Source: an uncultured Chloroflexia bacterium (lineage in GTDB: Bacteria; Chloroflexota; Limnocylindria; Limnocylindrales; CSP1-4). Taken from it: DNA of 64,000 nt. The position numbers and the translations under genes are program-made. Under the pieces are notes generated by a model. That model ran no database searches, was not told where the DNA came from, and saw only the letters and a program-made list of their open reading frames with translations. The stretch lies in assembly GCA_963707215.1 (NCBI GenBank), contig CAVPPB010000003.1, forward strand, positions 480,001 through 544,000. Reading direction: 5' to 3'. Below are positions 1 through 64,000 of the stretch, piece by piece; the first letter of the stretch is position 1; the number at the start of each line of letters is the position of its first letter.

Positions 1-26
1 CCCGTCGCTGGACCGAGCCGAGACCG

Positions 27-680
27 ATGGACCTCCCGACGCTCCTGCGCGATGCCCTGCTCGTCGTGGTCGCGTACCTGGTGGGATCGATCCCGGTCGG
101 CGTCCTGGTGGCCCGTGCCGCCGGCGGACCGGATCCGCGGACGATCGGCTCGGGTAGGACCGGCGGGACCAACGCCCTCCGCGCCCTCGGTCGACGCTGG
201 GCCATGGTCGTCGTGATCGGCGATCTCGCCAAGGGCGCCCTGCCGGTCCTTCTCGCTCGGGCGGTCACCGACGACCCGGTCATCGAATCGATCTGCGGCC
301 TGGCCGCCGTCATCGGGGCGGTCCGCTCCATCTACCTGCGCTTCGCCGGCGGCCGTGGCGTCGGGGCGGGCGTCGGGACGATGCTCGTCATCCAGCCGCT
401 CGCCGTGCTCCTTGCGGCACCCGTGTTCGTGGGCGCCGTGGTCCTGTCCGGCTACGTCTCGCTCGGCTCGCTGCTTGGTTCGGCCGCCATGATCCCGGCG
501 ACCGTCCTCCTGTGGTTCATCTCGGGTGGATCGGTCCCGATCGTCTACATCGCCTACGTCACGGCTGGCGTCGCCATCATCTGGCTGGCCCACGCCGACA
601 ACATCAGTCGCCTCCGCCACGGCGAAGAGCGCAAGCTCGACGTGGGACTCCTGGCAGGCCGGCACCGACCCGGGTCCTGA
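27..680 (+). CDS. plsY: glycerol-3-phosphate acyltransferase PlsY
   Basis: Motifs AYLVGSIP, DPRTIGSGRTGGTNALR, DLAKG, F.GG.GV and HADNISRL..GEE; multi-TM protein. Confidence 0.92.
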   Translation: MDLPTLLRDALLVVVAYLVGSIPVGVLVARAAGGPDPRTIGSGRTGGTNALRALGRRWAMVVVIGDLAKGALPVLLARAVTDDPVIESICGLAAVIGAVRSIYLRFAGGRGVGAGVGTMLVIQPLAVLLAAPVFVGAVVLSGYVSLGSLLGSAAMIPATVLLWFISGGSVPIVYIAYVTAGVAIIWLAHADNISRLRHGEERKLDVGLLAGRHRPGS

Positions 681-792
681 AGCACGGAGGAGCGCCCCGT
701 GAAACGCTCGGCAGGGTCGTCGGATCCGCCCGGGAACGGCACGAGGCCCGGGCACTGGGCCCGGGCCTCGGTGATGGGTCGCGGGGAGCGGC

Positions 793-1158
793 TCAGGCGC
801 CGCGCATCGACCGGAAGCAGTCGGAGCAGTACACCGGCTTGCCGTTGGTCGGCTTGAAGGGCAGGCGCGCCTCGTTGCCGCAGTTCGAGCAGGTCGCGGT
901 ATAGGTCGGCCGCGGGCCGCGGTCGCTGTATCCGCCGCTCGAGTAGCCGCCGCCGGCAGAGTAGCCGCCGCCGGCAGAGTAGCCGCCGCCGGCAGAGTAG
1001 CCGCCGCCGGAGTCGCGCTGGGCCTTGCGGGCGGCCCGGCAGCTGGGGCACCGACGAGGCTCGGAAAAGCCGCGCTCGGCGTAGAACGCCTGATCCCGCT
1101 CGGTGAAGACGAACGACTGGCTGCAGTCGCTGCAGGTCAGGGTGCGGTCCTGGTACAC
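793..1158 (-). CDS. CxxC-x17-CxxC zinc-ribbon protein with Gly/Tyr-rich linker
   Basis: DRTLTCSDC..F.F...Q.FY..RGF.EPRRCPSCR domain, GGGYS repeats, then ATCSNCG..A.LPFKP..GKPVYCSDCF. Confidence 0.88.
   Translation of the reverse strand: MYQDRTLTCSDCSQSFVFTERDQAFYAERGFSEPRRCPSCRAARKAQRDSGGGYSAGGGYSAGGGYSAGGGYSSGGYSDRGPRPTYTATCSNCGNEARLPFKPTNGKPVYCSDCFRSMRGA
941..1010. repeat. 18-bp tandem repeat (~4 copies) encoding GGGYSA
   Basis: GAGTAGCCGCCGCCGGCA starts at 941, 959, 977 and 995 (last copy imperfect). Confidence 0.9.
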
Positions 1159-1343
1159 GAAAACTCCTCTACTCGGTAGCCGCGATCCGCTCGTTTTCTC
1201 GCGATCACCGTGAGAGGAGCCGAGTGCGTCGACAGGCTAGCCATTCCTGACCGCGGGCGTTTCCCGCGGCGTGCAGCGGAGCATACGGCGCCGTCGTGGC
1301 CTGCACAAGTGGTTTCCTGCCCGTCCGATGGTCCGGTCCTGGG

Positions 1344-1583
1344 TCAGGATCGACGGGTCGCCGCTCGCCAGAGGACCGATGCGGTCCCGACGACCAGCAC
1401 GATGATGGCCAGCGGGGTATCGAGGACGACGCTCCGGAGGTCGCCGGGCAGCAGATCCGTCAGCAGGGCCGCCCCGAGGACGACCGCCACCACGAGCAGC
1501 CCCACGAGGAGGACCTCGGGCCACCCGGGCGCCCGACCCGTGGCGTCGGCGGGCCGGCCATCGTCACCAGGAGCCTGGCTCAC
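1344..1583 (-). CDS. small two-TM membrane protein
   Basis: 79 aa with two hydrophobic helices; 4-nt overlap with the nnrE stop. Confidence 0.65.
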   Translation of the reverse strand: MSQAPGDDGRPADATGRAPGWPEVLLVGLLVVAVVLGAALLTDLLPGDLRSVVLDTPLAIIVLVVGTASVLWRAATRRS

Positions 1584-2395
1584 GTCCGATCGGCCTCGGT
1601 CGGGACCCCGATCGGCGCGACGAGCACGCGACCGGCAAGCGCCCGGCCGACCCTCGTCTGCAGGCCGGTCTTGGGACGGTGGAAGGTGATCGTCAGGTCG
1701 GCCCGGACCACCGGGTCGGATGCCTCGCCCGACGAGAGGTCGACGGCGGTGGGAGTGTCGACGGCGGCGATCGGGACCCCGGCTTCGCGAGCTCGACCGA
1801 TGAGCTCCACCGCGCTGCGGATCGGTTCGCGCAGGACGCCCCGCACGCCCGTCCCGAGGAGCGCATCGACGACCACTGACGATCGTTCGACGCCCTGCGA
1901 CAGGATGGCGACGTCACGGGCCACCGGGGCGTGGATCCGGGCCACCCGGGGAACCGCGGCAAGGCGCTCCCAGTTCCGGATCGCGTCCGGCGTGGTGGGG
2001 CGTGCCTCGGTCGCCACGAGGACCGCGGCGACGTCGATCCCTCCCCGGGCGAGGACCCGGGCAGCGACGAGACCGTCGCCGCCGTTGTTGCCGGGCCCGC
2101 AGAGGATGAGGATCGGCCCCCTGCCGAGTCGTCCGGTGGCCTCCGCCAATGCCCGGACCGCCGCCGCGACGGCGGTCCCCGCGTGCTCCATCAGCCGCTC
2201 GCCCGGGACCCCGAGAGCCTGGGCGCGCCGATCGGCCCCGGTCATCCCCTCGGCCGAGATGGGTGCCCTGGCCGCAGCCTCGGCCCAGCGCCGACGAAGG
2301 GCGCCCAGGTCGAGCCGCAGCAGCTCGGGATCGTCGGCAGGGAGCGGGGCGGGTCCGGACGCTGAGTCCCGGTCCGGGTCGGAGTGCTCGGGCAT
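1580..2395 (-). CDS. nnrE: NAD(P)H-hydrate epimerase (stand-alone YjeF_N)
   Basis: LMEHAG, LCGPGNNGGDG, VVDALLGTG, AVDTPT and ADLTITF motifs; start placed at MPEHSD (ATG 2395). Confidence 0.88.
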   Translation of the reverse strand: MPEHSDPDRDSASGPAPLPADDPELLRLDLGALRRRWAEAAARAPISAEGMTGADRRAQALGVPGERLMEHAGTAVAAAVRALAEATGRLGRGPILILCGPGNNGGDGLVAARVLARGGIDVAAVLVATEARPTTPDAIRNWERLAAVPRVARIHAPVARDVAILSQGVERSSVVVDALLGTGVRGVLREPIRSAVELIGRAREAGVPIAAVDTPTAVDLSSGEASDPVVRADLTITFHRPKTGLQTRVGRALAGRVLVAPIGVPTEADRT

Positions 2396-2427
2396 CGGGC
2401 ACAGCGTATCGCGTGCCGCAGGTGGGC

Positions 2428-3390
2428 TCACCGGGAGCTCGTCGGCAGGCGGACGACGAGCGGCTCGCCATGCCTCCGCTCGACGAGCCCGTCCCGAGCG
2501 AGCCCCTCGAGGGCCGACTCGACGGCAGCCGGGGGATGCTCGCCGATCGGCCCGCTGAGCCGCGCCCACTCGCCGTCCGGCAGGTCGCGCAACCGGTCGA
2601 CGATCCTCCCCCGCAGCCAGCGGTTGGAGCTGCGGAAGGGCACGGCGCCCTCCCGTGCAGCCGACGCTCGGCCGCGCACTGGTCGCTCCGGCCCGCCCGA
2701 CGCCCGATCGGCCTGGTCGGCTCCGGTGGCCGCCGTCCGACACCAGGGCCGGAGCGGGCAGCCCGGGCAGTCGGGCGCGGTGGACCGGCAGACCCTGGCC
2801 CCGAGATCCATCATCGCGTGCGTCCAGGCGCCGGGTCGCTCAGGAGGGACCAGCAGGTCCGCGAGCGCCTGCAGGCGACGGGGCGACGGGGCCGTCCCGG
2901 GACCGACGAGCCGGGAGATGACCCGGCGGACGTTCGTATCGACGGCCCCGACGGGTGAGCCATAGGCGATCGCGGCGATCGCCCGGGCCGTGTACGGACC
3001 GACGCCCGGAAGGCGCTCCAGCTCAAGGACCGTCGAGGGCACCCGGCCGCCGTGCTCGTCGACGATCGCGCTGGCAGCTTGCTGGAGGGCCAGGGCCCGG
3101 CGGTTGTAGCCCAGGCCGCGCCAGGCCCGAAGGACCTCGGCCGGCGATGCCGCAGCAAGCGTGGCCGGATCGGGGAAGCGGATCATGAAGGCGACCCAGG
3201 CTTCGCCGGCACGGGCGGCCTGCGTCTGCTGGGCCATCGCCTCCGATACCAGGACCGCCCACGGGTCGGCCGTCCCACGGAACGGCAGCGCTCGGTCGTC
3301 GGGCCGGTGCCAGCCCAGCAGTGCCCGACGGATGGGAACGACGGCCAGGGCGTCTCCAGCGGCGGTGTCGCCACCCGCGCGGGACGACAT
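2428..3390 (-). CDS. mutY: A/G-specific adenine DNA glycosylase
   Basis: VLVSEAMAQQT, WRGLGYNRRA, LPGVGPYTA, VDTNVRRV and 4Fe-4S C-x6-C-x2-C-x5-C. Start uncertain (3390 or 3438); the 1050-aa ORF is over-extended. Confidence 0.9.
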   Translation of the reverse strand: MSSRAGGDTAAGDALAVVPIRRALLGWHRPDDRALPFRGTADPWAVLVSEAMAQQTQAARAGEAWVAFMIRFPDPATLAAASPAEVLRAWRGLGYNRRALALQQAASAIVDEHGGRVPSTVLELERLPGVGPYTARAIAAIAYGSPVGAVDTNVRRVISRLVGPGTAPSPRRLQALADLLVPPERPGAWTHAMMDLGARVCRSTAPDCPGCPLRPWCRTAATGADQADRASGGPERPVRGRASAAREGAVPFRSSNRWLRGRIVDRLRDLPDGEWARLSGPIGEHPPAAVESALEGLARDGLVERRHGEPLVVRLPTSSR

Positions 3391-3489
3391 CGGCCGGAGG
3401 CCGGACGGCGACCGCGGCACGGCACGTCGGGCAGGCATCGCGGTCGAGCCTAGCAGGTACCCTGCTGTCCACAGCGGGAGGGCGATGAG

Positions 3490-4407
3490 ATGCGATTCGG
3501 GGCCGCGTTCTGGGTCCAGCGGACCGACTGGCCGAGCCTGCGCGATGCGGTGCTCGAGGCCGAGGCGGCCGGCTTCGATTCCCTCTGGATCGACGACCAC
3601 CTCCTGTGCGATGAGGGCGACTGGACCTCGGGCAAGCTCGAGGGCTGGGGCGTCGCCTCGGCACTCGCTTCCCTGACCGCGCGGGCCACGATCGGGCACC
3701 TCGTCGTGGCCAACACCTTCCGCAACCCCGGGATCACGGCCAAGCAGGCCGTGACCCTCGACCACCTGAGCGGCGGGCGAGCCGTGCTGGGCATCGGCGG
3801 CGCCTGGTTCGAGCGCGAGCACGAGGCATTCGGGATCGAATTCGGGAGCGGCTTCGGCGAGCGGCTCGATCGGCTCGCCGAGGCGGTCGAGATCATCAGC
3901 CGGCTCCTGGCCGGCGAGCGCCTCCACTACGACGGACGCTTCTACTTGATGCGAGACGCCCTCTGCGCGCCCGGTCCGATCCAGCCGAAGCTGCCTATCC
4001 TCATCGGTGGTTCCGGACCGAGGAAGACGCTGCCGCTGGTCGCTCGCTATGCCGACCTCTGGAACGCCTATGGCACGCCTGCCGAGCTGGCCGCGAAGGA
4101 CGCTCTGCTGCAGGAACGGTGCGCCGACATCGGGCGGGATCCATCCACGATCGAGCGCATGGTCAACCACAACGTCGTGATCCGCGACGATCCGGCCTCG
4201 GCGGAGGCCGCCTGGGACGAGTGGGTGCGGACCGGGGTCGATGCCGAGGAGCGCGTCCTCATCGGCGGTCCCCCCGTCCGCATCGCGGAGGCCCTCCGTC
4301 CGTACGTCGAGGTCGGCTTCGACCACGTCGTCTGGATCCTCCGCTCCCCTTGGGACCTGGAGACGATCCGTCGCCTGCCAGAGGTCCGGGCCGCCCTCGA
4401 GCCCTGA
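3490..4407 (+). CDS. LLM class (luciferase-like, probably F420-dependent) oxidoreductase
   Basis: AEAAGFDSLWIDDH, NTFRNPG..AKQAVTLDHLSGGR..LGIG.AW.E.EH and P.PI.IGGSG motifs. Confidence 0.88.
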   Translation: MRFGAAFWVQRTDWPSLRDAVLEAEAAGFDSLWIDDHLLCDEGDWTSGKLEGWGVASALASLTARATIGHLVVANTFRNPGITAKQAVTLDHLSGGRAVLGIGGAWFEREHEAFGIEFGSGFGERLDRLAEAVEIISRLLAGERLHYDGRFYLMRDALCAPGPIQPKLPILIGGSGPRKTLPLVARYADLWNAYGTPAELAAKDALLQERCADIGRDPSTIERMVNHNVVIRDDPASAEAAWDEWVRTGVDAEERVLIGGPPVRIAEALRPYVEVGFDHVVWILRSPWDLETIRRLPEVRAALEP

Positions 4408-4551
4408 CGAGCCGCGCGATCTCACGCGGCGGTGCGCCCACGCACCGCCCGCCGGATGCCCCGTCGCCGCCGGGCCATCGGTCCCGGGACGGCGGGCCGT
4501 CCGGCCCGGCCCTACGGGACCCCTCGGCAGCATCCCGCTCCGGTGGTTGCG

Positions 4552-4592
4552 GTGAAGATTTCGAGCGATTTGACGCGCTTGAGCGGGTCGAC
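4552..4592 (+). promoter_or_regulatory. 9-bp-period direct-repeat array (candidate operator)
   Basis: GTGAA 4552, TCGAG 4561, TTGAC 4570, TTGAG 4579, TCGAC 4588: exact 9-nt spacing, in a locally AT-richer patch upstream of the HTH gene. Confidence 0.55.
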
Positions 4593-4620
4593 CGCTCGGC
4601 GGACCGACGCGGAGGCAGCC

Positions 4621-5337
4621 TTGGCGCCGACCGGCCAGCATCCCGCCACCCCCGATCAATGGCTGTCCATCCGCGAGGCGGCCGACCTGATCGGCGTCTC
4701 GCCGGCCACCCTGCGACGCTGGAGCGACGCTGGGGAGATCGAGGCCTTCACGACCCCCGGCGGCCACCGCCGCTTCTCGCGCCGAGCCGTCGAGGCGATG
4801 CTCCCGGCGGCCGAGGGCACCCGGTCTGTCCGCGAGATGGGCGTCACCCCAGAACGACTGGCGCGGATCTACCACCGCCTGGCCAACCGCATGGTCGCCG
4901 ACACACCCTGGGCAAGGGCACTCGACAGCGCGCAGCGAGGGCCCTACCGCGAGCATGGCCGGCGGATCGGCAGCGCGCTCGTCTACTACCTCGATGCTCC
5001 CGACGAAGTGTCGCGGGAGGCGGCCATCGTCATCGCCGAAGAGGCCTGTCGCGAGTACGGCCGGCTGGCGGCCGAGGACGGTTCCGGCCTCGCCGAAGCG
5101 ATCGAGCTGTTCATGCGCTTCCGGATGGTCTTCCTCCGGGAGATGACCTCGCTGGCCCGGCGACACGCCCTCGACATCGTCGAGGCGACGAGCCTCCTCG
5201 AGTCCACCCACCGAGCCTTCGATCGCCTGCTCCATGCGATCCTCGTCGCCTACCAGGCGAACGCGTCCCCGGCCATCGCGGCCTCGCCCACGGACGAGCC
5301 CAGCGTCCCGGCCTCGAACGGGCGGGGTCCGCGATGA
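4621..5337 (+). CDS. Xis/BldC (MerR-like) HTH regulator with all-helical C-terminal domain; first gene of the heme operon
   Basis: WLSIREAADLIGVSPATLRRWSDAG.I....TPGGHRRF; GGAGG at 4611-4615 precedes TTG 4621; stop overlaps the hemA ATG (ATGA). Confidence 0.8.
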   Translation: MAPTGQHPATPDQWLSIREAADLIGVSPATLRRWSDAGEIEAFTTPGGHRRFSRRAVEAMLPAAEGTRSVREMGVTPERLARIYHRLANRMVADTPWARALDSAQRGPYREHGRRIGSALVYYLDAPDEVSREAAIVIAEEACREYGRLAAEDGSGLAEAIELFMRFRMVFLREMTSLARRHALDIVEATSLLESTHRAFDRLLHAILVAYQANASPAIAASPTDEPSVPASNGRGPR

Positions 5338-6545
5338 CCGACCTGCTCGAGCGCCCCGTCGAGGGCGCGACACCCGCCGGGCTGCAGGCCCCCTGGCGGC
5401 GCTCCACCGTCGTGGCCTTCGTGGCCCACGCCCGTGACGTCGCCAGCCCGGATCGGGAAGCCTTCGCCGAGCGTCTGGCCGCCGAGGCCCCGAGCGAGGG
5501 CGCGATCGTCGTCCACACCTGCCACCGCGTCGAGCTCTACGTCGCCCCGGCCGCATGGGGCGAGCGGCCGCTGCCGTCACTGCCCGACGGCACCCGGACG
5601 CTCGACGACGTCGCCGCCGCCCGTCACCTGATCGAGGTCGCCTGCGGGCTCGACAGCGCCGTGATCGGCGAGGACCAGATCCTGCACCAGCTCCGCGAGA
5701 CCGTCGCCGAGCGCCACTCGACCTTCCCCCTTGAGCCGGTCCTCGACCGGCTCTTCCAGGCGGCGCTCCACGCCGGCCGCCAGGCCCACACCTGGTTCAG
5801 TGGCTCCCACAGGTCCCTGGCCGACGTCGCCCTCGACCTCGTCGAGGAGCGGACCGGCGCGCTCCATGACCGTCCGATCCTGGTCGTCGGGGCCGGCCGG
5901 ATGGGGCGCCTTGCCGCCTTCGCGGCGTCGCGCCGCGGCGGCCACGTCCACATCAGCAATCGACACGAGGACCGGGCCGAGGCCCTGGCCCACGACACCG
6001 GCGGTCGCGTGGTGCCGTGGGGAGGCGTCCCCCTCGACCCGGCTCCGGCGGGCATCGTGCTCGCCATCGGCGGCGCATGGCAGGTCGACCGAGAGGGCTT
6101 GACGGAGCTGCTCGAGGGCAGCGCCGTCGTGGTCGACCTGTCATCGCCGGCCGCCATCGGAGACGACGTCCAGGCGGCCCTGGCCGGACGCTACGTGTCC
6201 GTCGACGAGCTGGCCGAGACACCCGAGGCGACGCTCCCCGGCCGCCTGCGTCGACGGCTCGACACGCTCGTGTCGGAGACCGGCCGAGAGTACTGCCAGT
6301 GGCTCCGGAGCCGCGAGAGCGCACCGGCGATCCGGGCGATGGCCGCCGCGGCCGAGGAGCGCCGGCGAGCCGAGGTCGGCTGGCTCCTTCGCCGGCTGCC
6401 CGACCTGGCCGACGATGAGCAGGCGCTCGTCGAGCAGATGACCCACCGACTCGTTGCGAGCCTGCTCCACGCCCCCTTCTCGGCGCTGAACGCCGATGCC
6501 GACGGGGAGCTCGAGCGGGCCGCCCGAGAGCTGTTCGCACTGTGA
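5334..6545 (+). CDS. hemA: glutamyl-tRNA reductase
   Basis: TCHRVELY catalytic Cys, VACGLDSAVIGEDQILHQ, Rossmann VVGAGRMG and C-terminal LLHAP. Confidence 0.9.
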   Translation: MTDLLERPVEGATPAGLQAPWRRSTVVAFVAHARDVASPDREAFAERLAAEAPSEGAIVVHTCHRVELYVAPAAWGERPLPSLPDGTRTLDDVAAARHLIEVACGLDSAVIGEDQILHQLRETVAERHSTFPLEPVLDRLFQAALHAGRQAHTWFSGSHRSLADVALDLVEERTGALHDRPILVVGAGRMGRLAAFAASRRGGHVHISNRHEDRAEALAHDTGGRVVPWGGVPLDPAPAGIVLAIGGAWQVDREGLTELLEGSAVVVDLSSPAAIGDDVQAALAGRYVSVDELAETPEATLPGRLRRRLDTLVSETGREYCQWLRSRESAPAIRAMAAAAEERRRAEVGWLLRRLPDLADDEQALVEQMTHRLVASLLHAPFSALNADADGELERAARELFAL

Positions 6546-8263
6546 CCGCCATGCGTCCCCTCCGCCTCGGCACGCGCGGCAGCGCCCTGGCGCTCGCCCA
6601 GTCTGGCACGGTGGCCGACGCGCTTCGCGCGCTGGGCGCCAAGGTCGAGATCGTCCGCATCCGGACCGAGGGCGACCAGCGGCCGCCGGACACGGCCTGG
6701 GGCGAAGGGGCCTTCGTGGGTGCGCTCGAGCAGGCTCTCCTCGACGGGACGGTCGACCTCGCCGTCCACAGCGCCAAGGACGTCCCGACCACCGAGGACC
6801 CCCGGCTGACCATCGCCGCCTTCCCGGGCCGGGAGGATCCGCGGGACGCCCTGGTGATCGGCGGCGCCGGCGGCTCGCTGGAGTCCCTCCCGGACGGTGC
6901 CAGGGTCGGGACCGACAGTCCCCGCCGATCGGCCTTCCTGCTGGCCCGACGACCGGACCTGCGGCTCCATCCGCTCCACGGCAACGTCGACACGCGGCTC
7001 CGCCGGCTCGCGTCGGGCGAGACCGACGCCCTGGTCCTGGCCGTGGCCGGGCTCACCAGGCTCGGTCTCGCCGAGCGGATCTCGGAGGTCCTCCCGCCTG
7101 AGACCGTGCCGCCGGCCCCCGGTCAAGGCTCGCTGGCGATCCAGTGCCGGTCCGACGACCAGGCGACCCTTGCCTGGGTCCGACGTCTCGACGACGCGGA
7201 CACCCGGGCTGCGGTCGAGGCCGAGCGGACGTTCCTGCGCGCCAGCGGCGGCGGCTGCCGGGCGCCCATCGGCGCGCTGGCCGAGGTCCGCGACGGGACC
7301 CTGACGCTCTCCGCCGGCTCGGCCGGGCCGACCTGGCCGGATGCCGAGCAGCCGGGTGGGCGGGCACCCGTGGTGGCCCGAGGCGAGGTCGCGGGGCCGG
7401 TCGGCGACCGCCTGGCGCTGGCTGCCTCGCTGGCGGTCCGCCTTGCCGACGAGCTCGCGAGCCACCTGCCGCCCGAGCCCGCCAGCCGAGCGCTCCATCG
7501 TGCGGCCCCGCGCGTCCTCGTGACCCGGGCGGTCGAGCAAGCCGGCCCGCTGGTCGCCGCCCTGGAGGAGCGCGGCCTGGACGTGGTCGCCGTCCCGACG
7601 ATCGAGCTCCGCCCCGCGATCCCGGGCGGCGAGCTCGACGACGCCGTCGCAGGCCTCGGCGAGTACCGCTGGGTCGTCGTCACCTCGGCCAACGGTGCCA
7701 GCGCGATCCTCGACGCCGCCGGACGCGTGGGCATCGATCCCGCCGTCGGCCGATGGGCCTCCGTCGGCAGGACCACGACCGCGGTCCTGGCTGGCAGCGG
7801 CATCGAGGTCGCCCTGACGCCGGGCAGGTCAAGCGGCGACGGTCTGGCCGACGAGCTCCCGATCTCGGCCGGCGAGCGCGTCCTGCTGGCCCGGGCCGAC
7901 ATCGCCGACGGGCGCCTGCCGGCGCGGCTGCGCGAACGAGGCGCGGTCGTCGACGAGGTCGTGGCCTACCACACCGTCGAGTCGCCCGAGGCGTCCCGGG
8001 ACCCGCTCCGCCGGGCTCTCGCCGAGGCCCGGTTCGACGCCCTGGTCTTCACCAGCGGATCGACCATCCGCGGTCTCCTGGCGCTCCTCTCACCGCAGGA
8101 GCGGCGCATCGTCCTCCGCGCGCTCGCCTGCTGCATCGGCCCCACCACTGCCCGCGAGGCCCGCGAGGCCGGCTTCGGGCGGATCGTCGAGGCGCCGATG
8201 CAGACCGCCACCGCCCTGGCCGACACGATCGTCGGCGCCGTCCGAGACGAGGTACCCGCATGA
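6542..8263 (+). CDS. hemC: hydroxymethylbilane synthase fused to uroporphyrinogen-III synthase (HemC-HemD)
   Basis: [25 protein letters not shown] and GGGCRAPI (HemC), then [14 protein letters not shown] and VFTSGST (HemD). Confidence 0.92.
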
Positions 8264-9300
8264 GCAGCAAGGTGATGGAGCGGCCCGCGCTCCTCGGTGA
8301 TCAGGCCCATGTCCCGGACCCGGCCCATCGGCTCCGCCGCCTCCGCCGGTCGCCCCAGCTGCGGGCGCTGGTCCGGGAGACGCGACCGGATCCACGCCAG
8401 CTGATCGCTCCCCTGTTCGTGCAGCCCGGACGGGCGGTCCGCGACCCCATCTCCTCGCTTCCTGGCGTCTCCCGGCTCTCCCCGGACGAGGCCGTCGCGG
8501 AGGCCCGTCGGCTTGCCGCGCTGAGGGTCGGCGGGATCATCCTGTTCGGCCTGCCGGAGGGCAAGGACGGCGACGGGAGCGGCGCCTGGATCGCCGATGG
8601 GATCATCCAGGACACGCTGGCCCGCCTCCGCGACGAGGACCCCGACCTGGTCCTCGTCGCCGACACCTGCCTCTGCGAGTACACCGACCACGGCCACTGC
8701 GGACCGCTCCTGGCCGACGGCCGGGTCGACAACGACGCCGCCATCGCCCTGCTGGCCGAGACCGCCGTCTCGCAGGCACGGGCCGGGGCCGACATCGTCG
8801 CGCCGAGCGCGATGATGGACGGTCAGGTGGCGGCCATCCGGGCCGGCCTGGACAGCGCCGGCTTCCCCGACACGGCCATCCTGGCCTATGCCGCCAAGAC
8901 GGCTTCGGCCTTCTACGGTCCGTTCCGCGAGGCGGCCGACTCGGCCCCCGCCTTCGGCGATCGGCGCGGCTACCAGCTGGACCCGGCCAACCGGCGCGAG
9001 GCGATGCGCGAGATGACCGTCGACCTCGACGAGGGCGCCGACGCGCTCCTGGTCAAGCCGGCGATGCCGTCGCTCGACATCCTGGCGGCAGCTCGAGCGC
9101 GCTTCGAGGTCCCGATCGCGGCCTACCAGGTGAGCGGCGAGTACGCCCAGATCGAGGCCGCCGCTCGGCTCGGCTGGATCGACCGCCGCCGGACCCACCT
9201 CGAGGCGCTGACCTCGATCGTCCGGGCCGGGGCGGGGATGGTCATCACCTATGCGGCCGCGGATCTCGCCGCCTGGCTGCGGGACGGGATCGAGGCGTGA
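8260..9300 (+). CDS. hemB: porphobilinogen synthase (Zn-type)
   Basis: [42 protein letters not shown] and AAYQVSGEY. Confidence 0.95.
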
Positions 9301-10583
9301 CCGTGACCACCAACGGCCGGCAGGCGACCCTCGTGGCGGCGGCCGAGGACCTCTTCCCGGGCGGGGTGAACAGCCCGGTCCGCGCGTTCCGCTCGGTGGG
9401 TCGGCGACCGATCGTCCTCGAGGCGGGCTCCGGGCCGAGGGTCAGGGACGCCGACGGGCACTGGTACGTCGACTTCATCGGCGCCTGGGGACCGGCCATC
9501 CTGGGGCACGCCAACCCCGCGGTCATCGAGGCGGTCCGGGCGGCGGCCCTCGACGGGTTCGCCCTCGGGGCGACGTCGCCGCGCGAGGTCGCCCTCGGCG
9601 CGGCCATCCGGTCGGCGATGCCGTCCCTGGAACGGCTCCGGTTCACCTCCTCGGGAACCGAGGCAGCCATGAGCGCGCTTCGGGTCGCGAGGGGGGCCAC
9701 CGGCAGGGACCTCGTCCTCAAGTTCGCCGGCGGCTACCACGGCCACTCCGACAGTCTCCTCGTCGAGGCGGGGTCGGGCGTCGCCACCCTGGCCCTCCCC
9801 GGCAGCGCCGGAGTCCCGGCCGCCATGGCCGCCGGGACCATCGTCGTGGAGTTCAACGACCTCGAGGCGGTCCGAGCGGCCTTCGCGACCTATCCGGGCC
9901 GCATCGCGGCCGTCATCGTCGAGCCGGTGGCGGCGAACGTCGGGGTGATCCCGCCGGCGCCCGGCTTCCTGGAGGGCCTCCGCGAGGTCACGGCGGCGGA
10001 CGGCGCCCTGCTCGTCTTCGACGAGGTCATCACCGGCTTCCGGGTCGCCCACGGCGGGGCGCAGGCCCGCTTCGGCATCAGGCCGGACCTGACCGTCCTC
10101 GGCAAGATCATCGGTGGCGGGATGCCGATCGGGGCCTACGGCGGGCGCCACGAGCTGATGGACCTGGTCGCCCCGGTGGGGCCCGTTTACCAGGCCGGGA
10201 CGCTGTCCGGGCATCCGATCACGATGGCAGCCGGCACGGCCACCCTGGCCATGCTCGACGGCTCCGTCTACGAGCGGCTCGAGGCAAGCGGGGCGAGGCT
10301 GGAGGCGGAGCTCGCCGACGCGGCAGAGACGGCAGGGCGGACGATCGCCATCACTCGCGTCGGGGCGCTCCTCACCGTCTTCTTCCGGCCGACCCGACCC
10401 GTCTCGAGCGCCGAGGCGATGGCCTCCGACCGGGACGCCTTCGCCCGCTTCTTCGGGGCGATGCTGGACCGCGGCATCCTCCTGCCGCCGTCGCCGTTCG
10501 AGGCCTGGTTCATCTCCCTCGCCCATGACGGCGCCGCCCTCGACGAGACGATCGCGGCGGCCCGGGAGGCCTTCGCGGCATGA
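9297..10583 (+). CDS. hemL: glutamate-1-semialdehyde 2,1-aminomutase
   Basis: [46 protein letters not shown] and YQAGTLSG. Confidence 0.95.
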
Positions 10584-11674
10584 GCGGTGACGCGACGATG
10601 GCTGCGCCGATCAGCGGGAGCCCGACCGATCGCCGCGCCGAGCCTCGGGCGACGCGCTACCTCCGGGCCACCCGCCGCGAGCCGGTCGACACGACACCGG
10701 TCTGGTTCATGCGCCAGGCCGGCCGGGCCCTGCCCGAGTTCCGGGCCGTCCGGAAGACCGCCTCGCTGGTCGAGATCACCCGCGACCCGGCCCTCTGCGC
10801 CGAGGTGACCCTGCAGCCGGTCCGTCGGCTGGGGGTCGACGCTGCGATCCTCTTCGCGGACATCACCACCCCGCTGGCCGGGCTCGACGTGGCCTTCGAC
10901 ATCAAGCCCGGGGTGGGCCCGGTCATCGATCGGCCGGTCCGCACCCCGGCCGATCTCGCGGCCCTCCGCCCCTTCGAGCGGGATGCCCTCAAGCCGCTCT
11001 TCGAGGCCATCAGCCTCATCCGCGCCGAGAGCCCGGTCCCCCTCATCGGCTTCGCCGGCGCGCCGTTCACCCTTGCCTGCTACCTGGTCGAAGGCGGTCC
11101 CTCGCGGCAGTTCCTGCGGACCCGGACCCTGATGCGCTCGGAGCCGGCCCTGTGGACCGGGCTGATGGACCGGCTCGTCGCCATGACGATCGAGTACCTG
11201 GGTGCCCAGGTCGAGGCCGGCGCCCAGGCCGTCCAGCTCTTCGACTCCTGGGTCGGCGACCTCGGGCCGCGCGACTACGAGCGCCACGTCGCGCCGTGGA
11301 TGCGGCAGCTCTTCGACGGCCTGGTCCCGCTCGGGGTGCCGACCACCCATTTTGGCGTCGGGACCGCGGGGCTGCTGGCCCTCCAGGCCGCTGCCGGCGG
11401 CGACGTCATCGGGCTCGACTGGCACGTGACGCTGGCGGACGGCTGGGGGCTGGTCGGCGACCGCGCGGTCCAGGGCAACCTCGACCCGTCACTGCTCCTC
11501 GGCCCGTTCGAGGACGTCGCCGAAACGTCGCGCTGGATCCTGGACCAGGCCGCCGGCCGGCCCGGCCACGTCTTCAACCTGGGGCACGGCGTGCTGCCCG
11601 ACACCGACGCCGACGACCTCCGCCGGCTCGTCGACCTCGTCCACGACCACCGCCCGCCAAGGAGCGTCCCATGA
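10580..11674 (+). CDS. hemE: uroporphyrinogen decarboxylase
   Basis: PVWFMRQAGR.LPE, DAAILFADI, LIGFAGAPFT, QGNLDP and HVFNLGHG. Confidence 0.95.
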   Translation: MSGDATMAAPISGSPTDRRAEPRATRYLRATRREPVDTTPVWFMRQAGRALPEFRAVRKTASLVEITRDPALCAEVTLQPVRRLGVDAAILFADITTPLAGLDVAFDIKPGVGPVIDRPVRTPADLAALRPFERDALKPLFEAISLIRAESPVPLIGFAGAPFTLACYLVEGGPSRQFLRTRTLMRSEPALWTGLMDRLVAMTIEYLGAQVEAGAQAVQLFDSWVGDLGPRDYERHVAPWMRQLFDGLVPLGVPTTHFGVGTAGLLALQAAAGGDVIGLDWHVTLADGWGLVGDRAVQGNLDPSLLLGPFEDVAETSRWILDQAAGRPGHVFNLGHGVLPDTDADDLRRLVDLVHDHRPPRSVP

Positions 11675-12627
11675 CCACCGACCCCCGACCGGCCGTGCTC
11701 CTCATGGCCTACGGCAGCCCCGATCGGCTCGACCAGGTCGAGGCGTACTACACCGACATCCGCCGCGGCAACCCGCCCCCACCCGAGCTGCTCGAGGAGC
11801 TCCTCGAGCGATACCGCGCGATCGGTGGCGGCTCGCCGCTCTCCGGGATCGTCGAGCGCCAGCGAGCCGCCCTCGAGGCCGAGCTCGCCCGACGCGGCAG
11901 CCCGGTCCCCGTCTACGCCGGCATGCGCCACATCGAGCCGCGGATCGGGGCGATGGTGGGCCGGATGGTCGACGACGGGATCGACGGGTTCGTGGCCATC
12001 GCCCTGGCACCTCAGCGCTCCTCGAACGCCGCCGGCTACCGCCGGGCTGTCGAGGGGCGACTCGCCGACGCGGAGGGCGGGCCGAGCTACCGGATCGTCG
12101 GATCGTGGCACGACGAGCCCTGCTTCATCGAGGCCCTCGCCGCGGCGACCCGGACGGCGCTCGAGCGGACCGCCGACCCGACGACGGCCCGGGTGATCTT
12201 CACCGCCCACAGCCTGCCGACCCGCGTCGTCGCGGAGGGAGACACCTATCCGCAGGAGCTGGCCCGAACGGCCGCCCTCGTGGCCGATCGGCTCCACCTC
12301 GACCGCTACGAGTTCGCTTTCCAGAGCGCCGGGAGGACCGGCGAGCCCTGGCTCGGTCCGGACCTCCGGGACGAGCTGCGGCGACTCGCCAAGGACGGCG
12401 TCTGCGAGGTCGTCGTCTGCCCGGTGGGTTTCGTGGCCGATCACCTCGAGGTGCTCTACGACATCGACATCGAGGCGCGCGCGGTCGCCGATGAGCTCGG
12501 CCTCCGCCTGGAGCGGGCGCCCTCGATGAACGACGACCCGACCTTCATCGCCGGCCTGGCCGACGTCGCCGAGCGGGCGCTCGGCGAGCTGCCGTCCGGC
12601 ACCACCACGGGCGCCGGGGTCGCCTGA
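11671..12627 (+). CDS. hemH: ferrochelatase (probably coproporphyrin ferrochelatase CpfC)
   Basis: LLMAYGSP, YAGMRH, FTAHSLP, FQSAGRTGEPWLGPD and GFVADHLEVLYDID. Confidence 0.93.
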   Translation: MTTDPRPAVLLMAYGSPDRLDQVEAYYTDIRRGNPPPPELLEELLERYRAIGGGSPLSGIVERQRAALEAELARRGSPVPVYAGMRHIEPRIGAMVGRMVDDGIDGFVAIALAPQRSSNAAGYRRAVEGRLADAEGGPSYRIVGSWHDEPCFIEALAAATRTALERTADPTTARVIFTAHSLPTRVVAEGDTYPQELARTAALVADRLHLDRYEFAFQSAGRTGEPWLGPDLRDELRRLAKDGVCEVVVCPVGFVADHLEVLYDIDIEARAVADELGLRLERAPSMNDDPTFIAGLADVAERALGELPSGTTTGAGVA

Positions 12628-12630
12628 GCC

Positions 12631-13839
12631 ATGACGACAGGAACCAGGCCGACGATGGCCGCGCAGACCGCTCACGTACCGACGCACCCCGGTGGACATC
12701 CCGGTGGTCACCCGGGCGGACATCCGGGCGGGCACCCGGCTGCCGTCGGGGCGGTCAAGCCGGACGGCTACGTCTACGGCCGCGCTCCGATGCTGGTCTA
12801 CTGGGAGACGACCCTCTCCTGCGGCCTCACCTGCCGCCACTGCCGGGCCACGGCGATGCCGGAGCGGAGCCCCGAGGAGCTGACCAGCGAGGAAGGCTTC
12901 GGGCTGCTCGATCGGATCCTGGGCTTCGGGCGTCCCTTCCCCCACGTGGTCTTCACCGGCGGGGATCCCCTTCGGCGCCCGGATCTCGAGACCCTCGTCG
13001 AGGCCGCCACCGAGCGCGGCATCGGCGCCTCGCTGGCGCCGGCGGCGACCGACGAGCTGACGCTGGAGCGGCTGGCCCGCCTGAAGGCGGCCGGCATCCA
13101 GACGATGTCGCTCTCGATCGACGGGTCGGACGCCGAGCGCCACGATGGCTTCCGGGGCGTTCCCGGCACCTTCGACAAGACGCTCCTGGCGGCCCGCTGG
13201 GCCCACGAGGTCGGCTTGCCGCTCCAGATCAACACCCTCATCACCGACGAGACGCTGTCCGACCTGCCGGCGGTCTACGAGCTGATGACGACGCTCGGGA
13301 TCATCCGCTGGAGCCTCTTCTACCTGATCAGCGTCGGCCGGGGTACCGACCTGCGCGAGATCACGGCGGCCGACTCCGAGCGCCTCAACGGCTGGTTCTA
13401 CGACCTGTCCAGGGAGGCCCCGTTCATCATCAAGACGACCGAGGCGACCCATTACCGGCGGGTCGCCATCCGGCGGATGACCGCGGACGGTCTCGACGAG
13501 GACGCCATCGCCGCGACCTCGGTGGGGCGCGGGTTCGGGGTCCGCGACGGCAACGGGATCATGTTCGTGGCTCACGATGGCTGGGTCTACCCGTCCGGCT
13601 TCCTGCCCGTGCGGACCGGCAACGTCCGGACCGACGACATCGTCGAGCTCTATCGGCAGCACCCCGTCTTCACCGGCCTCCGCGACGTCAGCGCCTTCAA
13701 GGGCCGCTGCGGGCGCTGCGAGTACGCCGAGGTCTGCGGCGGGTCGCGGGCCCGGGCCTTCGCCTGGACGGGCGACTACCTCGAGTCCGATCCGCTCTGC
13801 CCGTACGTGCCGCCGTCGGCGCCCGGCGCGGAGCACTGA
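12631..13839 (+). CDS. radical SAM/SPASM protein (TIGR04053/AhbD-like; candidate coproheme decarboxylase)
   Basis: WETTLSCGLTCRHCRA (CxxxCxxC), FTGGDPL and SPASM KGRCGRCEY..VCGGSRARA...GD.LESDPLC; N-terminal HPGG repeats; sits between hemH and hemY. Confidence 0.8.
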   Translation: MTTGTRPTMAAQTAHVPTHPGGHPGGHPGGHPGGHPAAVGAVKPDGYVYGRAPMLVYWETTLSCGLTCRHCRATAMPERSPEELTSEEGFGLLDRILGFGRPFPHVVFTGGDPLRRPDLETLVEAATERGIGASLAPAATDELTLERLARLKAAGIQTMSLSIDGSDAERHDGFRGVPGTFDKTLLAARWAHEVGLPLQINTLITDETLSDLPAVYELMTTLGIIRWSLFYLISVGRGTDLREITAADSERLNGWFYDLSREAPFIIKTTEATHYRRVAIRRMTADGLDEDAIAATSVGRGFGVRDGNGIMFVAHDGWVYPSGFLPVRTGNVRTDDIVELYRQHPVFTGLRDVSAFKGRCGRCEYAEVCGGSRARAFAWTGDYLESDPLCPYVPPSAPGAEH

Positions 13840-13861
13840 GCGGACCGGCCGGGACCCATCG

Positions 13862-15591
13862 ATGACCGTCCTCGTCGTCGGCGGAGGCATCACCGGTCTG
13901 GCGACTGCCCATGCCCTGGGCGCCGCCGGGGTGCCGACGCTGCTCGTCGAGGGGTCCGACCGGCTCGGCGGCAAGGTCCGGACCGACCGGACCGAGGGGT
14001 TCCTGGTCGAGTCCGGGCCGGACTCCTTCATCAGCTATCGGCCGGCCGGCCTGGAGCTGTGTCGCGAGCTCGGCCTGGCCGAGGCGGTCATCCGGCCGGT
14101 CGAGCCGCGGACGGTGACGGTCCGGATCGGCGAGCGGTTCGTTCGCCTGCCCGACGGGATGGGCCTGGTCCTGCCGACCCGGATGCGGCCGTTCGTGACC
14201 AGCCGGATGTTCTCGCCGCTGGAGAAGGCCAGGATGGGCCTGGACCTCGTCCTGCCGCGTCGACTCGACGGCACCGACGTCGCCGTCGGGCCCTTCCTTC
14301 GGGGTCGTCTCGGCGGCGCCCTCGTGGAGCGCCTGGCCGGCCCGCTCATCGGCGGCGTCTACGGCACGCCGATCGACGAGCTCAGTCTCGACGCCGTCGT
14401 CCCCCAGCTCCGCGAGGCCGAGCGCGACCACCGCAGCCTGCTGCTGGCCAGCCTGGCCCAGGGGCGGGCTCGGCGCAGGTCCGGCGCGCCGGCCGGCTCC
14501 CCGTTCGTCAGCCTCGCCGGCGGACTCGGCCAGCTCACCGACGCCCTGGTGGCGACGCTCTGGGACTCGCCCCAGGTGGCCCTTCGCACGGGCACGAGCG
14601 TCGTCGGCCTGGAGCGCTCCGGCGGGCACCTGGCCGCGATCCTGGCCGGCGCCGAGCGGCTGGAGGTGGACGGCGTCGTGCTGGCGTCGCCCGCGGCCGT
14701 CTCGGCCGACCTCGTCGAGGACCTCGCGCCGGACGCAGCGACCCACATCCGCTCGATCCCCCACGGCTCGACCGGCGTGGTGACCGTCGCCTACCGCGCC
14801 GACCAGCTGCCCGGTCCCCTCGTGGGGCACGGCTTCCTGGTCGCCGAGGGCGAGCCGCTCGCCATCAGCGCCTGCACCTGGTCCTCGAACAAGTGGCCGG
14901 ACCGGGCGCCCGAGGGCCACGTCCTCCTGCGGGCCTTCATCGGGTCGCCGGGCGAGCGCCTTCTCGGCCGGCCCGACCGACGACGTGCTGGCGGCCGTCC
15001 GGCGGGACCTCGAGGTGACGATGGGCGTCCACGGGGCAACCGGTCCTCGCCCGCGTGTCGCGCTTCAGCGAGTCGATGCCCCACTACACGGTCGGCCACC
15101 TGGGGCGGGTCGCGGCCGCCGACGACGCCCTCGCTGCAGTGCCGGGCCTGGTTCTGGCCGGCGCCGCCTTCCGGGGCGTCGGCATCCCCGACTGCATCGC
15201 CGGGGGCCGCGGCGCCGCCAGGGCCATCCAGGCCCACCTCGGCGGCGGCGCGACCCGGTCGACGGCCGCGACGGGGACGGGGATCGCCACGGGCGCCAGC
15301 CGCGGCCGCGATGGTGGCACTCCCGACGGCAGAGCCCCGACACCGCTCGACTCCCTGCCCGTGGGCGCCACCGGCACGGTCGCCGTCGTGGCGAGCGCCC
15401 ATCGCGACGAGCTCGCCTCCGAGGGTCTCCGCCCCGGCGTCCGGGTCGGCCTGGAGGCCGCGGCGCCCGTCGGCGGACCGCTGGTGATCTCGGTGGGGCG
15501 GGCTCGCGTCGCCGTGGCCCGCTCGGTCGCCAGGACGGTCCTCGTCGCCCCGAGTGAGCGGATCTCGGACGGCGCCCCGGCCGACCCGTGA
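13862..15591 (+). CDS. hemY: coproporphyrinogen/protoporphyrinogen oxidase (HemY/CgoX) with C-terminal FeoA domain; two apparent frameshifts at ~14975 and ~15035
   Basis: VVGGGITGLA, E..DRLGGK, VESGPDSF and TWSSNKWPDRAP; continues in another frame as DVLAAVRRDL, then SMPHYTVGH...GVGIPDCI, then FeoA-like PLDSLPVG...GLRPGVRV.....PVGGPLVISVG...VAV. Confidence 0.85.
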
Positions 15592-17576
15592 TCGCCCTGC
15601 ACCCCGGCCACCGTCCGCCCGCCGGGGAGGACCAGGCGAGCCCGGATCGCCCACTGTCCATCGCCTTCGTGGGGCGCCCGAACGTCGGCAAATCCACGTT
15701 CGTCTCGCGGGCCGGCGGGCGCTACGTCGAGACGGTCAACGCGCCAGGCACGACCGTCACCGCCGAGCGGGTCCCGGTCCGGCTGGGCGGTCAGGCCGTG
15801 GAGCTCGTGGACCTGCCCGGAACCCGGTCGCTCGTCGACACGCCGGCCGGCAGCGATCCGTTCTGGGCCCAGCTGCTGGGGACCCAGCCCGACGCCATCG
15901 TGGTCGTCGCCGACGCCGGCGACCTGGCCCGGCACCTGCCGCTGGTGCTGGCCTGCCGGGATCTCGGCCTGCCGGTCGTGCTCGCCGCGAACCTCGCCGA
16001 CGAGGCTGCCGAGGCGGGCATCGAGCTCGACGAGACGGCGCTCTCGCAGCTGCTCGTGGCGCCGGTCCACCTGACGGTCGGGCGGACCGGGCACGGGGTC
16101 GACGCGGTCATGGCCGACGCCGTGCGCCTGGCCTCCCGGCGTCGAGCCGTCCGCGAGGGCACCGCCGAGCCACGGGGTACCGTCCCGGCCCAGCCGTACC
16201 CGCCGTCGCTCGACGCACACCTGGCGGCGACCGCCCGTGACCTGGGCCACAGCCACTCGCTGGGAGCCGCGACGGTCGATGCGACCAGCATGGAGCCCTT
16301 CGTCGCCGATCGGACGATCTCGCCACGAGGTGCGGCCTCGATCCGCCTCGCCGACCTGTTGGAGCCGGAGCGCTGGCGGATCGGCGCCGAGTGGGCCGAC
16401 CGCGTGGAGTCGCGACGCGCCGTACGGGCACCCCGGCGCGAGGCCCTGACCCGACTCGCAACGGTGCCATGGCCCGGGCTGCCGCTCTTCCTCGCCGTCG
16501 CCCTCGGCTCGTTCGCCGCCATGGTCGTCGTGGGGGGCTGGCTCTCGGCCCTCCTGGCGGAGGTCTGGGCGGCGACGATCTCGCCGCTGCTGACCACGAT
16601 CATCGGGACGCTGGTGCCCCTGCCGGCGCTCGCCTCGGCGCTCGAGTGGGCGCTCGACGGCGGGCTCCTGGCGATGGTCTCGGTCGGCATCCCCTACGTG
16701 CTCGTCTTCTACGTGATCCTGGCCGCCCTCGAGGACTCCGGCTACCTGACCAGCGCGGCCGTCCTCCTCGACCGCGTCTTCAACGTCCTGGGCCTGCCCG
16801 GCCGAGCGGCGATCCCGCTCCTGAGCGCGGCCGGATGCAACGTGCCGGCCGTCTACGGCACCCGGGTGCTCCCGACGCAGCGCGAACGGCTCCTCGGCGG
16901 CTTCCTGGTCACCCTGACTCCCTGCTCCGCCCGGTCGGCCGTGGTCATCGCCGCCCTGGCCCCGGTCGCGGGGATCGGCGCGGCCTTCGCCGCCTTCGCC
17001 GTGGTGCTGGCGCTCACGCTGGGGGCCGGCCTGGCCGCCAACGCGGTCGTGCCCGGACGCCAACCGGCCCTCGTCCTCGAGCTGGCACCCCTCCGGACGC
17101 CGGTGCCGGCCAACGTCGCCCGCAAAGCCTGGCGGCGCTTCCGCTCCTTCGTCCTCGTCGCCACGCCGATCATGGTCGTCGGCTCGTTCGTCGTCGGGCT
17201 GCTCTACGAGAGCGGCCTGTGGGCAGACCTCGCGACGCTGGTCGAGCCCGTCACGATGGGCCTGCTGGGGCTGCCGGCGATCGCCGGGATCGCCATCGCC
17301 TTCGCCTTCCTGCGCAAGGAGCTGGCGCTCCAGTTGCTGGTCGCGCTCGCCATCGTCCAGTACGGCGCCGCCATGGCCGAGCCGGGCGCCTTCCTCTCGC
17401 CGGCCCAGCTGTTCGTCTTCGCGATCGTCACGTGCGTGTCGATCCCCTGCGCGGCGACCCTGGCGGCGCTGGCCGGCGAGTTCGGACGCCGCACCGCACT
17501 CGCCATGAGCGCCGCGACCGTGGGGCTGGCCCTCGGGGCCGGCGCCATCGTGGCCCGCGTCCTCGCGATCGCCTGA
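15588..17576 (+). CDS. feoB: ferrous iron transporter B
   Basis: G1 GRPNVGKS, N.PGTT, DLPG and NLAD; membrane part LEDSGYL, GCNVPA, PCSAR and LRKE. Confidence 0.92.
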   Translation: MIALHPGHRPPAGEDQASPDRPLSIAFVGRPNVGKSTFVSRAGGRYVETVNAPGTTVTAERVPVRLGGQAVELVDLPGTRSLVDTPAGSDPFWAQLLGTQPDAIVVVADAGDLARHLPLVLACRDLGLPVVLAANLADEAAEAGIELDETALSQLLVAPVHLTVGRTGHGVDAVMADAVRLASRRRAVREGTAEPRGTVPAQPYPPSLDAHLAATARDLGHSHSLGAATVDATSMEPFVADRTISPRGAASIRLADLLEPERWRIGAEWADRVESRRAVRAPRREALTRLATVPWPGLPLFLAVALGSFAAMVVVGGWLSALLAEVWAATISPLLTTIIGTLVPLPALASALEWALDGGLLAMVSVGIPYVLVFYVILAALEDSGYLTSAAVLLDRVFNVLGLPGRAAIPLLSAAGCNVPAVYGTRVLPTQRERLLGGFLVTLTPCSARSAVVIAALAPVAGIGAAFAAFAVVLALTLGAGLAANAVVPGRQPALVLELAPLRTPVPANVARKAWRRFRSFVLVATPIMVVGSFVVGLLYESGLWADLATLVEPVTMGLLGLPAIAGIAIAFAFLRKELALQLLVALAIVQYGAAMAEPGAFLSPAQLFVFAIVTCVSIPCAATLAALAGEFGRRTALAMSAATVGLALGAGAIVARVLAIA

Positions 17577-17652
17577 CCCCGGCGACCGACCGCGCCACGG
17601 GTCACCCCCGCACCACCGGACGCCCCCGTCCACGAGCCACCGCTACGGCCGC

Positions 17653-18651
17653 TCAGGCCTCCGGATCGAGAGCCGCCCGGGACCAGAGCTCGGCCGCGAT
17701 GAGCTCCACGACGGTGACCTCGACGAGGGTCCGGACCAGCGGGTCGTCGGCGCCGGGCAGGGGGATGACCAGGGCCGCCCCGTCGACCGGCGGCCCGACG
17801 ACCAGGACCTCGCCCGAACGCGAGCGCACCGTCTCGACCAACGACCGGTCGTAGGCCGTGCCCGAGAGCAGGACCATCCGGGCGCCCGGCAGAGCCGTGT
17901 AGACGCCGACGTGCGCCCAGTCGCCGGCATCCCAGGCCGTCGCCGCAAGGCGAGGGCCCTCGCGGAGCATCAGGGCCGCCTGCTCGGCGGCTCCTGGCCG
18001 CGAGGCATCGCCAACGACGTGGATCGTCTCGGCTCCATCGAGGAGATCGGCGGCCGGACCGAGCCAGCCCGCCGAGCCCGCCGTGAGCCGCTCGAGGGCG
18101 TCGACGGCCGGGCGGAGGGAGGCCACGGTCGGATCGCTGCCGGCCACCCGACCTGCCGCCAGGAGCAGCGTCGCAAGCGTCGCCAGATGGGTCCGGCAGG
18201 CGACCCCCCCTGCTTCGGGCCCGGCCAGCAGCGGCAGGACGGCATCGGCGGCATCGGCCAGCCGGGAGGTCGGCTGCTCGGTGACCGCGATGACCGGCGA
18301 GGTACCACGGTGCCGCTCGGCCGCGGCCACGGTCTCAGCGGTCCCGCCCGAGGCCGAGATGGCGACGACGATCCGGCGCGGATCCGGCGGAGCGGGCGTC
18401 GGCGTCGACGCCCACTCGACCAGGACCTCGCCGCCGCCAGCCACGATCCGGGCGGCGACCGTCAGGGCGGCGAACCGCGACGAGCCCATCCCGACGAACA
18501 ACAGTGGCGGTCGGTCGCGCCCCGCCAGGACCGACTCGAGCATCGTCGACGGCTCACCGTGCCCCTCCCAGGCATCGAGCAGGCGGGCCAGCGCGGACGG
18601 CTCGTCGAGAACGTCGCGGCGCAGGGCCGCGGCCCGGTCGATGGCCCTCAC
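17653..18651 (-). CDS. SIS-domain protein (GlmS C-terminal/FrlB-like sugar-phosphate isomerase, deaminase or deglycase)
   Basis: DVLDEP.AL, FVGMGSSRFAA, VVAISASGGTAETV, LLAGPEAGGVACRT and ALMLREGP. Confidence 0.8.
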   Translation of the reverse strand: MRAIDRAAALRRDVLDEPSALARLLDAWEGHGEPSTMLESVLAGRDRPPLLFVGMGSSRFAALTVAARIVAGGGEVLVEWASTPTPAPPDPRRIVVAISASGGTAETVAAAERHRGTSPVIAVTEQPTSRLADAADAVLPLLAGPEAGGVACRTHLATLATLLLAAGRVAGSDPTVASLRPAVDALERLTAGSAGWLGPAADLLDGAETIHVVGDASRPGAAEQAALMLREGPRLAATAWDAGDWAHVGVYTALPGARMVLLSGTAYDRSLVETVRSRSGEVLVVGPPVDGAALVIPLPGADDPLVRTLVEVTVVELIAAELWSRAALDPEA

Positions 18652-18667
18652 GCCCGGTTCCGGGAGG

Positions 18668-20161
18668 TCACCCAGCGCCGTCCATGGTCACGAGGAGGCT
18701 CCGGAGACCCTCGGTAGGCGCCCAGATCCACGACGGCAGGTAGGCAGCAGCGTAGGTGAACTCGTAGCACTCCTTCTCCAGCTCGAATGCCTCCAGCAGG
18801 TCGAGGTCGAGGTCGACCGGCGCTCCGCCTTCGGCCAGGCCTGCCGCGTACGCCTCCAGGAAGCGTTCGCGCGAGCGTCGCAGCCAGGCATCGGGGTCGA
18901 GCGCGCCCGACGGGCGATCTCGACCTTCCACGGGCGAGCCAGCGCCCGAAGGCGCGTCGGGCCGTTCCGCGACCTCCCGGCGCATCGCGCTCCGTCCGAC
19001 GTGGTCGAGCGAGCGGAGCATCGAAGCCACGTCCCGAAGCGGCGACCCGAGCTGCCGACGATCCTCGACCGGGCGCGTGGGCTCGCCCTCGAAGTCGATG
19101 ATCGACCAGCCATCGGGCAGGCGGAGCAGCTGGCCCAGGTGGAGGTCCCCGTGGATCCGGGTCAGCAGCGGGGGCGTCGCGAGGGCCTCGTAGACGGTGA
19201 AGCGCTCGAGGATCCGGGGGGCCGCGTCGCGGAGCTCGGCGCGGAGGGATCCGTCGACGGCGTCGATAGCCATGCGCAGCTCCCGGCTGGCTGCTGCGCG
19301 CCACTCCCGTAGCTCGTCCCGGGTCGCCGGCCGCGGCTCGAAACCCTCGATGCGGGCGGCGGCCAGGGTCGCGTGGAGCCCGGCAGTGAGCCGGCCGAGT
19401 TGGGCGGCTTCCTCGGTCGCGTACTCGAGCGCGACAGCGCCCGGCGCCGCGTACCAGGCGGCCAGGCGATCCGCGGTCGTCTCGTAGGCGTCCTCCCCGT
19501 CGCCCAGGAACTCGCTCAACGTGGCGACGGTCGTCAGGCCGGCCCGCGAGACCATCTCGACGAAGCCCGCCAGGCGCGGGACCGCCTCGAAGCCCGCCTC
19601 CTCGGAGAGATAGGCGGGCAGCTCCAGGTCTGGGTTCAGGCCGGGCTGCGCTCGACGGTACAGCTTGAGGAGCAGGCGCTCGCCGAGGACCACCGACGTG
19701 TTCGACTGGTCGCGACCCAGGGGCGCCTCCGCCAACACGGCCACCGCAGCCGGCCCGCCCGGCACGAGCGCGTCCAGGGCCGGTGCCGGACGGCAGACCA
19801 GCGCCGCGTCCGGCCCCCTCGCGCCACCGACGCCACTCGCGGCGGGCCTCGGCAGGCTGGGGATGGTCCGCCCCTCCGCGGTCGCGCGTGCCAGGCCGGC
19901 CCACGCGCCGTCACCTTCGCCAGCCTCGCGATAGGCGTCCCCGTCACGGGCCAGGACCAGGAGGTAGCGGTCGCGTCCGGCCCCCATGTCGACGCCAACG
20001 ACCACGAGGGCGCCTCCGTCGCCGAGGTCGAACGCCTCGTCGAGCTCGAGCGGGCCCGCCGGCTGACCCGCCGACCCGAACCAGCGCCGCCCGGCCAGCT
20101 CGGTCGGGTCGATCCCGGCCACCGCGGCCTCGATGGCCAGCCGGATCGCCTCCGACGTCAT
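18668..20161 (-). CDS. maltokinase/Pep2-like (amino)sugar phosphotransferase
   Basis: RRWFG N-cap, DQSNTSVV, LLKLYRR..PG.NPDLE, RIHGDLHLGQ, IIDFEGEP and SPLRDVASMLRS. Confidence 0.82.
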   Translation of the reverse strand: MTSEAIRLAIEAAVAGIDPTELAGRRWFGSAGQPAGPLELDEAFDLGDGGALVVVGVDMGAGRDRYLLVLARDGDAYREAGEGDGAWAGLARATAEGRTIPSLPRPAASGVGGARGPDAALVCRPAPALDALVPGGPAAVAVLAEAPLGRDQSNTSVVLGERLLLKLYRRAQPGLNPDLELPAYLSEEAGFEAVPRLAGFVEMVSRAGLTTVATLSEFLGDGEDAYETTADRLAAWYAAPGAVALEYATEEAAQLGRLTAGLHATLAAARIEGFEPRPATRDELREWRAAASRELRMAIDAVDGSLRAELRDAAPRILERFTVYEALATPPLLTRIHGDLHLGQLLRLPDGWSIIDFEGEPTRPVEDRRQLGSPLRDVASMLRSLDHVGRSAMRREVAERPDAPSGAGSPVEGRDRPSGALDPDAWLRRSRERFLEAYAAGLAEGGAPVDLDLDLLEAFELEKECYEFTYAAAYLPSWIWAPTEGLRSLLVTMDGAG

Positions 20162-20255
20162 GCCCCGACCTCGGCCGCCGGGCAGACGTGACCCGGCCGC
20201 CAGCCACGAGGGCCGGCGGCCGGGATGGGCAGCGGTCTGACGATCAAGCCGAGGA

Positions 20256-21701
20256 TCAGGCCTCGGTGTTGATCATGACGTTCTTGACGAACGTGTAGTC
20301 CTCCAGAGCGTACATCGAGCCGTCCTTGCCCCAGCCCGACTCCTTGACGCCGCCGTGCGGGGTCTCGGAGGTCAGGGTGAAGTGCTCGTTGATCCAGACC
20401 GTGCCGAACTCGAGCGCCTTGGCGACCCGCATGGCCCGGCCGATGCTGCCGGTGAAGAGCGAGGAGGCCAGGCCGAACTTCACGTCGTTGGCCCACGCGA
20501 CGGCCTGCTCCTCGTCGGAGAAGCGCTGGACCGTGACGACCGGTCCGAAGACCTCGTCCTGGATGATCTCGGAGCCCTGGTCGGGACCGGCGATGAGCGT
20601 CGGCTCGTAGTACGCACCGACCCTGGCCGGTCGCTTGCCGCCCACGACGAGCTCGACGCCGGGGGCCTCGACGGCACGCCCGACCATGCCCTCGACCTTG
20701 TCGGCCTGGGCCCCGGCGATGAGCGAGCCCATGTCGAGCTCCTCGCTCTCGGCCGGGTCGCCCCACTTGATCGAGCGGACCTGATCGGCGAGCTTGTCGA
20801 CGAACGCGTCGTAGACCTTTGGGCCGGCGATGACGCGGCAGGCGGCCGTGCAGTCCTGGCCCGAGTTCCAGAACCCGGCCGACTTGATGGTCTCGGCCGC
20901 GAGGTCGAGGTCCGCGTCGTCGAAGATGATGACCGGCGCCTTGCCGCCGAGCTCCAGGTGGAGCCGCTTCACGGTGTCCGAGGCGAGGCGGGCCACGTGC
21001 TTGCCGGTCACGGTGTCGCCGGTGATCGAGATCATCCGGACCTTCGGGTGGGTGATCAGGAAGTCGCCCATCTCCGCGCCGGCGCCGGACAGGACGTTGA
21101 GGACGCCCGGCGGCAGGAACTCGGCCGCGATCTCGGCGAAGGCCAGGGCCGTCAGCGGGGTCCGGGCCGACGGCTTGAGGACCACCGTGTTCCCCGTCGC
21201 GAGGGCCGGCCCGAGCTTCCAGGCCGCCATGTACATCGGGTAGTTCCACGGGGCGATCGAGGCGACCACGCCGATCGGGTCGCGCCGGAACAGCGAGGTG
21301 TGGCCGGCCAGGTACTCCGTGACGGCCTTACCCTCCATCTGGCGGCAGGCCCCGGCGAAGAAGCGGAACAGGTCGACGCAGACCGCCATCTCGTCGATCG
21401 CGTAGGCGGTCACCTTGCCGGCGTTGCGGCTCTCGAGCTGGCCGAGCTCCTCGCCCTTCGCCTCGAGGGCGTCGGCGATCTTCAGGAGGGTCAGGCTGCG
21501 GTCCTGCGGAGTCGACTTGCCCCAGGTCTCGAAGGCCTTCGCAGCAGCCTCGACCGCCCGGTCGACATCCTCGGCGCCACTCTTGGGCACCCGGGCGATG
21601 ACCTGGTCCTGGGCCGGATTGACGACGTCGAGCGTCTCCCCGCTCGCGCTGGCGACGAACTCGCCGCCGATGAACTGCTTGTACTCGATGACGTCCGTCA
21701 C
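20256..21701 (-). CDS. gamma-aminobutyraldehyde (aminoaldehyde) dehydrogenase, PatD-like
   Basis: EYLAGHTSLFRRDPIGVVASIAPWNYP, LELGGKAP, NSGQDCTAACR, EVFGPV and ETPHGGVKESGWGKD. Confidence 0.85.
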   Translation of the reverse strand: MTDVIEYKQFIGGEFVASASGETLDVVNPAQDQVIARVPKSGAEDVDRAVEAAAKAFETWGKSTPQDRSLTLLKIADALEAKGEELGQLESRNAGKVTAYAIDEMAVCVDLFRFFAGACRQMEGKAVTEYLAGHTSLFRRDPIGVVASIAPWNYPMYMAAWKLGPALATGNTVVLKPSARTPLTALAFAEIAAEFLPPGVLNVLSGAGAEMGDFLITHPKVRMISITGDTVTGKHVARLASDTVKRLHLELGGKAPVIIFDDADLDLAAETIKSAGFWNSGQDCTAACRVIAGPKVYDAFVDKLADQVRSIKWGDPAESEELDMGSLIAGAQADKVEGMVGRAVEAPGVELVVGGKRPARVGAYYEPTLIAGPDQGSEIIQDEVFGPVVTVQRFSDEEQAVAWANDVKFGLASSLFTGSIGRAMRVAKALEFGTVWINEHFTLTSETPHGGVKESGWGKDGSMYALEDYTFVKNVMINTEA

Positions 21702-21792
21702 TGCGGATGTCCTCCTCTGGTCTCGTCCGAGGGACTGGTGGCGGGCATTGTGCGCCCCCCGGCCGGTGCGGGGGAAGCCCGACGCGACCGAC

Positions 21793-21854
21793 GCGACGCG
21801 CGGGTCGAGCTCCGCTCTAGGCGACGCGCGGGTCGAGCTTCGCTCTAGGCGACG
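21793..21854. repeat. 28-bp tandem duplication (2 copies plus a partial) spanning the glycosyltransferase stop codon
   Basis: GCGACGCGCGGGTCGAGCT(C/T)CGCTCTAG at 21793 and 21821, with GCGACG at 21849. Confidence 0.85.
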
Positions 21855-23158
21855 ATCGGCTCGCCGGTCAGCGCCAGCCGCTCGATCAGGCCGGCTGCCT
21901 TGACCGTCCCCGGATCGGCCTGGAGGCGCGCCGAGATCGCCCGCAGTCGGGCCGCCATGGCCGCGTCGCCGACCAACCGGTCGATGGCCCCGGTGAGCTG
22001 ATCGTCCTCGAAGGCGTACGTCGGCAGCCGGACCCCGAAGCCGAGCTCGTCGACCCGCTGGGCGTTGTCGTACTGGTCCCAGAACAGCGGCAGCACGATC
22101 ATCGGCTTGCCGAAGTGGAGGGCCTCGGTCGTCGTGTTGTTGCCGCCGTGGGTGATGACCAGGTCGACCAGCGGCAGGATCGTCGGCTGAGGCAGGAACT
22201 CGGCCCCCACCATGTTGTCAGCCAGCTCGAAGAGGTCGTGCTGGGGGCCCTTGCTGACGATGTAGCGGTGCGAGGTCCGGCCCAGCACGTCGACGAGCCG
22301 CTTCATCAGGTCCACGTCGGCGGAGCCGAGCGATCCCAGCGACAGGTAGATGAGCGCGCCCGGACCGTCGCGGTGGTGCTCCGGGATGTCCCAGTGGGCC
22401 TCGGTACCGCGCACGGCCGAGTCCAGGCGATGCCACGTGGGAGCCAGCGGCTCGCGGCGGGCGTAGTCGGCCTCCGCCGGGTAGAGGTACAGGTTCAGGT
22501 AGTCCGAGGCGTTGATGAACTCGGGCCCGAGCGGGCCGGTGGGCAGCCCCGGCGTGCCGGCCTCGCGAGCGAAGGCGTCGAAGTCCGCCCACATCTCGCC
22601 GTGGCTGCGAGCGTACTCGGCCCGGAAGTCGTCCCAGCCGGCCCGGTCGCCGGCCGCGTAGCCAGAGAAGACGGGCGGCACGTCGGCGTCCAGGATCTCG
22701 GCCGGGTTGCAGCTGACGATCCTGGCCCAGGGCACCCCGGCCGTCATCGTGGCCGGGAAGCAGACGACGTTGTCCTCGACGATGACGTCGGGCCGGACCT
22801 CGTCGAAGATCTCCTTGAGCCGCGGCTCCACGTACTTCGCGCCGTCGATCAGCGCCTGCCAGGTGGGCTGGATGAACGTGGTGAGCTGCTCGATGGTCGG
22901 CTTGCGGAACTCCGGCGCCGTGTCCCGGATGAAGTCCTTCCAGAACTGACCGGGGACCTCGGGCTCCTCGGGGGGCGGTCCCAGGCGCATGAGACGCTCC
23001 TCGAAGCCGTAGGCCTCGAGCCGCCCAGCGAACGATTCCTCGACGATGAAGACGACCCGGTGGCCCCGCTGGCGGAGCACGTCGCCGATGCCGACGCAGT
23101 TGTTCGTCGGGCCGTAGGCACCCTCGGGGAAGAACACGATCGTCCGGCGCTCGGTCAC
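21845..23158 (-). CDS. GT1 (UDP-glycosyltransferase/MGT-like) glycosyltransferase
   Basis: YLSLGSLG, EFLPQ..IL..VDLVITHGGNNTTTEAL and LPLFWDQYDNAQR (UGT box); GTG start at 23158. Confidence 0.85.
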   Translation of the reverse strand: MTERRTIVFFPEGAYGPTNNCVGIGDVLRQRGHRVVFIVEESFAGRLEAYGFEERLMRLGPPPEEPEVPGQFWKDFIRDTAPEFRKPTIEQLTTFIQPTWQALIDGAKYVEPRLKEIFDEVRPDVIVEDNVVCFPATMTAGVPWARIVSCNPAEILDADVPPVFSGYAAGDRAGWDDFRAEYARSHGEMWADFDAFAREAGTPGLPTGPLGPEFINASDYLNLYLYPAEADYARREPLAPTWHRLDSAVRGTEAHWDIPEHHRDGPGALIYLSLGSLGSADVDLMKRLVDVLGRTSHRYIVSKGPQHDLFELADNMVGAEFLPQPTILPLVDLVITHGGNNTTTEALHFGKPMIVLPLFWDQYDNAQRVDELGFGVRLPTYAFEDDQLTGAIDRLVGDAAMAARLRAISARLQADPGTVKAAGLIERLALTGEPIVA

Positions 23159-23299
23159 GGGACCCCTCCGTCTCGTCCGGCCGCATCCGGCTGCGGCGTC
23201 CTGCAACGGTCAGGGTAGCGCGGCGTCAGACTGGAGGACGGCTGGAGGCCACCGGGAGATGACCCGGTCGCCAGGGCCGTCGCTCGAAAGGAGGCCGAC

Positions 23300-23953
23300 G
23301 TGGGATCGGCCCCGGCCGGGCCTGGCCAGGCCCCTGATCCGAGCGGGGTCAGCGGGCTCGCTCTCGGCCGCGTGGACTCGCGTGTGGGCGCCTGGCTCAT
23401 CGACAGCGAGATCGTGGGCCTCGTCACCATGGTCCCGTGGGTGGCATTGGCCGGCCTCCTGGACCCCGCCGCCACGACGGTGTACCTGGGCCTGACCTTC
23501 ACGGCTGCGAGCTTCGTCTACTTCGTCCTGTTCTGGACGTCCGACCGGCGCGCGACCCCCGGTATGCGCTTCTTCCGCCTCCGGATCGGCCACGCCTTCG
23601 ACGGGGCCGTCCTCGCGCCGTCGCTGGCGGCCCGGCGCTGGCTGGCGCTCGGCGGACCGATCCCGCTCCTCTACGGCCTCCCGGGCCTCGCCTGGGCGGC
23701 CTGGGTCGCTGTCCTCGCGTGGGGGACGGTGCTGCTGGTCGCCACGGCGCGGAGCCCCGCCCGCCAGGGACCCCACGATCGGATCGCTGGCTCGGTCATC
23801 GTCGGTCCCGCGGGCTGGACCCGCAGCCCCTTCGCCTGTCTCGTCGTCCTCCTGCTGATGGTCGCCCTCCCTGTCCTCGTCCTGCTGGCCGCGGCCCTGC
23901 TCTTCGCGTCTCTCCAGGGGCTCGTCCCAGGGATCGGCGAGGCGGTCGGGTAG
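23300..23953 (+). CDS. RDD family membrane protein
   Basis: R.GAWLID, ATPGMRFFRLRI and RQGPHDRIAGSVIV. Confidence 0.8.
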   Translation: MGSAPAGPGQAPDPSGVSGLALGRVDSRVGAWLIDSEIVGLVTMVPWVALAGLLDPAATTVYLGLTFTAASFVYFVLFWTSDRRATPGMRFFRLRIGHAFDGAVLAPSLAARRWLALGGPIPLLYGLPGLAWAAWVAVLAWGTVLLVATARSPARQGPHDRIAGSVIVGPAGWTRSPFACLVVLLLMVALPVLVLLAAALLFASLQGLVPGIGEAVG

Positions 23954-24006
23954 GGCCTGGCCCCCCTTGCCACACCCACACCTCGTGGACTCGACCTCGC
24001 GGGCCC

Positions 24007-24852
24007 TTAGCGACCGGCGCGTCGGGCCGCCCTGTGCCACGGGATGACCAGCCGCTCAGCCAAGCCGACGGCCGCGAACAGCCCCACCGAGACGACCGCC
24101 GTCAGCAGGATGGCGGCGAACACCAGGTCCGTGCGGAAGGCGTTCTGACTCACCTGCATCCAGATGCCCAGTCCCTCGATCGCTCCCACGTACTCGCCGA
24201 AGACGGCCCCGATGACCGCGTACGGCACGGCGATCCGGAGCCCGGTGAAGAGCCCCGGCAGGGCGGCCGGCCAGCGGAGCAGGCGGAGCTCCTGACGGCG
24301 GCTCGCTCCCAGGGTGCGCATGAGGTCGCTGGCGTCGGCCGGGGTCGCGGCGAAGGCGTCCAGCAGCGAGACGACGATCGGGAAGAACGAGACCAGGACG
24401 ATCACCACGACCTTGGGGGCCAGCCCGAAGCCGAACCAGACGACCAGGAGTGGAGCGATCGCCACGATCGGGATCGTCTGCGATCCGACGAGGAGCGGAT
24501 AGACCGCCCGCCTGACGGCTGCCACCCGATCCATGGCCAGGGCGGCCGCCACGGCGAGGACCAGGGCGACCGCGAAGCCGACGAGCGCCTCGGTCAGGGT
24601 GACCGCGGCGTGGCGCAGCGCCGTGTCCCGGAAGTCCCAGAGCGCCCCCAGGATCCGCGACGGCGCCGGAAGCACGATCGGGCTGACCCCGCTGACGGCG
24701 ACCCCGATCTCCCATGCCACGAGCAGCACCCCGACGAGCGCGACCGCGGGCAGCAGCCGCACCCAGCCCGTGCCGGCTCCGGACCCACCGGGGTCCTCGG
24801 CGCCAGGGTCCGGCTGGTCGTCGGGTGGCCCGGGGGGCGTCGGTGGCGTCAC
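24007..24852 (-). CDS. ABC transporter permease (NitT/TauT family, ThiX-like)
   Basis: LPAPSRI, SQTIPIVAIAPLLVVWFGFG..PK, LMRTLGASR and P.LFTGLRI; GTG overlaps the binding-protein stop. Confidence 0.85.
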   Translation of the reverse strand: MTPPTPPGPPDDQPDPGAEDPGGSGAGTGWVRLLPAVALVGVLLVAWEIGVAVSGVSPIVLPAPSRILGALWDFRDTALRHAAVTLTEALVGFAVALVLAVAAALAMDRVAAVRRAVYPLLVGSQTIPIVAIAPLLVVWFGFGLAPKVVVIVLVSFFPIVVSLLDAFAATPADASDLMRTLGASRRQELRLLRWPAALPGLFTGLRIAVPYAVIGAVFGEYVGAIEGLGIWMQVSQNAFRTDLVFAAILLTAVVSVGLFAAVGLAERLVIPWHRAARRAGR

Positions 24853-25928
24853 GGCCGCTCCGGCAGGAATGCGTCGGTGAACAGGGCGTCGGGATCGGGC
24901 GCCTCGGCCAGCGGCCGGCCATCCGGCCCGGTCAGAAGGTCCTCCTCGAACAGGAAGGTCGTGTACGCCGCCCACATCTCGGCGGTCTGGGTGCCGACCC
25001 GTCCATCGGCGTCGGCAAGATAGCCGCCCTCCACGAGGAAGACCTGGCTGGCGAGCGGAAGGCCGGGGTCGGCCTCGAACACGCCCTGGTTCTCGGCGAT
25101 GAGGTCCGCGACCGAAGCCTCCGGGTCCTCGATGGCCGCCTCGTAGCCACGCTCGGTCGCCTCGACGAAGCGGCTGGCCACGTCCGGCTCCTCGTCGAGC
25201 CAGCGGGCGTCGCAGGCGATGACGACCTGGTAGAACTCGGGGACGCCGTGGTCGCTGAAGCGGAAGGTCCGCAGCTCGATCCCCCGTCGCTCGGCCTCGA
25301 CGCCCTCCCAGGCGCTGAAGCTGATCGAGAAGTCCGCACGGCCGGCGTACAGCGCCTCGTAGGCCGCGCTGTCGAGGGTCACGGTCGTGAACTCCCCCAC
25401 CCCGCCGTCGGCCCGGATCATCGCCCGAAGGGTCGGCTCCTCGTTGGGGTAGCCGAAGCCCGCGTAGACCCGACCGTCGAGGTCGCGGGGCCGCTCGATG
25501 TCGCCCGATGCGAGCACGGCGACCTCCGAAGCGGTCCGCTGGAGCACGGCCATGACCGAGACCACTGGCGCACCGGCTGCGGCCGCGAACGTCAGCGCGT
25601 CCTGGAAGCTGATGCCGCACTCCGCCTGACCTGCGGTCATCAACGCCTCGGGCGTGGTCCCCGTGTAGGGAAGGATCTCGAGGTCGATGCGTGCCACGTC
25701 GTACCAACCCCGGGCCAGGGCGACGTACAGGCCGGTGTGGTTGGTGTTGGGGGTCCAGTCGAGGGCGAAGCGCACGGTCGCCGGCGCCTCGGGGGGTGCC
25801 GAGGACGCGGGCGTGGCGCTCGGGGTCGCGCCCGTGCCGCAGCCGGCGACGAGGGCGACGATCAGGGCGGCCGACATCGCCCCCGGGCGACCGGAGCGGG
25901 TCGGGCTGGCGACGGGTGGATGCAGCAT
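24849..25928 (-). CDS. NMT1/THI5-family substrate-binding lipoprotein (ThiY-like)
   Basis: Lipobox LVAGC, ALDWTPNTNHTGLYVA and GISFQ; lies downstream of a TPP riboswitch; start uncertain. Confidence 0.85.
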   Translation of the reverse strand: MLHPPVASPTRSGRPGAMSAALIVALVAGCGTGATPSATPASSAPPEAPATVRFALDWTPNTNHTGLYVALARGWYDVARIDLEILPYTGTTPEALMTAGQAECGISFQDALTFAAAAGAPVVSVMAVLQRTASEVAVLASGDIERPRDLDGRVYAGFGYPNEEPTLRAMIRADGGVGEFTTVTLDSAAYEALYAGRADFSISFSAWEGVEAERRGIELRTFRFSDHGVPEFYQVVIACDARWLDEEPDVASRFVEATERGYEAAIEDPEASVADLIAENQGVFEADPGLPLASQVFLVEGGYLADADGRVGTQTAEMWAAYTTFLFEEDLLTGPDGRPLAEAPDPDALFTDAFLPERP

Positions 25929-25989
25929 GACGACTCTCTCGAGATAGCGACGCCGCCCCGGGTCCCGGGACGGCGGTCGAGTCATGCTG

Positions 25990-26085
25990 GCCTGCTCCCT
26001 ACGCCGGTACGAACCGGATCAGGTTGGCGGGTCTGTGGCGGGGCCACACTCTCAGCGCGTCGTCGCGCTCCCCGGAGGCGGTATT
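25990..26085 (-). ncRNA. TPP riboswitch
   Basis: Minus strand reads GGGGAGC..GCTGAGA..GACCC.CAACCTGATCCGGTTCGTACCGGCGTAGGGA, the canonical THI-box elements; boundaries approximate. Confidence 0.92.
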
Positions 26086-26101
26086 CGGTTGTCCTTCGAT
26101 T

Positions 26102-27020
26102 CTACACCGGCCCGGCGGAGGGTTCGACGAGCACAGTCTCCGCGCGTGATCCGTTGGCCAGGGGCACCGGGCGGCCGGAGACGGCCCGGCCGCCAGCCGG
26201 TCCCCCACCCAGGCGACCAGGTCGGCGACGATCTGCCGGCCCGTCCGGCTCGTTGAGGCTCTCGTGGCGCAGGCCCGGGAGCACCCGCCGGGTCACCCCA
26301 TCGAGCCGTCCCAGCGCTTCGGTCGAGGTGACCGGCACGACGGGGTCCGTCCGAGCCGTGGATGACCAGGGTCGGCATCGGCATCCGCTCCAGCGTCGCG
26401 AGCCGCTCGCTCACCCGTCGCTGGGCATCGAAGCCGATCCGGGCGAGGTGGACCGTCCCGGCCTGACGGATGAGCGGGTCGGCGGCGTCAGCGGCCGCCT
26501 GGGCCGGGTCGCACGAGACATCCTGCGGGCGGATCCCGGACGGCAGGCGCAGCCGCGGCAGCAGTGGATCGAGCCATGGCGCCGCCCGATGCTTCCAGGG
26601 AGCAAGGCTGTCCGCGAGGCTCGGGGCGGACAGGATCAGCAGATCGCTCGTCGGGCGTCCGCTGGTGGCCTGGTCGAGGGCGATGAGGCCGCCCATCGAA
26701 TGGCCCAGCATCACGACCGGGCGATCGCCCGCGGCGGCGCGCAGTCGCTCCAAGGCCTCGTCGACGTCGTCGAGGAGGCTCTCCCAGCGCTCGATGTGGC
26801 AGGGGGTCCCACCCGAAGCACCGAAACCGCGATGGTCCCAGCCGTGGACGTGGATCCCGGCGGCGGCGAGGATCGAGCCGGTTCGCTCGTAGCGGCCGCT
26901 GTGCTCGCCCAGCCCATGGACCAGCAGCATCCCGGCCCAGGGCGGCGCCGACGGCGCCCAGGCACGGGTCCGCAGGGTGATCCCGTCGCGGGAGGTGACC
27001 GAACCGATCTCCGATGGCAT
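26102..27020 (-). CDS. alpha/beta hydrolase (lysophospholipase/monoacylglycerol lipase type) with two apparent 3' frameshifts
   Basis: LVHGLGEHSGRY, DHRGFGAS, GHSMGG and LVIHGSD, then in another frame PVTSTE...LRHESLNEP; 3' end uncertain. Confidence 0.75.
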
Positions 27021-27076
27021 CCTTCGCCTCGCATGCCGGCCGCGCGGCCGTCGGCGGCATCGTAGCGGAGCGGACG

Positions 27077-27883
27077 ATGGTGGACTGGCTCGAGGTCGGC
27101 GACCGGGTCTTCGTCCGGCGCTACCGCTTCTACGACCAGGGGATCGGGGCGATCCTGTCCGAGGCCGGTGTCGCGATCGTCGACACCCGGACGACGCCGG
27201 CGCAGGCCCGCGAGGTCCTGGCCGACCTGCGGACGCTGACCGACCTGCCCGTCACGGTCGTCATCGACACCCACCACCACCACGACCACGCTTTCGGAAA
27301 CTCGGTCTTCCGGCCGGCGGTCATCTGGGGCCACGCTCGCTGCGCGACCCGCCTGATCGAGACGGCCGCGGCCCAGATCCGATCGGTGAGCGAGGAGATC
27401 CCCGGGCTGGCCGAGGAGCTCCGCGACATCGTCGTCGACCCGCCCGACCGGACCTTCGAAGAGACCGCCTACGTCGACCTCGGCGGGCGGCGGCTGGAGC
27501 TCCGCTACCTGGGCCGCGGGCACACTGACGACGACATCGTCGTGCTCGTCCCCGACGCCGGGGTGCTCTTCGCCGGTGACCTCCTCGAGAACGGGGCCCC
27601 GCCGTGGTTCGGGGACGGCTACCCGCTCGACTGGCCGGAGACCGCCAGCCGGCTGCTGGACCTGGTCCACGGGCCGGTCGTGCCGGGTCACGGCGACGTC
27701 GGCGACCGCTCGTTCGTCGAGGACCAGCTGGCAGCCTTCCTCGCGGTAGCCGAGGCGGGCCGACGCGTCCACCGGGGCGAGGTCGGCCTGGACGACGCGG
27801 TCGCCGCGGGACCGTTCGGGCCGGCGGCCTCTCGCGAGCCGATCGAGCGGGCGGTCGCCCAGCTGCGGGGCGAGCTCGACTGA
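27077..27883 (+). CDS. MBL-fold metallo-hydrolase
   Basis: THHHHDHAFGN, GRGHTDDD, LFAGDL and VVPGHG. Confidence 0.88.
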   Translation: MVDWLEVGDRVFVRRYRFYDQGIGAILSEAGVAIVDTRTTPAQAREVLADLRTLTDLPVTVVIDTHHHHDHAFGNSVFRPAVIWGHARCATRLIETAAAQIRSVSEEIPGLAEELRDIVVDPPDRTFEETAYVDLGGRRLELRYLGRGHTDDDIVVLVPDAGVLFAGDLLENGAPPWFGDGYPLDWPETASRLLDLVHGPVVPGHGDVGDRSFVEDQLAAFLAVAEAGRRVHRGEVGLDDAVAAGPFGPAASREPIERAVAQLRGELD

Positions 27884-27945
27884 GGGCGGGTCCCCGTGGA
27901 CCCGGTGGCGGCGCTCGTGGCCGGGGCGCTGCGGAGCGACCTGGA

Positions 27946-28950
27946 CTAGCCGCCGACCCGGACCACCCAGCGACCCCTGGCATCGCCGGCGACGATCGCA
28001 TCGAGCGCCGGTTCGACCGTGTCGAGGGACACCTCGGTCACATCCTGGCCCAGGGCCCGCGGGCGCAGATCGTCGCCCAGCCTCGCCCAGAGCGCGCGTC
28101 GCGTCTCGATCGGCATGGCTACCGAGTCCATCCCCAGGAGCCCGACGCCGCGGAGGATGAACGGCAGGACCGTCGTCGAGAAGGCAGCCCCGCCGGCGTT
28201 GCCGCAGGCCGCGACCGCGGCTCCGGGCGCCAGGGTCCGCAGGATGTACGGCATCGTCGGTGCGCCGACCGCGTCGATGGCCCCGGCCCAGCGCCCCGAC
28301 TCCAGCGGTCGGGCGCTCTCGGCGGTCACCTCCTCGCGGGTCAGGATGCCGGCAGCCCCCAGCTCGCGGAGCCGGTCGGCCTCGTCCGCCTTGCCGGTCG
28401 CCGCCCAGACCTCGTAGCCCAGCGGCGTCAGGATCGCGACCGCCGAGCGACCCACGCCACCGGCGGCGCCGGTCACGAGCACCGGACCCGCGGCCGGCGT
28501 CAGCCCACGTCCCTCGAGCGCGGCGACGCCCATCGCTGCCGTGAACCCGGCCGTGCCGATCGCCATGGCCTCGCGGGCCGAGAGGCCGTCCGGCAGCGGC
28601 ACGGCCCAGCCGGCCGGGATCCGCTGGTACTCGCCGTAGCCGCCGTGCCGCGACACGCCGAGCTCGTAGCCGTTGGCGAGGACCTCCGAGCCGACGGGGA
28701 AGGTCGGGTCGGCCGAGCCGACCACCTCGCCGGCCAGGTCGATCCCGGGGATGAGCGGGCTGATCCGGGCGACCTTGCCGTCGAAGCGGGTCGCCAGGCC
28801 GTCCTTGAAGTTGACCCCGGACCAGGCGACCCGGACCTCGACCTCGCCGTCGGGCAGGTCGGCCGGTGACAGCGTCCGGAGGCCCCGCTCGACCCGGTCC
28901 TCGAGGCGCTCGGCGACGTAGGCGCGGAAGGTCTCGGGGATGGCGCTCAT
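27946..28950 (-). CDS. acuI: acrylyl-CoA reductase AcuI/YhdH family MDR oxidoreductase
   Basis: [43 protein letters not shown] and [18 protein letters not shown]. Confidence 0.85.
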
Positions 28951-29378
28951 GGTCGCTCCTCCTGCGCGGCCAGGATCTCGGCCCGGCGCGAGTGCTCCTT
29001 CGGGATGACGGTCGTCCCGACCGCCCGGCAGGTGACGACGGGCTCGGCGAGGACGTCGGCGGCCGATGGTGACAGGTCATAGCGGCTGGCGATGACCTTG
29101 CGAGCCTCGAACTCGACCGTCCGGCTGGTGTTGCCGATGCGGACGATCCGGCCGGTCACCTCCAGGAAGTCGCCGGCGTGGACCGGCGCCAGGAACTCGA
29201 TCCGGTCGTAGCCGACGAAGAGGCCTTCGTCGCCGTCGGTGACGATCGCCAGCTCGGTGATGACGTCCCCGAAGAGCTCGAGGGTCCGGGCCCCGGCCAC
29301 CAGGTTCCCGCCGTAGTGGACGTCCTCCTGGCCCATCCGGACCCGCAATGTCGCGGTGATCGGCTCCTCGTTCGTCAT
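28947..29378 (-). CDS. kal: hotdog-fold beta-aminoacyl-CoA ammonia-lyase (Kal / beta-alanyl-CoA ammonia-lyase family)
   Basis: RVRM..ED.HYGGNLV.GAR.L.LFGDV.TEL....DGDEGLF..YD..EFLAPV.AGD...GNTSR...FEARKVI matches the Kal family as I recall it. Confidence 0.85.
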
Positions 29379-29463
29379 CGTCGTCCCTCCTGGCCGGTCC
29401 ATCCGGCTCGATCGTGCGCCGGCAGAGCCGGTCCCGGTGTCATCTTCGAGCGGGCCGCCGCGA

Positions 29464-31551
29464 TCACCCGCCGTCCCTCAGGATGACGAGCCCGTCGACG
29501 GCGATCGTCCGATCGCGGCCGACGAGGATCGGGTTGAGGTCGATGGCCGCGACGCGGGGATGATCGACGCCGAACGCGGCCAGACCGCAGATCGCGTCGA
29601 GCACGCCTTCCTCCGGGATCGCTCCCCCGCGGGCGGTCCGGAGCATCCGGCCGACGACCGTCTCGTCGAGCATCCGGCGAGCCTCGTCCCGGTCGATGCG
29701 GCCCACCCGCACGGCGACCTGGTCCAGGTACTCGGTCCAGATGCCGCCGAGGCCGACAAGGACGACCGGCCCGAACTGGGGGTCGCGCTGGAAGCCGGCG
29801 ATGAGCTCGACCTCGCCCTCGAGCATCTCGGCGACGAGCAGGCGACCCGGGTGCCCCAGGGCTGCGAGCCGCTCGAGGATGGAGGCGGCAGCGTCGCGGA
29901 CCCGATCGGCCGTCCCCAGGCCGACCCGCACCAGGCCCTGCTCGCTCTTGTGGGCGATCTCGGGGCCGACCGCCTTGACGACGACCGGGTAGCCGAGCGA
30001 CTCGGCCGCCCGGACGGCCGCCTCGACGTCCTCCACGATGACGCGCCGGGGCACCGGGATGCCGTACCGAGCGGCTGCCTGGAGGGACGCGTCCTCGTCG
30101 AGCTGCGAGGCACCTCGTCCGATGGCGTCGTCCAGCTCGGGGAGGGCGATCGGCGCCGCGTCCGGGGCCAGGCCCTCCCCCGGCCACTCGGTCCGTCCGG
30201 CGATCTTGGCGATGGCGTCGAGGCCCACCCAGGCGCCGCGAAGGAGCGGGATCCCCTCGGCGTGGCAGAAGGCCGAGAGCTCTGGCGCCGGATCCTGGCT
30301 CGACGGGCTCAGGTAGATGGGGGTCTTGCCGCTGCGTCGGGCGGCGGCGGCGAGGTAGGCGGCGAGGTCGCGGCCCAGCTGGAGCTCGAAGGAGCCGCAG
30401 GTGGTCTGCTGGTCGATCGACATGACCAGGACGTCGCCGTCCTCGGCCGCGGCGGTCTCCAGCGCCTCCGGGTAGATGACCTGGTAGTCGTCCGTCCCCC
30501 AGGGGTCCATCGGGTTGGCGACGTGGAACTGCGGCCAGCGCTCCCGGAGCCGGGCGATCCCGGCGTCGCTCATCGGCGGCAGCTCGATCCCGAGATCCTC
30601 GGCCAGGTCCGCCAGCAGATTCGCCTCGCCGCCGGAGTTGGTGACGACGTGGGCGCGCCGGCCGAGCCGGGTCCGACCGGCCCCCAGCAGCTCGCCGACG
30701 GTGGTCAGCTCGTCGAGGTCGGCGCAGAGGATGGCCCCGACCTGGCGGAGGGCAGAGGCGGCGACCCGGGCGCTGCCGGCGAGCTTGCCGCTGTGGGCGC
30801 GGATCCCCTCCTGGGCGATGGCCGAACGACCGACCTTGCACACGGCCAGCGTCTTGTCGGCCTCGGCGAGGACCCGGGCGGCGTCCAGGAAGCCGAGCGG
30901 GTCGCCGAAGCCCTCCACGAAGGCCAGCACCGCGTCGGTCTCGGGGTCCTCGGCGAAGAAACGGACGTAGTCGGCCAGGCCCGTCCCGGCCTCGGCGCCG
31001 CACGAGACGATCGTCGAGATCGGCACCCTGCCCCCGTTGTTGACGAACGCCTCCACGATGGCGCCGCTCTGGGCGACGATGCCGACCCGCCCGCGGCGCA
31101 CGTGCGGCGGCACGGTGCCGATGTACGGCGCCGCCCCTGTGACCAGGTCGACGAAGCCCATGCAGTTCGGTCCCACCACCGCGACGTCCCGCTCGACCGC
31201 CAGCCGGCGGAGACCGGCGGCCAGCTCCGTCGCCGCGTAGCCGGAGTCGGTGAAGCCCCCACCGGGGACGACGACGGCTCGTGCCCCCACGTCGACGGCC
31301 CGAGTGGCGGTCTCGAGGACGCGCTCGGTGGCCAGCTGGATGAGCACGACGTCCGGTGCCTCATCGAGGGCCTCGAGCGAAGCGACCGCAGCCACCGCAG
31401 CGACGTCGGCGTACTTCGGGTTGACCGGCAGCAGGCGTCCCGTGTAGCCGAGCCGGCGGCAGTTCTCGAGGGCGACCCGCCCGACGAACGTCCGGGGAGT
31501 CGCCCCGACGACCGCGACCGAGCGCGGGCGCAGGACGGGAGTCAGATCCAT
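29464..31551 (-). CDS. ADP-forming acyl-CoA synthetase (fused alpha-beta acetate--CoA ligase family)
   Basis: [44 protein letters not shown]-grasp GYPVVVKA...[14 protein letters not shown] and DLNPI. Confidence 0.88.
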
Positions 31552-31697
31552 CGCTCGGGCCTCCTGCTCGCCGTCGCGGTCGCCGATGGCGCTGCCGCGC
31601 CGGCCTGCCGCAACGGTACCGCCCCGCCAGCGACCGCGGCCTCCCGGTCGCGACGGGCGGTCGTGGTCGACGCTCGATCCATGGCTCGCCGGGTGGC

Positions 31698-31726
31698 TTG
31701 ACGACGACGGATGCGTCAGGCATCCT
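31698..31726 (+). promoter_or_regulatory. sigma70-type promoter for the met leader
   Basis: TTGACG (31698-31703), 17-nt spacer, CATCCT (31721-31726); the leader ATG follows at 31736. Confidence 0.6.
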
Positions 31727-31735
31727 CCGTCGACC

Positions 31736-33350
<1,615 letters not shown>

Positions 33351-33351
33351 G

Positions 33352-34461
33352 GTGGGCGAGCTCGTCGGGGCCGGTCCGTCGCTGGTGGATCCGGCCACGA
33401 CCTATCGAGGCCCGTCTTCCCGGGCCGAGCCCGCGTCCGGTTCCCCCGCCCTGGGCACCGGCCGCGTGCTCGCCCGACCGCTGGGGCCGTTCCAGCTCGA
33501 ATCCGGCCAGGTCATCCCCGACCTCGTCGTCGCCTATCGCCACGACGGCCCGGCTCCCCCGGCGCCGCAGGTCGTGGTCGTCCACGCGCTGACCGGCTCG
33601 GCCGACGCTGCCGGCGACTGGTGGCAGCCGCTCATCGGGCCCGGTCGATCCCTCGACACGCGCGCCGTCGGGGTGCTCTGCGCCAACCTGCTGGGCGGGC
33701 GGTACGGGACCACCGGGCCGACGTCGGTCGACCCTCGGACCGGCCTGCCCTACGGCCAGGCGTTCCCGACGGTCACGACTCGCGACCAGGCTCGGGCCCT
33801 CTGGACGCTCGCCGACGCGATCGGCATCGAGCGGGTCGCCCTCACGACCGGCGGGTCGCTCGGCGGGATGGTGGCGCTCGAGGTGGCCATCGAGCGGCCG
33901 GACCGGGTCGCCGTGGTCGTCCCGCTGGCGGCACCGGCAGCCACCGGAGCGCTCGCCATCGCCTGGAACCACCTCCAGGTCCGGCTGGTCGAACGGCTCG
34001 GCGCCGAGGGCCTCGCCCTCGCCCGGCAGCTGGCGATGACGACCTACCGGAGCGAGGCCGACTTCGAGGAGCGGTTCGGGCGGCGGTCGGAGGCCGACGG
34101 GCTCCCGTCGGTCGTGAGCTACCTCGAGCACCAGGGCCGGAAGCTGGTCGAGCGGTTCGACCCGGAGACCTATCGGGTGCTGGCGCGGGCGATGGACACC
34201 CACGACGTCGGGCGAGCCCGCGGGGGGCGCGATGCGGCGCTCGGACGCCTGGCACGCTCCGGCGTCCGGCTGGTCGGGGTCGGGATCGAGGGCGACATCC
34301 TCTTCGGCCCGGACCAGGTCCGGGCGCTCGTGGACGCAGCCGCCGGGACCGGCGTAGATGCCGCCTACTGGGAGCTCCGCTCGGTCAAGGGGCACGACGC
34401 CTTCCTCGTCGAGTGGGAGCAGCTGGGAGAGGTCCTCGACGGAGCCCTCACGGCAGCCTGA
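33352..34461 (+). CDS. metX: homoserine O-acetyltransferase
   Basis: HALTGS, WW..LIGPG, C.NLLGG..GTTGP, GGSLGGM, LARQLAM.TYRS and GHDAFL; start approximate. Confidence 0.88.
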   Translation: MGELVGAGPSLVDPATTYRGPSSRAEPASGSPALGTGRVLARPLGPFQLESGQVIPDLVVAYRHDGPAPPAPQVVVVHALTGSADAAGDWWQPLIGPGRSLDTRAVGVLCANLLGGRYGTTGPTSVDPRTGLPYGQAFPTVTTRDQARALWTLADAIGIERVALTTGGSLGGMVALEVAIERPDRVAVVVPLAAPAATGALAIAWNHLQVRLVERLGAEGLALARQLAMTTYRSEADFEERFGRRSEADGLPSVVSYLEHQGRKLVERFDPETYRVLARAMDTHDVGRARGGRDAALGRLARSGVRLVGVGIEGDILFGPDQVRALVDAAAGTGVDAAYWELRSVKGHDAFLVEWEQLGEVLDGALTAA

Positions 34462-34735
34462 GGCACCACGAGCCGACCTCAGTCGAGGGTCCGGGGTGAC
34501 CGGTACCGTCGCGGGATTGGAGGGCTCGGTCCCGGCGCCTACGGTCGTCCGGTCATGCACTCCACCGCTCGCCACCCGCGCTTCCTGGTGCCGCGTCGTC
34601 TGCTCCACTATCGCCATGCCGAGATCGTCCGCGAGCCCGGGGCCGATGCAAGCGAACCTCCGTCGGGTCCGGTGATCCCCGTCCGCGCCGGCCCGACGGC
34701 CGGACCGCTGTCGCCAGCGCACGAGCCGTCCCGCG

Positions 34736-35293
34736 ATGCTGACCGCCCGTAGCGGCCCAGGCCGACCCGGGCCAACGCCGAGCGGCCTGCCCGTCTGCCT
34801 CCAGTGCGGGGTCCCCGCCGGTCGACCCGGAACAGCGACCTGTCGACGCTGCGGCCTTCCCTATGGGGCGTCACCCCGCGAGTCCGGTGAGCTGGCCGTC
34901 TGTCCGATCTGCTACCGGAGCACCGACGATGACGGGCGGCTGGCATCCCTGGCGGCTATCGGGCGCCGGCTCGACCTCGTCGCCCACGTCGCGGAGCACG
35001 ACCGCTTCCCGGTCGGGGACGACGAGTGGCTGGAGTCGCTCCGGCAGGGCGATCGGATCCGCATCGGTCGCTGGACGGCCGCCTTCGACCTGGTCCGCCG
35101 CTACCTCGTGACCGGCGTCGTCGACGGGGGACGGACACGCCGCGAGCAGCACGACACCCTGATCTTGGCGATGACCCAGCTGGCGCGCTGGGGAGCGCCA
35201 GGCGGCAGCCTCGTCGGCGACCAGCCCGAGTGGGCCGAGGCCCGGGACGCCGTGGCCCAGGCCATGGAGCGGTATCACCGGGGTCGCGCCTAG
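34736..35293 (+). CDS. hypothetical zinc-binding protein
   Basis: CLQC...CRRC ribbon, then CPIC...HVAEH; coding-like composition. Confidence 0.55.
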   Translation: MLTARSGPGRPGPTPSGLPVCLQCGVPAGRPGTATCRRCGLPYGASPRESGELAVCPICYRSTDDDGRLASLAAIGRRLDLVAHVAEHDRFPVGDDEWLESLRQGDRIRIGRWTAAFDLVRRYLVTGVVDGGRTRREQHDTLILAMTQLARWGAPGGSLVGDQPEWAEARDAVAQAMERYHRGRA

Positions 35294-35484
35294 CAAGGTC
35301 CCTGGGCCGGTCACGGCGTGGCGCGATCACACGGACGGACCCGGCGCCGAAGAAGCCACGCCCCGCCGTGACCGGGGTCCGACCGGACGGCCGAGCGGGT
35401 GCCGAGCGGCCCTCGCCCGGCTCCACCGGCGGCCCTACGTTGCACGGGCGGGCCGGGCGATGCCTTCGGCCCGGGGAGGTGGGC

Positions 35485-36024
35485 GTGAAACGGAACGATC
35501 AATGGGTGGGTGGGGCCGTCCTCATCGCCATCGGGGCCGCGCTCCTGCTGGGCCAATACGTGGGTGACGCCGGGCGGTTCATCCTCCTGGGGCTGGGCCT
35601 CGTCCTGCTGGTCCTCTTCGTCGCCAGCCGCAACCCCGGTGCACTCATCGGCGGCGGGATCGTCACCGGCCTGGGCGTCGGCGTGCTTCTGGCCACCGAG
35701 CTCCAGGACGAGGCCGCCGGTGCCGCGGTCCTGCTTGGCCTCGGCGGCGGGTTCATCGGTGTCTGGCTCGTCGGCACCCTGTTCCGGATGGAGGAGACCC
35801 GGATCTGGCCGCTCATCCCCGGCGCCATCATGATCACCATCGGCCTCGCACTGCTCGCAGGGACCGAGGCGCTCGAGACGCTCGAGTGGCTGTGGCCGGT
35901 CATCCTCATCGGCCTGGGTGTCATCGTCCTGGTCGGGGCGCTCGTCCGACGCGGCCCCAGCCAGGCGGACTCCGGGACCACGGCCGGCACGGACCAGGTC
36001 GGCGGCTCCGACACCTCAGCCTGA
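35485..36024 (+). CDS. multi-pass membrane protein (LiaF/LiaI-like TM region)
   Basis: GGAGG RBS before GTG 35485; several TM helices; WLWPVILIGLG motif. Confidence 0.7.
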   Translation: MKRNDQWVGGAVLIAIGAALLLGQYVGDAGRFILLGLGLVLLVLFVASRNPGALIGGGIVTGLGVGVLLATELQDEAAGAAVLLGLGGGFIGVWLVGTLFRMEETRIWPLIPGAIMITIGLALLAGTEALETLEWLWPVILIGLGVIVLVGALVRRGPSQADSGTTAGTDQVGGSDTSA

Positions 36025-36127
36025 GCCGATCGCACCCATCCGATGGCCGGGTCGGGCGCCGAGCCCGCCGGGCACCTCTTCGCAGGGCCGCATCCGGCCG
36101 CCGCTGGGGTATCATCCGGCTGGTCGC

Positions 36128-36202
36128 TGGCGCGTGGCTCAACGGTAGAGCACCTGACTCTGGATCAGGGGGTTCCAGGTTCGAATCCTGGCGCGCCAGC
36201 CA
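36128..36202 (+). tRNA. tRNA-Gln (CTG)
   Basis: Acceptor stem TGGCGCG/CGCGCCA, anticodon arm CCTGA-CTCTGGA-TCAGG, T-loop GGTTCGAATCC and an encoded CCA. Confidence 0.96.
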
Positions 36203-36276
36203 ACTCCTCCGGGGAGTGTGGTGCGTCCTCCCGTGAGCCGCGACTCCTCCCGCCCAGGTCGCAGGAGCCGCCCGCG

Positions 36277-37999
36277 ATGACCTACGAACCCACCGCCCCG
36301 TCCGCCGACCCGTCCCCCACCCCGGAACGGCGCGACTTCATCCGCGAGATCGTGGCCGCCGACGTCGCGGCCGGTCGGATCGCGGTGCCGGTCACCCGCT
36401 TCCCTCCCGAGCCGAACGGCTATCTCCACATCGGCCACGCCAAGTCGATCTGCCTGAACTTCGGCATCGCCCAGGAGTTCGAGGGGCGTTGCCACCTCCG
36501 CTTCGACGACACGAACCCGGTCAAGGAGGAGCAGGAGTACCTTGACGCCATCGAGGCGGACGTCCGCTGGCTGGGCTTCGACTGGGGCGAGCACCTCTAC
36601 CATGCCTCGGACTACTTCGAGCAGCTCTATGAGTGGGCGGTCCACCTGATCCGGACGGGTCACGCCTACGTGGACGACCTCTCGGCCGACGAGATCCGTC
36701 GGCACCGCGGCACGCTCACCGAGCCCGGCCGGGACAGTCCCTGGCGCGAGCCGGCAGGTCGAGGAGAGCCTCGACCTGCTCGAGCGGATGCGGTCCGGTG
36801 AGTTCCCCGACGGTGCCCGGGTCCTGCGCGCCCGGATCGACATGGCCTCGCCGAACATCAACCTCCGGGACCCCGTCCTCTACCGGATCGTCCACGCCAG
36901 CCATCCGCGGACCGGAGACGCCTGGTGCGTCTATCCGACCTACGACTTCGCCCACGGCCAGTCCGACGCCATCGAGGGCATCAGTCACTCGATCTGCACA
37001 CTCGAGTTCGAGGCCCACCGGCCCCTGTACGACTGGCTCATCGAGCACCTGCCGGTGCCGTCGCGGCCGCGGCAGTATGAGTTCGCCCGGCTCAACCTGA
37101 CCCACACGGTCCTCTCGAAGCGAGTCCTCAAGCGTCTCGTCGACGAGGGGCACGTCCGCGGCTGGGACGACCCGCGGATGCCGACGATCTCAGGCCTGCG
37201 CCGGCGGGGCTTCCCCCCGGAGGGCATCCGCGACTTCGCGGCGACGATCGGGGTGGCCAAGACGGACAGCGTGATCGAGGTCGGAGTCCTGGAGCATGCG
37301 GTCCGCGCCGTTCTCAACCGGACGGCCTCACGGCGGTTCGGCGTGCTCGACCCTCTCAAGGTCGTCATCGAGGACTACCCGGAGGGCCGGGTCGAGCACC
37401 TGGCGGTCCCCAACAACCCGGAGGACCCGACGGCAGGGGCCCGGGAGGTCGCGTTCTCCCGCGAGCTCTGGATCGAGCGCGAGGACTTCATGGAGGAGCC
37501 GCCGCCCAAGTTCTTCCGCCTGGCGCCAGGGCGCGAGGTACGCCTGCGGTCGGCCTACCTCGTCACCTGTCGCGAGGTCGTCAAGGACGAGTCCGGCAGG
37601 GTCGTGGAGCTGCGCTGCACCTACGACCCGGCTACCCGGGGCGGCGACGCTCCCGACGGCCGGCGCCCCAAGGCGACCCTGCACTGGCTGTCGGCGACCC
37701 ACGCGATCCCGGCCGAGGTCCGCCTCTACGGCTACCTGTTCCGCAACCCACTGCCCGGCGCCGACGGCCGCGACCTGTTCGACGATCTTGACCCGGCGTC
37801 GGAGACCGTGATCGAGGGCTGCCTCGTCGAGCCGAGCCTGGCCGAGGTGCCGATCGGCCAGACGGTCCAGCTCGAGCGGCTGGGCTACTTCACCCCCGAT
37901 CCCGATTCGACGCCCGAGCGTCTCGTGCTCGACCGGACGCTGACCCTCAGGGACACCTGGGCCAAGGTCCAGGCGAAGGGCCGCCCCGGGGGACGCTGA
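36277..37999 (+). CDS. glnS: glutamine--tRNA ligase (one apparent frameshift at ~36750)
   Basis: [23 protein letters not shown] and RFDDTNP, then in a second frame [21 protein letters not shown] and QLERLGYF. Confidence 0.92.
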
Positions 38000-38254
38000 G
38001 CGCCCGAACCTGACCGACCGTCAGGGTCCCAGGGGCCGAAGGTCCGGGCTGATCCTCGGCGCCAGTGGTTCCCCGCCCGAGGACCCAGCTCGGCAGCCCT
38101 CCGGCCCGACGAGGCCAGCGGCCCTATCCGACGGGGGCCGGTCGGGCCCCGGCCCCCGGGTCGTCCGGCCCTACATCCCCCCTGCCCGGCTGTGGTCAGG
38201 TGTACCTGCGTCCCCAGTCGACGCGCGACTCCGTGCGCGTCCCAACGGGTCGTC

Positions 38255-39031
38255 ATGAAGATCGCCATCTCGGGTAAGGGCGGGGCCGGCAAGACTACGA
38301 TCGCCGCACTCATCGCCGGGGAGCTCGTGCGGCGGGGCTATCGGGTCACCGCGATCGACGCGGACCCGAACCCGACGCTCGCCACCGGCCTGGGCTTCCC
38401 GCCCGAGCCGATCACCCCGCTGTTCGAGATGGCCGACGAGATCGAGGACCGCGTCGGCGGGGACGGGGTCATCCGGCTCAATCCACGGGTCGACGACCTG
38501 GTCGAGCGCATCGCGGTGACCCGCGAAGGTCTCGAGGGCCTCCAGCTGGTCGTCGCCGGCGGGGTCACCCGCGGCGGGGCCGGCTGCGCCTGCCCCCAGG
38601 GGATCCTCCTTCGTCGCCTCCTCGAGCACGTCGTACTGGGCCTGGAAGAGGCCGTGATCATCGACCTCGAGGCCGGCCTCGAGCACCTCGGACGGCGGAC
38701 CGCCCAGGCCGCCGACGCGCTGCTCATCGTCGTCGATCCCACGAACGCGGGGGTCGAGACGGCCGGCCGCATCCGACGATTGGCCGGCGACATCGGCATG
38801 GAGCGCATCGCGCTCATCGCCAACCGGGTCGTCGACCCGTCGGACCTTGCCTTCATCTCGGAGCGGCTGCCCGACCTCGAGGTGGTCGGCGCCATCCCCT
38901 ACAGCCAGGCCGTGCTCGCCGCCGAGCGAGCCGGCGCCCCACTCATCGGACTGGATGGAGCGGTCGGACCGGCGGTCGTCGACCTCGTCGACCACCTGGC
39001 CACCGGAACACGGGAAGAGGTGCGAACGTGA
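38255..39031 (+). CDS. cooC: CO dehydrogenase nickel-insertion ATPase
   Basis: MKIAISGKGGAGKTT, IDADP, GCACP and DLEAGLEHLGR. Confidence 0.92.
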   Translation: MKIAISGKGGAGKTTIAALIAGELVRRGYRVTAIDADPNPTLATGLGFPPEPITPLFEMADEIEDRVGGDGVIRLNPRVDDLVERIAVTREGLEGLQLVVAGGVTRGGAGCACPQGILLRRLLEHVVLGLEEAVIIDLEAGLEHLGRRTAQAADALLIVVDPTNAGVETAGRIRRLAGDIGMERIALIANRVVDPSDLAFISERLPDLEVVGAIPYSQAVLAAERAGAPLIGLDGAVGPAVVDLVDHLATGTREEVRT

Positions 39032-40989
39032 ACGAGCTCGAATCCCCGCCTTCGCGGACCGACCCAGCCAGCATCGCGATGCGCGAGCGGGCCAAGGCGG
39101 AGGGGGTCGAGACGATCTGGGACCGCTACGCCGCCCTGGGCACCCAGTGCAAGGTCGGCGAGCTGGGCATCTGCTGCACGGTCTGCCACCTGGGACCGTG
39201 CAATCTCGGCCTGCCGGGGAGCAAGCGGCCGCAGGTTGGCGTCTGCGGCGCGACCATCGACACGGTCGCCGCCCGTCGGCTGGCCCGCGACATGGCGGCC
39301 GGCTCGGCCGCCCACTCCGACCATGGTCGGTCGGTGGCCAACCTGCTCCTCAAGGCGGCCCGCGGCGAGGCGCCCGGCTACCGGATCGCCGACGCCGCGA
39401 AGCTCAACGCCCTGGCCGACGAGCTGGGCGTGGCCCGCGACGGAAGGCCGGTCGAGCAGGTCGCCGAGGAGGTCGCGGAGGCCTGCCTCGCGCAGTTCGG
39501 GCAGCAGGAGGGCGCCATCGCCTTCGTCGGCCGGGCGCCCGAGAAGCAGCGCCAGGACTGGGAGCAGCACGACATCACCCCGCGCGGCATCGACCGCGAG
39601 GTCGTCGACGTCATGCACCGCACCAACATGGGCGTCGACGCCGACTACAAGAGCCTGGTCCTGGGTGGCATGCGCAGCACCCTGGCCGACGGCTGGGGCG
39701 GGTCGATGGTCGCGACCGACCTCCAGGACGTCCTGTTCGGGACGCCGAAGCCGATCCGGGCCAAGGTGAACCTCGGGGTCCTCCGGGAGGACGCCGTCAA
39801 CATCCTCATCCACGGCCATGAGCCCGCCCTCGCGGAGGCGATCGTCGACGCGGCGACCGACCCCGAGATGCTCGAGGCCGCCAAGGCCCAGGGCGCCGCC
39901 GACATCAACGTCGCGGGCATCTGCTGCACGGCCAACGAGGTCCTGATGCGCCGGGGCGTGCCGGTGGCCGGGAACTTCCTCCAGCAGGAGCTGGCCATCG
40001 TCAGCGGGGCCGTCGAGGCGATGCTCATCGACGTCCAGTGCATCATGCCGGGCGTCGCCCAGGCAGCCGGCTGCTTCCACACGGAGGTCATCGCGACCTC
40101 CGAGCAGGCCCATTTCCCGGGGACCCGCCACGTCCCCTTCTCCGCCGAGACGGCCTACGAGAGCGCTCACGAGATCGTCAGTCGGGCGGTCGCCAACTTC
40201 GCCCGCCGGGACCGCGCTCGGGTCGCCATCCCGGACCACCAGATGGACGTGGTGGCCGGCTTCACGACCGAGTCGATCACCCGGATGCTGGGCGGGACGT
40301 ACCGCGGCGGCTACCGGCCCCTCAACGACGGGATCATGGCCGGGAGGATCCGCGGCGTCGCCGCGGTCGTCGGCTGCGACAGCCCCAAGCGCGCCCAGGA
40401 CGAGGGCCACCTCGACCTGGTCCTCGAGCTGATCAGCCGCGACGTCCTGGTGGCCCAGACGGGCTGCTCGGCCATCGCCTGTGGCAAGGCCGGGCTGCTC
40501 CGGCCCGAGGCGGCCCTCGAGCACGCTGGGCCCGGCCTCCGCGAGATCTGCGAGGCGGTCGGCATCCCGCCGGTCCTCCACGTCGGCTCGTGCGTCGACA
40601 ACAGCCGCCTCCTGACGGTCTGCATGGAGATGGTCAAGGAGGGCGGCGTGGGCCGCGACTTCAGCGAGCTGCCGGTCGCCGCCGCCGCCCCGGGCTGGTG
40701 GTCGGAGAAGGCCATCGCCATCGGCTTCTACGCCGTGGCCTCGGGACTCCTCACGGTCCTCGGCTCGCCGCTCAACATCCTCGGCAGCGAGGCCGTGACC
40801 CGCTTCGTCACCGAGGAGCTGGAGGACCTGGTCGGCGGGCGGTTCGCCTTCGAGCCGGACGCCGCCAAGGCCGCCGACCTGATCGCCGCGCATCTCGACC
40901 GCAAGCGGGAGGCGCTGAAGCTACGACCGATGCTCTACGAACCGGTGGCGGCCGCCGCCCCGGTCCTCGAGCCGGTCGCAACCGCCTGA
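39028..40989 (+). CDS. cooS: anaerobic Ni,Fe-CO dehydrogenase catalytic subunit (CooS/AcsA)
   Basis: D/B-cluster QC..G..GICC..C.LGPC...GVCG; C-cluster ligands HGHEP, ICCTANE, DVQC, VGC, TGC and GSCVDN; SEKA. Confidence 0.96.
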   Translation: MNELESPPSRTDPASIAMRERAKAEGVETIWDRYAALGTQCKVGELGICCTVCHLGPCNLGLPGSKRPQVGVCGATIDTVAARRLARDMAAGSAAHSDHGRSVANLLLKAARGEAPGYRIADAAKLNALADELGVARDGRPVEQVAEEVAEACLAQFGQQEGAIAFVGRAPEKQRQDWEQHDITPRGIDREVVDVMHRTNMGVDADYKSLVLGGMRSTLADGWGGSMVATDLQDVLFGTPKPIRAKVNLGVLREDAVNILIHGHEPALAEAIVDAATDPEMLEAAKAQGAADINVAGICCTANEVLMRRGVPVAGNFLQQELAIVSGAVEAMLIDVQCIMPGVAQAAGCFHTEVIATSEQAHFPGTRHVPFSAETAYESAHEIVSRAVANFARRDRARVAIPDHQMDVVAGFTTESITRMLGGTYRGGYRPLNDGIMAGRIRGVAAVVGCDSPKRAQDEGHLDLVLELISRDVLVAQTGCSAIACGKAGLLRPEAALEHAGPGLREICEAVGIPPVLHVGSCVDNSRLLTVCMEMVKEGGVGRDFSELPVAAAAPGWWSEKAIAIGFYAVASGLLTVLGSPLNILGSEAVTRFVTEELEDLVGGRFAFEPDAAKAADLIAAHLDRKREALKLRPMLYEPVAAAAPVLEPVATA

Positions 40990-41004
40990 CCGGAGGCAGA
41001 AGAC

Positions 41005-43191
41005 ATGTCCCGGATCATCGCCAGCGCCGCCATCCGAGGCGCCCACGAGTACGTCTCGGAGGCCGAGACCAAGCTGAACGCCATGGCGGAGTCCTCCGGC
41101 GGGGCGACCCGCCTGGAGTTCCCCAACACGGCCTTCTACCTGCCGCTGACCCTCGCCCTCACCGGGTTCGAGGTCAAGACCGTCGACGAGGCCCGCGTGC
41201 CGCTGCAGATCGCCCGCGACCTGCTGGGCCCGGTCCCCACCGACGAGACCTGGCTGCCGTACCTCGGTGACGCCCTCGACGCGGGGGTCGCGACCCTCAT
41301 CGCGGAGGAGATCATCGAGGCCCTCCGCTACGCCGAGGGGACCCAGTCCAACGGCATCTTCCTGGGCTTCACGGACGACGCCATCCTGCGGACCCAGGGC
41401 ATCAAGCTCGTCGACGGGCGGATGCCCGGCTTCGCCGCCTGCGTCGGCGCGCTGCCGACGAACGAGGAGGCGGTCCGCCTTGCCCGCGAGCTCCAGGAGC
41501 GCAACATCCTGGTCTTCATCTCCAGCTCCACCGACGGCCGGAGCATGGCCGAGCAGCTGGCCGAGGAAGGCATCGACATGAGCTGGGACACCTACCTGGT
41601 GCCCTACGGCAAGGAGACCAGCTCCACGGTCCACGCCCTGAACTTCGCCGCCCGCGCGGCGATGACCTTCGGCGGCCTGGTGCCGGGCGATCTCGACAAG
41701 GCCCGCCGGATCCTGCTCTACAACAAGGAGCGGGTCTTCGCCTTCGTCCTGGCCCTCGGCGAGGTCGACGACCGCAAGTACGCGACGGCGGCCGGGGCCA
41801 TCAACTTCGGCTTCCCGGTCGTCGCCGACACCGACATCCCGCAGATCCTGCCCAGCGGCATCTGCACCTACGAGCACGTCGTCAGCAACGTCCCCGGCGA
41901 GCGCATGGTCAACAAGGCCATCGAGGTCCGGGGGCTCAAGCTCAAGATCACCAAGATCCCGATCCCGGTCTCCTACAGCGCCGCCTTCGAGGGCGAGCGA
42001 GTCCGCAAGGAGCAGCTCCACGTCGAGTTCGGTCGCACCCTGACGCCGGCCTTCGAGTACCTCCGCTCGCGCGAGCTGGAGGAGATCGAGGACGGCCACA
42101 TCGAGGTGATCGGGCCGGACCTCGATACGGTCGAGGTCGGCGGGTCGATGCCGCTCGGCCTCCTCATCGAGGTCGCCGGACGCAAGCTCCAGAAGGACTT
42201 CGAGCCGATCCTCGAGCGCCAGGTCCACCGCTTCGTCAACGGCGCGATGGGCGTCATGCACATCGGCCAGCGCGACCTGCCCTGGATCCGGATGTCGAAG
42301 GAGACCTACGACGCCGGCTTCCGGCTCCGCGACTTCGGGGTCATCCTGCATGCCAAGTACCTGGAGGAGTTCCCGGCCATCGTCGACAAGGTCTCGGTGA
42401 AGATCTACTCCGACGCGGCCGAGATCGAGAAGATCCTCGAGGAGGCCCGGGGGGTCTGGGAGGAGCGCGACGCCCGGGTCGCCGGGATGACCGACGAGAC
42501 GGTCGACATCTTCTACTCCTGCACCCTCTGCCAGTCGTACGCCCCCAACCACGTCTGCGTGATCTCGCCGGAGCGGCTGGGGCTCTGCGGCGCCTACAAC
42601 TGGCTCGACGGCAAGGTCAGCCACGAGATCAACCCGAGCGGCCCGAACCAGCCGATCGAGAAGGGCGCCTGCCTGGACCAGAGCCTGGGCCTCTTCAAGG
42701 GCATCAACGACTTCGTCGCCGCCAAGTCGAACAAGACCGTCGACCAGGTCAGCCTGTACTCGATGATGACCGCGCCGATGACCTCGTGCGGCTGCTTCGA
42801 GTGCATCATGGGCGTCGCCCCCGAGGCGAACGGCGTCGTGGTCGTCAACCGCGAGTACCCCGACATGACCCCGCTGGGCATGTCCTTCAGCACCCTCGCC
42901 GGCCTCGTCGGCGGCGGCATCCAGACCCCGGGCTTCCTCGGCGTCGGACGGCTCTACCTGACGAGCCGCAAGTTCATCCCGGCCGACGGCGGCCTGCCGC
43001 GCCTGGTCTGGATGCCGAAGGAGCTCAAGGACGCCCTCCGCGAGAAGCTCACGGCCCGTGGCTCTGAGATCGGCGACCCGGACTTCGTCGACAAGATCGC
43101 GACCGAGGAGGACGCGACCACGACCGAGGAGCTGCTGGCCTTCCTGGAGCGCGTCGGTCACCCGGCCCCGACCATGCCGTCCATCCTCTGA
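41005..43191 (+). CDS. acsB: acetyl-CoA synthase (bacterial type with N-terminal domain)
   Basis: EFPNTAFYLP, A-cluster YSCTLCQSYAPNHVCVISPERLGLCG and PMTSCGCFE. Confidence 0.96.
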   Translation: MSRIIASAAIRGAHEYVSEAETKLNAMAESSGGATRLEFPNTAFYLPLTLALTGFEVKTVDEARVPLQIARDLLGPVPTDETWLPYLGDALDAGVATLIAEEIIEALRYAEGTQSNGIFLGFTDDAILRTQGIKLVDGRMPGFAACVGALPTNEEAVRLARELQERNILVFISSSTDGRSMAEQLAEEGIDMSWDTYLVPYGKETSSTVHALNFAARAAMTFGGLVPGDLDKARRILLYNKERVFAFVLALGEVDDRKYATAAGAINFGFPVVADTDIPQILPSGICTYEHVVSNVPGERMVNKAIEVRGLKLKITKIPIPVSYSAAFEGERVRKEQLHVEFGRTLTPAFEYLRSRELEEIEDGHIEVIGPDLDTVEVGGSMPLGLLIEVAGRKLQKDFEPILERQVHRFVNGAMGVMHIGQRDLPWIRMSKETYDAGFRLRDFGVILHAKYLEEFPAIVDKVSVKIYSDAAEIEKILEEARGVWEERDARVAGMTDETVDIFYSCTLCQSYAPNHVCVISPERLGLCGAYNWLDGKVSHEINPSGPNQPIEKGACLDQSLGLFKGINDFVAAKSNKTVDQVSLYSMMTAPMTSCGCFECIMGVAPEANGVVVVNREYPDMTPLGMSFSTLAGLVGGGIQTPGFLGVGRLYLTSRKFIPADGGLPRLVWMPKELKDALREKLTARGSEIGDPDFVDKIATEEDATTTEELLAFLERVGHPAPTMPSIL

Positions 43192-43222
43192 TCCGAGCCA
43201 TCCCTTCGAGAGGTCGATCGCC

Positions 43223-44581
43223 ATGCCGCTGACCGCCCTGGACATCTACAAGGTCCTTCCGCAGACCAACTGCGGTGAGTGCGGGGTGCCGACCTGCCTG
43301 GCCTTCGCCATGCAGCTGGCCACCAAGAAGGCGGCCATCGACGACTGCCCGTACGCCACCGACGAGGCCAAGGCCGCGCTGGCCGGTGCCGCCGCGCCCC
43401 CCATCCGCCTGGTCTCCGTGGGGCCCGCCGACCAGTGCGTGGTCATGGGCAAGGAGACGGTCCTCTTCCGCCACGAGGAGACCTTCTATCACCCGACGGC
43501 GATCGCCGTCCGCATCCGCACCGACAAGCCGGAGGCCGAGCTCCGGGCGGCCTTCGAGCGGGTGAAGGAGCTGGTCTTCGACCGGGTCGGCCAGTTCGTC
43601 AAGGTCGAGCTCGTCGCCCTGGAGGACCCGGACGACGACGCGGCCCGTTTCGCGGCGGCCGCGAAGCTGGCGAACGAGATGGAACTCGGCCTCGTCCTGG
43701 TGAGCCCGACCCCGGCCGTCATCGAGGCGGCCCTCCCGGCGCTGGCCGGCCGGCGACCGCTCATCGATGGCGCGACGGCCGGGAACTGGGAGGCGATGGC
43801 CGCCCTGGCCAAGGCCAACGACTGCCCGCTCGTGGTCCGGGGCACGGACCTCCAGGATCTCGCAGGACTGACCACCAGGATCGCCGGGCTGGGGCTCACC
43901 GACCTGATCGTCGACAGCGGCGCCCGAGGTCTGGCGGCCACCATCCGTGACCTGACCCAGATCCGGAGGCTGGCCCTGCGGCGCCAGGCCCGCCCGCTCG
44001 GCTACCCGGCCATGGCCGTCGTCACTGCGAGCGACCCGATCGACCAGGTCACCGAGGCGTCGGCCTTCATCGCCAAGTACGCCGCGATCGTCGTCGTCGA
44101 CGAGCTGGAGCCGTGGCAGGCCCTGGCCATGGTCACGGCCCGCCAGAACATCTACACCGACCCGCAGAAGCCGATCCAGGTCGACGCCGGTCTGACGACC
44201 ATCGGCAGCCCCGACGCCTCGTCGCCGGTGCTGGTCACGACGAACTTCTCGCTCACCTACTTCACCGTCGAGGCGGACACCGAGTCCAGCCACGTCCCCT
44301 CATGGGTCGTGGTCGTCGACACTGAGGGCCAATCGGTCATGACCGCCTGGGCCGCCGACAAGTTCAGCGCCGAGACGATCGCCAAGGCCCTGGAGGACTC
44401 CGGGGTGGTCGACAAGGTCGACCACCGGCGCTGCGTCATCCCAGGCGGTGTCGCCTCGCTCAGCGGCAAGCTGGAGGAGCTGAGTGGCTGGGAGGTCCTG
44501 GTGGGACCGCGCGAGTCGGCCGGTATCCCGGTCTTCATGCGGACCCGCTGGCGCCAGCCCGAGCCCGCTGCCGCGAGCTGA
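43223..44581 (+). CDS. acsC: corrinoid iron-sulfur protein large subunit
   Basis: LPQTNCGECGVPTCLAFA...CP, RQNIYTDPQKP, VTTNFSLTYF and VGPRES. Confidence 0.95.
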   Translation: MPLTALDIYKVLPQTNCGECGVPTCLAFAMQLATKKAAIDDCPYATDEAKAALAGAAAPPIRLVSVGPADQCVVMGKETVLFRHEETFYHPTAIAVRIRTDKPEAELRAAFERVKELVFDRVGQFVKVELVALEDPDDDAARFAAAAKLANEMELGLVLVSPTPAVIEAALPALAGRRPLIDGATAGNWEAMAALAKANDCPLVVRGTDLQDLAGLTTRIAGLGLTDLIVDSGARGLAATIRDLTQIRRLALRRQARPLGYPAMAVVTASDPIDQVTEASAFIAKYAAIVVVDELEPWQALAMVTARQNIYTDPQKPIQVDAGLTTIGSPDASSPVLVTTNFSLTYFTVEADTESSHVPSWVVVVDTEGQSVMTAWAADKFSAETIAKALEDSGVVDKVDHRRCVIPGGVASLSGKLEELSGWEVLVGPRESAGIPVFMRTRWRQPEPAAAS

Positions 44582-44591
44582 GGGACCTGTC

Positions 44592-46508
44592 GTGCCGCCG
44601 GCCCGAGTGACGTTCCAGCCCGACGCCGCCAGCGCGGTCGTCGAGGAAGGCGCGACCCTTCTTGACGCTGCGTTCGCCGCCGGGTTGCTCCTCGATGGGT
44701 CGTGCGGGGGCCGGGGCATCTGCGGACGCTGCTCGGTCACGGTCGTCGACGGCCCCACGACCGAGCTGGAGGGCGCCGGCGCGGCGATCGACGGGCGGGT
44801 CCTGGCCTGCCGGACGGCCATCGCCGGAGACGTCACCGTCGATGTGCCCGCGTCCTCGCGGATCGAGGGGCTCGAGATCCTCACCGGCTCCGATCGCGCG
44901 ACCGGCATCCTGGCCTCGCCGGAGGAGCTGCCGGTCGGTCCGTTGCCCGACGCCGACCGCTACCCGTTCGACCCGCTGGCCATGGCGGTGCCGCTGGCCC
45001 TCCCCCGCCCCACGATCGACGACGCCACGAGCGACCTCGGGTTGCTCCGCCGCGAGCTGCGTCGGGGACACGCCATCCACGACCTGGCCGTGCCGCTGCC
45101 GATCCTCCGCCAGCTGCCGGAGCGGATCCGCCTGTCCGACCGCCTCGTGACCGCGCTCGTCGGGCGCCGCAACGGCGACCACGAGCTCCTCGATGTCGTT
45201 GCCGGGCGCCAGTCCCGACCGGCCTTCGGGCTGGCCATCGACCTCGGGACGACCACGGTGGTGGTCCACCTGGTCGACCTGCGCAGCGGGATGACCGCGG
45301 GCGTGGCCGCCGCGCTCAACGGCCAGGTCGCCTTCGGCGACGACGTCATCTCGCGGATCATCCACGCCGGCGAGCCGGGCGGCCTCGAGGAGCTCCGGTC
45401 GACGGTCGTCAACGAGATCAACGTCCTCGTCGGCAGCCTGGCCCTCTCCCACCACGTCGACCGCCACGAGATCCTGGCGGCGGTGGTGGCCGGGAACACG
45501 ACCATGGTCCACCTGTTCCTGGGCCTGCCGCCAGCCGAGATCCGCCGCGCCCCGTACGTCCCGGTCGCCACCGCGCTGCCCGTCTACCACGCTGCCGAGA
45601 TCGGCCTGCGCATCCACGGCCGGGCACCGGTGGCCTGCATGCCGGGAGTGGGCAGCTACGTCGGCGGGGACATCACCGCCGATGTCCTGGCGACCGGCAT
45701 GGACCGCAAGCCGGAGCTGGCCATGCTCATCGACGCCGGCACCAACGGCGAGACGGTCATCGGCAACCGCGACTTCCTGGTCTGCTGCGCCTGCTCCGCG
45801 GGCCCGGCCTTCGAGGGCGGCGGGACGTCCTGTGGCATGCGGGCGGCCCGGGGCGCGATCTCGCGGGTGGGCCCGGGCCAGGACGGGGGCCTGGCGATCT
45901 CGACGATCGGTGACGCGCCGGCACGCGGCATCTGCGGATCGGGCCTGGTCGACCTCCTCGCCGAGCTCCTGCGGAACGGCACCCTGGACCGGGCCGGCCA
46001 CCTCCGGACCGATGCGCCGGGAGTCCGCGAGACCGAGGCCGGCCTCGAACTCGTCCTCGCGCCGGAGGAGCGGACCGCCACCGGCGGGCCGATCGCCCTC
46101 ACCAGCGCCGACATCGAGACGCTCCTGCGCTCGAAGGCCGCCGTCTACGCGGGTGCGGCCGTCCTGGCCCGCCGCCTGGGCGTGGCGATGACCGACATCG
46201 AGCGGGTCTACGTGGCGGGCGGGTTCGGCACCTCGCTCGACGTCGAGAAGGCCATCCTCATCGGCCTGCTGCCCGACGTGCCGCCCGACCGGGTGACCTT
46301 CATCGGCAACGGCTCGGTCACCGGGGCCCGGATGGCCCTGCTCTCCCATGCCGCCTGGATGCGGACCGCCGAGCTGGCCGACCGGATGACCTACCGCGAC
46401 CTGAGCGCCGACAACAGCTTCATGGACGAGTACGTCGCCGCGCTCTTCCTGCCCCACACCGACAGCGAGCGCTTCCCCCGCGCGGCGGCGGCGCTCGGGA
46501 TGGCCTGA
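44592..46508 (+). CDS. acsV: corrinoid reductive activator (RACo/AcsV; 2Fe-2S + ASKHA)
   Basis: CGGRGICGRC...LAC ferredoxin, AIDLGTTT, GDDVISRI, IDAGTNGE, SAGPAFEG and GICGSG. Confidence 0.9.
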   Translation: MPPARVTFQPDAASAVVEEGATLLDAAFAAGLLLDGSCGGRGICGRCSVTVVDGPTTELEGAGAAIDGRVLACRTAIAGDVTVDVPASSRIEGLEILTGSDRATGILASPEELPVGPLPDADRYPFDPLAMAVPLALPRPTIDDATSDLGLLRRELRRGHAIHDLAVPLPILRQLPERIRLSDRLVTALVGRRNGDHELLDVVAGRQSRPAFGLAIDLGTTTVVVHLVDLRSGMTAGVAAALNGQVAFGDDVISRIIHAGEPGGLEELRSTVVNEINVLVGSLALSHHVDRHEILAAVVAGNTTMVHLFLGLPPAEIRRAPYVPVATALPVYHAAEIGLRIHGRAPVACMPGVGSYVGGDITADVLATGMDRKPELAMLIDAGTNGETVIGNRDFLVCCACSAGPAFEGGGTSCGMRAARGAISRVGPGQDGGLAISTIGDAPARGICGSGLVDLLAELLRNGTLDRAGHLRTDAPGVRETEAGLELVLAPEERTATGGPIALTSADIETLLRSKAAVYAGAAVLARRLGVAMTDIERVYVAGGFGTSLDVEKAILIGLLPDVPPDRVTFIGNGSVTGARMALLSHAAWMRTAELADRMTYRDLSADNSFMDEYVAALFLPHTDSERFPRAAAALGMA

Positions 46509-46517
46509 GGAGGACCC

Positions 46518-47279
46518 GTGTCGTACGTGATCGCCGTGGCGGGCAAGGGAGGGACCGGCAAGACGACCCTGGCCGGCTTGATGGTCCGGGCCCTGACCCG
46601 CGACGGCCGAGGTCCGGTCCTGGCCGTGGACGCCGACCCCAACGCCTGCCTCGACGTCACCGTGGGCCTGGCGGCGACCAAGACGATCTCGGACGTCCTC
46701 GACGAGTCGCACGGGCTGCGCGACGTCCCGGCCAACATGCCGAAGCCGGTCTGGCTCGAGTACCACCTCGAGGACTGCCTGGCCGAGGGCCGTGGCGTCG
46801 ACCTCATCGTCATGGGCCGCCCCGAGGGCGCGGCCTGCTACTGCTCGGCGAACCAGATGCTCCGCAACTACCTCGACCGGATCATCGGCTCCTACCCCAG
46901 CGTCGTCATCGACAACGAGGCCGGCATGGAGCACCTCAGTCGGCGGACGACGCGCGACGTCGACCTTCTCCTGGTCGTCAGCGACGCGACGATGACCGGC
47001 GCACGGGCAGCCCGCCGGATCGCCGACCTCGTCCGGGAGCTCGGGCTGCCGGTGAAGCGGATCGCCGTCGCCGTCAACGAGGCCGACGCGATGGCCGACC
47101 CGGTGGCCGAGGTCCTCTCGAGCGACGGGCTCGAGTTCGCCGGCTTCGTCCCCCATGACCCGTCCATCGTCGAGATGGAGCTGGCCGGGCGACCCGTGTC
47201 GGAGCTGCCGGACGACGCTCCGGCCGTCCGGGCCGTCGCAGCGATCCTGGACCGGCAGTTCGCGGAGGCGACCCGATGA
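46518..47279 (+). CDS. acsF: CooC2/AcsF nickel-insertion ATPase
   Basis: IAVAGKGGTGKTT, VDADPN, MGRPEG..CYC and DNEAGMEHLSR. Confidence 0.88.
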   Translation: MSYVIAVAGKGGTGKTTLAGLMVRALTRDGRGPVLAVDADPNACLDVTVGLAATKTISDVLDESHGLRDVPANMPKPVWLEYHLEDCLAEGRGVDLIVMGRPEGAACYCSANQMLRNYLDRIIGSYPSVVIDNEAGMEHLSRRTTRDVDLLLVVSDATMTGARAARRIADLVRELGLPVKRIAVAVNEADAMADPVAEVLSSDGLEFAGFVPHDPSIVEMELAGRPVSELPDDAPAVRAVAAILDRQFAEATR

Positions 47280-47902
47280 AGACGTACGCCCAGGCGCTCG
47301 AGCGGCTCCAGACCGAGCTGGCGCGCCACAGCCCCGAGGTCGTCGCCCTGCGGAGCGGCGCCAAGCGCATCGGCGAGGACCGCCTGGAGCTCCGCTGCCT
47401 GGGTCGAGACTACCGGATCGACTTCCCCGATGGCGAGGTGACGACGGCCGACGGCGAGGAGGTCGACGAGCACCTTGCGATCCTGCTGCTCCTGTACCTC
47501 CTGGAGGCCGGCGGGGGCCCGACGCAGGACCACTGGATCGCCTTCGAGCAGATCAGCGGGGGCGCCGGCTACAGCGGCTCGTTCCGCGGCCGCGTCCTGG
47601 GCCCCCTGCTCCGGACCTTCGGATCGGACCCGGGGAAGCTCCGGGCGGCCGCGGTCGAGCTCGATGCGTCGCCGCTCGCCATGGGCGACGCCGCGGTCAG
47701 CATCGCGGCCCTGCCCCGCGTTCCCATCGCGATCGTCCTCTGGGCCGGTGACGACGAGTTCGCCCCCAGCGCGTCGGTCGTCTTCGACGCTTCCATCGAG
47801 GGCTACCTCGATGCCGAGGCCGTGACCGTCCTGGCCGAGCAGGCCACCCGCCGGATGATCGAGGCCGCCCGGCGCGGCCCGAGCGAGGGAGAGACCCGAT
47901 GA
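47276..47902 (+). CDS. DUF3786 family protein
   Basis: ILLLLYL, WIAF.Q..GG..Y and ALPRVPI.IVLWAGDDEF.P...V.FD; typical of acs clusters. Confidence 0.8.
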   Translation: MKTYAQALERLQTELARHSPEVVALRSGAKRIGEDRLELRCLGRDYRIDFPDGEVTTADGEEVDEHLAILLLLYLLEAGGGPTQDHWIAFEQISGGAGYSGSFRGRVLGPLLRTFGSDPGKLRAAAVELDASPLAMGDAAVSIAALPRVPIAIVLWAGDDEFAPSASVVFDASIEGYLDAEAVTVLAEQATRRMIEAARRGPSEGETR

Positions 47903-48870
47903 CCATCGAGCTGATGCGCGAGACCTGGCCCGGCAAGATCCAGACCGTCACCATCGGGGCGACCCCCGACGACGGCGGGACCCGGGGCTCGACCGTCACG
48001 GTCGGCGGGAGCGCCGCTCTGCCCTTCCAGCCCGATGACGCGCCGGCCCCGCATCCGCCGGTGGTCGCCCTCCAGGTGTTCGACGTCGTCCCGCCCGACT
48101 GGCCGGATCACCTCAAGGCGCCGCTCGCCGACGTGCTGGGGTCGCCGGCCGACTGGGCCCGCTTCGCCGTCGAGACCTGCGGCGTGGACCTCGTCTGTCT
48201 CAGGCTTATGTCGGTCCACCCCGAGTGGGGCGGCGCAACACCGGACGGGGCTGTCGCCACCGTTCGCTCGGTCCTCGAAGCGGTCGACGTGCCGCTCATC
48301 ATCCTCGGCTGCGGTGACGCCGCCGCCGACAATGATCTCTGGCCGCGCGTGACCGAGGCGGCTCGAGGCGAGCGTTGCCTCGTGGGCGTCGGCGAGCCGG
48401 ACAACTACAAGACCCTGGTCGTCGCCTGCATGGCCGACGGCCACGCAGTCCTCGCCGAGGCACCCATCGACGTCAACATCCAGAAGCAGCTGACGATCCT
48501 GATGACCGAGATGGGCCTGCCGGCCGAGCGGATCGTCCTCCACCCGGGCAACGCCTCGCTGGGCTACGGCATCGAGTACGAGTACTCGATCATGGAGCGG
48601 ATCCGGCTGGCCGGCCTGCAGGGCGACCGGATGCTTGCCCAGCCGGTCATCACCATCATCGGCGAGGAGGCCTGGAAGGCCAAGGAGGCCCGGCTGCCGG
48701 CTGCCGAGATGCCGATCTGGGGCGACGAGGCCAGGCGCGGGCCGGCCTGGGAGGCGACGACGGCAGCGCTCTTCCTGCAGGCCGGGGCCGACATCGTGGC
48801 CCTGCTCCACCCGGACGCGGTGGCGAGCACGAAGCGGACGATCGCAGAGCTGACCGGGACGCCGGCATAG
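47899..48870 (+). CDS. acsD: corrinoid iron-sulfur protein small subunit
   Basis: GKI..VTIG, VTVGG..ALPF, PIDVNIQKQL, LGYGIEY.YSIMERIRLA.L.GD and EAWKAKEA. Confidence 0.94.
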   Translation: MTIELMRETWPGKIQTVTIGATPDDGGTRGSTVTVGGSAALPFQPDDAPAPHPPVVALQVFDVVPPDWPDHLKAPLADVLGSPADWARFAVETCGVDLVCLRLMSVHPEWGGATPDGAVATVRSVLEAVDVPLIILGCGDAAADNDLWPRVTEAARGERCLVGVGEPDNYKTLVVACMADGHAVLAEAPIDVNIQKQLTILMTEMGLPAERIVLHPGNASLGYGIEYEYSIMERIRLAGLQGDRMLAQPVITIIGEEAWKAKEARLPAAEMPIWGDEARRGPAWEATTAALFLQAGADIVALLHPDAVASTKRTIAELTGTPA

Positions 48871-48889
48871 CAGGCGGGAGTGAGACGAG

Positions 48890-49699
48890 ATGTTCATCAT
48901 CGGTGAGCGCATCAACGGCATGTTCAAGGTAGTCGCCAAGGCGATAGCCGAGCGGGACGAGGCGACGATCGCCGAGCTGGCCCGGCGCCAGGTCGATGCC
49001 GGGGCCCAGGCCCTCGACATCAACACCGGCCCCACCGAGGGCGACCCGGTCGAGGTGATGCGCTGGCTCGTCGAGACGGCCCAGGCCGCCGTGGACGTCC
49101 CGATGTCCATCGATTCCCCGAAGCTGCCCGTCGTCGAGTCGGGGCTGCGGGCGGCCCGGCGGCCCCCGATCATCAACTCGACGACCGGAGCCAAGGACCG
49201 GCTCGACTCCCTCGTGCCGATGGCCGTGGAGCACGGCGCCAGCCTCATCGCCCTGACCATCGACGAGCGGGGCATCCCGCGCAACGCCGAGGCGCGGTCC
49301 GAGATCGCCCTGACGATCCTGGCCCACACCATGGGAGCGGGCCTGCCGCCCGACCGGCTCTTCCTGGACCCCATCGTGCTGCCGGTCAGCGCGGCCCAGG
49401 ACCAGTGTGCGGCGGCGCTGGAGGCGGTCTCGACGTTCCGGGCCCTGAGCGACCCGGCGCCGCGGATCATCGTCGGCCTCAGCAACGTGTCGCAGGGCAC
49501 CGCCCATCGCAGTCTGGTGAACCGGACCTACCTGGTGATGGGCATGGCCCGGGGCGTCGACGCGGCGATCCTCGACCCCAACGACCGCGACCTGATGGAC
49601 GCGGTCCGGACCGCCGGGATCCTGCTGAACCAGGAGATCTACGCCGAGAACTACCTCGAGTCGACCACGTCCGCGCCCAGGGTCCCCGTCGGAGCCTGA
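48890..49699 (+). CDS. acsE: methyltetrahydrofolate:corrinoid methyltransferase
   Basis: MFIIGERINGMF, LDIN.G, SIDS, IINST, FLDP and VGLSNVSQG. Confidence 0.94.
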   Translation: MFIIGERINGMFKVVAKAIAERDEATIAELARRQVDAGAQALDINTGPTEGDPVEVMRWLVETAQAAVDVPMSIDSPKLPVVESGLRAARRPPIINSTTGAKDRLDSLVPMAVEHGASLIALTIDERGIPRNAEARSEIALTILAHTMGAGLPPDRLFLDPIVLPVSAAQDQCAAALEAVSTFRALSDPAPRIIVGLSNVSQGTAHRSLVNRTYLVMGMARGVDAAILDPNDRDLMDAVRTAGILLNQEIYAENYLESTTSAPRVPVGA

Positions 49700-49757
49700 C
49701 GCCGGGGGATCGAGCCGCGCCCCGGGGCCGTAGGGGGGCCGGCTACGATGATCCACG

Positions 49758-50333
49758 ATGCGTGAGCGCGATCGCTACGGCCGCCAGTCGCTGGGCGAGC
49801 GCCTGGGCGAGGCCTGGTCGTGGTTCCGCGGCAACCGGAACGCCCAGATCGTCGTCGGAGCCGTCGTCCTGGGGATGCTGGTGCTGATCGTCCTCACCCC
49901 GGGAACGGTCCGCTTCGACGAGCTCGCCGAGGGCGACTGCCTCTTCGTCCGGACCCGCTCGGCGGTCGATCTCGACACCTCCACGCCCATCGGGGATCCG
50001 TCGACGATCTCGGCCATCCTCCTGGCCGAGGGAGCCGAGCGGACGTCCTGCGACGGGAGCCATGGCCACGAGGTGATCGCCGTCGTCGAGCTTCCGGAGC
50101 CCGTCGGAGCCGCGTACCCGGGCAGCGGCACGCTGAGCGCGGAGCACATCCCGAGCTGCGTGGCGGCATTCGAGCCGTACGTGGGCCGGCCGGCCGAGGG
50201 CTCGATGTACGCGGCCTTCGTGGTGGTCCCCGACGAGGCCCGCTGGACGGCCGGCGCCCGGTCGGTCGCCTGCCTCCTCCAGCGGGTCGACGGCCGGTAT
50301 ATGGATCACGCGGCCCGCGACAGCGGCGAGTAG
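49758..50333 (+). CDS. septum-formation family membrane-anchored protein
   Basis: One TM helix, then L.EGDC, SCDGSHGHEV, C...F..YVG and P....W..GAR.VACL. Confidence 0.7.
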   Translation: MRERDRYGRQSLGERLGEAWSWFRGNRNAQIVVGAVVLGMLVLIVLTPGTVRFDELAEGDCLFVRTRSAVDLDTSTPIGDPSTISAILLAEGAERTSCDGSHGHEVIAVVELPEPVGAAYPGSGTLSAEHIPSCVAAFEPYVGRPAEGSMYAAFVVVPDEARWTAGARSVACLLQRVDGRYMDHAARDSGE

Positions 50334-50420
50334 CCGACGCCCCTCGACCCGCCCGCAACGCCGCGGACGGTCCGGCGTCACCTTGGCAGACCCGGGGAGC
50401 GCCGGGCGGATGGAGGCAGG

Positions 50421-51743
50421 ATGACGGCCGCCGCTGGGACACCACTTGCGACGACCGCCGAGCCGCGCCGGATCGGTCGGCCCAGCGTCGCCGCCTGGGT
50501 CCTCTACGACCTCGCCAACACGGCCTTCAGCCTCGGGGTCGTGACCCTCTACTTCCCCCAGTTCCTGAAGGCGCGCTTCGGGGCGACCGACGCCCAGGTC
50601 GGCGTCTACGACGCCGTGGCCATGGCCCTCATCTTCGTCTCGGCGCCGGTCCTCGGGGCGATCTCCGACCAGATCCCCCGGCGGATCCCGATGCTGGCGG
50701 TCACCACGCTGCTCTGCGTGACCTGCACCTTCGTCCTGGGCGTCGAGGCCCTGCCGCTGGTGGTCCTGCTCTTCATCGCCGCCAACTACACGTTCCAGGC
50801 GGGCCTCATCGTCTACGACTCGCTGCTGCCCGAGGTCAGCACGGACGAGACCCGCGGGCGGGTCAGCGGCATCGGCGTCGGGGTCGGCTACATCGGCTCG
50901 ATCCTGGCCATCATCGCCGGGAGCCTGATCCTGCCCGAGGACCGGGACGCGGCCACGCCCGACCAGTGGCAGTGGGTCTTCCGGGCCATCGCCGTCACCT
51001 TCCTGGTCTTCGCGATCCCGGCCTTCCTGTTCGTCCGCGAGCGTCGACGGGTCGTTCCGCCCCTGGGACCCGCGGTCGTGACCCGGGCCTTCGGCGACGT
51101 CGCCCGGACCGTGTCGAGGCTGCGCGGCTACCCGGGCCTGCTGCGCTTCCTGCTGGGCCGGGCGATCTACGCCGATGCGGCGAACACGCTGGTCTTCTTC
51201 GTCGCCATCTACGCGACCGACGAGCTCGGCTACTCGATCGGCGAGGCCTCGCGCCTGGCCATCGTCAGCATCGTCTGCGCGGTCCTCGGCGGACTGGCCT
51301 GGGGCGTGGCCGTGGACCGGTTCGGGCCCCGGAGGACCCTGCTGACGGTCCTGGCACTCTGGGTCGCGGTCTTCGCGACGACCGTGGCCATCCCCGTGCT
51401 GGACCTCCCGTCCGAGCTCCTGTACGGCGTCGCCGGCGCTATCGGGATCGCTCTCGGCGGCACCTGGGCGTCGGACCGGCCGTTCATGGCCCGGCTGAGC
51501 CCGCCACGCTACTTCGGCCAGGCCTACGGGCTCTACGCGATGGTCGGGCGCTTCGCAGCGATCGTGGGGCCGCTCCTCTGGGGGCTGGTGGCCGACGTGC
51601 TCGGGTTCGGCCGGCCCGCGGCCGTCGCCACCCTGCTCGTGCTCGTCGTAGCCGCGTTCCTGGTCATCCGTGGGGTCTCCGATGCGCCGCGCGCCTGGCG
51701 GCCGGAGGACCTGCCGGAGCTGGAGCCTGCCGAGGTCGCCTAG
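50421..51743 (+). CDS. MFS transporter (UMF1/Atg22-like)
   Basis: AWVLYDLANTAF, APVLGAISD, YDSLLPEV and RGRVSG.G...GYIG; about 12 TM helices. Confidence 0.85.
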   Translation: MTAAAGTPLATTAEPRRIGRPSVAAWVLYDLANTAFSLGVVTLYFPQFLKARFGATDAQVGVYDAVAMALIFVSAPVLGAISDQIPRRIPMLAVTTLLCVTCTFVLGVEALPLVVLLFIAANYTFQAGLIVYDSLLPEVSTDETRGRVSGIGVGVGYIGSILAIIAGSLILPEDRDAATPDQWQWVFRAIAVTFLVFAIPAFLFVRERRRVVPPLGPAVVTRAFGDVARTVSRLRGYPGLLRFLLGRAIYADAANTLVFFVAIYATDELGYSIGEASRLAIVSIVCAVLGGLAWGVAVDRFGPRRTLLTVLALWVAVFATTVAIPVLDLPSELLYGVAGAIGIALGGTWASDRPFMARLSPPRYFGQAYGLYAMVGRFAAIVGPLLWGLVADVLGFGRPAAVATLLVLVVAAFLVIRGVSDAPRAWRPEDLPELEPAEVA

Positions 51744-51793
51744 GCCACGAGGGTCGCCTGGCTCCATGAGCCTCGCCGAACGTCGGACGTCAC

Positions 51794-53017
51794 CTACTGC
51801 AGCGCGAGCCCCACGAGCTCGACGAGATGGTCGTAGAGCCGGGCGAGCTCGGGGGCGTCCTCGAGACCGATCCCCTCGCGGGCCTCGACGTGGTCGAACA
51901 GCCGGAACTCGGTGACCCGGCGGAGCGAGTCCTCCGGGACGGCCTCCGCCAGCGGCGCCAGGTGGCTCACCGGGATCGCGTCGTCGGTCGCCTCGTGCAT
52001 GAGGAAGACCGGCGCCTCGATCCGGTCCACCCAGACGACCGGCGAGACGGCGGCCAGCGTGGTCCTGCGCTCGGGCCCCAGCTCGATGACCGCCTGCTCG
52101 GCCGTCGCGCGGTCGGCTGCCGTCGCCAGCCGGTAGGCGGCAAGCGCGTCCCCCGACAGCCGCCGGGCGACCCCGGGATCGAACGAGTCATCGGTCGGGC
52201 CCTCGCCGATGACGATCGGCTCCACGATCGCGCGCAGCCCATCCCGCTGCGGACCGTCGGGCACGGCCGCGAGGAGCAACCCCAGGAAGACCTGGCGGGT
52301 CATGGTGCCGGGCGGCCAGGGCTCGACCGCCCCATCGCGGATGACCGTCCGCGTCGCCACGTCCACGAGCAGGGTCGATGCATCAGCGTATGCCCCGAAC
52401 GAGTTCACGTAGGCGACCCGGTCCGCGACTCGAGGGTCGGCCGCCGCGATGAGCGTCAGCGAGCCGCCGACCGAGAAGCCGGCCATCCCGACCCGCTCGG
52501 CGTCCACGCCCGGCAGCCCCGCCAGCCGCTCGAACGCGGCCACCACCCGACCGGGCTCGTCGGCGACCAGCTGGGCGGCGATCAGATCGGCCGAGGATGG
52601 GATGCCGACCACCAGCCCCATCCTGGCCAGGGCTGTGCCGACCCGGATGACCCGGTCGTCGTCGAGCGGCGCCGGACTGATGCCCAGCACCAGGAGGACG
52701 GCCGGTCGCCCGCCCTCCGGCACCGCCTCGCTACCGGGCCGGTAGATGTCCATCCGGTCCGCGTCGGGCCCGTAGGCGACGCTCGTCCGGTCGGGCTCGG
52801 GAGTGGTCGCGGCCAGCACCCGCGGCCCGGATCCCAGCAGCTCGGGGACGAGCAGCGCCACCTGGACCGCGGTTCGGACCGGCGGCACGAGAACGAACGC
52901 CAGGCCGGCGGTGACCAGCACAAGGACGAACCCCATGGCCAGGCGGCGCGGCCAGCGTCGACGTCGCCGCACCCGGGTGCCCGGCGCCCCGACCCGCTGC
53001 GCGCTTGCAGGATCCAC
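51794..53017 (-). CDS. membrane-anchored alpha/beta hydrolase
   Basis: N-terminal TM helix, GFSVGG nucleophile elbow, MH..TDDAIP and FDHVE. Confidence 0.7.
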   Translation of the reverse strand: MDPASAQRVGAPGTRVRRRRRWPRRLAMGFVLVLVTAGLAFVLVPPVRTAVQVALLVPELLGSGPRVLAATTPEPDRTSVAYGPDADRMDIYRPGSEAVPEGGRPAVLLVLGISPAPLDDDRVIRVGTALARMGLVVGIPSSADLIAAQLVADEPGRVVAAFERLAGLPGVDAERVGMAGFSVGGSLTLIAAADPRVADRVAYVNSFGAYADASTLLVDVATRTVIRDGAVEPWPPGTMTRQVFLGLLLAAVPDGPQRDGLRAIVEPIVIGEGPTDDSFDPGVARRLSGDALAAYRLATAADRATAEQAVIELGPERRTTLAAVSPVVWVDRIEAPVFLMHEATDDAIPVSHLAPLAEAVPEDSLRRVTEFRLFDHVEAREGIGLEDAPELARLYDHLVELVGLALQ

Positions 53018-53120
53018 GGTCGTCAGTGTCGCCCGGCGCCGCGGTCACCGCCAGTGCCGTCGGTGGGTCTCGTGGCGCGGGGCCATCATCGCGCGAGCCG
53101 CCCACGCGGCCCGCGGGAGG

Positions 53121-55013
53121 TCAGGGCGCCACGACCGTCCGGGTGATCAGGTTGCCGAGATCGTCGCCGACCGCGTCGAGGGCCACGGTGTAGGTCAGCC
53201 CGCTGGCCAGGCAGCCCACCTCGACCTCGCCCGAGCCGGCCGGCCCCTGGGCCTCGATGATGCCGGCCAAGGTCGGGTCGCCGCTGGGCAGGCGGCCGTC
53301 GGACTGCGGGTACGCCCGCACCAGCACGCCGGTCGCCTCGATCCCCTCGAGCTCGTAGGCCACCGTGACCCGGTTGCAGACGCCCTGGAAGGCGGCGGCC
53401 TCGGGCAGGCAGTAGGCGACGTCGCCGAAGTCCACGGTCCGGGCGAGGCAGCTCGCCTCCGGGGAGCCCACGTCCGTCCGGATGAACGGCTGGACGAGGG
53501 CGTCCTGGGCGAGGTGGAGATACGGGGACAGCCCTTCGCCGAGCTCGAATACAGGCTCGGCGGCGACGGCCACGTCAAGGTCGAAGCGGAGTACCCCGCT
53601 GCCGGTCGTGAATGTGCCGACCGGGCTCGAGCTCCCGAAGAGACCACCGCCGGCGACCACCTGGAAGTGGTAGCTCGTCGAGGCGAGGACGTCGAGTCGG
53701 GCGACGATGGTCGTCGCACCAGGGAACGGCAGCGACAGCAGAGACGACGCCGTCTGGATCACCGCCGGCGAACCATCGGCCTCCCAGAACCGGACCTCGG
53801 CCGAGGACGGCGGATCGAGGGTGAAGGCGACCAGGGCGACATTGGGACGATCGGAGTCCACGCCGACGATCTCGATCCGCGGTCCGAAGAGCACCTCGAG
53901 GTCGGGGAACGGGATCTCGAAGACGCCCTCGATGCCGCCGGGACAACCGGGTGGCCTGGGCTCGTCGAGGCAGATCTCGAGGACCGGGATCGCCTCGAGG
54001 TCGCCGATGTCGCTCGGACCGACGACCGGCGGGTCGGACAGCTCGGGCGGCTCGGGTGGGACCTCGTCGCCGGCCTCGGGCGGGGCCGATGAGATGGGAC
54101 TCTCGCCCGGTGCCGGGCTGGCCGGCGCACCGCCGCCCGATGGCGGCAGCGGCAGCACGTCGGGACCCACCACGTCGGGCGGCGTCCCACCGGGCGGGAA
54201 GACCCAGGCGGCGAGGATCCGCGACGAGCCGCTGAAGGCCTGGCCGAACGCGTCGACGATCGAGGCCGGCCACCAGTCGCCCTGGTAGCCGCCGTGGCCG
54301 ATAGGGTCGATGACGTAGTAGGCCGGTGGGGTGATCCCATCGCCAGGGTAGTAGCCGTCGAGGTAGACGGCGTGAGGCCCCGTGAAGCTCGGCTGGAGCC
54401 GGATCGACGCCGGGATCTCGCCATAGATGCCCTGGATGACGGCCCCGTAGCCGGCCGCCAGGAGGCCCTTGAGCTGGCTCGGCGTCACCGCGCCGGTCCG
54501 GATGTCGACGCCGAAGCCGCGGAACAGGGCCTGGTCGAGGTCGTCGAGACCGACGCCGCCGACCTGGTCGTCCTGGAGGGTCCGGAGGATCGAGCCGGTC
54601 GTGACGATACCGAAGCCCAGGCGGGCCAGCATCGCCCCCGACGCGAGCGTGCAGTTGGCCCCCTGGAACGGCCCGCCGTCGAACTGGGTCACCGGCGGGA
54701 TCCTCGGGAAGCCCAAGGGTCGAGTGCCAGCGACAGGCTGGGCGTCGACAAGGGCGGCCGAGGCGAGGGCGAGGTCGGCCGGCGCAAGACCGGGCACGAC
54801 GACCGGCTGCTGCTGGGCATCGATGAGGTCGAAGGCGGCCGGCACCGACTCGAGGCCGGCCTCGGCCATGACGTACTCCGGCGCCTCGCGGGCGGTGGGC
54901 GCGAGCTCCTGCCGCCCGAGGACCGACGCCCCCACGAAGGCTGCCGAGCCGCCGACGACCACGGCGACCAGGAACACGACGAGCTTCGGGAGGAGGCCAG
55001 CAAGGGTGGTCAT
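53121..55013 (-). CDS. exported protein with C39-like cysteine peptidase domain, Pro-rich linker and beta-sandwich domains
   Basis: Signal/TM segment, VTQFD....ANCTLASGAM, HAVYLDGY and YVIDP (Cys-His-Asp). Confidence 0.6.
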   Translation of the reverse strand: MTTLAGLLPKLVVFLVAVVVGGSAAFVGASVLGRQELAPTAREAPEYVMAEAGLESVPAAFDLIDAQQQPVVVPGLAPADLALASAALVDAQPVAGTRPLGFPRIPPVTQFDGGPFQGANCTLASGAMLARLGFGIVTTGSILRTLQDDQVGGVGLDDLDQALFRGFGVDIRTGAVTPSQLKGLLAAGYGAVIQGIYGEIPASIRLQPSFTGPHAVYLDGYYPGDGITPPAYYVIDPIGHGGYQGDWWPASIVDAFGQAFSGSSRILAAWVFPPGGTPPDVVGPDVLPLPPSGGGAPASPAPGESPISSAPPEAGDEVPPEPPELSDPPVVGPSDIGDLEAIPVLEICLDEPRPPGCPGGIEGVFEIPFPDLEVLFGPRIEIVGVDSDRPNVALVAFTLDPPSSAEVRFWEADGSPAVIQTASSLLSLPFPGATTIVARLDVLASTSYHFQVVAGGGLFGSSSPVGTFTTGSGVLRFDLDVAVAAEPVFELGEGLSPYLHLAQDALVQPFIRTDVGSPEASCLARTVDFGDVAYCLPEAAAFQGVCNRVTVAYELEGIEATGVLVRAYPQSDGRLPSGDPTLAGIIEAQGPAGSGEVEVGCLASGLTYTVALDAVGDDLGNLITRTVVAP

Positions 55014-56017
55014 GTGAGGCAGAGGTCCACGGCCAGCGTGAGAGAGGGCGGACGGACCGGGAACCTGGTGCTGTTGCCCACGCTGTCGTACCCGACGACG
55101 TAGTAGTCGAGATACGGATCCGTCGGCGACCAGCCGATGCTATCCGCCACCGTAGACAGCGAAGCCACCCAGACGCCACCTGCGCCGGCGGCTGGCGCCA
55201 TGGCCTTCTGGTTGAAGGTCGATGCTCCCGGCTTGCGGAAGAAGAGGACCACGCGGGCGACACCCGACGGATCCGATGCTGTCACCGAGATCGTGGCGCT
55301 CGTCGGCCCGCACTGCGACGCTCCGTACCAGATCTTCGACACGCTGGAGCCGAGGTTCGACATGGTTGGGCCCGTCGTGTCGGGCGGCGGGGTCGGCGGT
55401 GGCGGCAGTGTCGGGGTCGCAGTCGGCGCTGGGGTCGGGGTCGGGCGTGGTGTGGCGGTCGGGCGTGGTGTGGCGGTCGGGCGTGGTGTGGCGGTCGGGC
55501 GTGGTGTGGCGGTCGGGGTCACCGCGGGGCTGGACGAGGGCGACGGGGACGGGGACGGGCTCGGCGAGGGCGACGGGCTCGGCTCGAAGCTGCCGACGAC
55601 CGTCAGCGTGGCGGTCGGTTCGGCAGTGGGCGGCGGGCTGCCCGCCTCGCCGCAGTCGACCACCTCGAGGTCCTCGAACGCCCCTGCAAGAGCGAGCGCC
55701 CCGGCCGCGACCCAACCCTCGGTGCGATCCGGGGCCGGGTAGTGGATGCGCAGCCAGGCGCCGTCGGCGGAGCGTCCGGTGACGAGCATCCGCTGCCCGG
55801 CCGGTGCACGGGCGAGGATCGGGCCGGCCTCTGGGCACGGGTAGATCGCCAGCAATTCGCCCGACGGTGACGGCTCGGCCGATGGCCCGATCGCGCCGCT
55901 GACGCCCACTCCAAGGGCCCCGCCGACGAGCAGGCCACCGACGACGATGGCCCCCGCCATCGGGGCCCCACCGAGCGACCCGACGAGCTTCGCGATCCAG
56001 GCGCTCAGCGCACTCAC
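55010..56017 (-). CDS. exported SH3-like / Pro-Thr linker / Ig-like protein
   Basis: TM helix, VTGRSADGAWLRI...EGWV (SH3b-like), PT repeats and DTTGP...VTASDPSGV..V...YYVVGYDSVGN. Confidence 0.65.
   Translation of the reverse strand: MSALSAWIAKLVGSLGGAPMAGAIVVGGLLVGGALGVGVSGAIGPSAEPSPSGELLAIYPCPEAGPILARAPAGQRMLVTGRSADGAWLRIHYPAPDRTEGWVAAGALALAGAFEDLEVVDCGEAGSPPPTAEPTATLTVVGSFEPSPSPSPSPSPSPSPSSSPAVTPTATPRPTATPRPTATPRPTATPRPTPTPAPTATPTLPPPPTPPPDTTGPTMSNLGSSVSKIWYGASQCGPTSATISVTASDPSGVARVVLFFRKPGASTFNQKAMAPAAGAGGVWVASLSTVADSIGWSPTDPYLDYYVVGYDSVGNSTRFPVRPPSLTLAVDLCLT
55439..55517. repeat. 18-bp tandem repeat (4 copies) encoding ATPRPT
   Basis: GGTCGGGCGTGGTGTGGC repeated four times. Confidence 0.9.
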
Positions 56018-56111
56018 ATCACGGCGCCCTTCCCCGATCCCTCGAGATCGGACCTCAGGGGACGCGCCGCATCGAGCATACGCGCGACGGGTAGCGCTGC
56101 CACATGCATGC

Positions 56112-57179
56112 TCATCCTCCGGGCCGCCCGAACAGGCGGATCTCGCTGATCGCGGCGACGTCGAGCGGGCTGCCGGGCAGGTCCGTCGGCTGGGCTTCGT
56201 AGGTCGAGGCGATCTCGATCCGCACGGTCGTGGGCCCCTCTGAGAGCTCGAGATCGAGCCGCTGTGGCTGCTGCGAGTCCGCAAGCAGGAACGCCGCCGG
56301 TGGCCCGCCATCGACCGAGACGAGGACGTCCTTCGGGCGGAGGAGCCCCCGGAAGGCATCCGCGCTGGCCTGGTCCCCGGAGTAGATGACGACGAAGTCG
56401 AGATCGGCCGCCTCGAAGCTCACCTCGATCCACTCCCCCACCGCCCCGTCTGCACCCTCCTGCCAGGACGTGTCGAGCCGGCCGTCGATGGCCATGTCGG
56501 CGTCGACCGCGGCATCGTCGTCGCGGACGGACGAGGAGCTCGCACCGATCGGCAGGAGCGCCACGCTCTCGTCCTGGCTGGGGGTCGATCCCCCGCTCGG
56601 CGCGAGGGTCGGCGTCAGCGTCGGGGATGGCGGCCCCGGGGCGGACGTCGCCTCGGACGCTGCACCGCCGTCCCCGCCCAGCAGGATGCTCGCGCCGACG
56701 ACCACGAGGCCGACGAGCAGCCCGAGGCCCGCCACCGGCAGCAACCAGCCCGGCAGCCCGCCGGACGACGGGTCCGTACCTCCATGAGAACGGACCGGTG
56801 CGCGGGAGGGCTGCGGCGCGGGTGGGCGTGCCGCGGTCCCACCGGACGACGTCCCGGAAGGGCTCGCCGCCCGGGCGGACGTCGGCGCGGCTGCCGCAGC
56901 GAGGCGCTCGCCGCAGCTCTGGCAGAAGGTCCGGCCGCCCGGGTTCGAGGTCCCGCAGACGCGGCAGTGGATGGCGCCGGCCGTGGCCGTGTCGGGGGCG
57001 CTGGCGACCGTGTCGGGGGTGCTGGCCGCCACCATCGGCGACGCTGGCTCCGACGATGCCTCCCTCGGAGCATCGACCGAGTCGCCCTCCCAGGCGAGGT
57101 AGGCGCCGCATGATCCACAGAAGGTGTCGTCGGGCGCGTTCGCGGTGCCGCAGCGTCGACAGACGATCCGATCGGTCAT
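56112..57179 (-). CDS. double zinc-ribbon / TM / discoidin-like (NADase-type glycan-binding) protein; CisA-like CIS membrane adaptor candidate
   Basis: CRRCGTAN....FCGSCG.YLAW, CRVCGTSN...RTFCQSCG, one TM helix, AIDG.LDTSWQEG...VGEWIEV and AISEIRLF. Confidence 0.7.
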   Translation of the reverse strand: MTDRIVCRRCGTANAPDDTFCGSCGAYLAWEGDSVDAPREASSEPASPMVAASTPDTVASAPDTATAGAIHCRVCGTSNPGGRTFCQSCGERLAAAAAPTSARAASPSGTSSGGTAARPPAPQPSRAPVRSHGGTDPSSGGLPGWLLPVAGLGLLVGLVVVGASILLGGDGGAASEATSAPGPPSPTLTPTLAPSGGSTPSQDESVALLPIGASSSSVRDDDAAVDADMAIDGRLDTSWQEGADGAVGEWIEVSFEAADLDFVVIYSGDQASADAFRGLLRPKDVLVSVDGGPPAAFLLADSQQPQRLDLELSEGPTTVRIEIASTYEAQPTDLPGSPLDVAAISEIRLFGRPGG

Positions 57180-57191
57180 CCCTGCCGCCCC

Positions 57192-59297
57192 CTATCGTCG
57201 CAGGATGACGACCGGCGGCGGATCGCCGAGCCCTCGCTCCACGGGGAACCGCGGAGGCTGCGCCAGCGCAGACACGACGTCGAAGGCGGCCCGGACCTGC
57301 GGGAACGGCGGACCGCCGGCGGGATCGGCGACCAACTCTCGTGGCCCGCGCAGGTCGTTGTGGAACACGAGGACCTGGACCCGGAAGCTGCCGCTCCCGT
57401 CGGCCTCGATGGGCGCCAGCCTCGGCGTGGCACCGCGACTCCAGGTCAGGCTGATCTCGGCACCGGGCGGGAAGCCGGCCCCCGTGGCGATCGTCACGAT
57501 CCCGGGTCGACCAAGGGGAGGGTCGAGGTCCAGGCTCGCCAGCGATCCGCCACCGCGCAGCCGCACCGTCCGGGGCGAACCTGCCGCATCGTCCGCCATC
57601 TGGAGGACAGCGATCCGCTCCCCGGTCACCGTTGGCGTGAAGACCACCGATACCGTGCACGCCTCGGTCCGATAGAGAGAGCGACCGATGCAACCGTCGA
57701 AGACCACCGCGAAGTCGATCGCCGCGGTGCCGGTGATCGCCGAGCCAGCGCCCGTCAGCGGGGCCCAGCCGTCGTTGCGCAGGGTCGCCGCGGCCGGAGC
57801 CGTGGCGACGCCCAGCTGGCCCGACCCGAAGACCAGCTCGGGCGGGTCGATCCGCGGCACCGCCGGGAGGTCGCGTACGAACACGTCGGCTCGGTCGTTG
57901 CCGTCGCCCGCGACGAGCAGGCTCGATGTGGAGGCGAAGGCGACGTACCGGCCACCGCCTCCGATGGCCGGGGTCAGGCTCTGCCCGCCGCCGGGGCCAC
58001 CAGCCAGCGCCTCCGAGATCCGGATCGTCTCGCCGGCGACCAGGTCGCGCGCGTAGACCTCCGACGGACCTCGCAGCAGGGCGGCCGGCACGGCCCCGGG
58101 CACGGCGCTCCGGTCGATCCCCGTCATTGCAGGCGTGAGCCCCGTGCCGGTCGAGGCGAACGCCACGAACCGCCCGTCCCGGCTGATGGACGGCTGACCC
58201 GACGAGCCCGGCACCGGACCGCCATCGACGCTCACCGAGACGAGCGTCGTCGTCCCAGATCGACGATCCCGACGGAACACGTCGAGGGTCCCGACCGGGT
58301 CACCGGGGACGAAGGCCGAGGATGTGGACTCGAAGGCGACGAACCGGCCGTCCCCCGAGATGGCCGGCAGGGTGCTGGGCCCGTCAGCGTTCGTGACATC
58401 GCTGACCGCCTCGGTCACGCTGGTGTCGAGGTCGCGGACGAAGACGTCGACCTGACGGTTGACGTCTTCGCCTACGAGATCCGGGGCGTCGGACTGGAAC
58501 GCCACGACCCGGCCGTCCTGCGAGATGGCCGGCGCGCTGCTGGCGCCGCCGCCCGGACGGCCGACCCGGTTCCCCGAGACCAGAAGCGTCGTGCCGGCCT
58601 GTCGGTCGCGGACGAAGACCTGTTGGGTCCCGGTGGATGACCCTCGCCCAGCCCGGGACGCGAAGGCGACCAGCCGCCCATCACCGGAGACCGACGGCTC
58701 GGTGCTGTCCCGGATGGCCGTGCCGTCGCTCGCCAGCGAAACGATCTCGGTCGTGCCCGACGAGCGGCTCCAGGCCAACACCACCGGCAGCACCGCAAGA
58801 CCGGACGTGGCGCTGCTGGGCGGTCGGTAGACGAAGGCGACCAGGGATCCGTCGGCCGCGATCGACGGGTCGCCGGCCGACGCGCCCGGTGGCACCGGGG
58901 CGCCCCCCGGCAGCGGCAGTCGGATCGTCGTCCCGGCATCGCGGTCTCGGAGGAAGACGTCGACCACGCCGTTGGTGTCGCCGGTGACGAGGTCCGGCGC
59001 GCCCGAGGCGAAGGCGACGAACCGGCCGTCCTCCGAGATGGCCGGTTGGGCCGAGGGGCCGCCGGGCGATCCGCCGCCGACGCGGACCGACTCGCGAGTC
59101 GTGGTCCCCGGCGGTGGCGGGAGGGGGGCGGCGACGGGCGTCCTCGACGGCGGGAGGGCCGGCGGGTCGTTCGCCGGACGGCCGCCCGCACTCGACGGCG
59201 CCACCAGGGAGAGGGCGATCGCGAGGGCGATGGCCCTGGGTGGCCCGCGGCGACCTACGGGCGAAGGTAGCCCGAGTAGAGCACGGCCGGGTTGCAT
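57192..59297 (-). CDS. exported TolB/PD40 beta-propeller protein with C-terminal Ig-like domains
   Basis: Repeated P.IS.DGR.VAF.S.A..LV.GD.N...DVF.RD blades; signal-like IALAIALSLVA; start inferred at ATG 59297. Confidence 0.75.
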   Translation of the reverse strand: MQPGRALLGLPSPVGRRGPPRAIALAIALSLVAPSSAGGRPANDPPALPPSRTPVAAPLPPPPGTTTRESVRVGGGSPGGPSAQPAISEDGRFVAFASGAPDLVTGDTNGVVDVFLRDRDAGTTIRLPLPGGAPVPPGASAGDPSIAADGSLVAFVYRPPSSATSGLAVLPVVLAWSRSSGTTEIVSLASDGTAIRDSTEPSVSGDGRLVAFASRAGRGSSTGTQQVFVRDRQAGTTLLVSGNRVGRPGGGASSAPAISQDGRVVAFQSDAPDLVGEDVNRQVDVFVRDLDTSVTEAVSDVTNADGPSTLPAISGDGRFVAFESTSSAFVPGDPVGTLDVFRRDRRSGTTTLVSVSVDGGPVPGSSGQPSISRDGRFVAFASTGTGLTPAMTGIDRSAVPGAVPAALLRGPSEVYARDLVAGETIRISEALAGGPGGGQSLTPAIGGGGRYVAFASTSSLLVAGDGNDRADVFVRDLPAVPRIDPPELVFGSGQLGVATAPAAATLRNDGWAPLTGAGSAITGTAAIDFAVVFDGCIGRSLYRTEACTVSVVFTPTVTGERIAVLQMADDAAGSPRTVRLRGGGSLASLDLDPPLGRPGIVTIATGAGFPPGAEISLTWSRGATPRLAPIEADGSGSFRVQVLVFHNDLRGPRELVADPAGGPPFPQVRAAFDVVSALAQPPRFPVERGLGDPPPVVILRR

Positions 59298-60500
59298 GGT
59301 CCGCCGTCGGTGCAGTTCAGCGACAGGTTGAGGTTCTGGCCTGGGGTGAGGACGATCGGCGTGACGAAGTGGAAGTCGAGATCGCGGAAGTTGGCGAGCT
59401 GGAGCTCCAGCAGCGGCGTCGAGTCCCGGAGCAGGACGATCGCGCCCTCGCGCCCGCTGGGGTTCGAGAACACGAGGTCGGTGATGAAGAGGGTGCCCGT
59501 GGCCGTGATCGACTCGGCGCCTTCCTGCAGCCGGCCATCGACGGGGTTCCCCAGACCCGGGATCATCGGTCCGGCCGGGGTCGGCGTCGGCGTCGGCGGG
59601 GCGACCGACTCGCCCGGCGCCGGGGTCGGCGTCGGGGTCGGTGCGGGCGCTCCACCGCCTGGACCCATGGTCGCCAGCCCGGCCGCCCCGAGCGCATCGT
59701 TCACGTCCTGGCGGAGCTCGGCGACCGGGGAGGCGACCGCCTCGGAGGCAGCCGAATTCGATCGCCGGCCGGAGGACGAAGAGCCAGAGCAGGATCGCGG
59801 CGATGACGAGGACGACCAGGGCGGCGATCGCCCGCCCGAACCACGGCGGCAGGAGCGACTCCTGGACCATCGTCCCGTCGAGCGCGATCGGCTGACCGTC
59901 CCCTGGCTGGACCCGGACCTGGAACGGGCGGGTCTGCGGAGCCCCACGCCAGAAACGCTTGGCCGGGCGGACACGGACCTTCGCGAAATCGGCCATGCCA
60001 GGTTCGATGACGAGCTCAGGCGGCACCACGTCGAGCCGGAGCAGTCGGTCGGCGTCCTCCGCCTCGATGGCGGCACTCAGGCGGACGTTCCCGCGGTTGT
60101 CGACCGCGAGGTCGTGCGTCGCGCTCCGGCTGCCCCGGGAGGTCCGAGGGACCAGCTCGGCGTAGGGCTCCTGGAAGGCCGCGACCTCGACGGTCGCCTC
60201 CTCGACGCTCGAGCCGGCCGGGTCCTCGCGAGATCGGGCCCGGAGCCCGTAGGTCAGGCTGCCTGCGGCGATGGCAGCGGCCCGAGGCGGCCGGAAGACG
60301 ACCCGACCCGACTCCTCCGTGCCGGGGAAGAGCGAGATGGTCGCCGGCTCCACGGTCGCCCACGCGGCCGCGTCACCGAGGACGTCGAGGGTGAACTCGT
60401 CGACAACGGTGCCGTCGTTCCGCAACCGGAACTCGACCGCCGCCTCGCCCCCAGGCTCGACCCCGATGCGCGGTGCCTGAAGCGTGACCGTTGCACCCAC
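59255..60500 (-). CDS. CIS-associated 'hydrolytic'/COG1470-like membrane protein (apparent frameshift at ~59755)
   Basis: VEPGGEA....LRNDGTVVDEF...LG..AAW..VEP..ISLFPG, ELVPRTSRG and VDNRGN, TM LWLFVLRPAI, then in another frame SAASEA...LFITDLVFSNP.G..G...LANFRDLDFHFVTPI. Confidence 0.7.
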
Positions 60501-60713
60501 GGAGCGAGTGTGTCGTTCGATCCGCGTCGAGCGCTAGGTCCGGTAGCACCCTCCAGAGGGGCTTCCGGCCTTGCCCGAGAGGGCAGACCCGCCCGCCATC
60601 GGTCGCCCGTTAAGCCCACGTGGAGCGCACGAAGAGCATCTCCGGCTATGGTCGGAGAGCGTTCCGCCGACGCGAACGACCCATGGCGGGACCGACAGGG
60701 AGGGGCACCCGTC

Positions 60714-61358
60714 ATGGTCGCCGAACCCGTTCCGATCACCAGCCGAGTCCCCGTCGTCGTCATCGCGACGGATCCCCTGCTCCGGGCCGGCATCGTCAGC
60801 CAGCTGCGGACCGGCCATGGCATCGTCATCGTCGGTGAGAGCGCACCGGAGGGGGCAGTGGGCCTGATCGTCGCCGAGGAGATGGACGAGACGACCGTCT
60901 CCGACATCCGGGCGCTGCGTGCCCGTGGCATCAGCCGGGTCGTCCTCCTGGTCACCCGGCTCGACGACCGGGCGCTGCTGGCAGCTGCCGAGGCCGGCGT
61001 GAGCGGTGTGGTCCGCCGGAGCGAGGCGACGGGACCCGCACTTGCCGGCGCCATCCGGTCGGCCGCAGCGGGCGAGGGCAGCCTCCCCCCTGACCTGCTC
61101 GGACGGCTCCTTCGCCACGTCGGCCAGCTCCAGCGGCAGATCCTCGCGCCGCGTGGGCTCACGCTGTCAGGGCTGACCGAGCGTGAGGCCGACGTGCTTC
61201 GACTGCTCGCGGAGGGGTGCGACACGGCCGAGGTCGGTCGGCGACTCTTCTACTCGGAGCGAACGGTCAAGAACATCATCCACGACGTGACCGCCCGGCT
61301 CGAGCTCCGTAACCGGACCCATGCCGTCGCCTACGCGATCCGCGAGGGCCTCATCTGA
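60714..61358 (+). CDS. LuxR-family regulator with degenerate receiver domain (CIS-locus type)
   Basis: DPLLRAGI..QLR, LPPDLLGRLL and LTEREADVLRLLAEG.DTAEVG.RLFYSERTVKNIIH..RL.LRNRTHAVAYA; GGAGG upstream. Confidence 0.88.
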   Translation: MVAEPVPITSRVPVVVIATDPLLRAGIVSQLRTGHGIVIVGESAPEGAVGLIVAEEMDETTVSDIRALRARGISRVVLLVTRLDDRALLAAAEAGVSGVVRRSEATGPALAGAIRSAAAGEGSLPPDLLGRLLRHVGQLQRQILAPRGLTLSGLTEREADVLRLLAEGCDTAEVGRRLFYSERTVKNIIHDVTARLELRNRTHAVAYAIREGLI

Positions 61359-61391
61359 GCGAGGCCCGCTCTGGGATACCCAGGCGCCCCG

Positions 61392-62258
61392 TCAGGGCGT
61401 CGGGGCGGGCGCTGGCGCGGACTGGGTGGCTCCAGACGTCGATGTCGACCGTGTCGCGACGTTCGCGTTGATCGTCGTCCCGGCATTCCGACCGTGGTCG
61501 GTGTTCGCGTCGAACTCGGCGTTGGTGGCGGTCGCGGCGTTCTCGATCTGATCGATCCTCGCGTCGGCCGCGGCCTCGGTCAGGCCGACCAGCCTTGTGT
61601 GGATGTTCGCATAGGCCGCCTGGTCGATGGCGACGTGCTGCTGCTCGTGGGCCCGGAGCGCGGCCAGGAACCGGTCCCACTCTGCCTGCTCGGCCGGGCT
61701 GCCCTTGGAGCGATCGGCCCAGGTGGGGAGGGAGACTGTCTCGGTGACGGTGACGTTGGCGTACTTGACCCTACCGGAGGGGGTCGGCGTGTAGGCGATG
61801 TCGGAGAACTGCGAGGTGACGCTGCCGGCCTCGGTCCTCGCGGCGAGCTGGTTGGCGACGCTCAGGAAGTCGCCGCTGACCGAGTAGGTCGTGTTGACGA
61901 CGTTGATGACCGTGCTGCTGGAGGTGGCCGGCTCCTCCTCTTCACTGAGCTCCTCCGCCTCCACATCACCGTCGCCGTCCACCAGCTGGACCGGGACCTG
62001 CCGGGTCGACGCATCGATCGACCGCTGGGCGTGCGCCGGATCTGCCAGCAGGCTCGCGGTGGCCGCGTTGCCGATCCGCGGAGTGAGCCCGTCGACGATC
62101 CGGCGAGCCGACCCGCCGTCCGTGGCACGGACCAGCACGCTCCGGAGGAGGTCGACCCCGGCCTCGAACTCGGTGTCGGGGTCTCGATGGATCGCACCCC
62201 GGGCGCTGTCCGCGAGGTCCCGTGAGGAGGGCGCGCGTCGGTGAGCGCTGGCCTTCAT
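61392..62258 (-). CDS. putative CIS cargo: GNxA N-terminal motif plus HExxH zinc-peptidase-like (DUF922-like) domain
   Basis: RIGNAATASLL, HAQR, then LPTW.........EWDRFLAALRAHEQQHVAI...N.EFDA.TDHG. Confidence 0.65.
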   Translation of the reverse strand: MKASAHRRAPSSRDLADSARGAIHRDPDTEFEAGVDLLRSVLVRATDGGSARRIVDGLTPRIGNAATASLLADPAHAQRSIDASTRQVPVQLVDGDGDVEAEELSEEEEPATSSSTVINVVNTTYSVSGDFLSVANQLAARTEAGSVTSQFSDIAYTPTPSGRVKYANVTVTETVSLPTWADRSKGSPAEQAEWDRFLAALRAHEQQHVAIDQAAYANIHTRLVGLTEAAADARIDQIENAATATNAEFDANTDHGRNAGTTINANVATRSTSTSGATQSAPAPAPTP

Positions 62259-63091
62259 GCGTAGAGCTCCTCCTCTTCCGGGATGTCCTGCCGCTGGGCC
62301 GGCAGCAACATCGCGATCTCTTCGTCCTCCTCGTCCTCCTGCCGCTGGGCCGGCAGCGCCTGGAGGAGCTCCTCCTCTTCCGGGATGTCCTGCCGCTGGG
62401 CCGGCAGCATCTGGGCGTACTCCTCGAGTTCCTCGTCGTCCTGACGCTGAGCCGGCAGCATCCGGGCGGCGGCCTGGTCGCCGGCGGCCTGGTCGCCGGC
62501 GGCGGGGGAGGCCATGGCAGCGTCCGCGGTCCGCTCGGCGGCACGCTCGAACTCGTCACCCGGGTCCGACACGCTCAGGCCACCTCCGACCGGCGTCCCG
62601 GCGACCGGCCCCGAGCGTTGCTGGACGACGTGGGCGAGCTCATGGGCCAGGGTCCGCTTGCCCTCGTCCGTGTCGGGCGACCAGCGGTCGGAACGGAAGA
62701 CGACGTCGGAGCCGACGGTGTACGCCTGGGCGGCGATCGAGCGGGCTGATCCACTGGCCTGCGAGTCGTCGTGGACCCGGACGTCGCCGAAGTCGGCTCC
62801 GAGGCGGCCCTCCATCTCGCGGCGGAGACCCGGCTCGAGCGGCCGGCCCCCTCCCGAACCGACCACGTCGAGCACCGACGATCGGTCGCCTTCCTCCTCG
62901 GGGGACAGCAACCGGCTGACGGTGGCATTGCCGGCAAGGCGCTGGAGCTCGAGCACGGCCTGAGCGGTGGTCGAGGCTGGCCCGGCCGATCCGTCCACTG
63001 GACTCGGAGCGGCGGTCTCGTGCTCGACCCGCTCCGGCAGGGGCCCTCGGGTCCGAGTGGACCTCAGGTCCCCTTCCTCGTGCTCACGCAT
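62255..63091 (-). CDS. DUF4157 (eCIS core) domain protein with C-terminal LPAQRQ/acidic repeats
   Basis: LQRLAGNATVSRLL, GRPL.....EME.RLGADFGDVRVHDD...AQAYTVGSDVVF, LAHELAHVVQQR and VSDPGDEFERAAE. Confidence 0.9.
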   Translation of the reverse strand: MREHEEGDLRSTRTRGPLPERVEHETAAPSPVDGSAGPASTTAQAVLELQRLAGNATVSRLLSPEEEGDRSSVLDVVGSGGGRPLEPGLRREMEGRLGADFGDVRVHDDSQASGSARSIAAQAYTVGSDVVFRSDRWSPDTDEGKRTLAHELAHVVQQRSGPVAGTPVGGGLSVSDPGDEFERAAERTADAAMASPAAGDQAAGDQAAARMLPAQRQDDEELEEYAQMLPAQRQDIPEEEELLQALPAQRQEDEEDEEIAMLLPAQRQDIPEEEELYA

Positions 63092-63275
63092 CGCGCCGCC
63101 TCCTTCGTCATCCGCCAGGGCACGCTACGGCTCCGGACCGATGGCACCCACCGGGCAAGCCCAGCCTGCGCCGCCGCCCGGACCGCCGCAAGGTCCGTTC
63201 ACGCAGCCGGGCGGCGGACGATGTTGCCCCTTCGGGCAGCCCGTCGGGGTCGCCCGGCCCGGAACGGCTCCGGAC

Positions 63276-63600
63276 TCAGTCGATCTTCGAGCCGACCTCA
63301 CCGATGACCTGCTCGAGGAGCCGCCGGTCGCTGGCCAGACGGTTGTCGTAGCGCCAGGCGTCGACCTCGTCGCGGGCCCGGTACTCGGCGATGGCCCGGC
63401 TCGAGAACCGGCCCCAGGCCCGCTTCATGGTCGTCTCGTGGCTCAACCGGCGGGGCAGGCTGGTGGCGACGATCTGATCGACGAGGCCCGGGCTGAGCCC
63501 TGACGACTTCCACCGGTCGAGGACCGCGGTCGCATCGGCGATCCCGCGACCGCCGCCTCACCGAACGCGGCCGGCTCCTTGCCGTTGAGGCAGGGCGACC
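63276..63600 (-). pseudogene. frameshifted hypothetical gene fragment
   Basis: Coding-like frame ADATAVLDRWKSSG...WRYDNRL...EVGSKID* (stop 63276-63278) has no in-frame start; the upstream part appears to lie in other frames. Confidence 0.35.
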
Positions 63601-63783
63601 TTGCCCTCGACCTCCGAGCCTTTGGTCCGGGTCGAGATCCTCCTCTGGAACGTCGTCCCTAGACGGATCGAACGTCGGAGCAGTGACACCCGGACCCGAC
63701 CTCAGCGGGCTCGACTTGCCCAACGAGATCGGGAGCTCTGGCCTCACGAGCCGGGGCCGCCTCCGTCGGGCCAGGGCCCGCTG

Positions 63784-64000
63784 TCACGTCGGCTGCCGGG
63801 CCAACCGGCCGAAGTGCTCGCCGAACTCCGCCTCGTGGGTCAGCCGGCCGAGCTTCTGGTACTCGCGCTCGGTCGCTCGGACGAGGTCGGTCATCGAGAC
63901 GGGTCGCTCGTCGGCCGCCGCGAGGAAGGCCGCCGCCAGGCACACGTTCCGGATGTTGCCGCCGGAGAGCTTGAAGGCCCGGGCCAGGAACCCGACGTCG
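63784..64000 (-). CDS. C-terminal end of an AAA+ ATPase (Afp15/Pvc15-like), truncated by the window edge
   Basis: Manual translation DVGFLARAFKLSGGNIRNVCLAAAFLAA...DLVRATEREYQKLGRL; TGA at 63784-63786; this frame is missing from the ORF track. Confidence 0.85.
   Translation of the reverse strand, partial: DVGFLARAFKLSGGNIRNVCLAAAFLAAADERPVSMTDLVRATEREYQKLGRLTHEAEFGEHFGRLARQPT

Follow-up and report, generated by a model that had tools for sequence, protein, structure and literature searches.

In Streptomyces, BldC, which founded a family of MerR-like winged-HTH regulators, is a stand-alone DNA-binding domain of 68 residues, without an effector, that serves a large developmental regulon. According to the accessible part of PMC5859096, it is a pleiotropic regulator whose winged helix-turn-helix (HTH) binds AATTXXXX(C) direct repeats head-to-tail via Arg30 and His46. 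Excisionases, or recombination directionality factors, are likewise small winged-HTH proteins, encoded beside an integrase in a mobile element, while in classical MerR regulators the wing leads directly into a long coiled-coil dimerisation helix, the effector site is C-terminal, and the operator is a palindrome within the promoter spacer. Globin-coupled sensors such as DosC, AfGcHK, BpeGReg and HemAT follow a dimeric sensor logic and bind heme, which they ligate via the proximal His of helix F. In CarH/LitR and the MerR-HTH photocobilins, an HTH head is joined by a flexible linker to a tetrapyrrole-type sensor module, and it is as oligomers that CarH proteins occupy direct repeats. The globin-like domain of the photocobilins binds biliverdin, a bilin, without a classical His-Fe bond (excerpt of PMC10979010).

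A further group of sensor globins, comprising RsbR of B. subtilis, pXO2-61 of B. anthracis and the N-terminal domain of M. tuberculosis MabR (N-MabR), is missing both the proximal and the distal His, with the F helix absent or unobserved, and the available text of PMC8717448 describes this RsbR-globin family as potentially fatty-acid binding. Their output modules differ (STAS in RsbR, none in pXO2-61, a GGDEF-like domain and a PucR HTH in MabR), and their contexts are stress, sporulation or lipid synthesis. Our literature search found no account of an HTH-globin regulator with linkage to hem genes, none describing the family of the gene studied here, and none on a hem-operon regulator in Chloroflexota. 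To our knowledge, the control of heme synthesis in bacteria beyond proteobacteria and firmicutes is poorly known.

Here we analyse a gene, denoted X, in a 64,000-nucleotide stretch of DNA from an uncultured Chloroflexia bacterium (the window). A sequence-only reading had proposed that X is a regulator of the heme pathway, in which an Xis/BldC-type HTH is followed by a globin-like helical domain that may bind heme or a porphyrin.

Results

Gene X heads a chain of heme-synthesis genes

The features of the locus are collected in Table 1. X begins with a TTG codon, and what had been read from the letters stands: the His contexts YHRL (residues 84-87), REHG (110-113), RRHA (180-183), STH (195-197) and LLH (203-205) and the motif EYGRLAAEDGSGLAEAI (residues 145-161) are all present in its translation, its stop codon and the hemA start overlap as ATGA (TGA and ATG at 5334-5337), and the annotation of the downstream genes confirms that X is the first gene of a hem chain of about 13 kb. 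This chain extends from X to feoB (4621 to 17576, 12.96 kb), with six junctions that are 4-nt overlaps (ATGA or GTGA) and remaining gaps of 3, 22 and 100 nt, and the GC content across the region is even (0.72-0.78). Some of the products score below the cut-offs of their family models, namely HemA against TIGR01035 (7.6e-52, 176.6 bits, cut-off 209.55) and FeoB against TIGR00437 (293.6 bits, cut-off 315.65), while the radical SAM protein passes TIGR04053 (449.7 bits, cut-off 395) and stays under the AhbD heme b synthase cut-off of 500 with 298 bits. Consensus scans of 4300-18300 returned neither terminator-like sites nor sigma-70 promoters, -35/-10 hexamers could not be placed by eye around 4545-4610, and the operon promoter was not located. 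An Rfam scan of 4300-4750 at E <= 1 gave zero RNA families. The 20 sequencing runs listed as sharing words with 4300-6600 are all DNA metagenomes, none of which contains more than 0.23 of the sampled words, and no RNA run is among them.

Table 1. Coordinates of gene X, its parts and its surroundings in the window.
Feature	Positions	Strand	Remarks
Candidate operator, three direct repeats with 10-bp period: AGATTTCGAG, CGATTTGACG, CGCTTGAGCG (third degenerate)	4555..4585	+	Pattern and PWM
Shine-Dalgarno-like GGAGG	4611..4615	+	5 nt 5' of the X TTG start; read from sequence
Gene X, one-component regulator, HTH and globin-fold domain	4621..5337	+	238 aa
BldC/Xis-type winged HTH, residues 14-61	4660..4803	+	Pfam HTH_17, 1.1e-12
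Five-helix sensor-globin-like domain, residues 77-216	4849..5268	+	Structure model, VIA-align, homodimer prediction
hemA, glutamyl-tRNA reductase	5334..6545	+	Pfam GlutR_N, Shikimate_DH, GlutR_dimer
hemC-hemD fusion, porphobilinogen deaminase and uroporphyrinogen-III synthase	6542..8263	+	GTGA overlap with hemA
hemB, ALA dehydratase	8260..9300	+	4-nt overlap
hemL, class-III aminotransferase, assigned as GSA aminomutase from its context	9297..10583	+	4-nt overlap
hemE, uroporphyrinogen decarboxylase	10580..11674	+	4-nt overlap
hemH, ferrochelatase	11671..12627	+	4-nt overlap with hemE
Radical SAM/SPASM protein, TIGR04053 family, AhbD-related	12631..13839	+	Profile scores
hemY-type oxidase, protoporphyrinogen/coproporphyrinogen oxidase family	13862..15487	+	Annotation
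feoB, ferrous iron transporter	15588..17576	+	100 nt past hemY; Pfam FeoB_N, Gate, FeoB_C

Linkage of X to hem genes is conserved

The gene-neighbourhood analysis shows a strong linkage to hem: among the 80 best loci in genome_contigs, from Chloroflexota and Actinomycetota, 75 have hemA, hemCD or hemB directly downstream of X on the same strand, the five exceptions being L026, L035, L069, L070 and L028, the last on a contig that ends one base past X. Twenty more distant Chloroflexota loci, which belong to several families and show 25-45% identity, divide into nine directly hem-linked, two with a hem gene nearby and nine without any, and the hem context is kept in 84 of the 100 loci examined. 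A quick maximum-likelihood tree places 83 rows, 79 of them hem-linked, in a clade with 96% support, and suggests that the X family may have moved together with hemA into Actinomycetota making multiheme cytochromes. A single Actinomycetota locus was annotated (L013), and there a ResB-CcsA-thioredoxin-multiheme cytochrome c cluster surrounds X and hemA. Homologues of X at E <= 1e-10 occur in 181 of 401 sampled Chloroflexota genomes, hits in genomes number some 560 in all, and an ESM Atlas search with X returned only clusters of its own kind, with scores up to 0.85. A search of longer proteins with the C-terminal domain gave no hit at E <= 1e-5, a negative that carries little weight. The representative library contains one fused X-HemA reading frame of 625 residues (P0198), which we take to be a doubtful fusion or a frameshift, as the globin-like part seems degenerate in the FLRFR region.

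The C-terminal domain is modelled as a sensor-globin fold

In the structure model, the C-terminal domain consists of helices 77-94, 103-125, 129-152, 157-181 and 186-215, with pLDDT mostly at 81-97, zero beta strands, and a preceding linker (residues 62-76) at about 61. A Pfam search at E <= 1 matched no family to it, the B12-binding families PF02310 and PF02607 included, and so the claim of an all-helical domain lacking the B12 module of CarH/LitR holds. The likeness to globin/RsbRD_N-type folds that had been read into the letters is borne out as well, by VIA-align matches of the model. Namely, residues 66-217 align with pXO2-61 (3pmc) at Z 14.2 and rmsd 2.2 over 132 of 132 residues, followed by N-MabR (Z 12.2), MtR (3zta, 11.6), the DosC globin (10.9) and RsbR-N (2bnl, 10.5), with the heme-binding globin-coupled sensors sharing the overall fold at Z 8.7-10.9 and the photocobilin globin-like domain at Z 9.6. 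As modelled, the domain is thus a sensor-globin fold of the RsbR/pXO2-61/N-MabR kind, whose nearest solved relatives are non-heme globins. The fold is clear with VIA-align only, Foldseek against the PDB giving nothing at E <= 0.001, and the likeness to RsbR-type globins at the sequence level is faint at most: RsbRD_N (PF14361) matches two of 34 family members, with a best E of 0.073, and does not match the X of the window. Precomputed PF14361 labels are present on some homologues.

A homodimer of X is predicted with an ipSAE of 0.43, against 0.00 for the best control, a mark reached by 20 of 30 proteins whose solved form is a pair and by one of 23 whose solved form is a single chain. Repeated runs share at least 97% of contacts, the partner pLDDT is at least 87, and the predicted interface (residues 157-212) lies on the last two helices. 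The dimer interface of N-MabR is of the same kind (excerpt of PMC11617747), and for this reason the result may reflect likeness to solved dimers.

What finds no support so far is the idea that heme is ligated through the His residues singled out initially. Among 85 hem-linked homologues, neither His nor Cys is invariant anywhere in the C-terminal domain; at position 112, 24 carry His and 46 carry Arg, the remaining four positions are not predominantly His, and position 211 is His in 69 and Tyr in the X of the window. What is more, a separate F helix, the carrier of the proximal His in globin-coupled sensors, is not predicted, helices 129-152 and 157-181 being joined by a 4-residue turn, and the closest solved relatives do without heme. 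Conserved positions outside the predicted dimer interface include W97, R110, Y146, F164, F167, R168 and F171. Since 12-13 of the 13 homologues not linked to hem genes retain R110, R168, F164, W97, Y146, G113 and G147 as well, such residues may belong to the fold or to a general pocket and may not be hem-specific.

These observations bear directly on an explanation that we hold possible but doubtful, in which X does control the hem operon while its globin fold senses something other than a tetrapyrrole, such as a fatty acid or acyl-CoA, or merely oligomerises. It draws on the non-heme character of the four top-scoring relatives (pXO2-61, N-MabR, MtR and RsbR-N), on the lack of invariant His or Cys, on the residues shared with unlinked homologues, and on the potential fatty-acid binding ascribed to the family in the available text of PMC8717448; two of these relatives have links with fatty acids or lipid metabolism, namely pXO2-61 and MabR, a regulator of mycolic-acid synthesis. 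That said, physiological logic between fatty acids and a heme operon is lacking, the dominant conserved context of X is hem genes and cytochrome c biogenesis, and other globin-fold sensors bind bilins without a classical His-Fe bond. Sensing of a tetrapyrrole by X is, in this respect, a plausible and reasonable guess from gene context.

Direct repeats precede X

TAGATTT-like direct repeats, in two to four copies about 10 bp apart, lie just 5' of X in most hem-linked Chloroflexota loci and resemble the AATTXXXX(C) repeats reported for BldC (accessible part of PMC5859096). This element, which is new in this analysis, has the form of direct repeats rather than of a palindrome. The element TAGATTTGAGTAGGTTT is matched with up to 5 substitutions in 47 of 80 upstream regions, 18-30 nt ahead of the start. 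When a PWM built from the loci matching TAGATTTGAGTAGGTTT was applied to loci left out of it, 25 of 38 hem-linked loci versus two of 13 unlinked ones reached an empirical p <= 0.01 within 90 nt upstream of X. Distant loci with two to four repeats are L084, L085, L088, L089, L095, L097 and L098; repeats are absent from all 10 Actinomycetota hem-linked loci and from L020, L033 and L103. In the window itself, the site outscores all 482 control windows from the first 20 kb, and with a PWM from other clades only, it ranks fourth genome-wide among tandem pairs. Of the three sites that outrank it, one falls within an MscS gene, one in an intergenic region that has no annotation, and one ahead of an HTH-TOBE/modA locus; they show no relation to heme and were rejected as further regulon members.

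Could the element be mainly a promoter? Across most relatives, a -10-like TAGATT coincides with the repeats, which adjoin the start codon, and part of their conservation could therefore reflect a promoter rather than an operator. Taken further, the element would be essentially a promoter (-35-like TTGAGC/GTGAGC and -10-like TAGATT) for a transcript with no leader or almost none, with X acting elsewhere or along a different route, for example as a pleiotropic factor, as BldC is described to be (accessible part of PMC5859096). A large clade does read GTGAGC/TTGAGC, 18 nt, TAGATT, with the start 10-13 nt further on and no room for a Shine-Dalgarno sequence. Nevertheless, we regard this explanation as improbable. 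Namely, a promoter does not need two to four AT-rich units at a period of about 10 bp (as in L088, L089 and L095), and the repeats accompany X across families whose surroundings cannot be aligned, while being absent at 11 of 13 unlinked homologues. Moreover, in the clade of the window they lie 35-66 nt 5' of a start codon preceded by a Shine-Dalgarno sequence, and the exact GATTT-N5-GATTT occurs once in the 3.26-Mb assembly (both strands), in front of X, which argues against a large regulon.

The HTH head is of the BldC/Xis type

The proposed Xis/BldC assignment of the head is well founded. Besides HTH_17, it matches Pfam MerR (2.9e-10), the excisionase domain model TIGR01764 (40.3 bits, above the cut-off of 28.8) and, in HMM alignments, BldC (8.4e-10), 8jbs (7.8e-9) and CarH (1.7e-3). 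Its fold agrees with BldC (6amk) at Z 7.9 and rmsd 1.6 over 52 residues and with Pukovnik Xis at Z 8.0 (VIA-align), Foldseek giving TM 0.83 and 38% identity for BldC. R33 and H49, the aligned counterparts of the BldC residues Arg30 and His46 that contact DNA, are invariant across all 34 sequences of alignment A1. At 48.2 bits, X falls under the 77-bit cut-off of the NCBIfam BldC subfamily (NF033787). The excisionase score and the Xis fold match would also suit a recombination directionality factor of a mobile element lying beside hemA by chance, an explanation that is hardly credible given the 150-residue sensor domain absent from Xis proteins, the conserved hem context, the translational coupling of X to hemA and the even GC content of the region.

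Discussion

Since a globin/RsbR-type fold and hem-linked orthologues come together in X, it is very likely a regulator of the hem operon, and we consider it probable that its control is local. We lean towards the view that X acts through the direct repeats, to which its head would bind, while a tetrapyrrole as its ligand can be put forward tentatively, at somewhat less than an even chance. Taken as a whole, the balance tips narrowly in favour of X being an autoregulated, one-component regulator of the hem operon that binds direct repeats, represses, and responds to a ligand in its globin pocket. In particular, the BldC/Xis-type HTH would recognise the short AT-rich direct repeats just 5' of its own start, docking on them in the manner of the BldC and CarH heads, and the globin-fold domain would dimerise by its last two helices and so hold at least two heads in place along the repeats. 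It is not obvious how a symmetric dimer would fit direct repeats if the linker 62-76 were not flexible. The likeliest action would be repression, autorepression included, because of the position of the repeats in most relatives, over the -10-like sequence and against the start codon. A small ligand in the globin pocket may tune this repression, our best guess being heme or a porphyrin intermediate acting as a co-repressor in feedback, bound without a classical proximal histidine.

It is possible, if rather unlikely, that X founds a family of tetrapyrrole-sensing factors, in which heme, coproheme or coproporphyrin is bound by an RsbR-like globin that has no proximal histidine, with binding driving a BldC-style cooperative occupation of the repeats and end-product feedback on the whole pathway. 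The ligand would then be contacted via R110, R168, W97, Y146, F164, F167 and F171, possibly with Tyr84 or His/Tyr211.

How does X compare with the systems described above? With BldC, it shares the fold and sequence family of the head; in contrast to BldC, it carries a globin-fold domain of some 150 residues and has apparently one local target. With CarH/LitR and the photocobilins, it shares the architecture of head, linker and sensor, but it lacks the B12-binding Rossmann or four-helix module, and its context holds no pointer to light-regulated genes. Like MabR, X would place a globin-fold sensor on a pathway-specific transcription factor and would dimerise by the last two helices (for MabR, excerpt of PMC11617747); unlike in the RsbR-type globins, the globin domain is C-terminal and the context is heme synthesis, and the output module differs as well. 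The dimeric logic of the globin-coupled sensors is shared as well, without their conserved His or F helix. Finally, where classical MerR proteins continue from the wing into a coiled coil, X has a low-confidence linker and a five-helix domain, with direct repeats upstream, and what sets it apart from Xis proteins is its conserved hem context and added sensor domain.

The X family is a concrete candidate hem regulator with a predicted operator, widespread in Chloroflexota and found in some Actinomycetota too, where it neighbours genes for cytochrome c biogenesis. It represents a new combination of BldC-type, direct-repeat-binding heads with non-heme sensor globins. Were the ligand a tetrapyrrole, the known chemistry of the globin fold would be widened and a compact biosensor part for heme or porphyrin would be gained, and if X indeed belonged to a tetrapyrrole-sensing family, it would be the first dedicated regulator of heme biosynthesis described in Chloroflexota.

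Gene structure and operon

Homologues of the gene ahead of the hem genes, here called X, start no more than a few codons away from 4621 and a Shine-Dalgarno-like GGAGG precedes this position, for which reasons we preferred this start to an alternative in-frame GTG at 4432 (301 aa). The stop of X and the start of hemA share ATGA, and hemA is followed in order by a hemC-hemD fusion, hemB, hemL, hemE, hemH, an AhbD-like radical SAM gene, hemY and feoB. Six consecutive junctions from X to hemH are 4-nt ATGA or GTGA overlaps, the gaps beyond hemH measure 3, 22 and 100 nt, and a scan of 4300-18300 found no terminator-like site. The sequence-only reading, in which X was the first gene of a ~13 kb operon and overlapped hemA by ATGA, agrees with the 12.96 kb from X to feoB and with the overlap as read directly. 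What is more, the histidine contexts and the EYGRLAAEDGSGLAEAI motif it named are all present in the translation, and its observation is confirmed in every particular.

The gene upstream of X encodes an F420-dependent LLM-class oxidoreductase (TIGR03560, 226.8 bits, just below the 231.4 cut-off); an LLM gene adjoins X, on either strand, in 11 of the 80 nearest loci and therefore lies outside the conserved unit. The radical SAM/SPASM gene scores 449.7 bits with TIGR04053, above the cut-off of 395, and is a member of that family; its likeness to AhbD heme b synthase (298 bits) stays below the AhbD cut-off. The window's genome, 84.8% complete, yielded no ChdC/HemQ (PF06778), and the pathway could be of the coproporphyrin type, with the last step carried out by an oxygen-independent AhbD-like enzyme.

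Features discussed in the text; positions are those of the window unless a homologue locus (L-handle) or residues are named
Feature	Position	Strand	Details
LLM-class oxidoreductase gene	3490-4407		upstream of X
Candidate operator	4556-4585	+	AGATTTCGAG CGATTTGACG CGCTTGAGCG
X	4621-5337	+	TTG start; GGAGG 5 nt upstream; 238 aa
X to feoB	4621-17576		12.96 kb
Radical SAM/SPASM gene	12631-13839		between hemH and hemY
C-domain helices of X	residues 77-94, 103-125, 129-152, 157-181, 186-215		AlphaFold2 model
X and hemA in cytochrome cluster	L013 5172-13280		Actinomycetota
X start abutting repeats	L057 7110-7156		Limnocylindria
Tandem 13-nt units	L029 ~9930-10000		GTGAGGTTCGGGC, four exact copies
HTH-TOBE regulator	L106 2115-2537	-	G000:C3:1516914-1517336, window's genome

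Fold and predicted dimer

Residues 14-61 of X match Pfam HTH_17 (1.1e-12), as well as MerR and the NCBIfam excisionase domain; the BldC subfamily of NCBIfam scores 48.2 bits, below its 77-bit cut-off, and over the rest of the protein no Pfam family matches at E <= 1. In the AlphaFold2 model, derived from an alignment of 34 sequences (mean pLDDT 81.3, pTM 0.60), a low-confidence linker (62-76) connects a winged HTH to five long helices. A globin/RsbRD_N-type C-domain had been proposed, with AlphaFold and Foldseek as the check. Against the PDB, Foldseek gave sub-threshold rows only, led for the head by BldC and including pXO2-61 and the BpeGReg globin as matches to the tail, and the globin-type fold is clearer by VIA-align. 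Namely, residues 66-217 were compared with 48,161 representative chains and matched pXO2-61 (Z 14.2, rmsd 2.2, 132/132 residues), the MabR N-domain (Z 12.2), MtR (11.6), the DosC globin (10.9), RsbR-N (10.5), AfGcHK (10.5), BpeGReg (10.4) and the photocobilin globin-like domain (9.6), where it should be noted that Z of ~13 is frequent for helical models through chance arrangement. We accept a sensor-globin fold because the top matches are nearly all of one fold class and span the whole domain, and this assignment is supported at the level of the model. The RsbRD_N part of the proposal fares differently: the Pfam profile matches 2 of the 34 family members (best E 0.073), and the relation is therefore one of fold only, sequence-family membership not being established. 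For the head, VIA-align gave Pukovnik Xis at Z 8.0 (53 residues, rmsd 1.8) and BldC at Z 7.9 (52 residues, rmsd 1.6).

Complex prediction with two copies of residues 66-220, two hemes riding along unscored, gave a homodimer with an ipSAE of 0.43 in the median run, the best of three controls reaching 0.00. At least 97% of contacts were shared between runs, partner pLDDT was at least 87, and the predicted interface is symmetric, formed by helices 157-181 and 186-215. In calibration, 20 of the 30 proteins with a solved paired structure attained the dimer mark, compared with 1 of the 23 whose solved structure is a single chain; these counts hold only roughly here, as the calibration used neither a custom alignment nor a riding ligand. 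The pass may reflect likeness to already solved globin-sensor dimers.

Conserved residues and heme ligation

No invariant His or Cys is present in the C-domain among 85 hem-linked homologues. At position 112, in the REHG context of the sequence-only reading, 24 of them have His and 46 have Arg, and the best-conserved histidine, at position 211 (69/85), is Tyr in the window's X. The invariant residues are G113, G147 and R168 (85/85), with W97 and D201 (84 each), F164 and F167 (83 each) and R110 (82) nearly so; Y146 (76), Y84 (75) and many arginines are conserved in 75-90%. In the model, helices 129-152 and 157-181 are joined by a 4-residue turn only, and therefore there would be no separate F helix for a proximal His. 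Heme binding, which had been suggested for this domain, may take place, though its canonical signatures are absent. About half of the 85 members carry His-His pairs at alignment positions 134/135 and 172/173; the latter pair lies inside the predicted dimer interface and is missing from the window's X. Excerpts of two papers describe N-MabR as a non-heme globin sensor of the 2-on-2 type, with helix F not observed and with dimerisation via its last two helices (PMC11617747), and the RsbR-globin class as being without distal and proximal His and potentially binding fatty acid (PMC8717448).

Linkage to hem genes and distribution

A word-index search with X returned 1,241 proteins at E <= 0.001, and an exhaustive HMMER search 555 representatives at E <= 1e-10; at the latter threshold, 181 of 401 sampled Chloroflexota genomes carry a homologue. 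The titles of the MAGs that supply the nearest 80 loci mostly name Limnocylindria or other Chloroflexota; 12 name Actinomycetota and a few bear another phylum label. Of these 80 loci, 75 have hemA, hemCD or hemB as the next gene after X in the same orientation; the exceptions are L026, L035, L069, L070 and L028, where the contig ends at X. Among 20 distant Chloroflexota loci, hand-picked from different families, hem genes are directly downstream in nine, nearby in two (L086, L091) and absent in nine, and the neighbours of unlinked loci are miscellaneous (PBP1; PucC with a Ser/Thr kinase; peptidases). The expected linkage to hem genes is supported by these counts. In a quick maximum-likelihood tree, 79 of the 83 rows in a clade with 96% support are hem-linked.

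In this tree the Actinomycetota rows fall among those of Chloroflexota, in the subclade of the window, which hints that X and hemA may have been transferred jointly. At the single Actinomycetota locus annotated (L013), X and hemA are embedded in a ResB-CcsA-thioredoxin-multiheme cytochrome c (NapC/NirT-like) cluster, with DsbD/HMA/cupredoxin after it, again a heme-related context. The other Actinomycetota loci have TGCCACAAGG-like stretches just upstream of X, presumably the end of a similar cytochrome gene.

Several Limnocylindria genomes (G088, G253, G397) hold two to three paralogues, some as adjacent divergent pairs (G088:C90, G253:C1). In a predicted ORF of 625 aa (P0198), a complete HemA is joined to an N-terminus like that of X; the globin-like part looks degenerate, and the fusion may be a frameshift artefact. 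Two HTH relatives, P0174 (623 aa) and P0197 (417 aa), carry 7-8 tandem BldC/MerR-type HTH units per chain, which by analogy would be a covalent counterpart of the BldC head-to-tail multimer.

A candidate operator

The DNA directly 5' of X is conserved far above expectation from 40-55% protein identity. Namely, of 80 upstream regions 47 contain TAGATTTGAGTAGGTTT with at most 5 substitutions, at a distance of 18-30 nt from the start codon, with GTGAGCGAGTCG ~20 nt upstream of the match, and the repeat unit recurs with a period of ~10 bp, in 2-4 copies in distant hem-linked loci of other families (L088, L089, L095). With a 10-nt PWM trained on 66 half-sites, the entire window subclade being excluded, the 90 nt upstream of X outscored at least 99% of control windows from the same locus in 25 of 38 held-out hem-linked loci and in 2 of 13 unlinked loci (L069, L102). 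The 13 hem-linked failures are L020, L033, L103 and ten Actinomycetota loci, in which X follows the cytochrome gene with no spacer. In the 3.26-Mb assembly, GATTT-N5-GATTT occurs exactly once on both strands, in front of X (~0.12 expected by chance, a rough estimate from base composition), and the window's site ranks fourth of all tandem pairs in the genome by the PWM trained on other clades.

BldC, according to an excerpt of PMC5859096, binds 9-bp AATTXXXX(C) direct repeats head-to-tail, with His46 in the narrowed AT-rich minor groove and Arg30 reading a G. The aligned H49 and R33 of X are invariant in the 34-sequence alignment. Given this mode of binding and these residues, the repeats are a credible candidate operator of X. 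They include a -10-like TAGATT, and the operator therefore probably shares DNA with the promoter.

In L057 the element contains a TAG stop, which leaves the TTG right after the element as the sole start retaining the HTH, with no space for a Shine-Dalgarno in between. Together with ~45 related loci it belongs to a large Limnocylindria clade in which the start, often TTG, abuts the repeats in this way and the -10-like TAGATT lies 10-13 nt upstream; this arrangement suggests a transcript that is leaderless, or nearly so, and begins with a non-AUG codon. Immediately upstream of the L029 homologue, which is followed by hemB instead of hemA, the tandem 13-nt unit may be a variant operator. A second HTH_17/MerR regulator of the window's genome is fused to a molybdate-type TOBE domain and adjoins a ModA-like binding protein, and AT-rich tandem motifs ~26-60 nt upstream of its start are among the top PWM matches; this suggests that pairing a BldC-type head with a small sensor is a design which this organism uses repeatedly for local regulators.

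Proposed mechanism and relation to known systems

We propose that X would act as a local, autoregulated regulator, in which globin-fold dimers (or higher oligomers) would set BldC-type heads on 2-4 direct repeats overlapping the promoter/start region. Occupancy would most likely repress X and the translationally coupled hem genes, and a ligand in the globin domain would adjust it. Given the hem context, feedback by a tetrapyrrole end-product or intermediate would be the most economical signal; because there is no axial ligand and the nearest relatives are lipid-binding, a tetrapyrrole is possible as the ligand itself, if somewhat doubtful. Photocobilins, in an excerpt of PMC10979010, join bilin-binding globin-like domains to the same kind of HTH.

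X differs from the strict BldC family in scoring below its cut-off and carrying an effector domain, from CarH/LitR in lacking the B12 module (as had been noted from the sequence), from classical MerR in having no coiled coil and direct repeats upstream, and from heme globin-coupled sensors in lacking a proximal His. It can be likened to an RsbR/MabR-type sensor joined to a BldC or CarH head. Its relatives carry no database label beyond 'helix-turn-helix domain-containing protein' or 'excisionase family DNA binding protein', there is no NCBIfam model specific to it, and searches aimed at literature tying an HTH-globin protein to hem genes, of incomplete coverage, found none. We regard X as a probable one-component regulator with a sensor globin, and the conserved direct-repeat operator candidate is what the present analysis adds to the earlier observation.

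Follow-up and report, generated by a model that had tools for sequence, protein, structure and literature searches.

Gene content of the locus

The 64,000-nucleotide stretch of DNA analysed here (the window), from an uncultured Chloroflexia bacterium, carries three neighbouring genes on its minus strand. These genes, the intergenic region beside them and a more distant gene discussed below are as follows.

29464..31551, minus strand: NDP-/ADP-forming acyl-CoA synthetase (ACD; P0003), 695 aa, DddX-related, a proposed beta-amino-acid (beta-alanine)-CoA ligase (Pfam domains, DddX match, AGGAGG)
28947..29402, likely true start ATG 29378, minus strand: Kal/Acl-family hot-dog beta-aminoacyl-CoA ammonia-lyase (P0002; NF052388, 4mtu)
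27946..28950, minus strand: YhdH/AcuI-family NADPH enoyl-CoA (acrylyl-CoA) reductase (P0001), 334 aa (TIGR02823)
31552..32012, strand not applicable: divergent intergenic region of 461 nt between the ligase gene and an O-acetylhomoserine sulfhydrylase gene (sequence read)
20256..21701, minus strand: aminobutyraldehyde/omega-aminoaldehyde dehydrogenase (NF010000, 678.4 bits against a cut-off of 615)

The first-pass annotation described a ligase, an ammonia-lyase and a reductase in one orientation, with a 4-nt overlap between the last two, and both the ORF listing and the family matches agree with this description. The minus-strand ORFs span 27946-28950 (334 aa), 28947-29402 (151 aa) and 29464-31764 (766 aa); all three have a GC3 of 0.90-0.92 in DNA of 73% GC, and their codon-position GC pattern is that of real genes. 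The overlap (ATGA) is real, with the reductase start placed over the lyase stop and GGAGGAG just upstream. As AGGAGG lies 9 nt upstream of 31551 and the longer ORF has no Pfam domain before residue 81, the earlier ligase start at 31551 is the plausible one and was kept. For the lyase, the ATG at 29378 is a more likely start than 29402; it has GGAGGG 7 nt upstream and gives a product of 143 aa, the length of close homologues. The operon contains no substrate transporter. Its promoter and operator presumably lie in 31552..32012, a region in which no sigma-70-like site was found, which has no Rfam match at E up to 0.1, and whose one terminator-like hairpin (31858-31874) is on the plus strand.

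Conservation of the gene group outside lysine fermentation

Loci were taken from genome contigs, 18 with a lyase at least 73% identical to that of the window and 39 with a lyase 50-68% identical. An ACD gene lies directly upstream of the lyase gene in 17 of the 18 close loci (L007-L023; the exception is L024) and in none of the 39 others, most of which are in lysine-fermentation clusters. The close loci belong to Chloroflexota and Actinomycetota, with Sinomonas and Blastococcus among them. With the window, L120 and L164, the 17 make up 20 ACD-linked loci. An enoyl-CoA reductase gene, AcuI or Ccr, is adjacent in 15 of the 20 and neither is adjacent in 5; AcuI accounts for 13 loci (downstream in eight, divergent upstream in five) and Ccr for three (L017, L120 and L009, which has AcuI too). 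With 491 bits on TIGR01751, whose cut-off is 378.55, the L009 copy is a true Ccr. Of 60 further genomes from the window's family, four encode an ACD with at least 69% identity, each of them with the lyase gene placed between the ACD and AcuI genes; one genome (G816) has an AcuI 81% identical with no ACD orthologue and no lyase.

In a tree of 107 lyase homologues, the 18 ACD-linked rows and L024 form one clade (SH-aLRT 94), which stands apart from the 50 rows in a lysine-fermentation context. The ACD label changes four times on this tree against a shuffled mean of 18.7, and none of 500 shuffles was as low. The near-constant upstream ACD at close loci and its absence from distant ones, the adjacent reductase in most ACD-linked loci and the separate lyase clade mean that the ligase-lyase-reductase grouping is not chance. 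The first-pass annotation had named a lack of joint conservation as grounds for abandoning its proposal; the synteny survey found the module conserved.

No match to reference Kce, Kdd, KamA, KamB, KamD or KamE was found by tblastn in the window, which bears out the earlier statement that the lysine-fermentation genes kamA, kamDE, kdd and kce are missing from it. In the genome, which is 84.8% complete, tblastn found no Kce, Kdd or KamD/E, and no BKACE/Kce protein is present. With 83.6 bits, a KamD-like protein falls well short of the cut-off of 600, and a single stand-alone lysine 2,3-aminomutase is encoded 1.1 Mb from the operon.

Family assignment of the three enzymes

On NF052388, the equivalog for 3-aminobutyryl-CoA ammonia-lyase (the Kal of lysine fermentation), the lyase exceeds the curated cut-off of 160 (175.5 bits for the window protein, 175.6 bits in the genome-level search), and it is 50-68% identical to the lyases of kce-kdd-kamA-kamDE clusters. 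It differs from these in lying outside a lysine-fermentation context, in the window and in the genome, and in belonging to the ACD-linked clade, whose specific residues are G24, E26, I48, A52, V63, T95, V96, S106, Y108, T131, H137 and S138. None of the family-invariant residues is lost; they include H29, Y30, D56-L61, A76-D78, E81, S93 and R94. The solved beta-alanyl-CoA:ammonia lyase Acl2 of Clostridium propionicum (4mtu) is matched at 93.6 bits (E 1.2e-25), a score that barely separates the clades (93.6 and 90.1 bits for ACD-linked rows, 82.7 and 84.3 for lysine-context rows). Compared by eye, Acl2 differs at R22, E59, G60 and R94, which are invariant in all rows of the lyase alignment, and the lyase is therefore Kal-type rather than Acl-type by sequence. 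The aerobe Stigmatella aurantiaca has a Kal/Acl homologue whose beta-alanyl-CoA lyase activity is reported to have been measured (PMC10266731).

The reductase belongs to the YhdH/acrylyl-CoA reductase family of MDR proteins (TIGR02823, 404 bits against a cut-off of 297.25) and fails the AcuI equivalog NF051456 (326.7 bits against 440). Its matches in the PDB are 1xa0 (340 bits), AcuI 5gxf (274 bits) and YhdH 1o89 (271 bits), and it is the sole copy in the genome (84.8% complete). Of 60 family genomes, 35 encode an AcuI homologue, and most of these have no ACD-lyase pair; AcuI may be there for general acrylyl-CoA detoxification.

These assignments bear on the chain length of the substrate. The genes could serve a four-carbon version of the route, in which 3-aminobutyrate would be converted to its CoA ester and a true Kal would remove ammonia from this to give crotonyl-CoA, which would be either reduced, giving butyryl-CoA, or carboxylated by Ccr, giving ethylmalonyl-CoA. 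The lyase score against NF052388, the invariant residues missing from Acl2, the reductase score under the AcuI cut-off and the presence beside the module of Ccr, whose usual substrate is crotonyl-CoA, at three loci all favour this version. We nevertheless consider it unlikely, as free 3-aminobutyrate is a rare metabolite and the nearest ACD relatives act on the three-carbon acids DMSP and 3-hydroxypropionate. The neighbouring genes argue in the same direction: propionyl-CoA genes flank the module of Sinomonas (L020), where the lyase gene is followed by PrpD and PrpC of the methylcitrate cycle and a CoA-acylating MMSDH lies upstream, and the aminoaldehyde dehydrogenases of subfamily NF010000 that recur near the module in 6 of the 20 ACD-linked loci, among them L009 (74% identical), L021-L023 and L120, would yield beta-alanine or GABA and not 3-aminobutyrate. 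Furthermore, the AcuI family is described as acrylyl-CoA-specific (PMC4029986), and Ccr is reported to take acrylyl-CoA too, at 40% of the crotonyl-CoA rate (PMC10266731).

The ACD matches CoA_binding_2 (55.9 bits), Succ_CoA_lig (109.1 bits) and ATP-grasp_5 (180.6 bits), all above the cut-offs, and judged by these Pfam matches its architecture is that of an NDP-forming acyl-CoA synthetase. The closest solved relative is DddX of Psychrobacter sp. D2 (7cm9; 286.8 bits, E 3.3e-84), which aligns over the full length. Next come the 3-hydroxypropionate-CoA ligase (9y43, 227 bits) and the 4-hydroxybutyrate-CoA ligase (8wzu, 196 bits) of Nitrosopumilus, which share the ACD superfamily and architecture and operate as ligases of small substituted acids, but score lower and are without the Trp of the NP.DPWG motif. 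The ACD conserves the equivalents of DddX His292 (phosphohistidine), Trp391 and Glu432 and has Leu in place of Phe435; the swinging-loop phosphohistidine is present in 20 of 20 aligned ACD rows, and motifs of the His292/Trp391/Glu432 type are retained in the full-length ACD orthologues of L007-L023.

DddX is described as ligating DMSP, a three-carbon acid with a cationic beta-substituent, to CoA, with Trp391 and Phe435 in cation-pi roles and Glu432 as the proposed base; its product, acryloyl-CoA, is passed to AcuI (PMC8163506), and an AcuI-type reductase is likewise encoded in the operon here. The residue set conserved in the ACD fits a three-carbon acid with a cationic beta-group. A functional, 23%-identical DddX-like enzyme is without both Trp391 and Glu432 (PMC13543886); therefore, neither residue defines DMSP cleavage. 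The Trp is also found in a 42%-identical ACD paralogue (C2:458572-460756) beside acyl-CoA dehydrogenase and enoyl-CoA hydratase genes and is thus not unique to lyase-linked ACDs. In contrast to DddX, which combines ligation and elimination in one protein and whose gene sits with a BCCT transporter and dddB/dddC, the ACD is accompanied by a separate ammonia-lyase, and its gene neighbours are that lyase and the reductase.

The kinship prompts one to ask if the genes form a system of the DddX type, acting on a beta-onium propionate (DMSP, beta-alanine betaine or N-methylated beta-alanines), in which the ACD would ligate, and perhaps cleave, the substrate to give acryloyl-CoA for AcuI, while the hot-dog protein aids elimination of the amine or sulfide. 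Besides the match to DddX and the shared His292, Trp391 and Glu432, this is consistent with the dimethylglycine-oxidase-like N-demethylase genes that directly follow the lyase gene in L014, where there are three copies, and in L017, where a PurU-like gene and a BetI-type TetR are also present, and with contigs about 94-97% alike that span the cluster in full, from four runs carrying the label estuary metagenome. We regard such a system as improbable. DddX and the 23%-identical enzyme, as described, need no separate lyase (PMC8163506, PMC13543886), but the lyase here co-occurs strictly with the ACD and retains all residues of enzymes acting on primary amines. The Phe435 to Leu replacement speaks against it as well, as does a scan of 21 ORFs at 15.6-46.5 kb, in which no BCCT/betaine transporter domain was found. 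Finally, Sinomonas gamaensis and Blastococcus, two cultured carriers, are soil or rock actinomycetes.

Among NCBIfam models, the ACD scores best on that for the ADP-forming 3-hydroxypropionate-CoA ligase (297.5 bits, far under the cut-off of 1300), and for Rhodobacter sphaeroides AcuI is described as part of the reductive 3-hydroxypropionate route (PMC4029986). Both would suit reductive assimilation of 3-hydroxypropionate or acrylate, with the ACD forming 3-hydroxypropionyl-CoA, the hot-dog protein acting as a dehydratase and AcuI producing propionyl-CoA. Such a route is highly improbable, as the hot-dog protein keeps every invariant residue and is 50-68% identical to the lyases of lysine-fermentation clusters, and as the Nitrosopumilus 3-hydroxypropionate-CoA ligase has Gly at the position of the Trp common to DddX and the ACD, its alignment with the ACD stopping before the middle domain that these two share.

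Proposed route and its relation to known pathways

Our preferred reading is that the three genes probably attach CoA to beta-alanine or a similar beta-amino acid, deaminate it and reduce the product to propionyl-CoA. We assign the ligase-lyase-reductase scheme a probability of roughly 0.8, and give beta-alanine about an even chance of being the substrate of this catabolic operon. In the first step, the DddX-related ACD would convert the beta-amino acid to its CoA ester with ATP (via the phosphohistidine) and CoA, the conserved Trp (through a cation-pi contact) and Glu holding the cationic beta-ammonium group. The Kal/Acl-type lyase would then, judging from its family, remove ammonia to leave a 2-enoyl-CoA, which is acrylyl-CoA in the case of beta-alanine, and the translationally coupled AcuI-type reductase would at once reduce this reactive compound with NADPH to the saturated acyl-CoA (propionyl-CoA). 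Propionyl-CoA could enter the methylmalonyl-CoA pathway here, the genome encoding two methylmalonyl-CoA-mutase homologues and a carboxyltransferase able to take it up, and the methylcitrate cycle in Sinomonas. Beta-alanine and acrylyl-CoA have indirect support: DddX is the nearest relative of the ACD, the reductase is of the AcuI family, methylcitrate genes adjoin the Sinomonas module and the aminoaldehyde dehydrogenase recurs. Context in favour of a three-carbon substrate also comes from PucR-type regulators, found in four loci, and from the beta-alanyl-CoA lyase activity of the Stigmatella homologue. For the earlier proposal of a ligase and NADPH-reductase route outside lysine fermentation, the architecture is strongly supported by synteny, co-occurrence and phylogeny, while the beta-alanine/acrylyl-CoA part is more tentative, the lyase being Kal-type by sequence, Ccr standing at three loci and the aminoaldehyde dehydrogenase of the window lying 6.2 kb away.

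The direction of the first step has to be considered separately. ADP-forming ACDs conserve energy in the ATP-forming direction in many anaerobes and archaea, and a CODH/ACS gene set in the window (38-46.5 kb) suggests an anaerobic lifestyle. Accordingly, the ACD might turn propionyl-CoA, ADP and Pi into propionate and ATP, with the beta-aminoacyl-CoA supplied by an unlinked CoA-transferase. This is very improbable: the closest characterised relatives (DddX and the two Nitrosopumilus enzymes) are all ligases, none of the 20 ACD-linked loci has a linked CoA-transferase, and a cation-binding Trp/Glu pair would be purposeless for propionate. The module also occurs in Sinomonas and Blastococcus, which are aerobes, and in Sinomonas the adjoining methylcitrate-cycle genes consume propionyl-CoA.

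CoA-dependent deamination of beta-alanine is documented biochemically in Clostridium (Anaerotignum) propionicum, where activation is by a CoA-transferase (Act), deamination by Acl1/Acl2 and reduction of acryloyl-CoA by an ETF-linked complex. The ligase-lyase-reductase scheme would share the intermediates beta-alanyl-CoA, acrylyl-CoA and propionyl-CoA and has a lyase homologous to Acl2, but differs in its proposed ATP-dependent, ADP-forming ligase, in its proposed single-subunit NADPH-dependent MDR reductase and in the Kal branch of its lyase. If the module works as proposed, it would be a self-contained, ATP-driven version of the C. propionicum route, carried by Chloroflexota MAGs and cultured Actinomycetota (Sinomonas, Blastococcus), and would explain thousands of annotated 'Kal' genes in organisms unable to ferment lysine. 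A comparable logic is described for the beta-valine pathway of Pseudomonas sp. SBV1, in which the CoA ligase BvaA activates a beta-amino acid and the CoA-dependent ammonia-lyase BvaB1/BvaB2 deaminates it, BvaA having weak activity on 3-aminobutyrate and beta-alanine (PMC4619459). The proteins are unrelated, however: in that account BvaA is AMP-forming and phenylacetate-CoA-ligase-like, BvaB1/2 belong to the crotonase family, and the pathway is without a reductase, its product going into leucine catabolism.

The first enzyme may be a natural beta-alanine-CoA ligase of the kind sought by pathway engineers. The authors of the HOPAC CO2-fixation cycle report that none of ten synthetases screened ligated beta-alanine to CoA (PMC10266731), and acrylate-production work of 2026 is described as still reliant on the single C. 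propionicum transferase (PMC13067684, PMC13042692); with such a ligase, a CoA donor would no longer be needed. More tentatively, and at somewhat short of even odds, the ACD would be the first natural ATP-dependent (ADP-forming) beta-alanine-CoA ligase, from DddX's branch of the ACDs, and the module a 'split DddX'. The ligase would bind a cationic beta-substituted propionate, a dedicated hot-dog lyase would have been recruited because ammonia is a far poorer leaving group than dimethyl sulfide, and AcuI would clear toxic acrylyl-CoA. If so, this would be a previously undescribed, transaminase-independent catabolism of beta-alanine, patchy across Chloroflexota and Actinomycetota and probably fed by polyamine or pyrimidine breakdown; some lineages may add upstream N-demethylases and degrade beta-alanine betaine. 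The kinship of the ACD and DddX also suggests how a cationic-propionate ligase diversified between sulfonium and ammonium substrates.

As to the origin of beta-alanine, the first-pass annotation suggested that the aminoaldehyde dehydrogenase at 20256..21701 could supply it from 3-aminopropanal. Its subfamily and its recurrence near the module agree with this possible role, but the linkage here is loose, the gene lying 6.2 kb off the operon behind unrelated genes (glycosyltransferase, RDD, NMT1-like, alpha/beta-hydrolase and MBL). The genome also has a class-III aminotransferase gene beside a hydantoinase/uracil-permease cluster and an MMSDH-like gene, so that a conventional transaminase route for beta-alanine may exist alongside.

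The three-gene operon and its surroundings

The 27946–31764 interval, in a window of 73% GC most closely related to MAGs labelled Candidatus Limnocylindrales (phylum Chloroflexota), is filled in the ORF listing by three minus-strand ORFs whose GC pattern over the codon positions is that of real genes.

Genes of the operon, in order of transcription
29464–31551, minus strand (start 31551): NDP-forming acyl-CoA synthetase (ACD, the ligase), first gene; CoA_binding_2, Succ_CoA_lig and ATP-grasp_5 domains
28947–29378, minus strand: lyase, a 4HBT hot-dog protein, second gene; 175.5 bits on the curated 3-aminobutyryl-CoA ammonia-lyase model (cut-off 160)
27946–28950, minus strand: reductase, a YhdH/AcuI-family MDR protein, third gene; 404 bits on TIGR02823, under the AcuI equivalog cut-off

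The ligase start at 31551, proposed by the first-pass annotation, is preceded by AGGAGG. For the lyase we favour the ATG at 29378 over that at 29402, since GGAGGG lies 7 nt upstream of it and homologues measure 142–143 aa among the best 120 of ~7,900 Kal homologues. Against the solved beta-alanyl-CoA:ammonia lyase Acl2, the lyase gives an E-value of 1.2e-25; its stop codon overlaps the reductase ATG as ATGA. The operon is bordered by a convergent MBL-fold gene on one side and a divergent O-acetylhomoserine sulfhydrylase gene on the other. An Rfam scan of 27000–33000 (E up to 0.1) matched nothing, a promoter scan of the operon's upstream region found no site, and none of the RNA sequencing runs searched carries this stretch. 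Kce, Kdd, KamA, KamB, KamD and KamE references from related loci found no counterpart in the window. The ORFs, family matches, ATGA overlap and reference-protein searches therefore fully confirm the earlier observation of three genes in one orientation, the last two overlapping, without lysine-fermentation companions.

The same holds at genome scale: in the assembly (84.8% complete) there is no BKACE family member, tblastn returned no Kce, Kdd or KamD/E, and a remote KamD-like protein reaches only 83.6 bits (cut-off 600). A lone lysine 2,3-aminomutase (G000:C3:1604964–1606574, or L005:8965–10575; 549.9 bits on TIGR03820, cut-off 525.4) lies far from the operon as an extended ORF of 536 aa, next to a C-terminal processing peptidase and an aldehyde dehydrogenase and with no lysine-fermentation companions. 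One gene beyond the reductase's neighbour position is an alpha/beta-hydrolase (Hydrolase_4, 'serine aminopeptidase S33'; 26052–27020, minus strand), whose counterpart at L009:8402–9265 overlaps the reductase end; it might be a module member, for example freeing the substrate from a conjugate, and is conserved among close relatives only.

Conservation of the module and phylogeny of the lyase

The module is real and conserved. A scan for lyase relatives, with one genome per species, gave 59 loci, whose contexts were counted by tblastn with reference proteins. Where the lyase is at least 73% identical, an ACD orthologue (46–92% identical) lies directly upstream in 17 of 18 loci (L007–L023, the exception being L024), in hosts from Chloroflexota and Actinomycetota that include Sinomonas gamaensis and two Blastococcus species. 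ACD is absent from all 39 loci with lyases 50–68% identical, most of which sit inside kce-kdd-kamA-kamB-kamDE clusters with CoA-transferase genes. Whole-genome samples yielded a lyase match in 12/401 Chloroflexota and in 50/401 genomes of the phylum of Sinomonas, the latter tally counting five genomes flagged unpublished. They added two ACD-linked loci, L120 and L164, with more distant ACDs, and the 44 contexts from the Sinomonas-phylum sample comprise 21 of lysine type, 22 with no recognisable partner and one that is ACD-linked.

Of 60 other genomes in the family to which the window belongs, 4 have an ACD with at least 69% identity, and in 4/4 the lyase lies between ACD and AcuI. AcuI homologues are much commoner there (35/60 genomes), and one family genome with AcuI and no ACD orthologue also has no lyase. 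Across the 20 ACD-linked loci, including the window, AcuI is adjacent in 13 and Ccr (crotonyl-CoA carboxylase/reductase) in 3, with both present at one locus; the other 5 have neither next to the pair. As AcuI is commoner than the pair and the reductase varies, the firm unit is the pair of ACD and lyase, to which an enoyl-CoA reductase is joined. Short contigs ~94–97% alike, from four runs labelled estuary metagenome, cover the whole cluster and bridge both the ligase/lyase and lyase/reductase junctions, so gene order is the same in close relatives.

The lyase tree comprised 107 homologues aligned over 131 columns, leaving out L036, L114, L124 and L140, whose matches were broken or short, L038, which duplicates L037, L064 and L065, which lacked a full match, and the five unpublished genomes. 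Eighteen ACD-linked rows and L024 form one clade (SH-aLRT 94) within a larger group, most of which is not in lysine context. On this tree 4 changes account for the ACD label; shuffled labels need 18.7 on average, and 0/500 shuffles came out that low. As the columns are few and many forks are open, we claim only the ACD-linked grouping from this tree. The clade keeps every residue invariant across the lyase family and differs from lysine-context lyases at G24, E26, I48, A52, V63, T95, V96, S106, Y108, T131, H137 and S138, a pattern that would fit the same chemistry in an altered pocket. Acl2 bit scores were dropped as a means of placing the lyase nearer Acl or Kal, their spread being only 82.7–97.1 and Acl2 being about equidistant from all clades. 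The lyase is of the Kal family by sequence, not by context. PMC8397731 notes Kal genes outside the lysine fermenters and explains them as scavenging 3-aminobutyryl-CoA.

Lyase homologues occur in other settings as well. A third kind of context is found at several loci of one Chloroflexota family (L113–L119), where the homologue is accompanied by a TetR regulator, an MDR dehydrogenase, a PALP enzyme and a xanthine/uracil permease, with neither ACD nor lysine-fermentation genes. In 20 genomes of the Actinomycetota sample (L143–L162), a homologue of ~150–157 bits, just below the cut-off, has a conserved housekeeping neighbourhood of purL/purQ/purC/purF/purM-like genes and 2-oxoacid dehydrogenase E1/E2, and no CoA-activating partner was found near it. 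Straight after the lyase, L014 carries three dimethylglycine-oxidase-like genes (7497–14401; DAO + FAO_M + GCV_T), and L017 carries fragments of such genes, a PurU-like formyltransferase and a BetI-type TetR regulator (7619–13110), which hints at a tie to N-methylated amino-acid (betaine) catabolism.

Proposed ligase mechanism and the choice of substrate

The ligase belongs to the ACD superfamily, and its best solved match is the ATP-dependent DMSP lyase DddX (7cm9; 286.8 bits, full length), followed by the Nitrosopumilus 3-hydroxypropionate-CoA ligase (227 bits) and 4-hydroxybutyrate-CoA ligase (196 bits). Passages of PMC8163506 describe DddX as ligating DMSP to CoA via phospho-His292, with Trp391 and Phe435 holding the sulfonium group and Glu432 proposed to eliminate dimethyl sulfide, giving acryloyl-CoA. 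In our alignment, where the chain index equals that paper's numbering, His292, Trp391 and Glu432 correspond in the window's ACD to the His of AHSG, the Trp of NPMDPWG and the Glu of SFELQ, and Phe435 is Leu. Unlike both, the 3-hydroxypropionate ligase carries Gly where these have Trp, and it does not align across the domain that follows. Each of the three motifs recurs in every full-length ACD orthologue of L007–L023, and actinomycete orthologues read GD[HY]E, near the GDHEF of DddX. The Trp is to be read with caution, as a 42% identical paralogue elsewhere in the genome (L165, G000:C2:457936–460848) also carries it. That paralogue is flanked by pieces of acyl-CoA dehydrogenase on one side and an enoyl-CoA hydratase gene on the other, shows apparent frame breaks (a partial ATP-grasp domain, a split ACAD), and may represent either another module for acid activation or one in decay.

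The ligase is putatively DddX-like in how it works. Its Trp/Glu pair would suit beta-alanine, which is the ammonium analogue of DMSP, and the constant presence of a separate lyase would be chemically sensible, ammonia being a much poorer leaving group than dimethyl sulfide. DMSP or a betaine-type compound as the substrate itself, which the kinship with DddX brings to mind, appears improbable in an enzyme that has Leu for Phe435 and is always accompanied by a lyase. We put the probability of the scheme in which the ligase forms a beta-aminoacyl-CoA, the lyase releases ammonia and the reductase saturates the enoyl-CoA at about 80%.

The C. propionicum beta-alanine pathway has the same intermediates as those proposed for the module and reduces with an ETF-linked enzyme. 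It activates by a CoA-transferase, as parts of PMC10266731 state, whereas the module would use a putative ADP-forming ligase. Beta-valine catabolism in Pseudomonas sp. SBV1 is a precedent for the logic of a ligase and a CoA-dependent ammonia-lyase, although its enzymes are unrelated and it uses no reductase (PMC4619459). A literature search, mostly outside subscription journals, turned up no account in which an ADP-forming ligase partners a Kal-type lyase.

Several features point to C3 chemistry and propionyl-CoA: the kinship of the ligase with DddX and the 3-hydroxypropionate ligase, and the AcuI family of the reductase, whose specificity for acrylyl-CoA is a secondary statement in part of PMC4029986. 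In Sinomonas, the lyase is closely followed by PrpD and PrpC (633.8 bits for the 2-methylcitrate synthase model), while a CoA-acylating MMSDH lies on its upstream side. NF010000 aminoaldehyde dehydrogenases, told apart within a mixed cluster of two aldehyde dehydrogenase subfamilies ('c6') by pairwise identity and NCBIfam, are close to the module in 6/20 loci (adjacent in L021–L023, at 4 kb in L009 and at 6.2 kb in the window), and PucR-type regulators occur at 4 loci. A supposed tie to reductive pyrimidine catabolism at L015 (DHO_dh, Amidohydro_1) was dropped, as NCBIfam assigns SsnA, a Se-dependent xanthine dehydrogenase and a weak PreA-like protein.

The C4 acid 3-aminobutyrate would be in keeping with the lyase exceeding the Kal equivalog cut-off and with R22, E59, G60 and R94, which by eye it shares with all Kal-family rows and at which Acl2 differs; Acl2 scores, moreover, scarcely separate the lyase clades. 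Ccr adjoins the module at three loci, but according to parts of PMC10266731 this enzyme also takes acrylyl-CoA, at 40% of the crotonyl-CoA rate. We regard 3-aminobutyrate as unlikely, though less so than DMSP or a betaine, and give beta-alanine an even chance. The first-pass interpretation, a beta-alanine to propionyl-CoA route, is partly supported: the conserved module very likely deaminates a beta-amino acid in the form of its CoA ester.

Genomic setting and other features of the window

Propionyl-CoA disposal is possible in the genome, which has two mutase homologues and a carboxyltransferase. The carboxyltransferase match (G000:C1:239733–241194), near a methylmalonyl-CoA mutase gene, is in two pieces with a break at ~240910–240920, possibly a frameshift. 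PanD was not found in the genome. A cluster at G000:C1:485737–494642 (L166) holds a class-III aminotransferase, a cytosine/uracil-type permease, a CN-hydrolase fragment, a dihydropyrimidinase/hydantoinase (560 bits, cut-off 393) and a non-Pyl MttB-like methyltransferase. This gene content makes beta-alanine a likely internal metabolite, with L166 as its likely source and alternative sink, and a transaminase route for beta-alanine may operate alongside the module.

Elsewhere in the window, a class-I Glu/Gln-tRNA synthetase is split over two overlapping plus-strand ORFs (36043–36801 and 36788–37999), covering catalytic-domain profile positions 3–116 and 134–313, respectively; the split is a frameshift or an assembly error. 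A complete-looking CODH/ACS set occupies 38192–46508 (plus strand), with a CooC-like ATPase, Prismane-family CODH, ACS (CdhC/ACS_CODH_B_C), the CFeSP subunit CdhD and a RACo activator, and is Wood–Ljungdahl machinery in a 73% GC, Limnocylindria-like genome.
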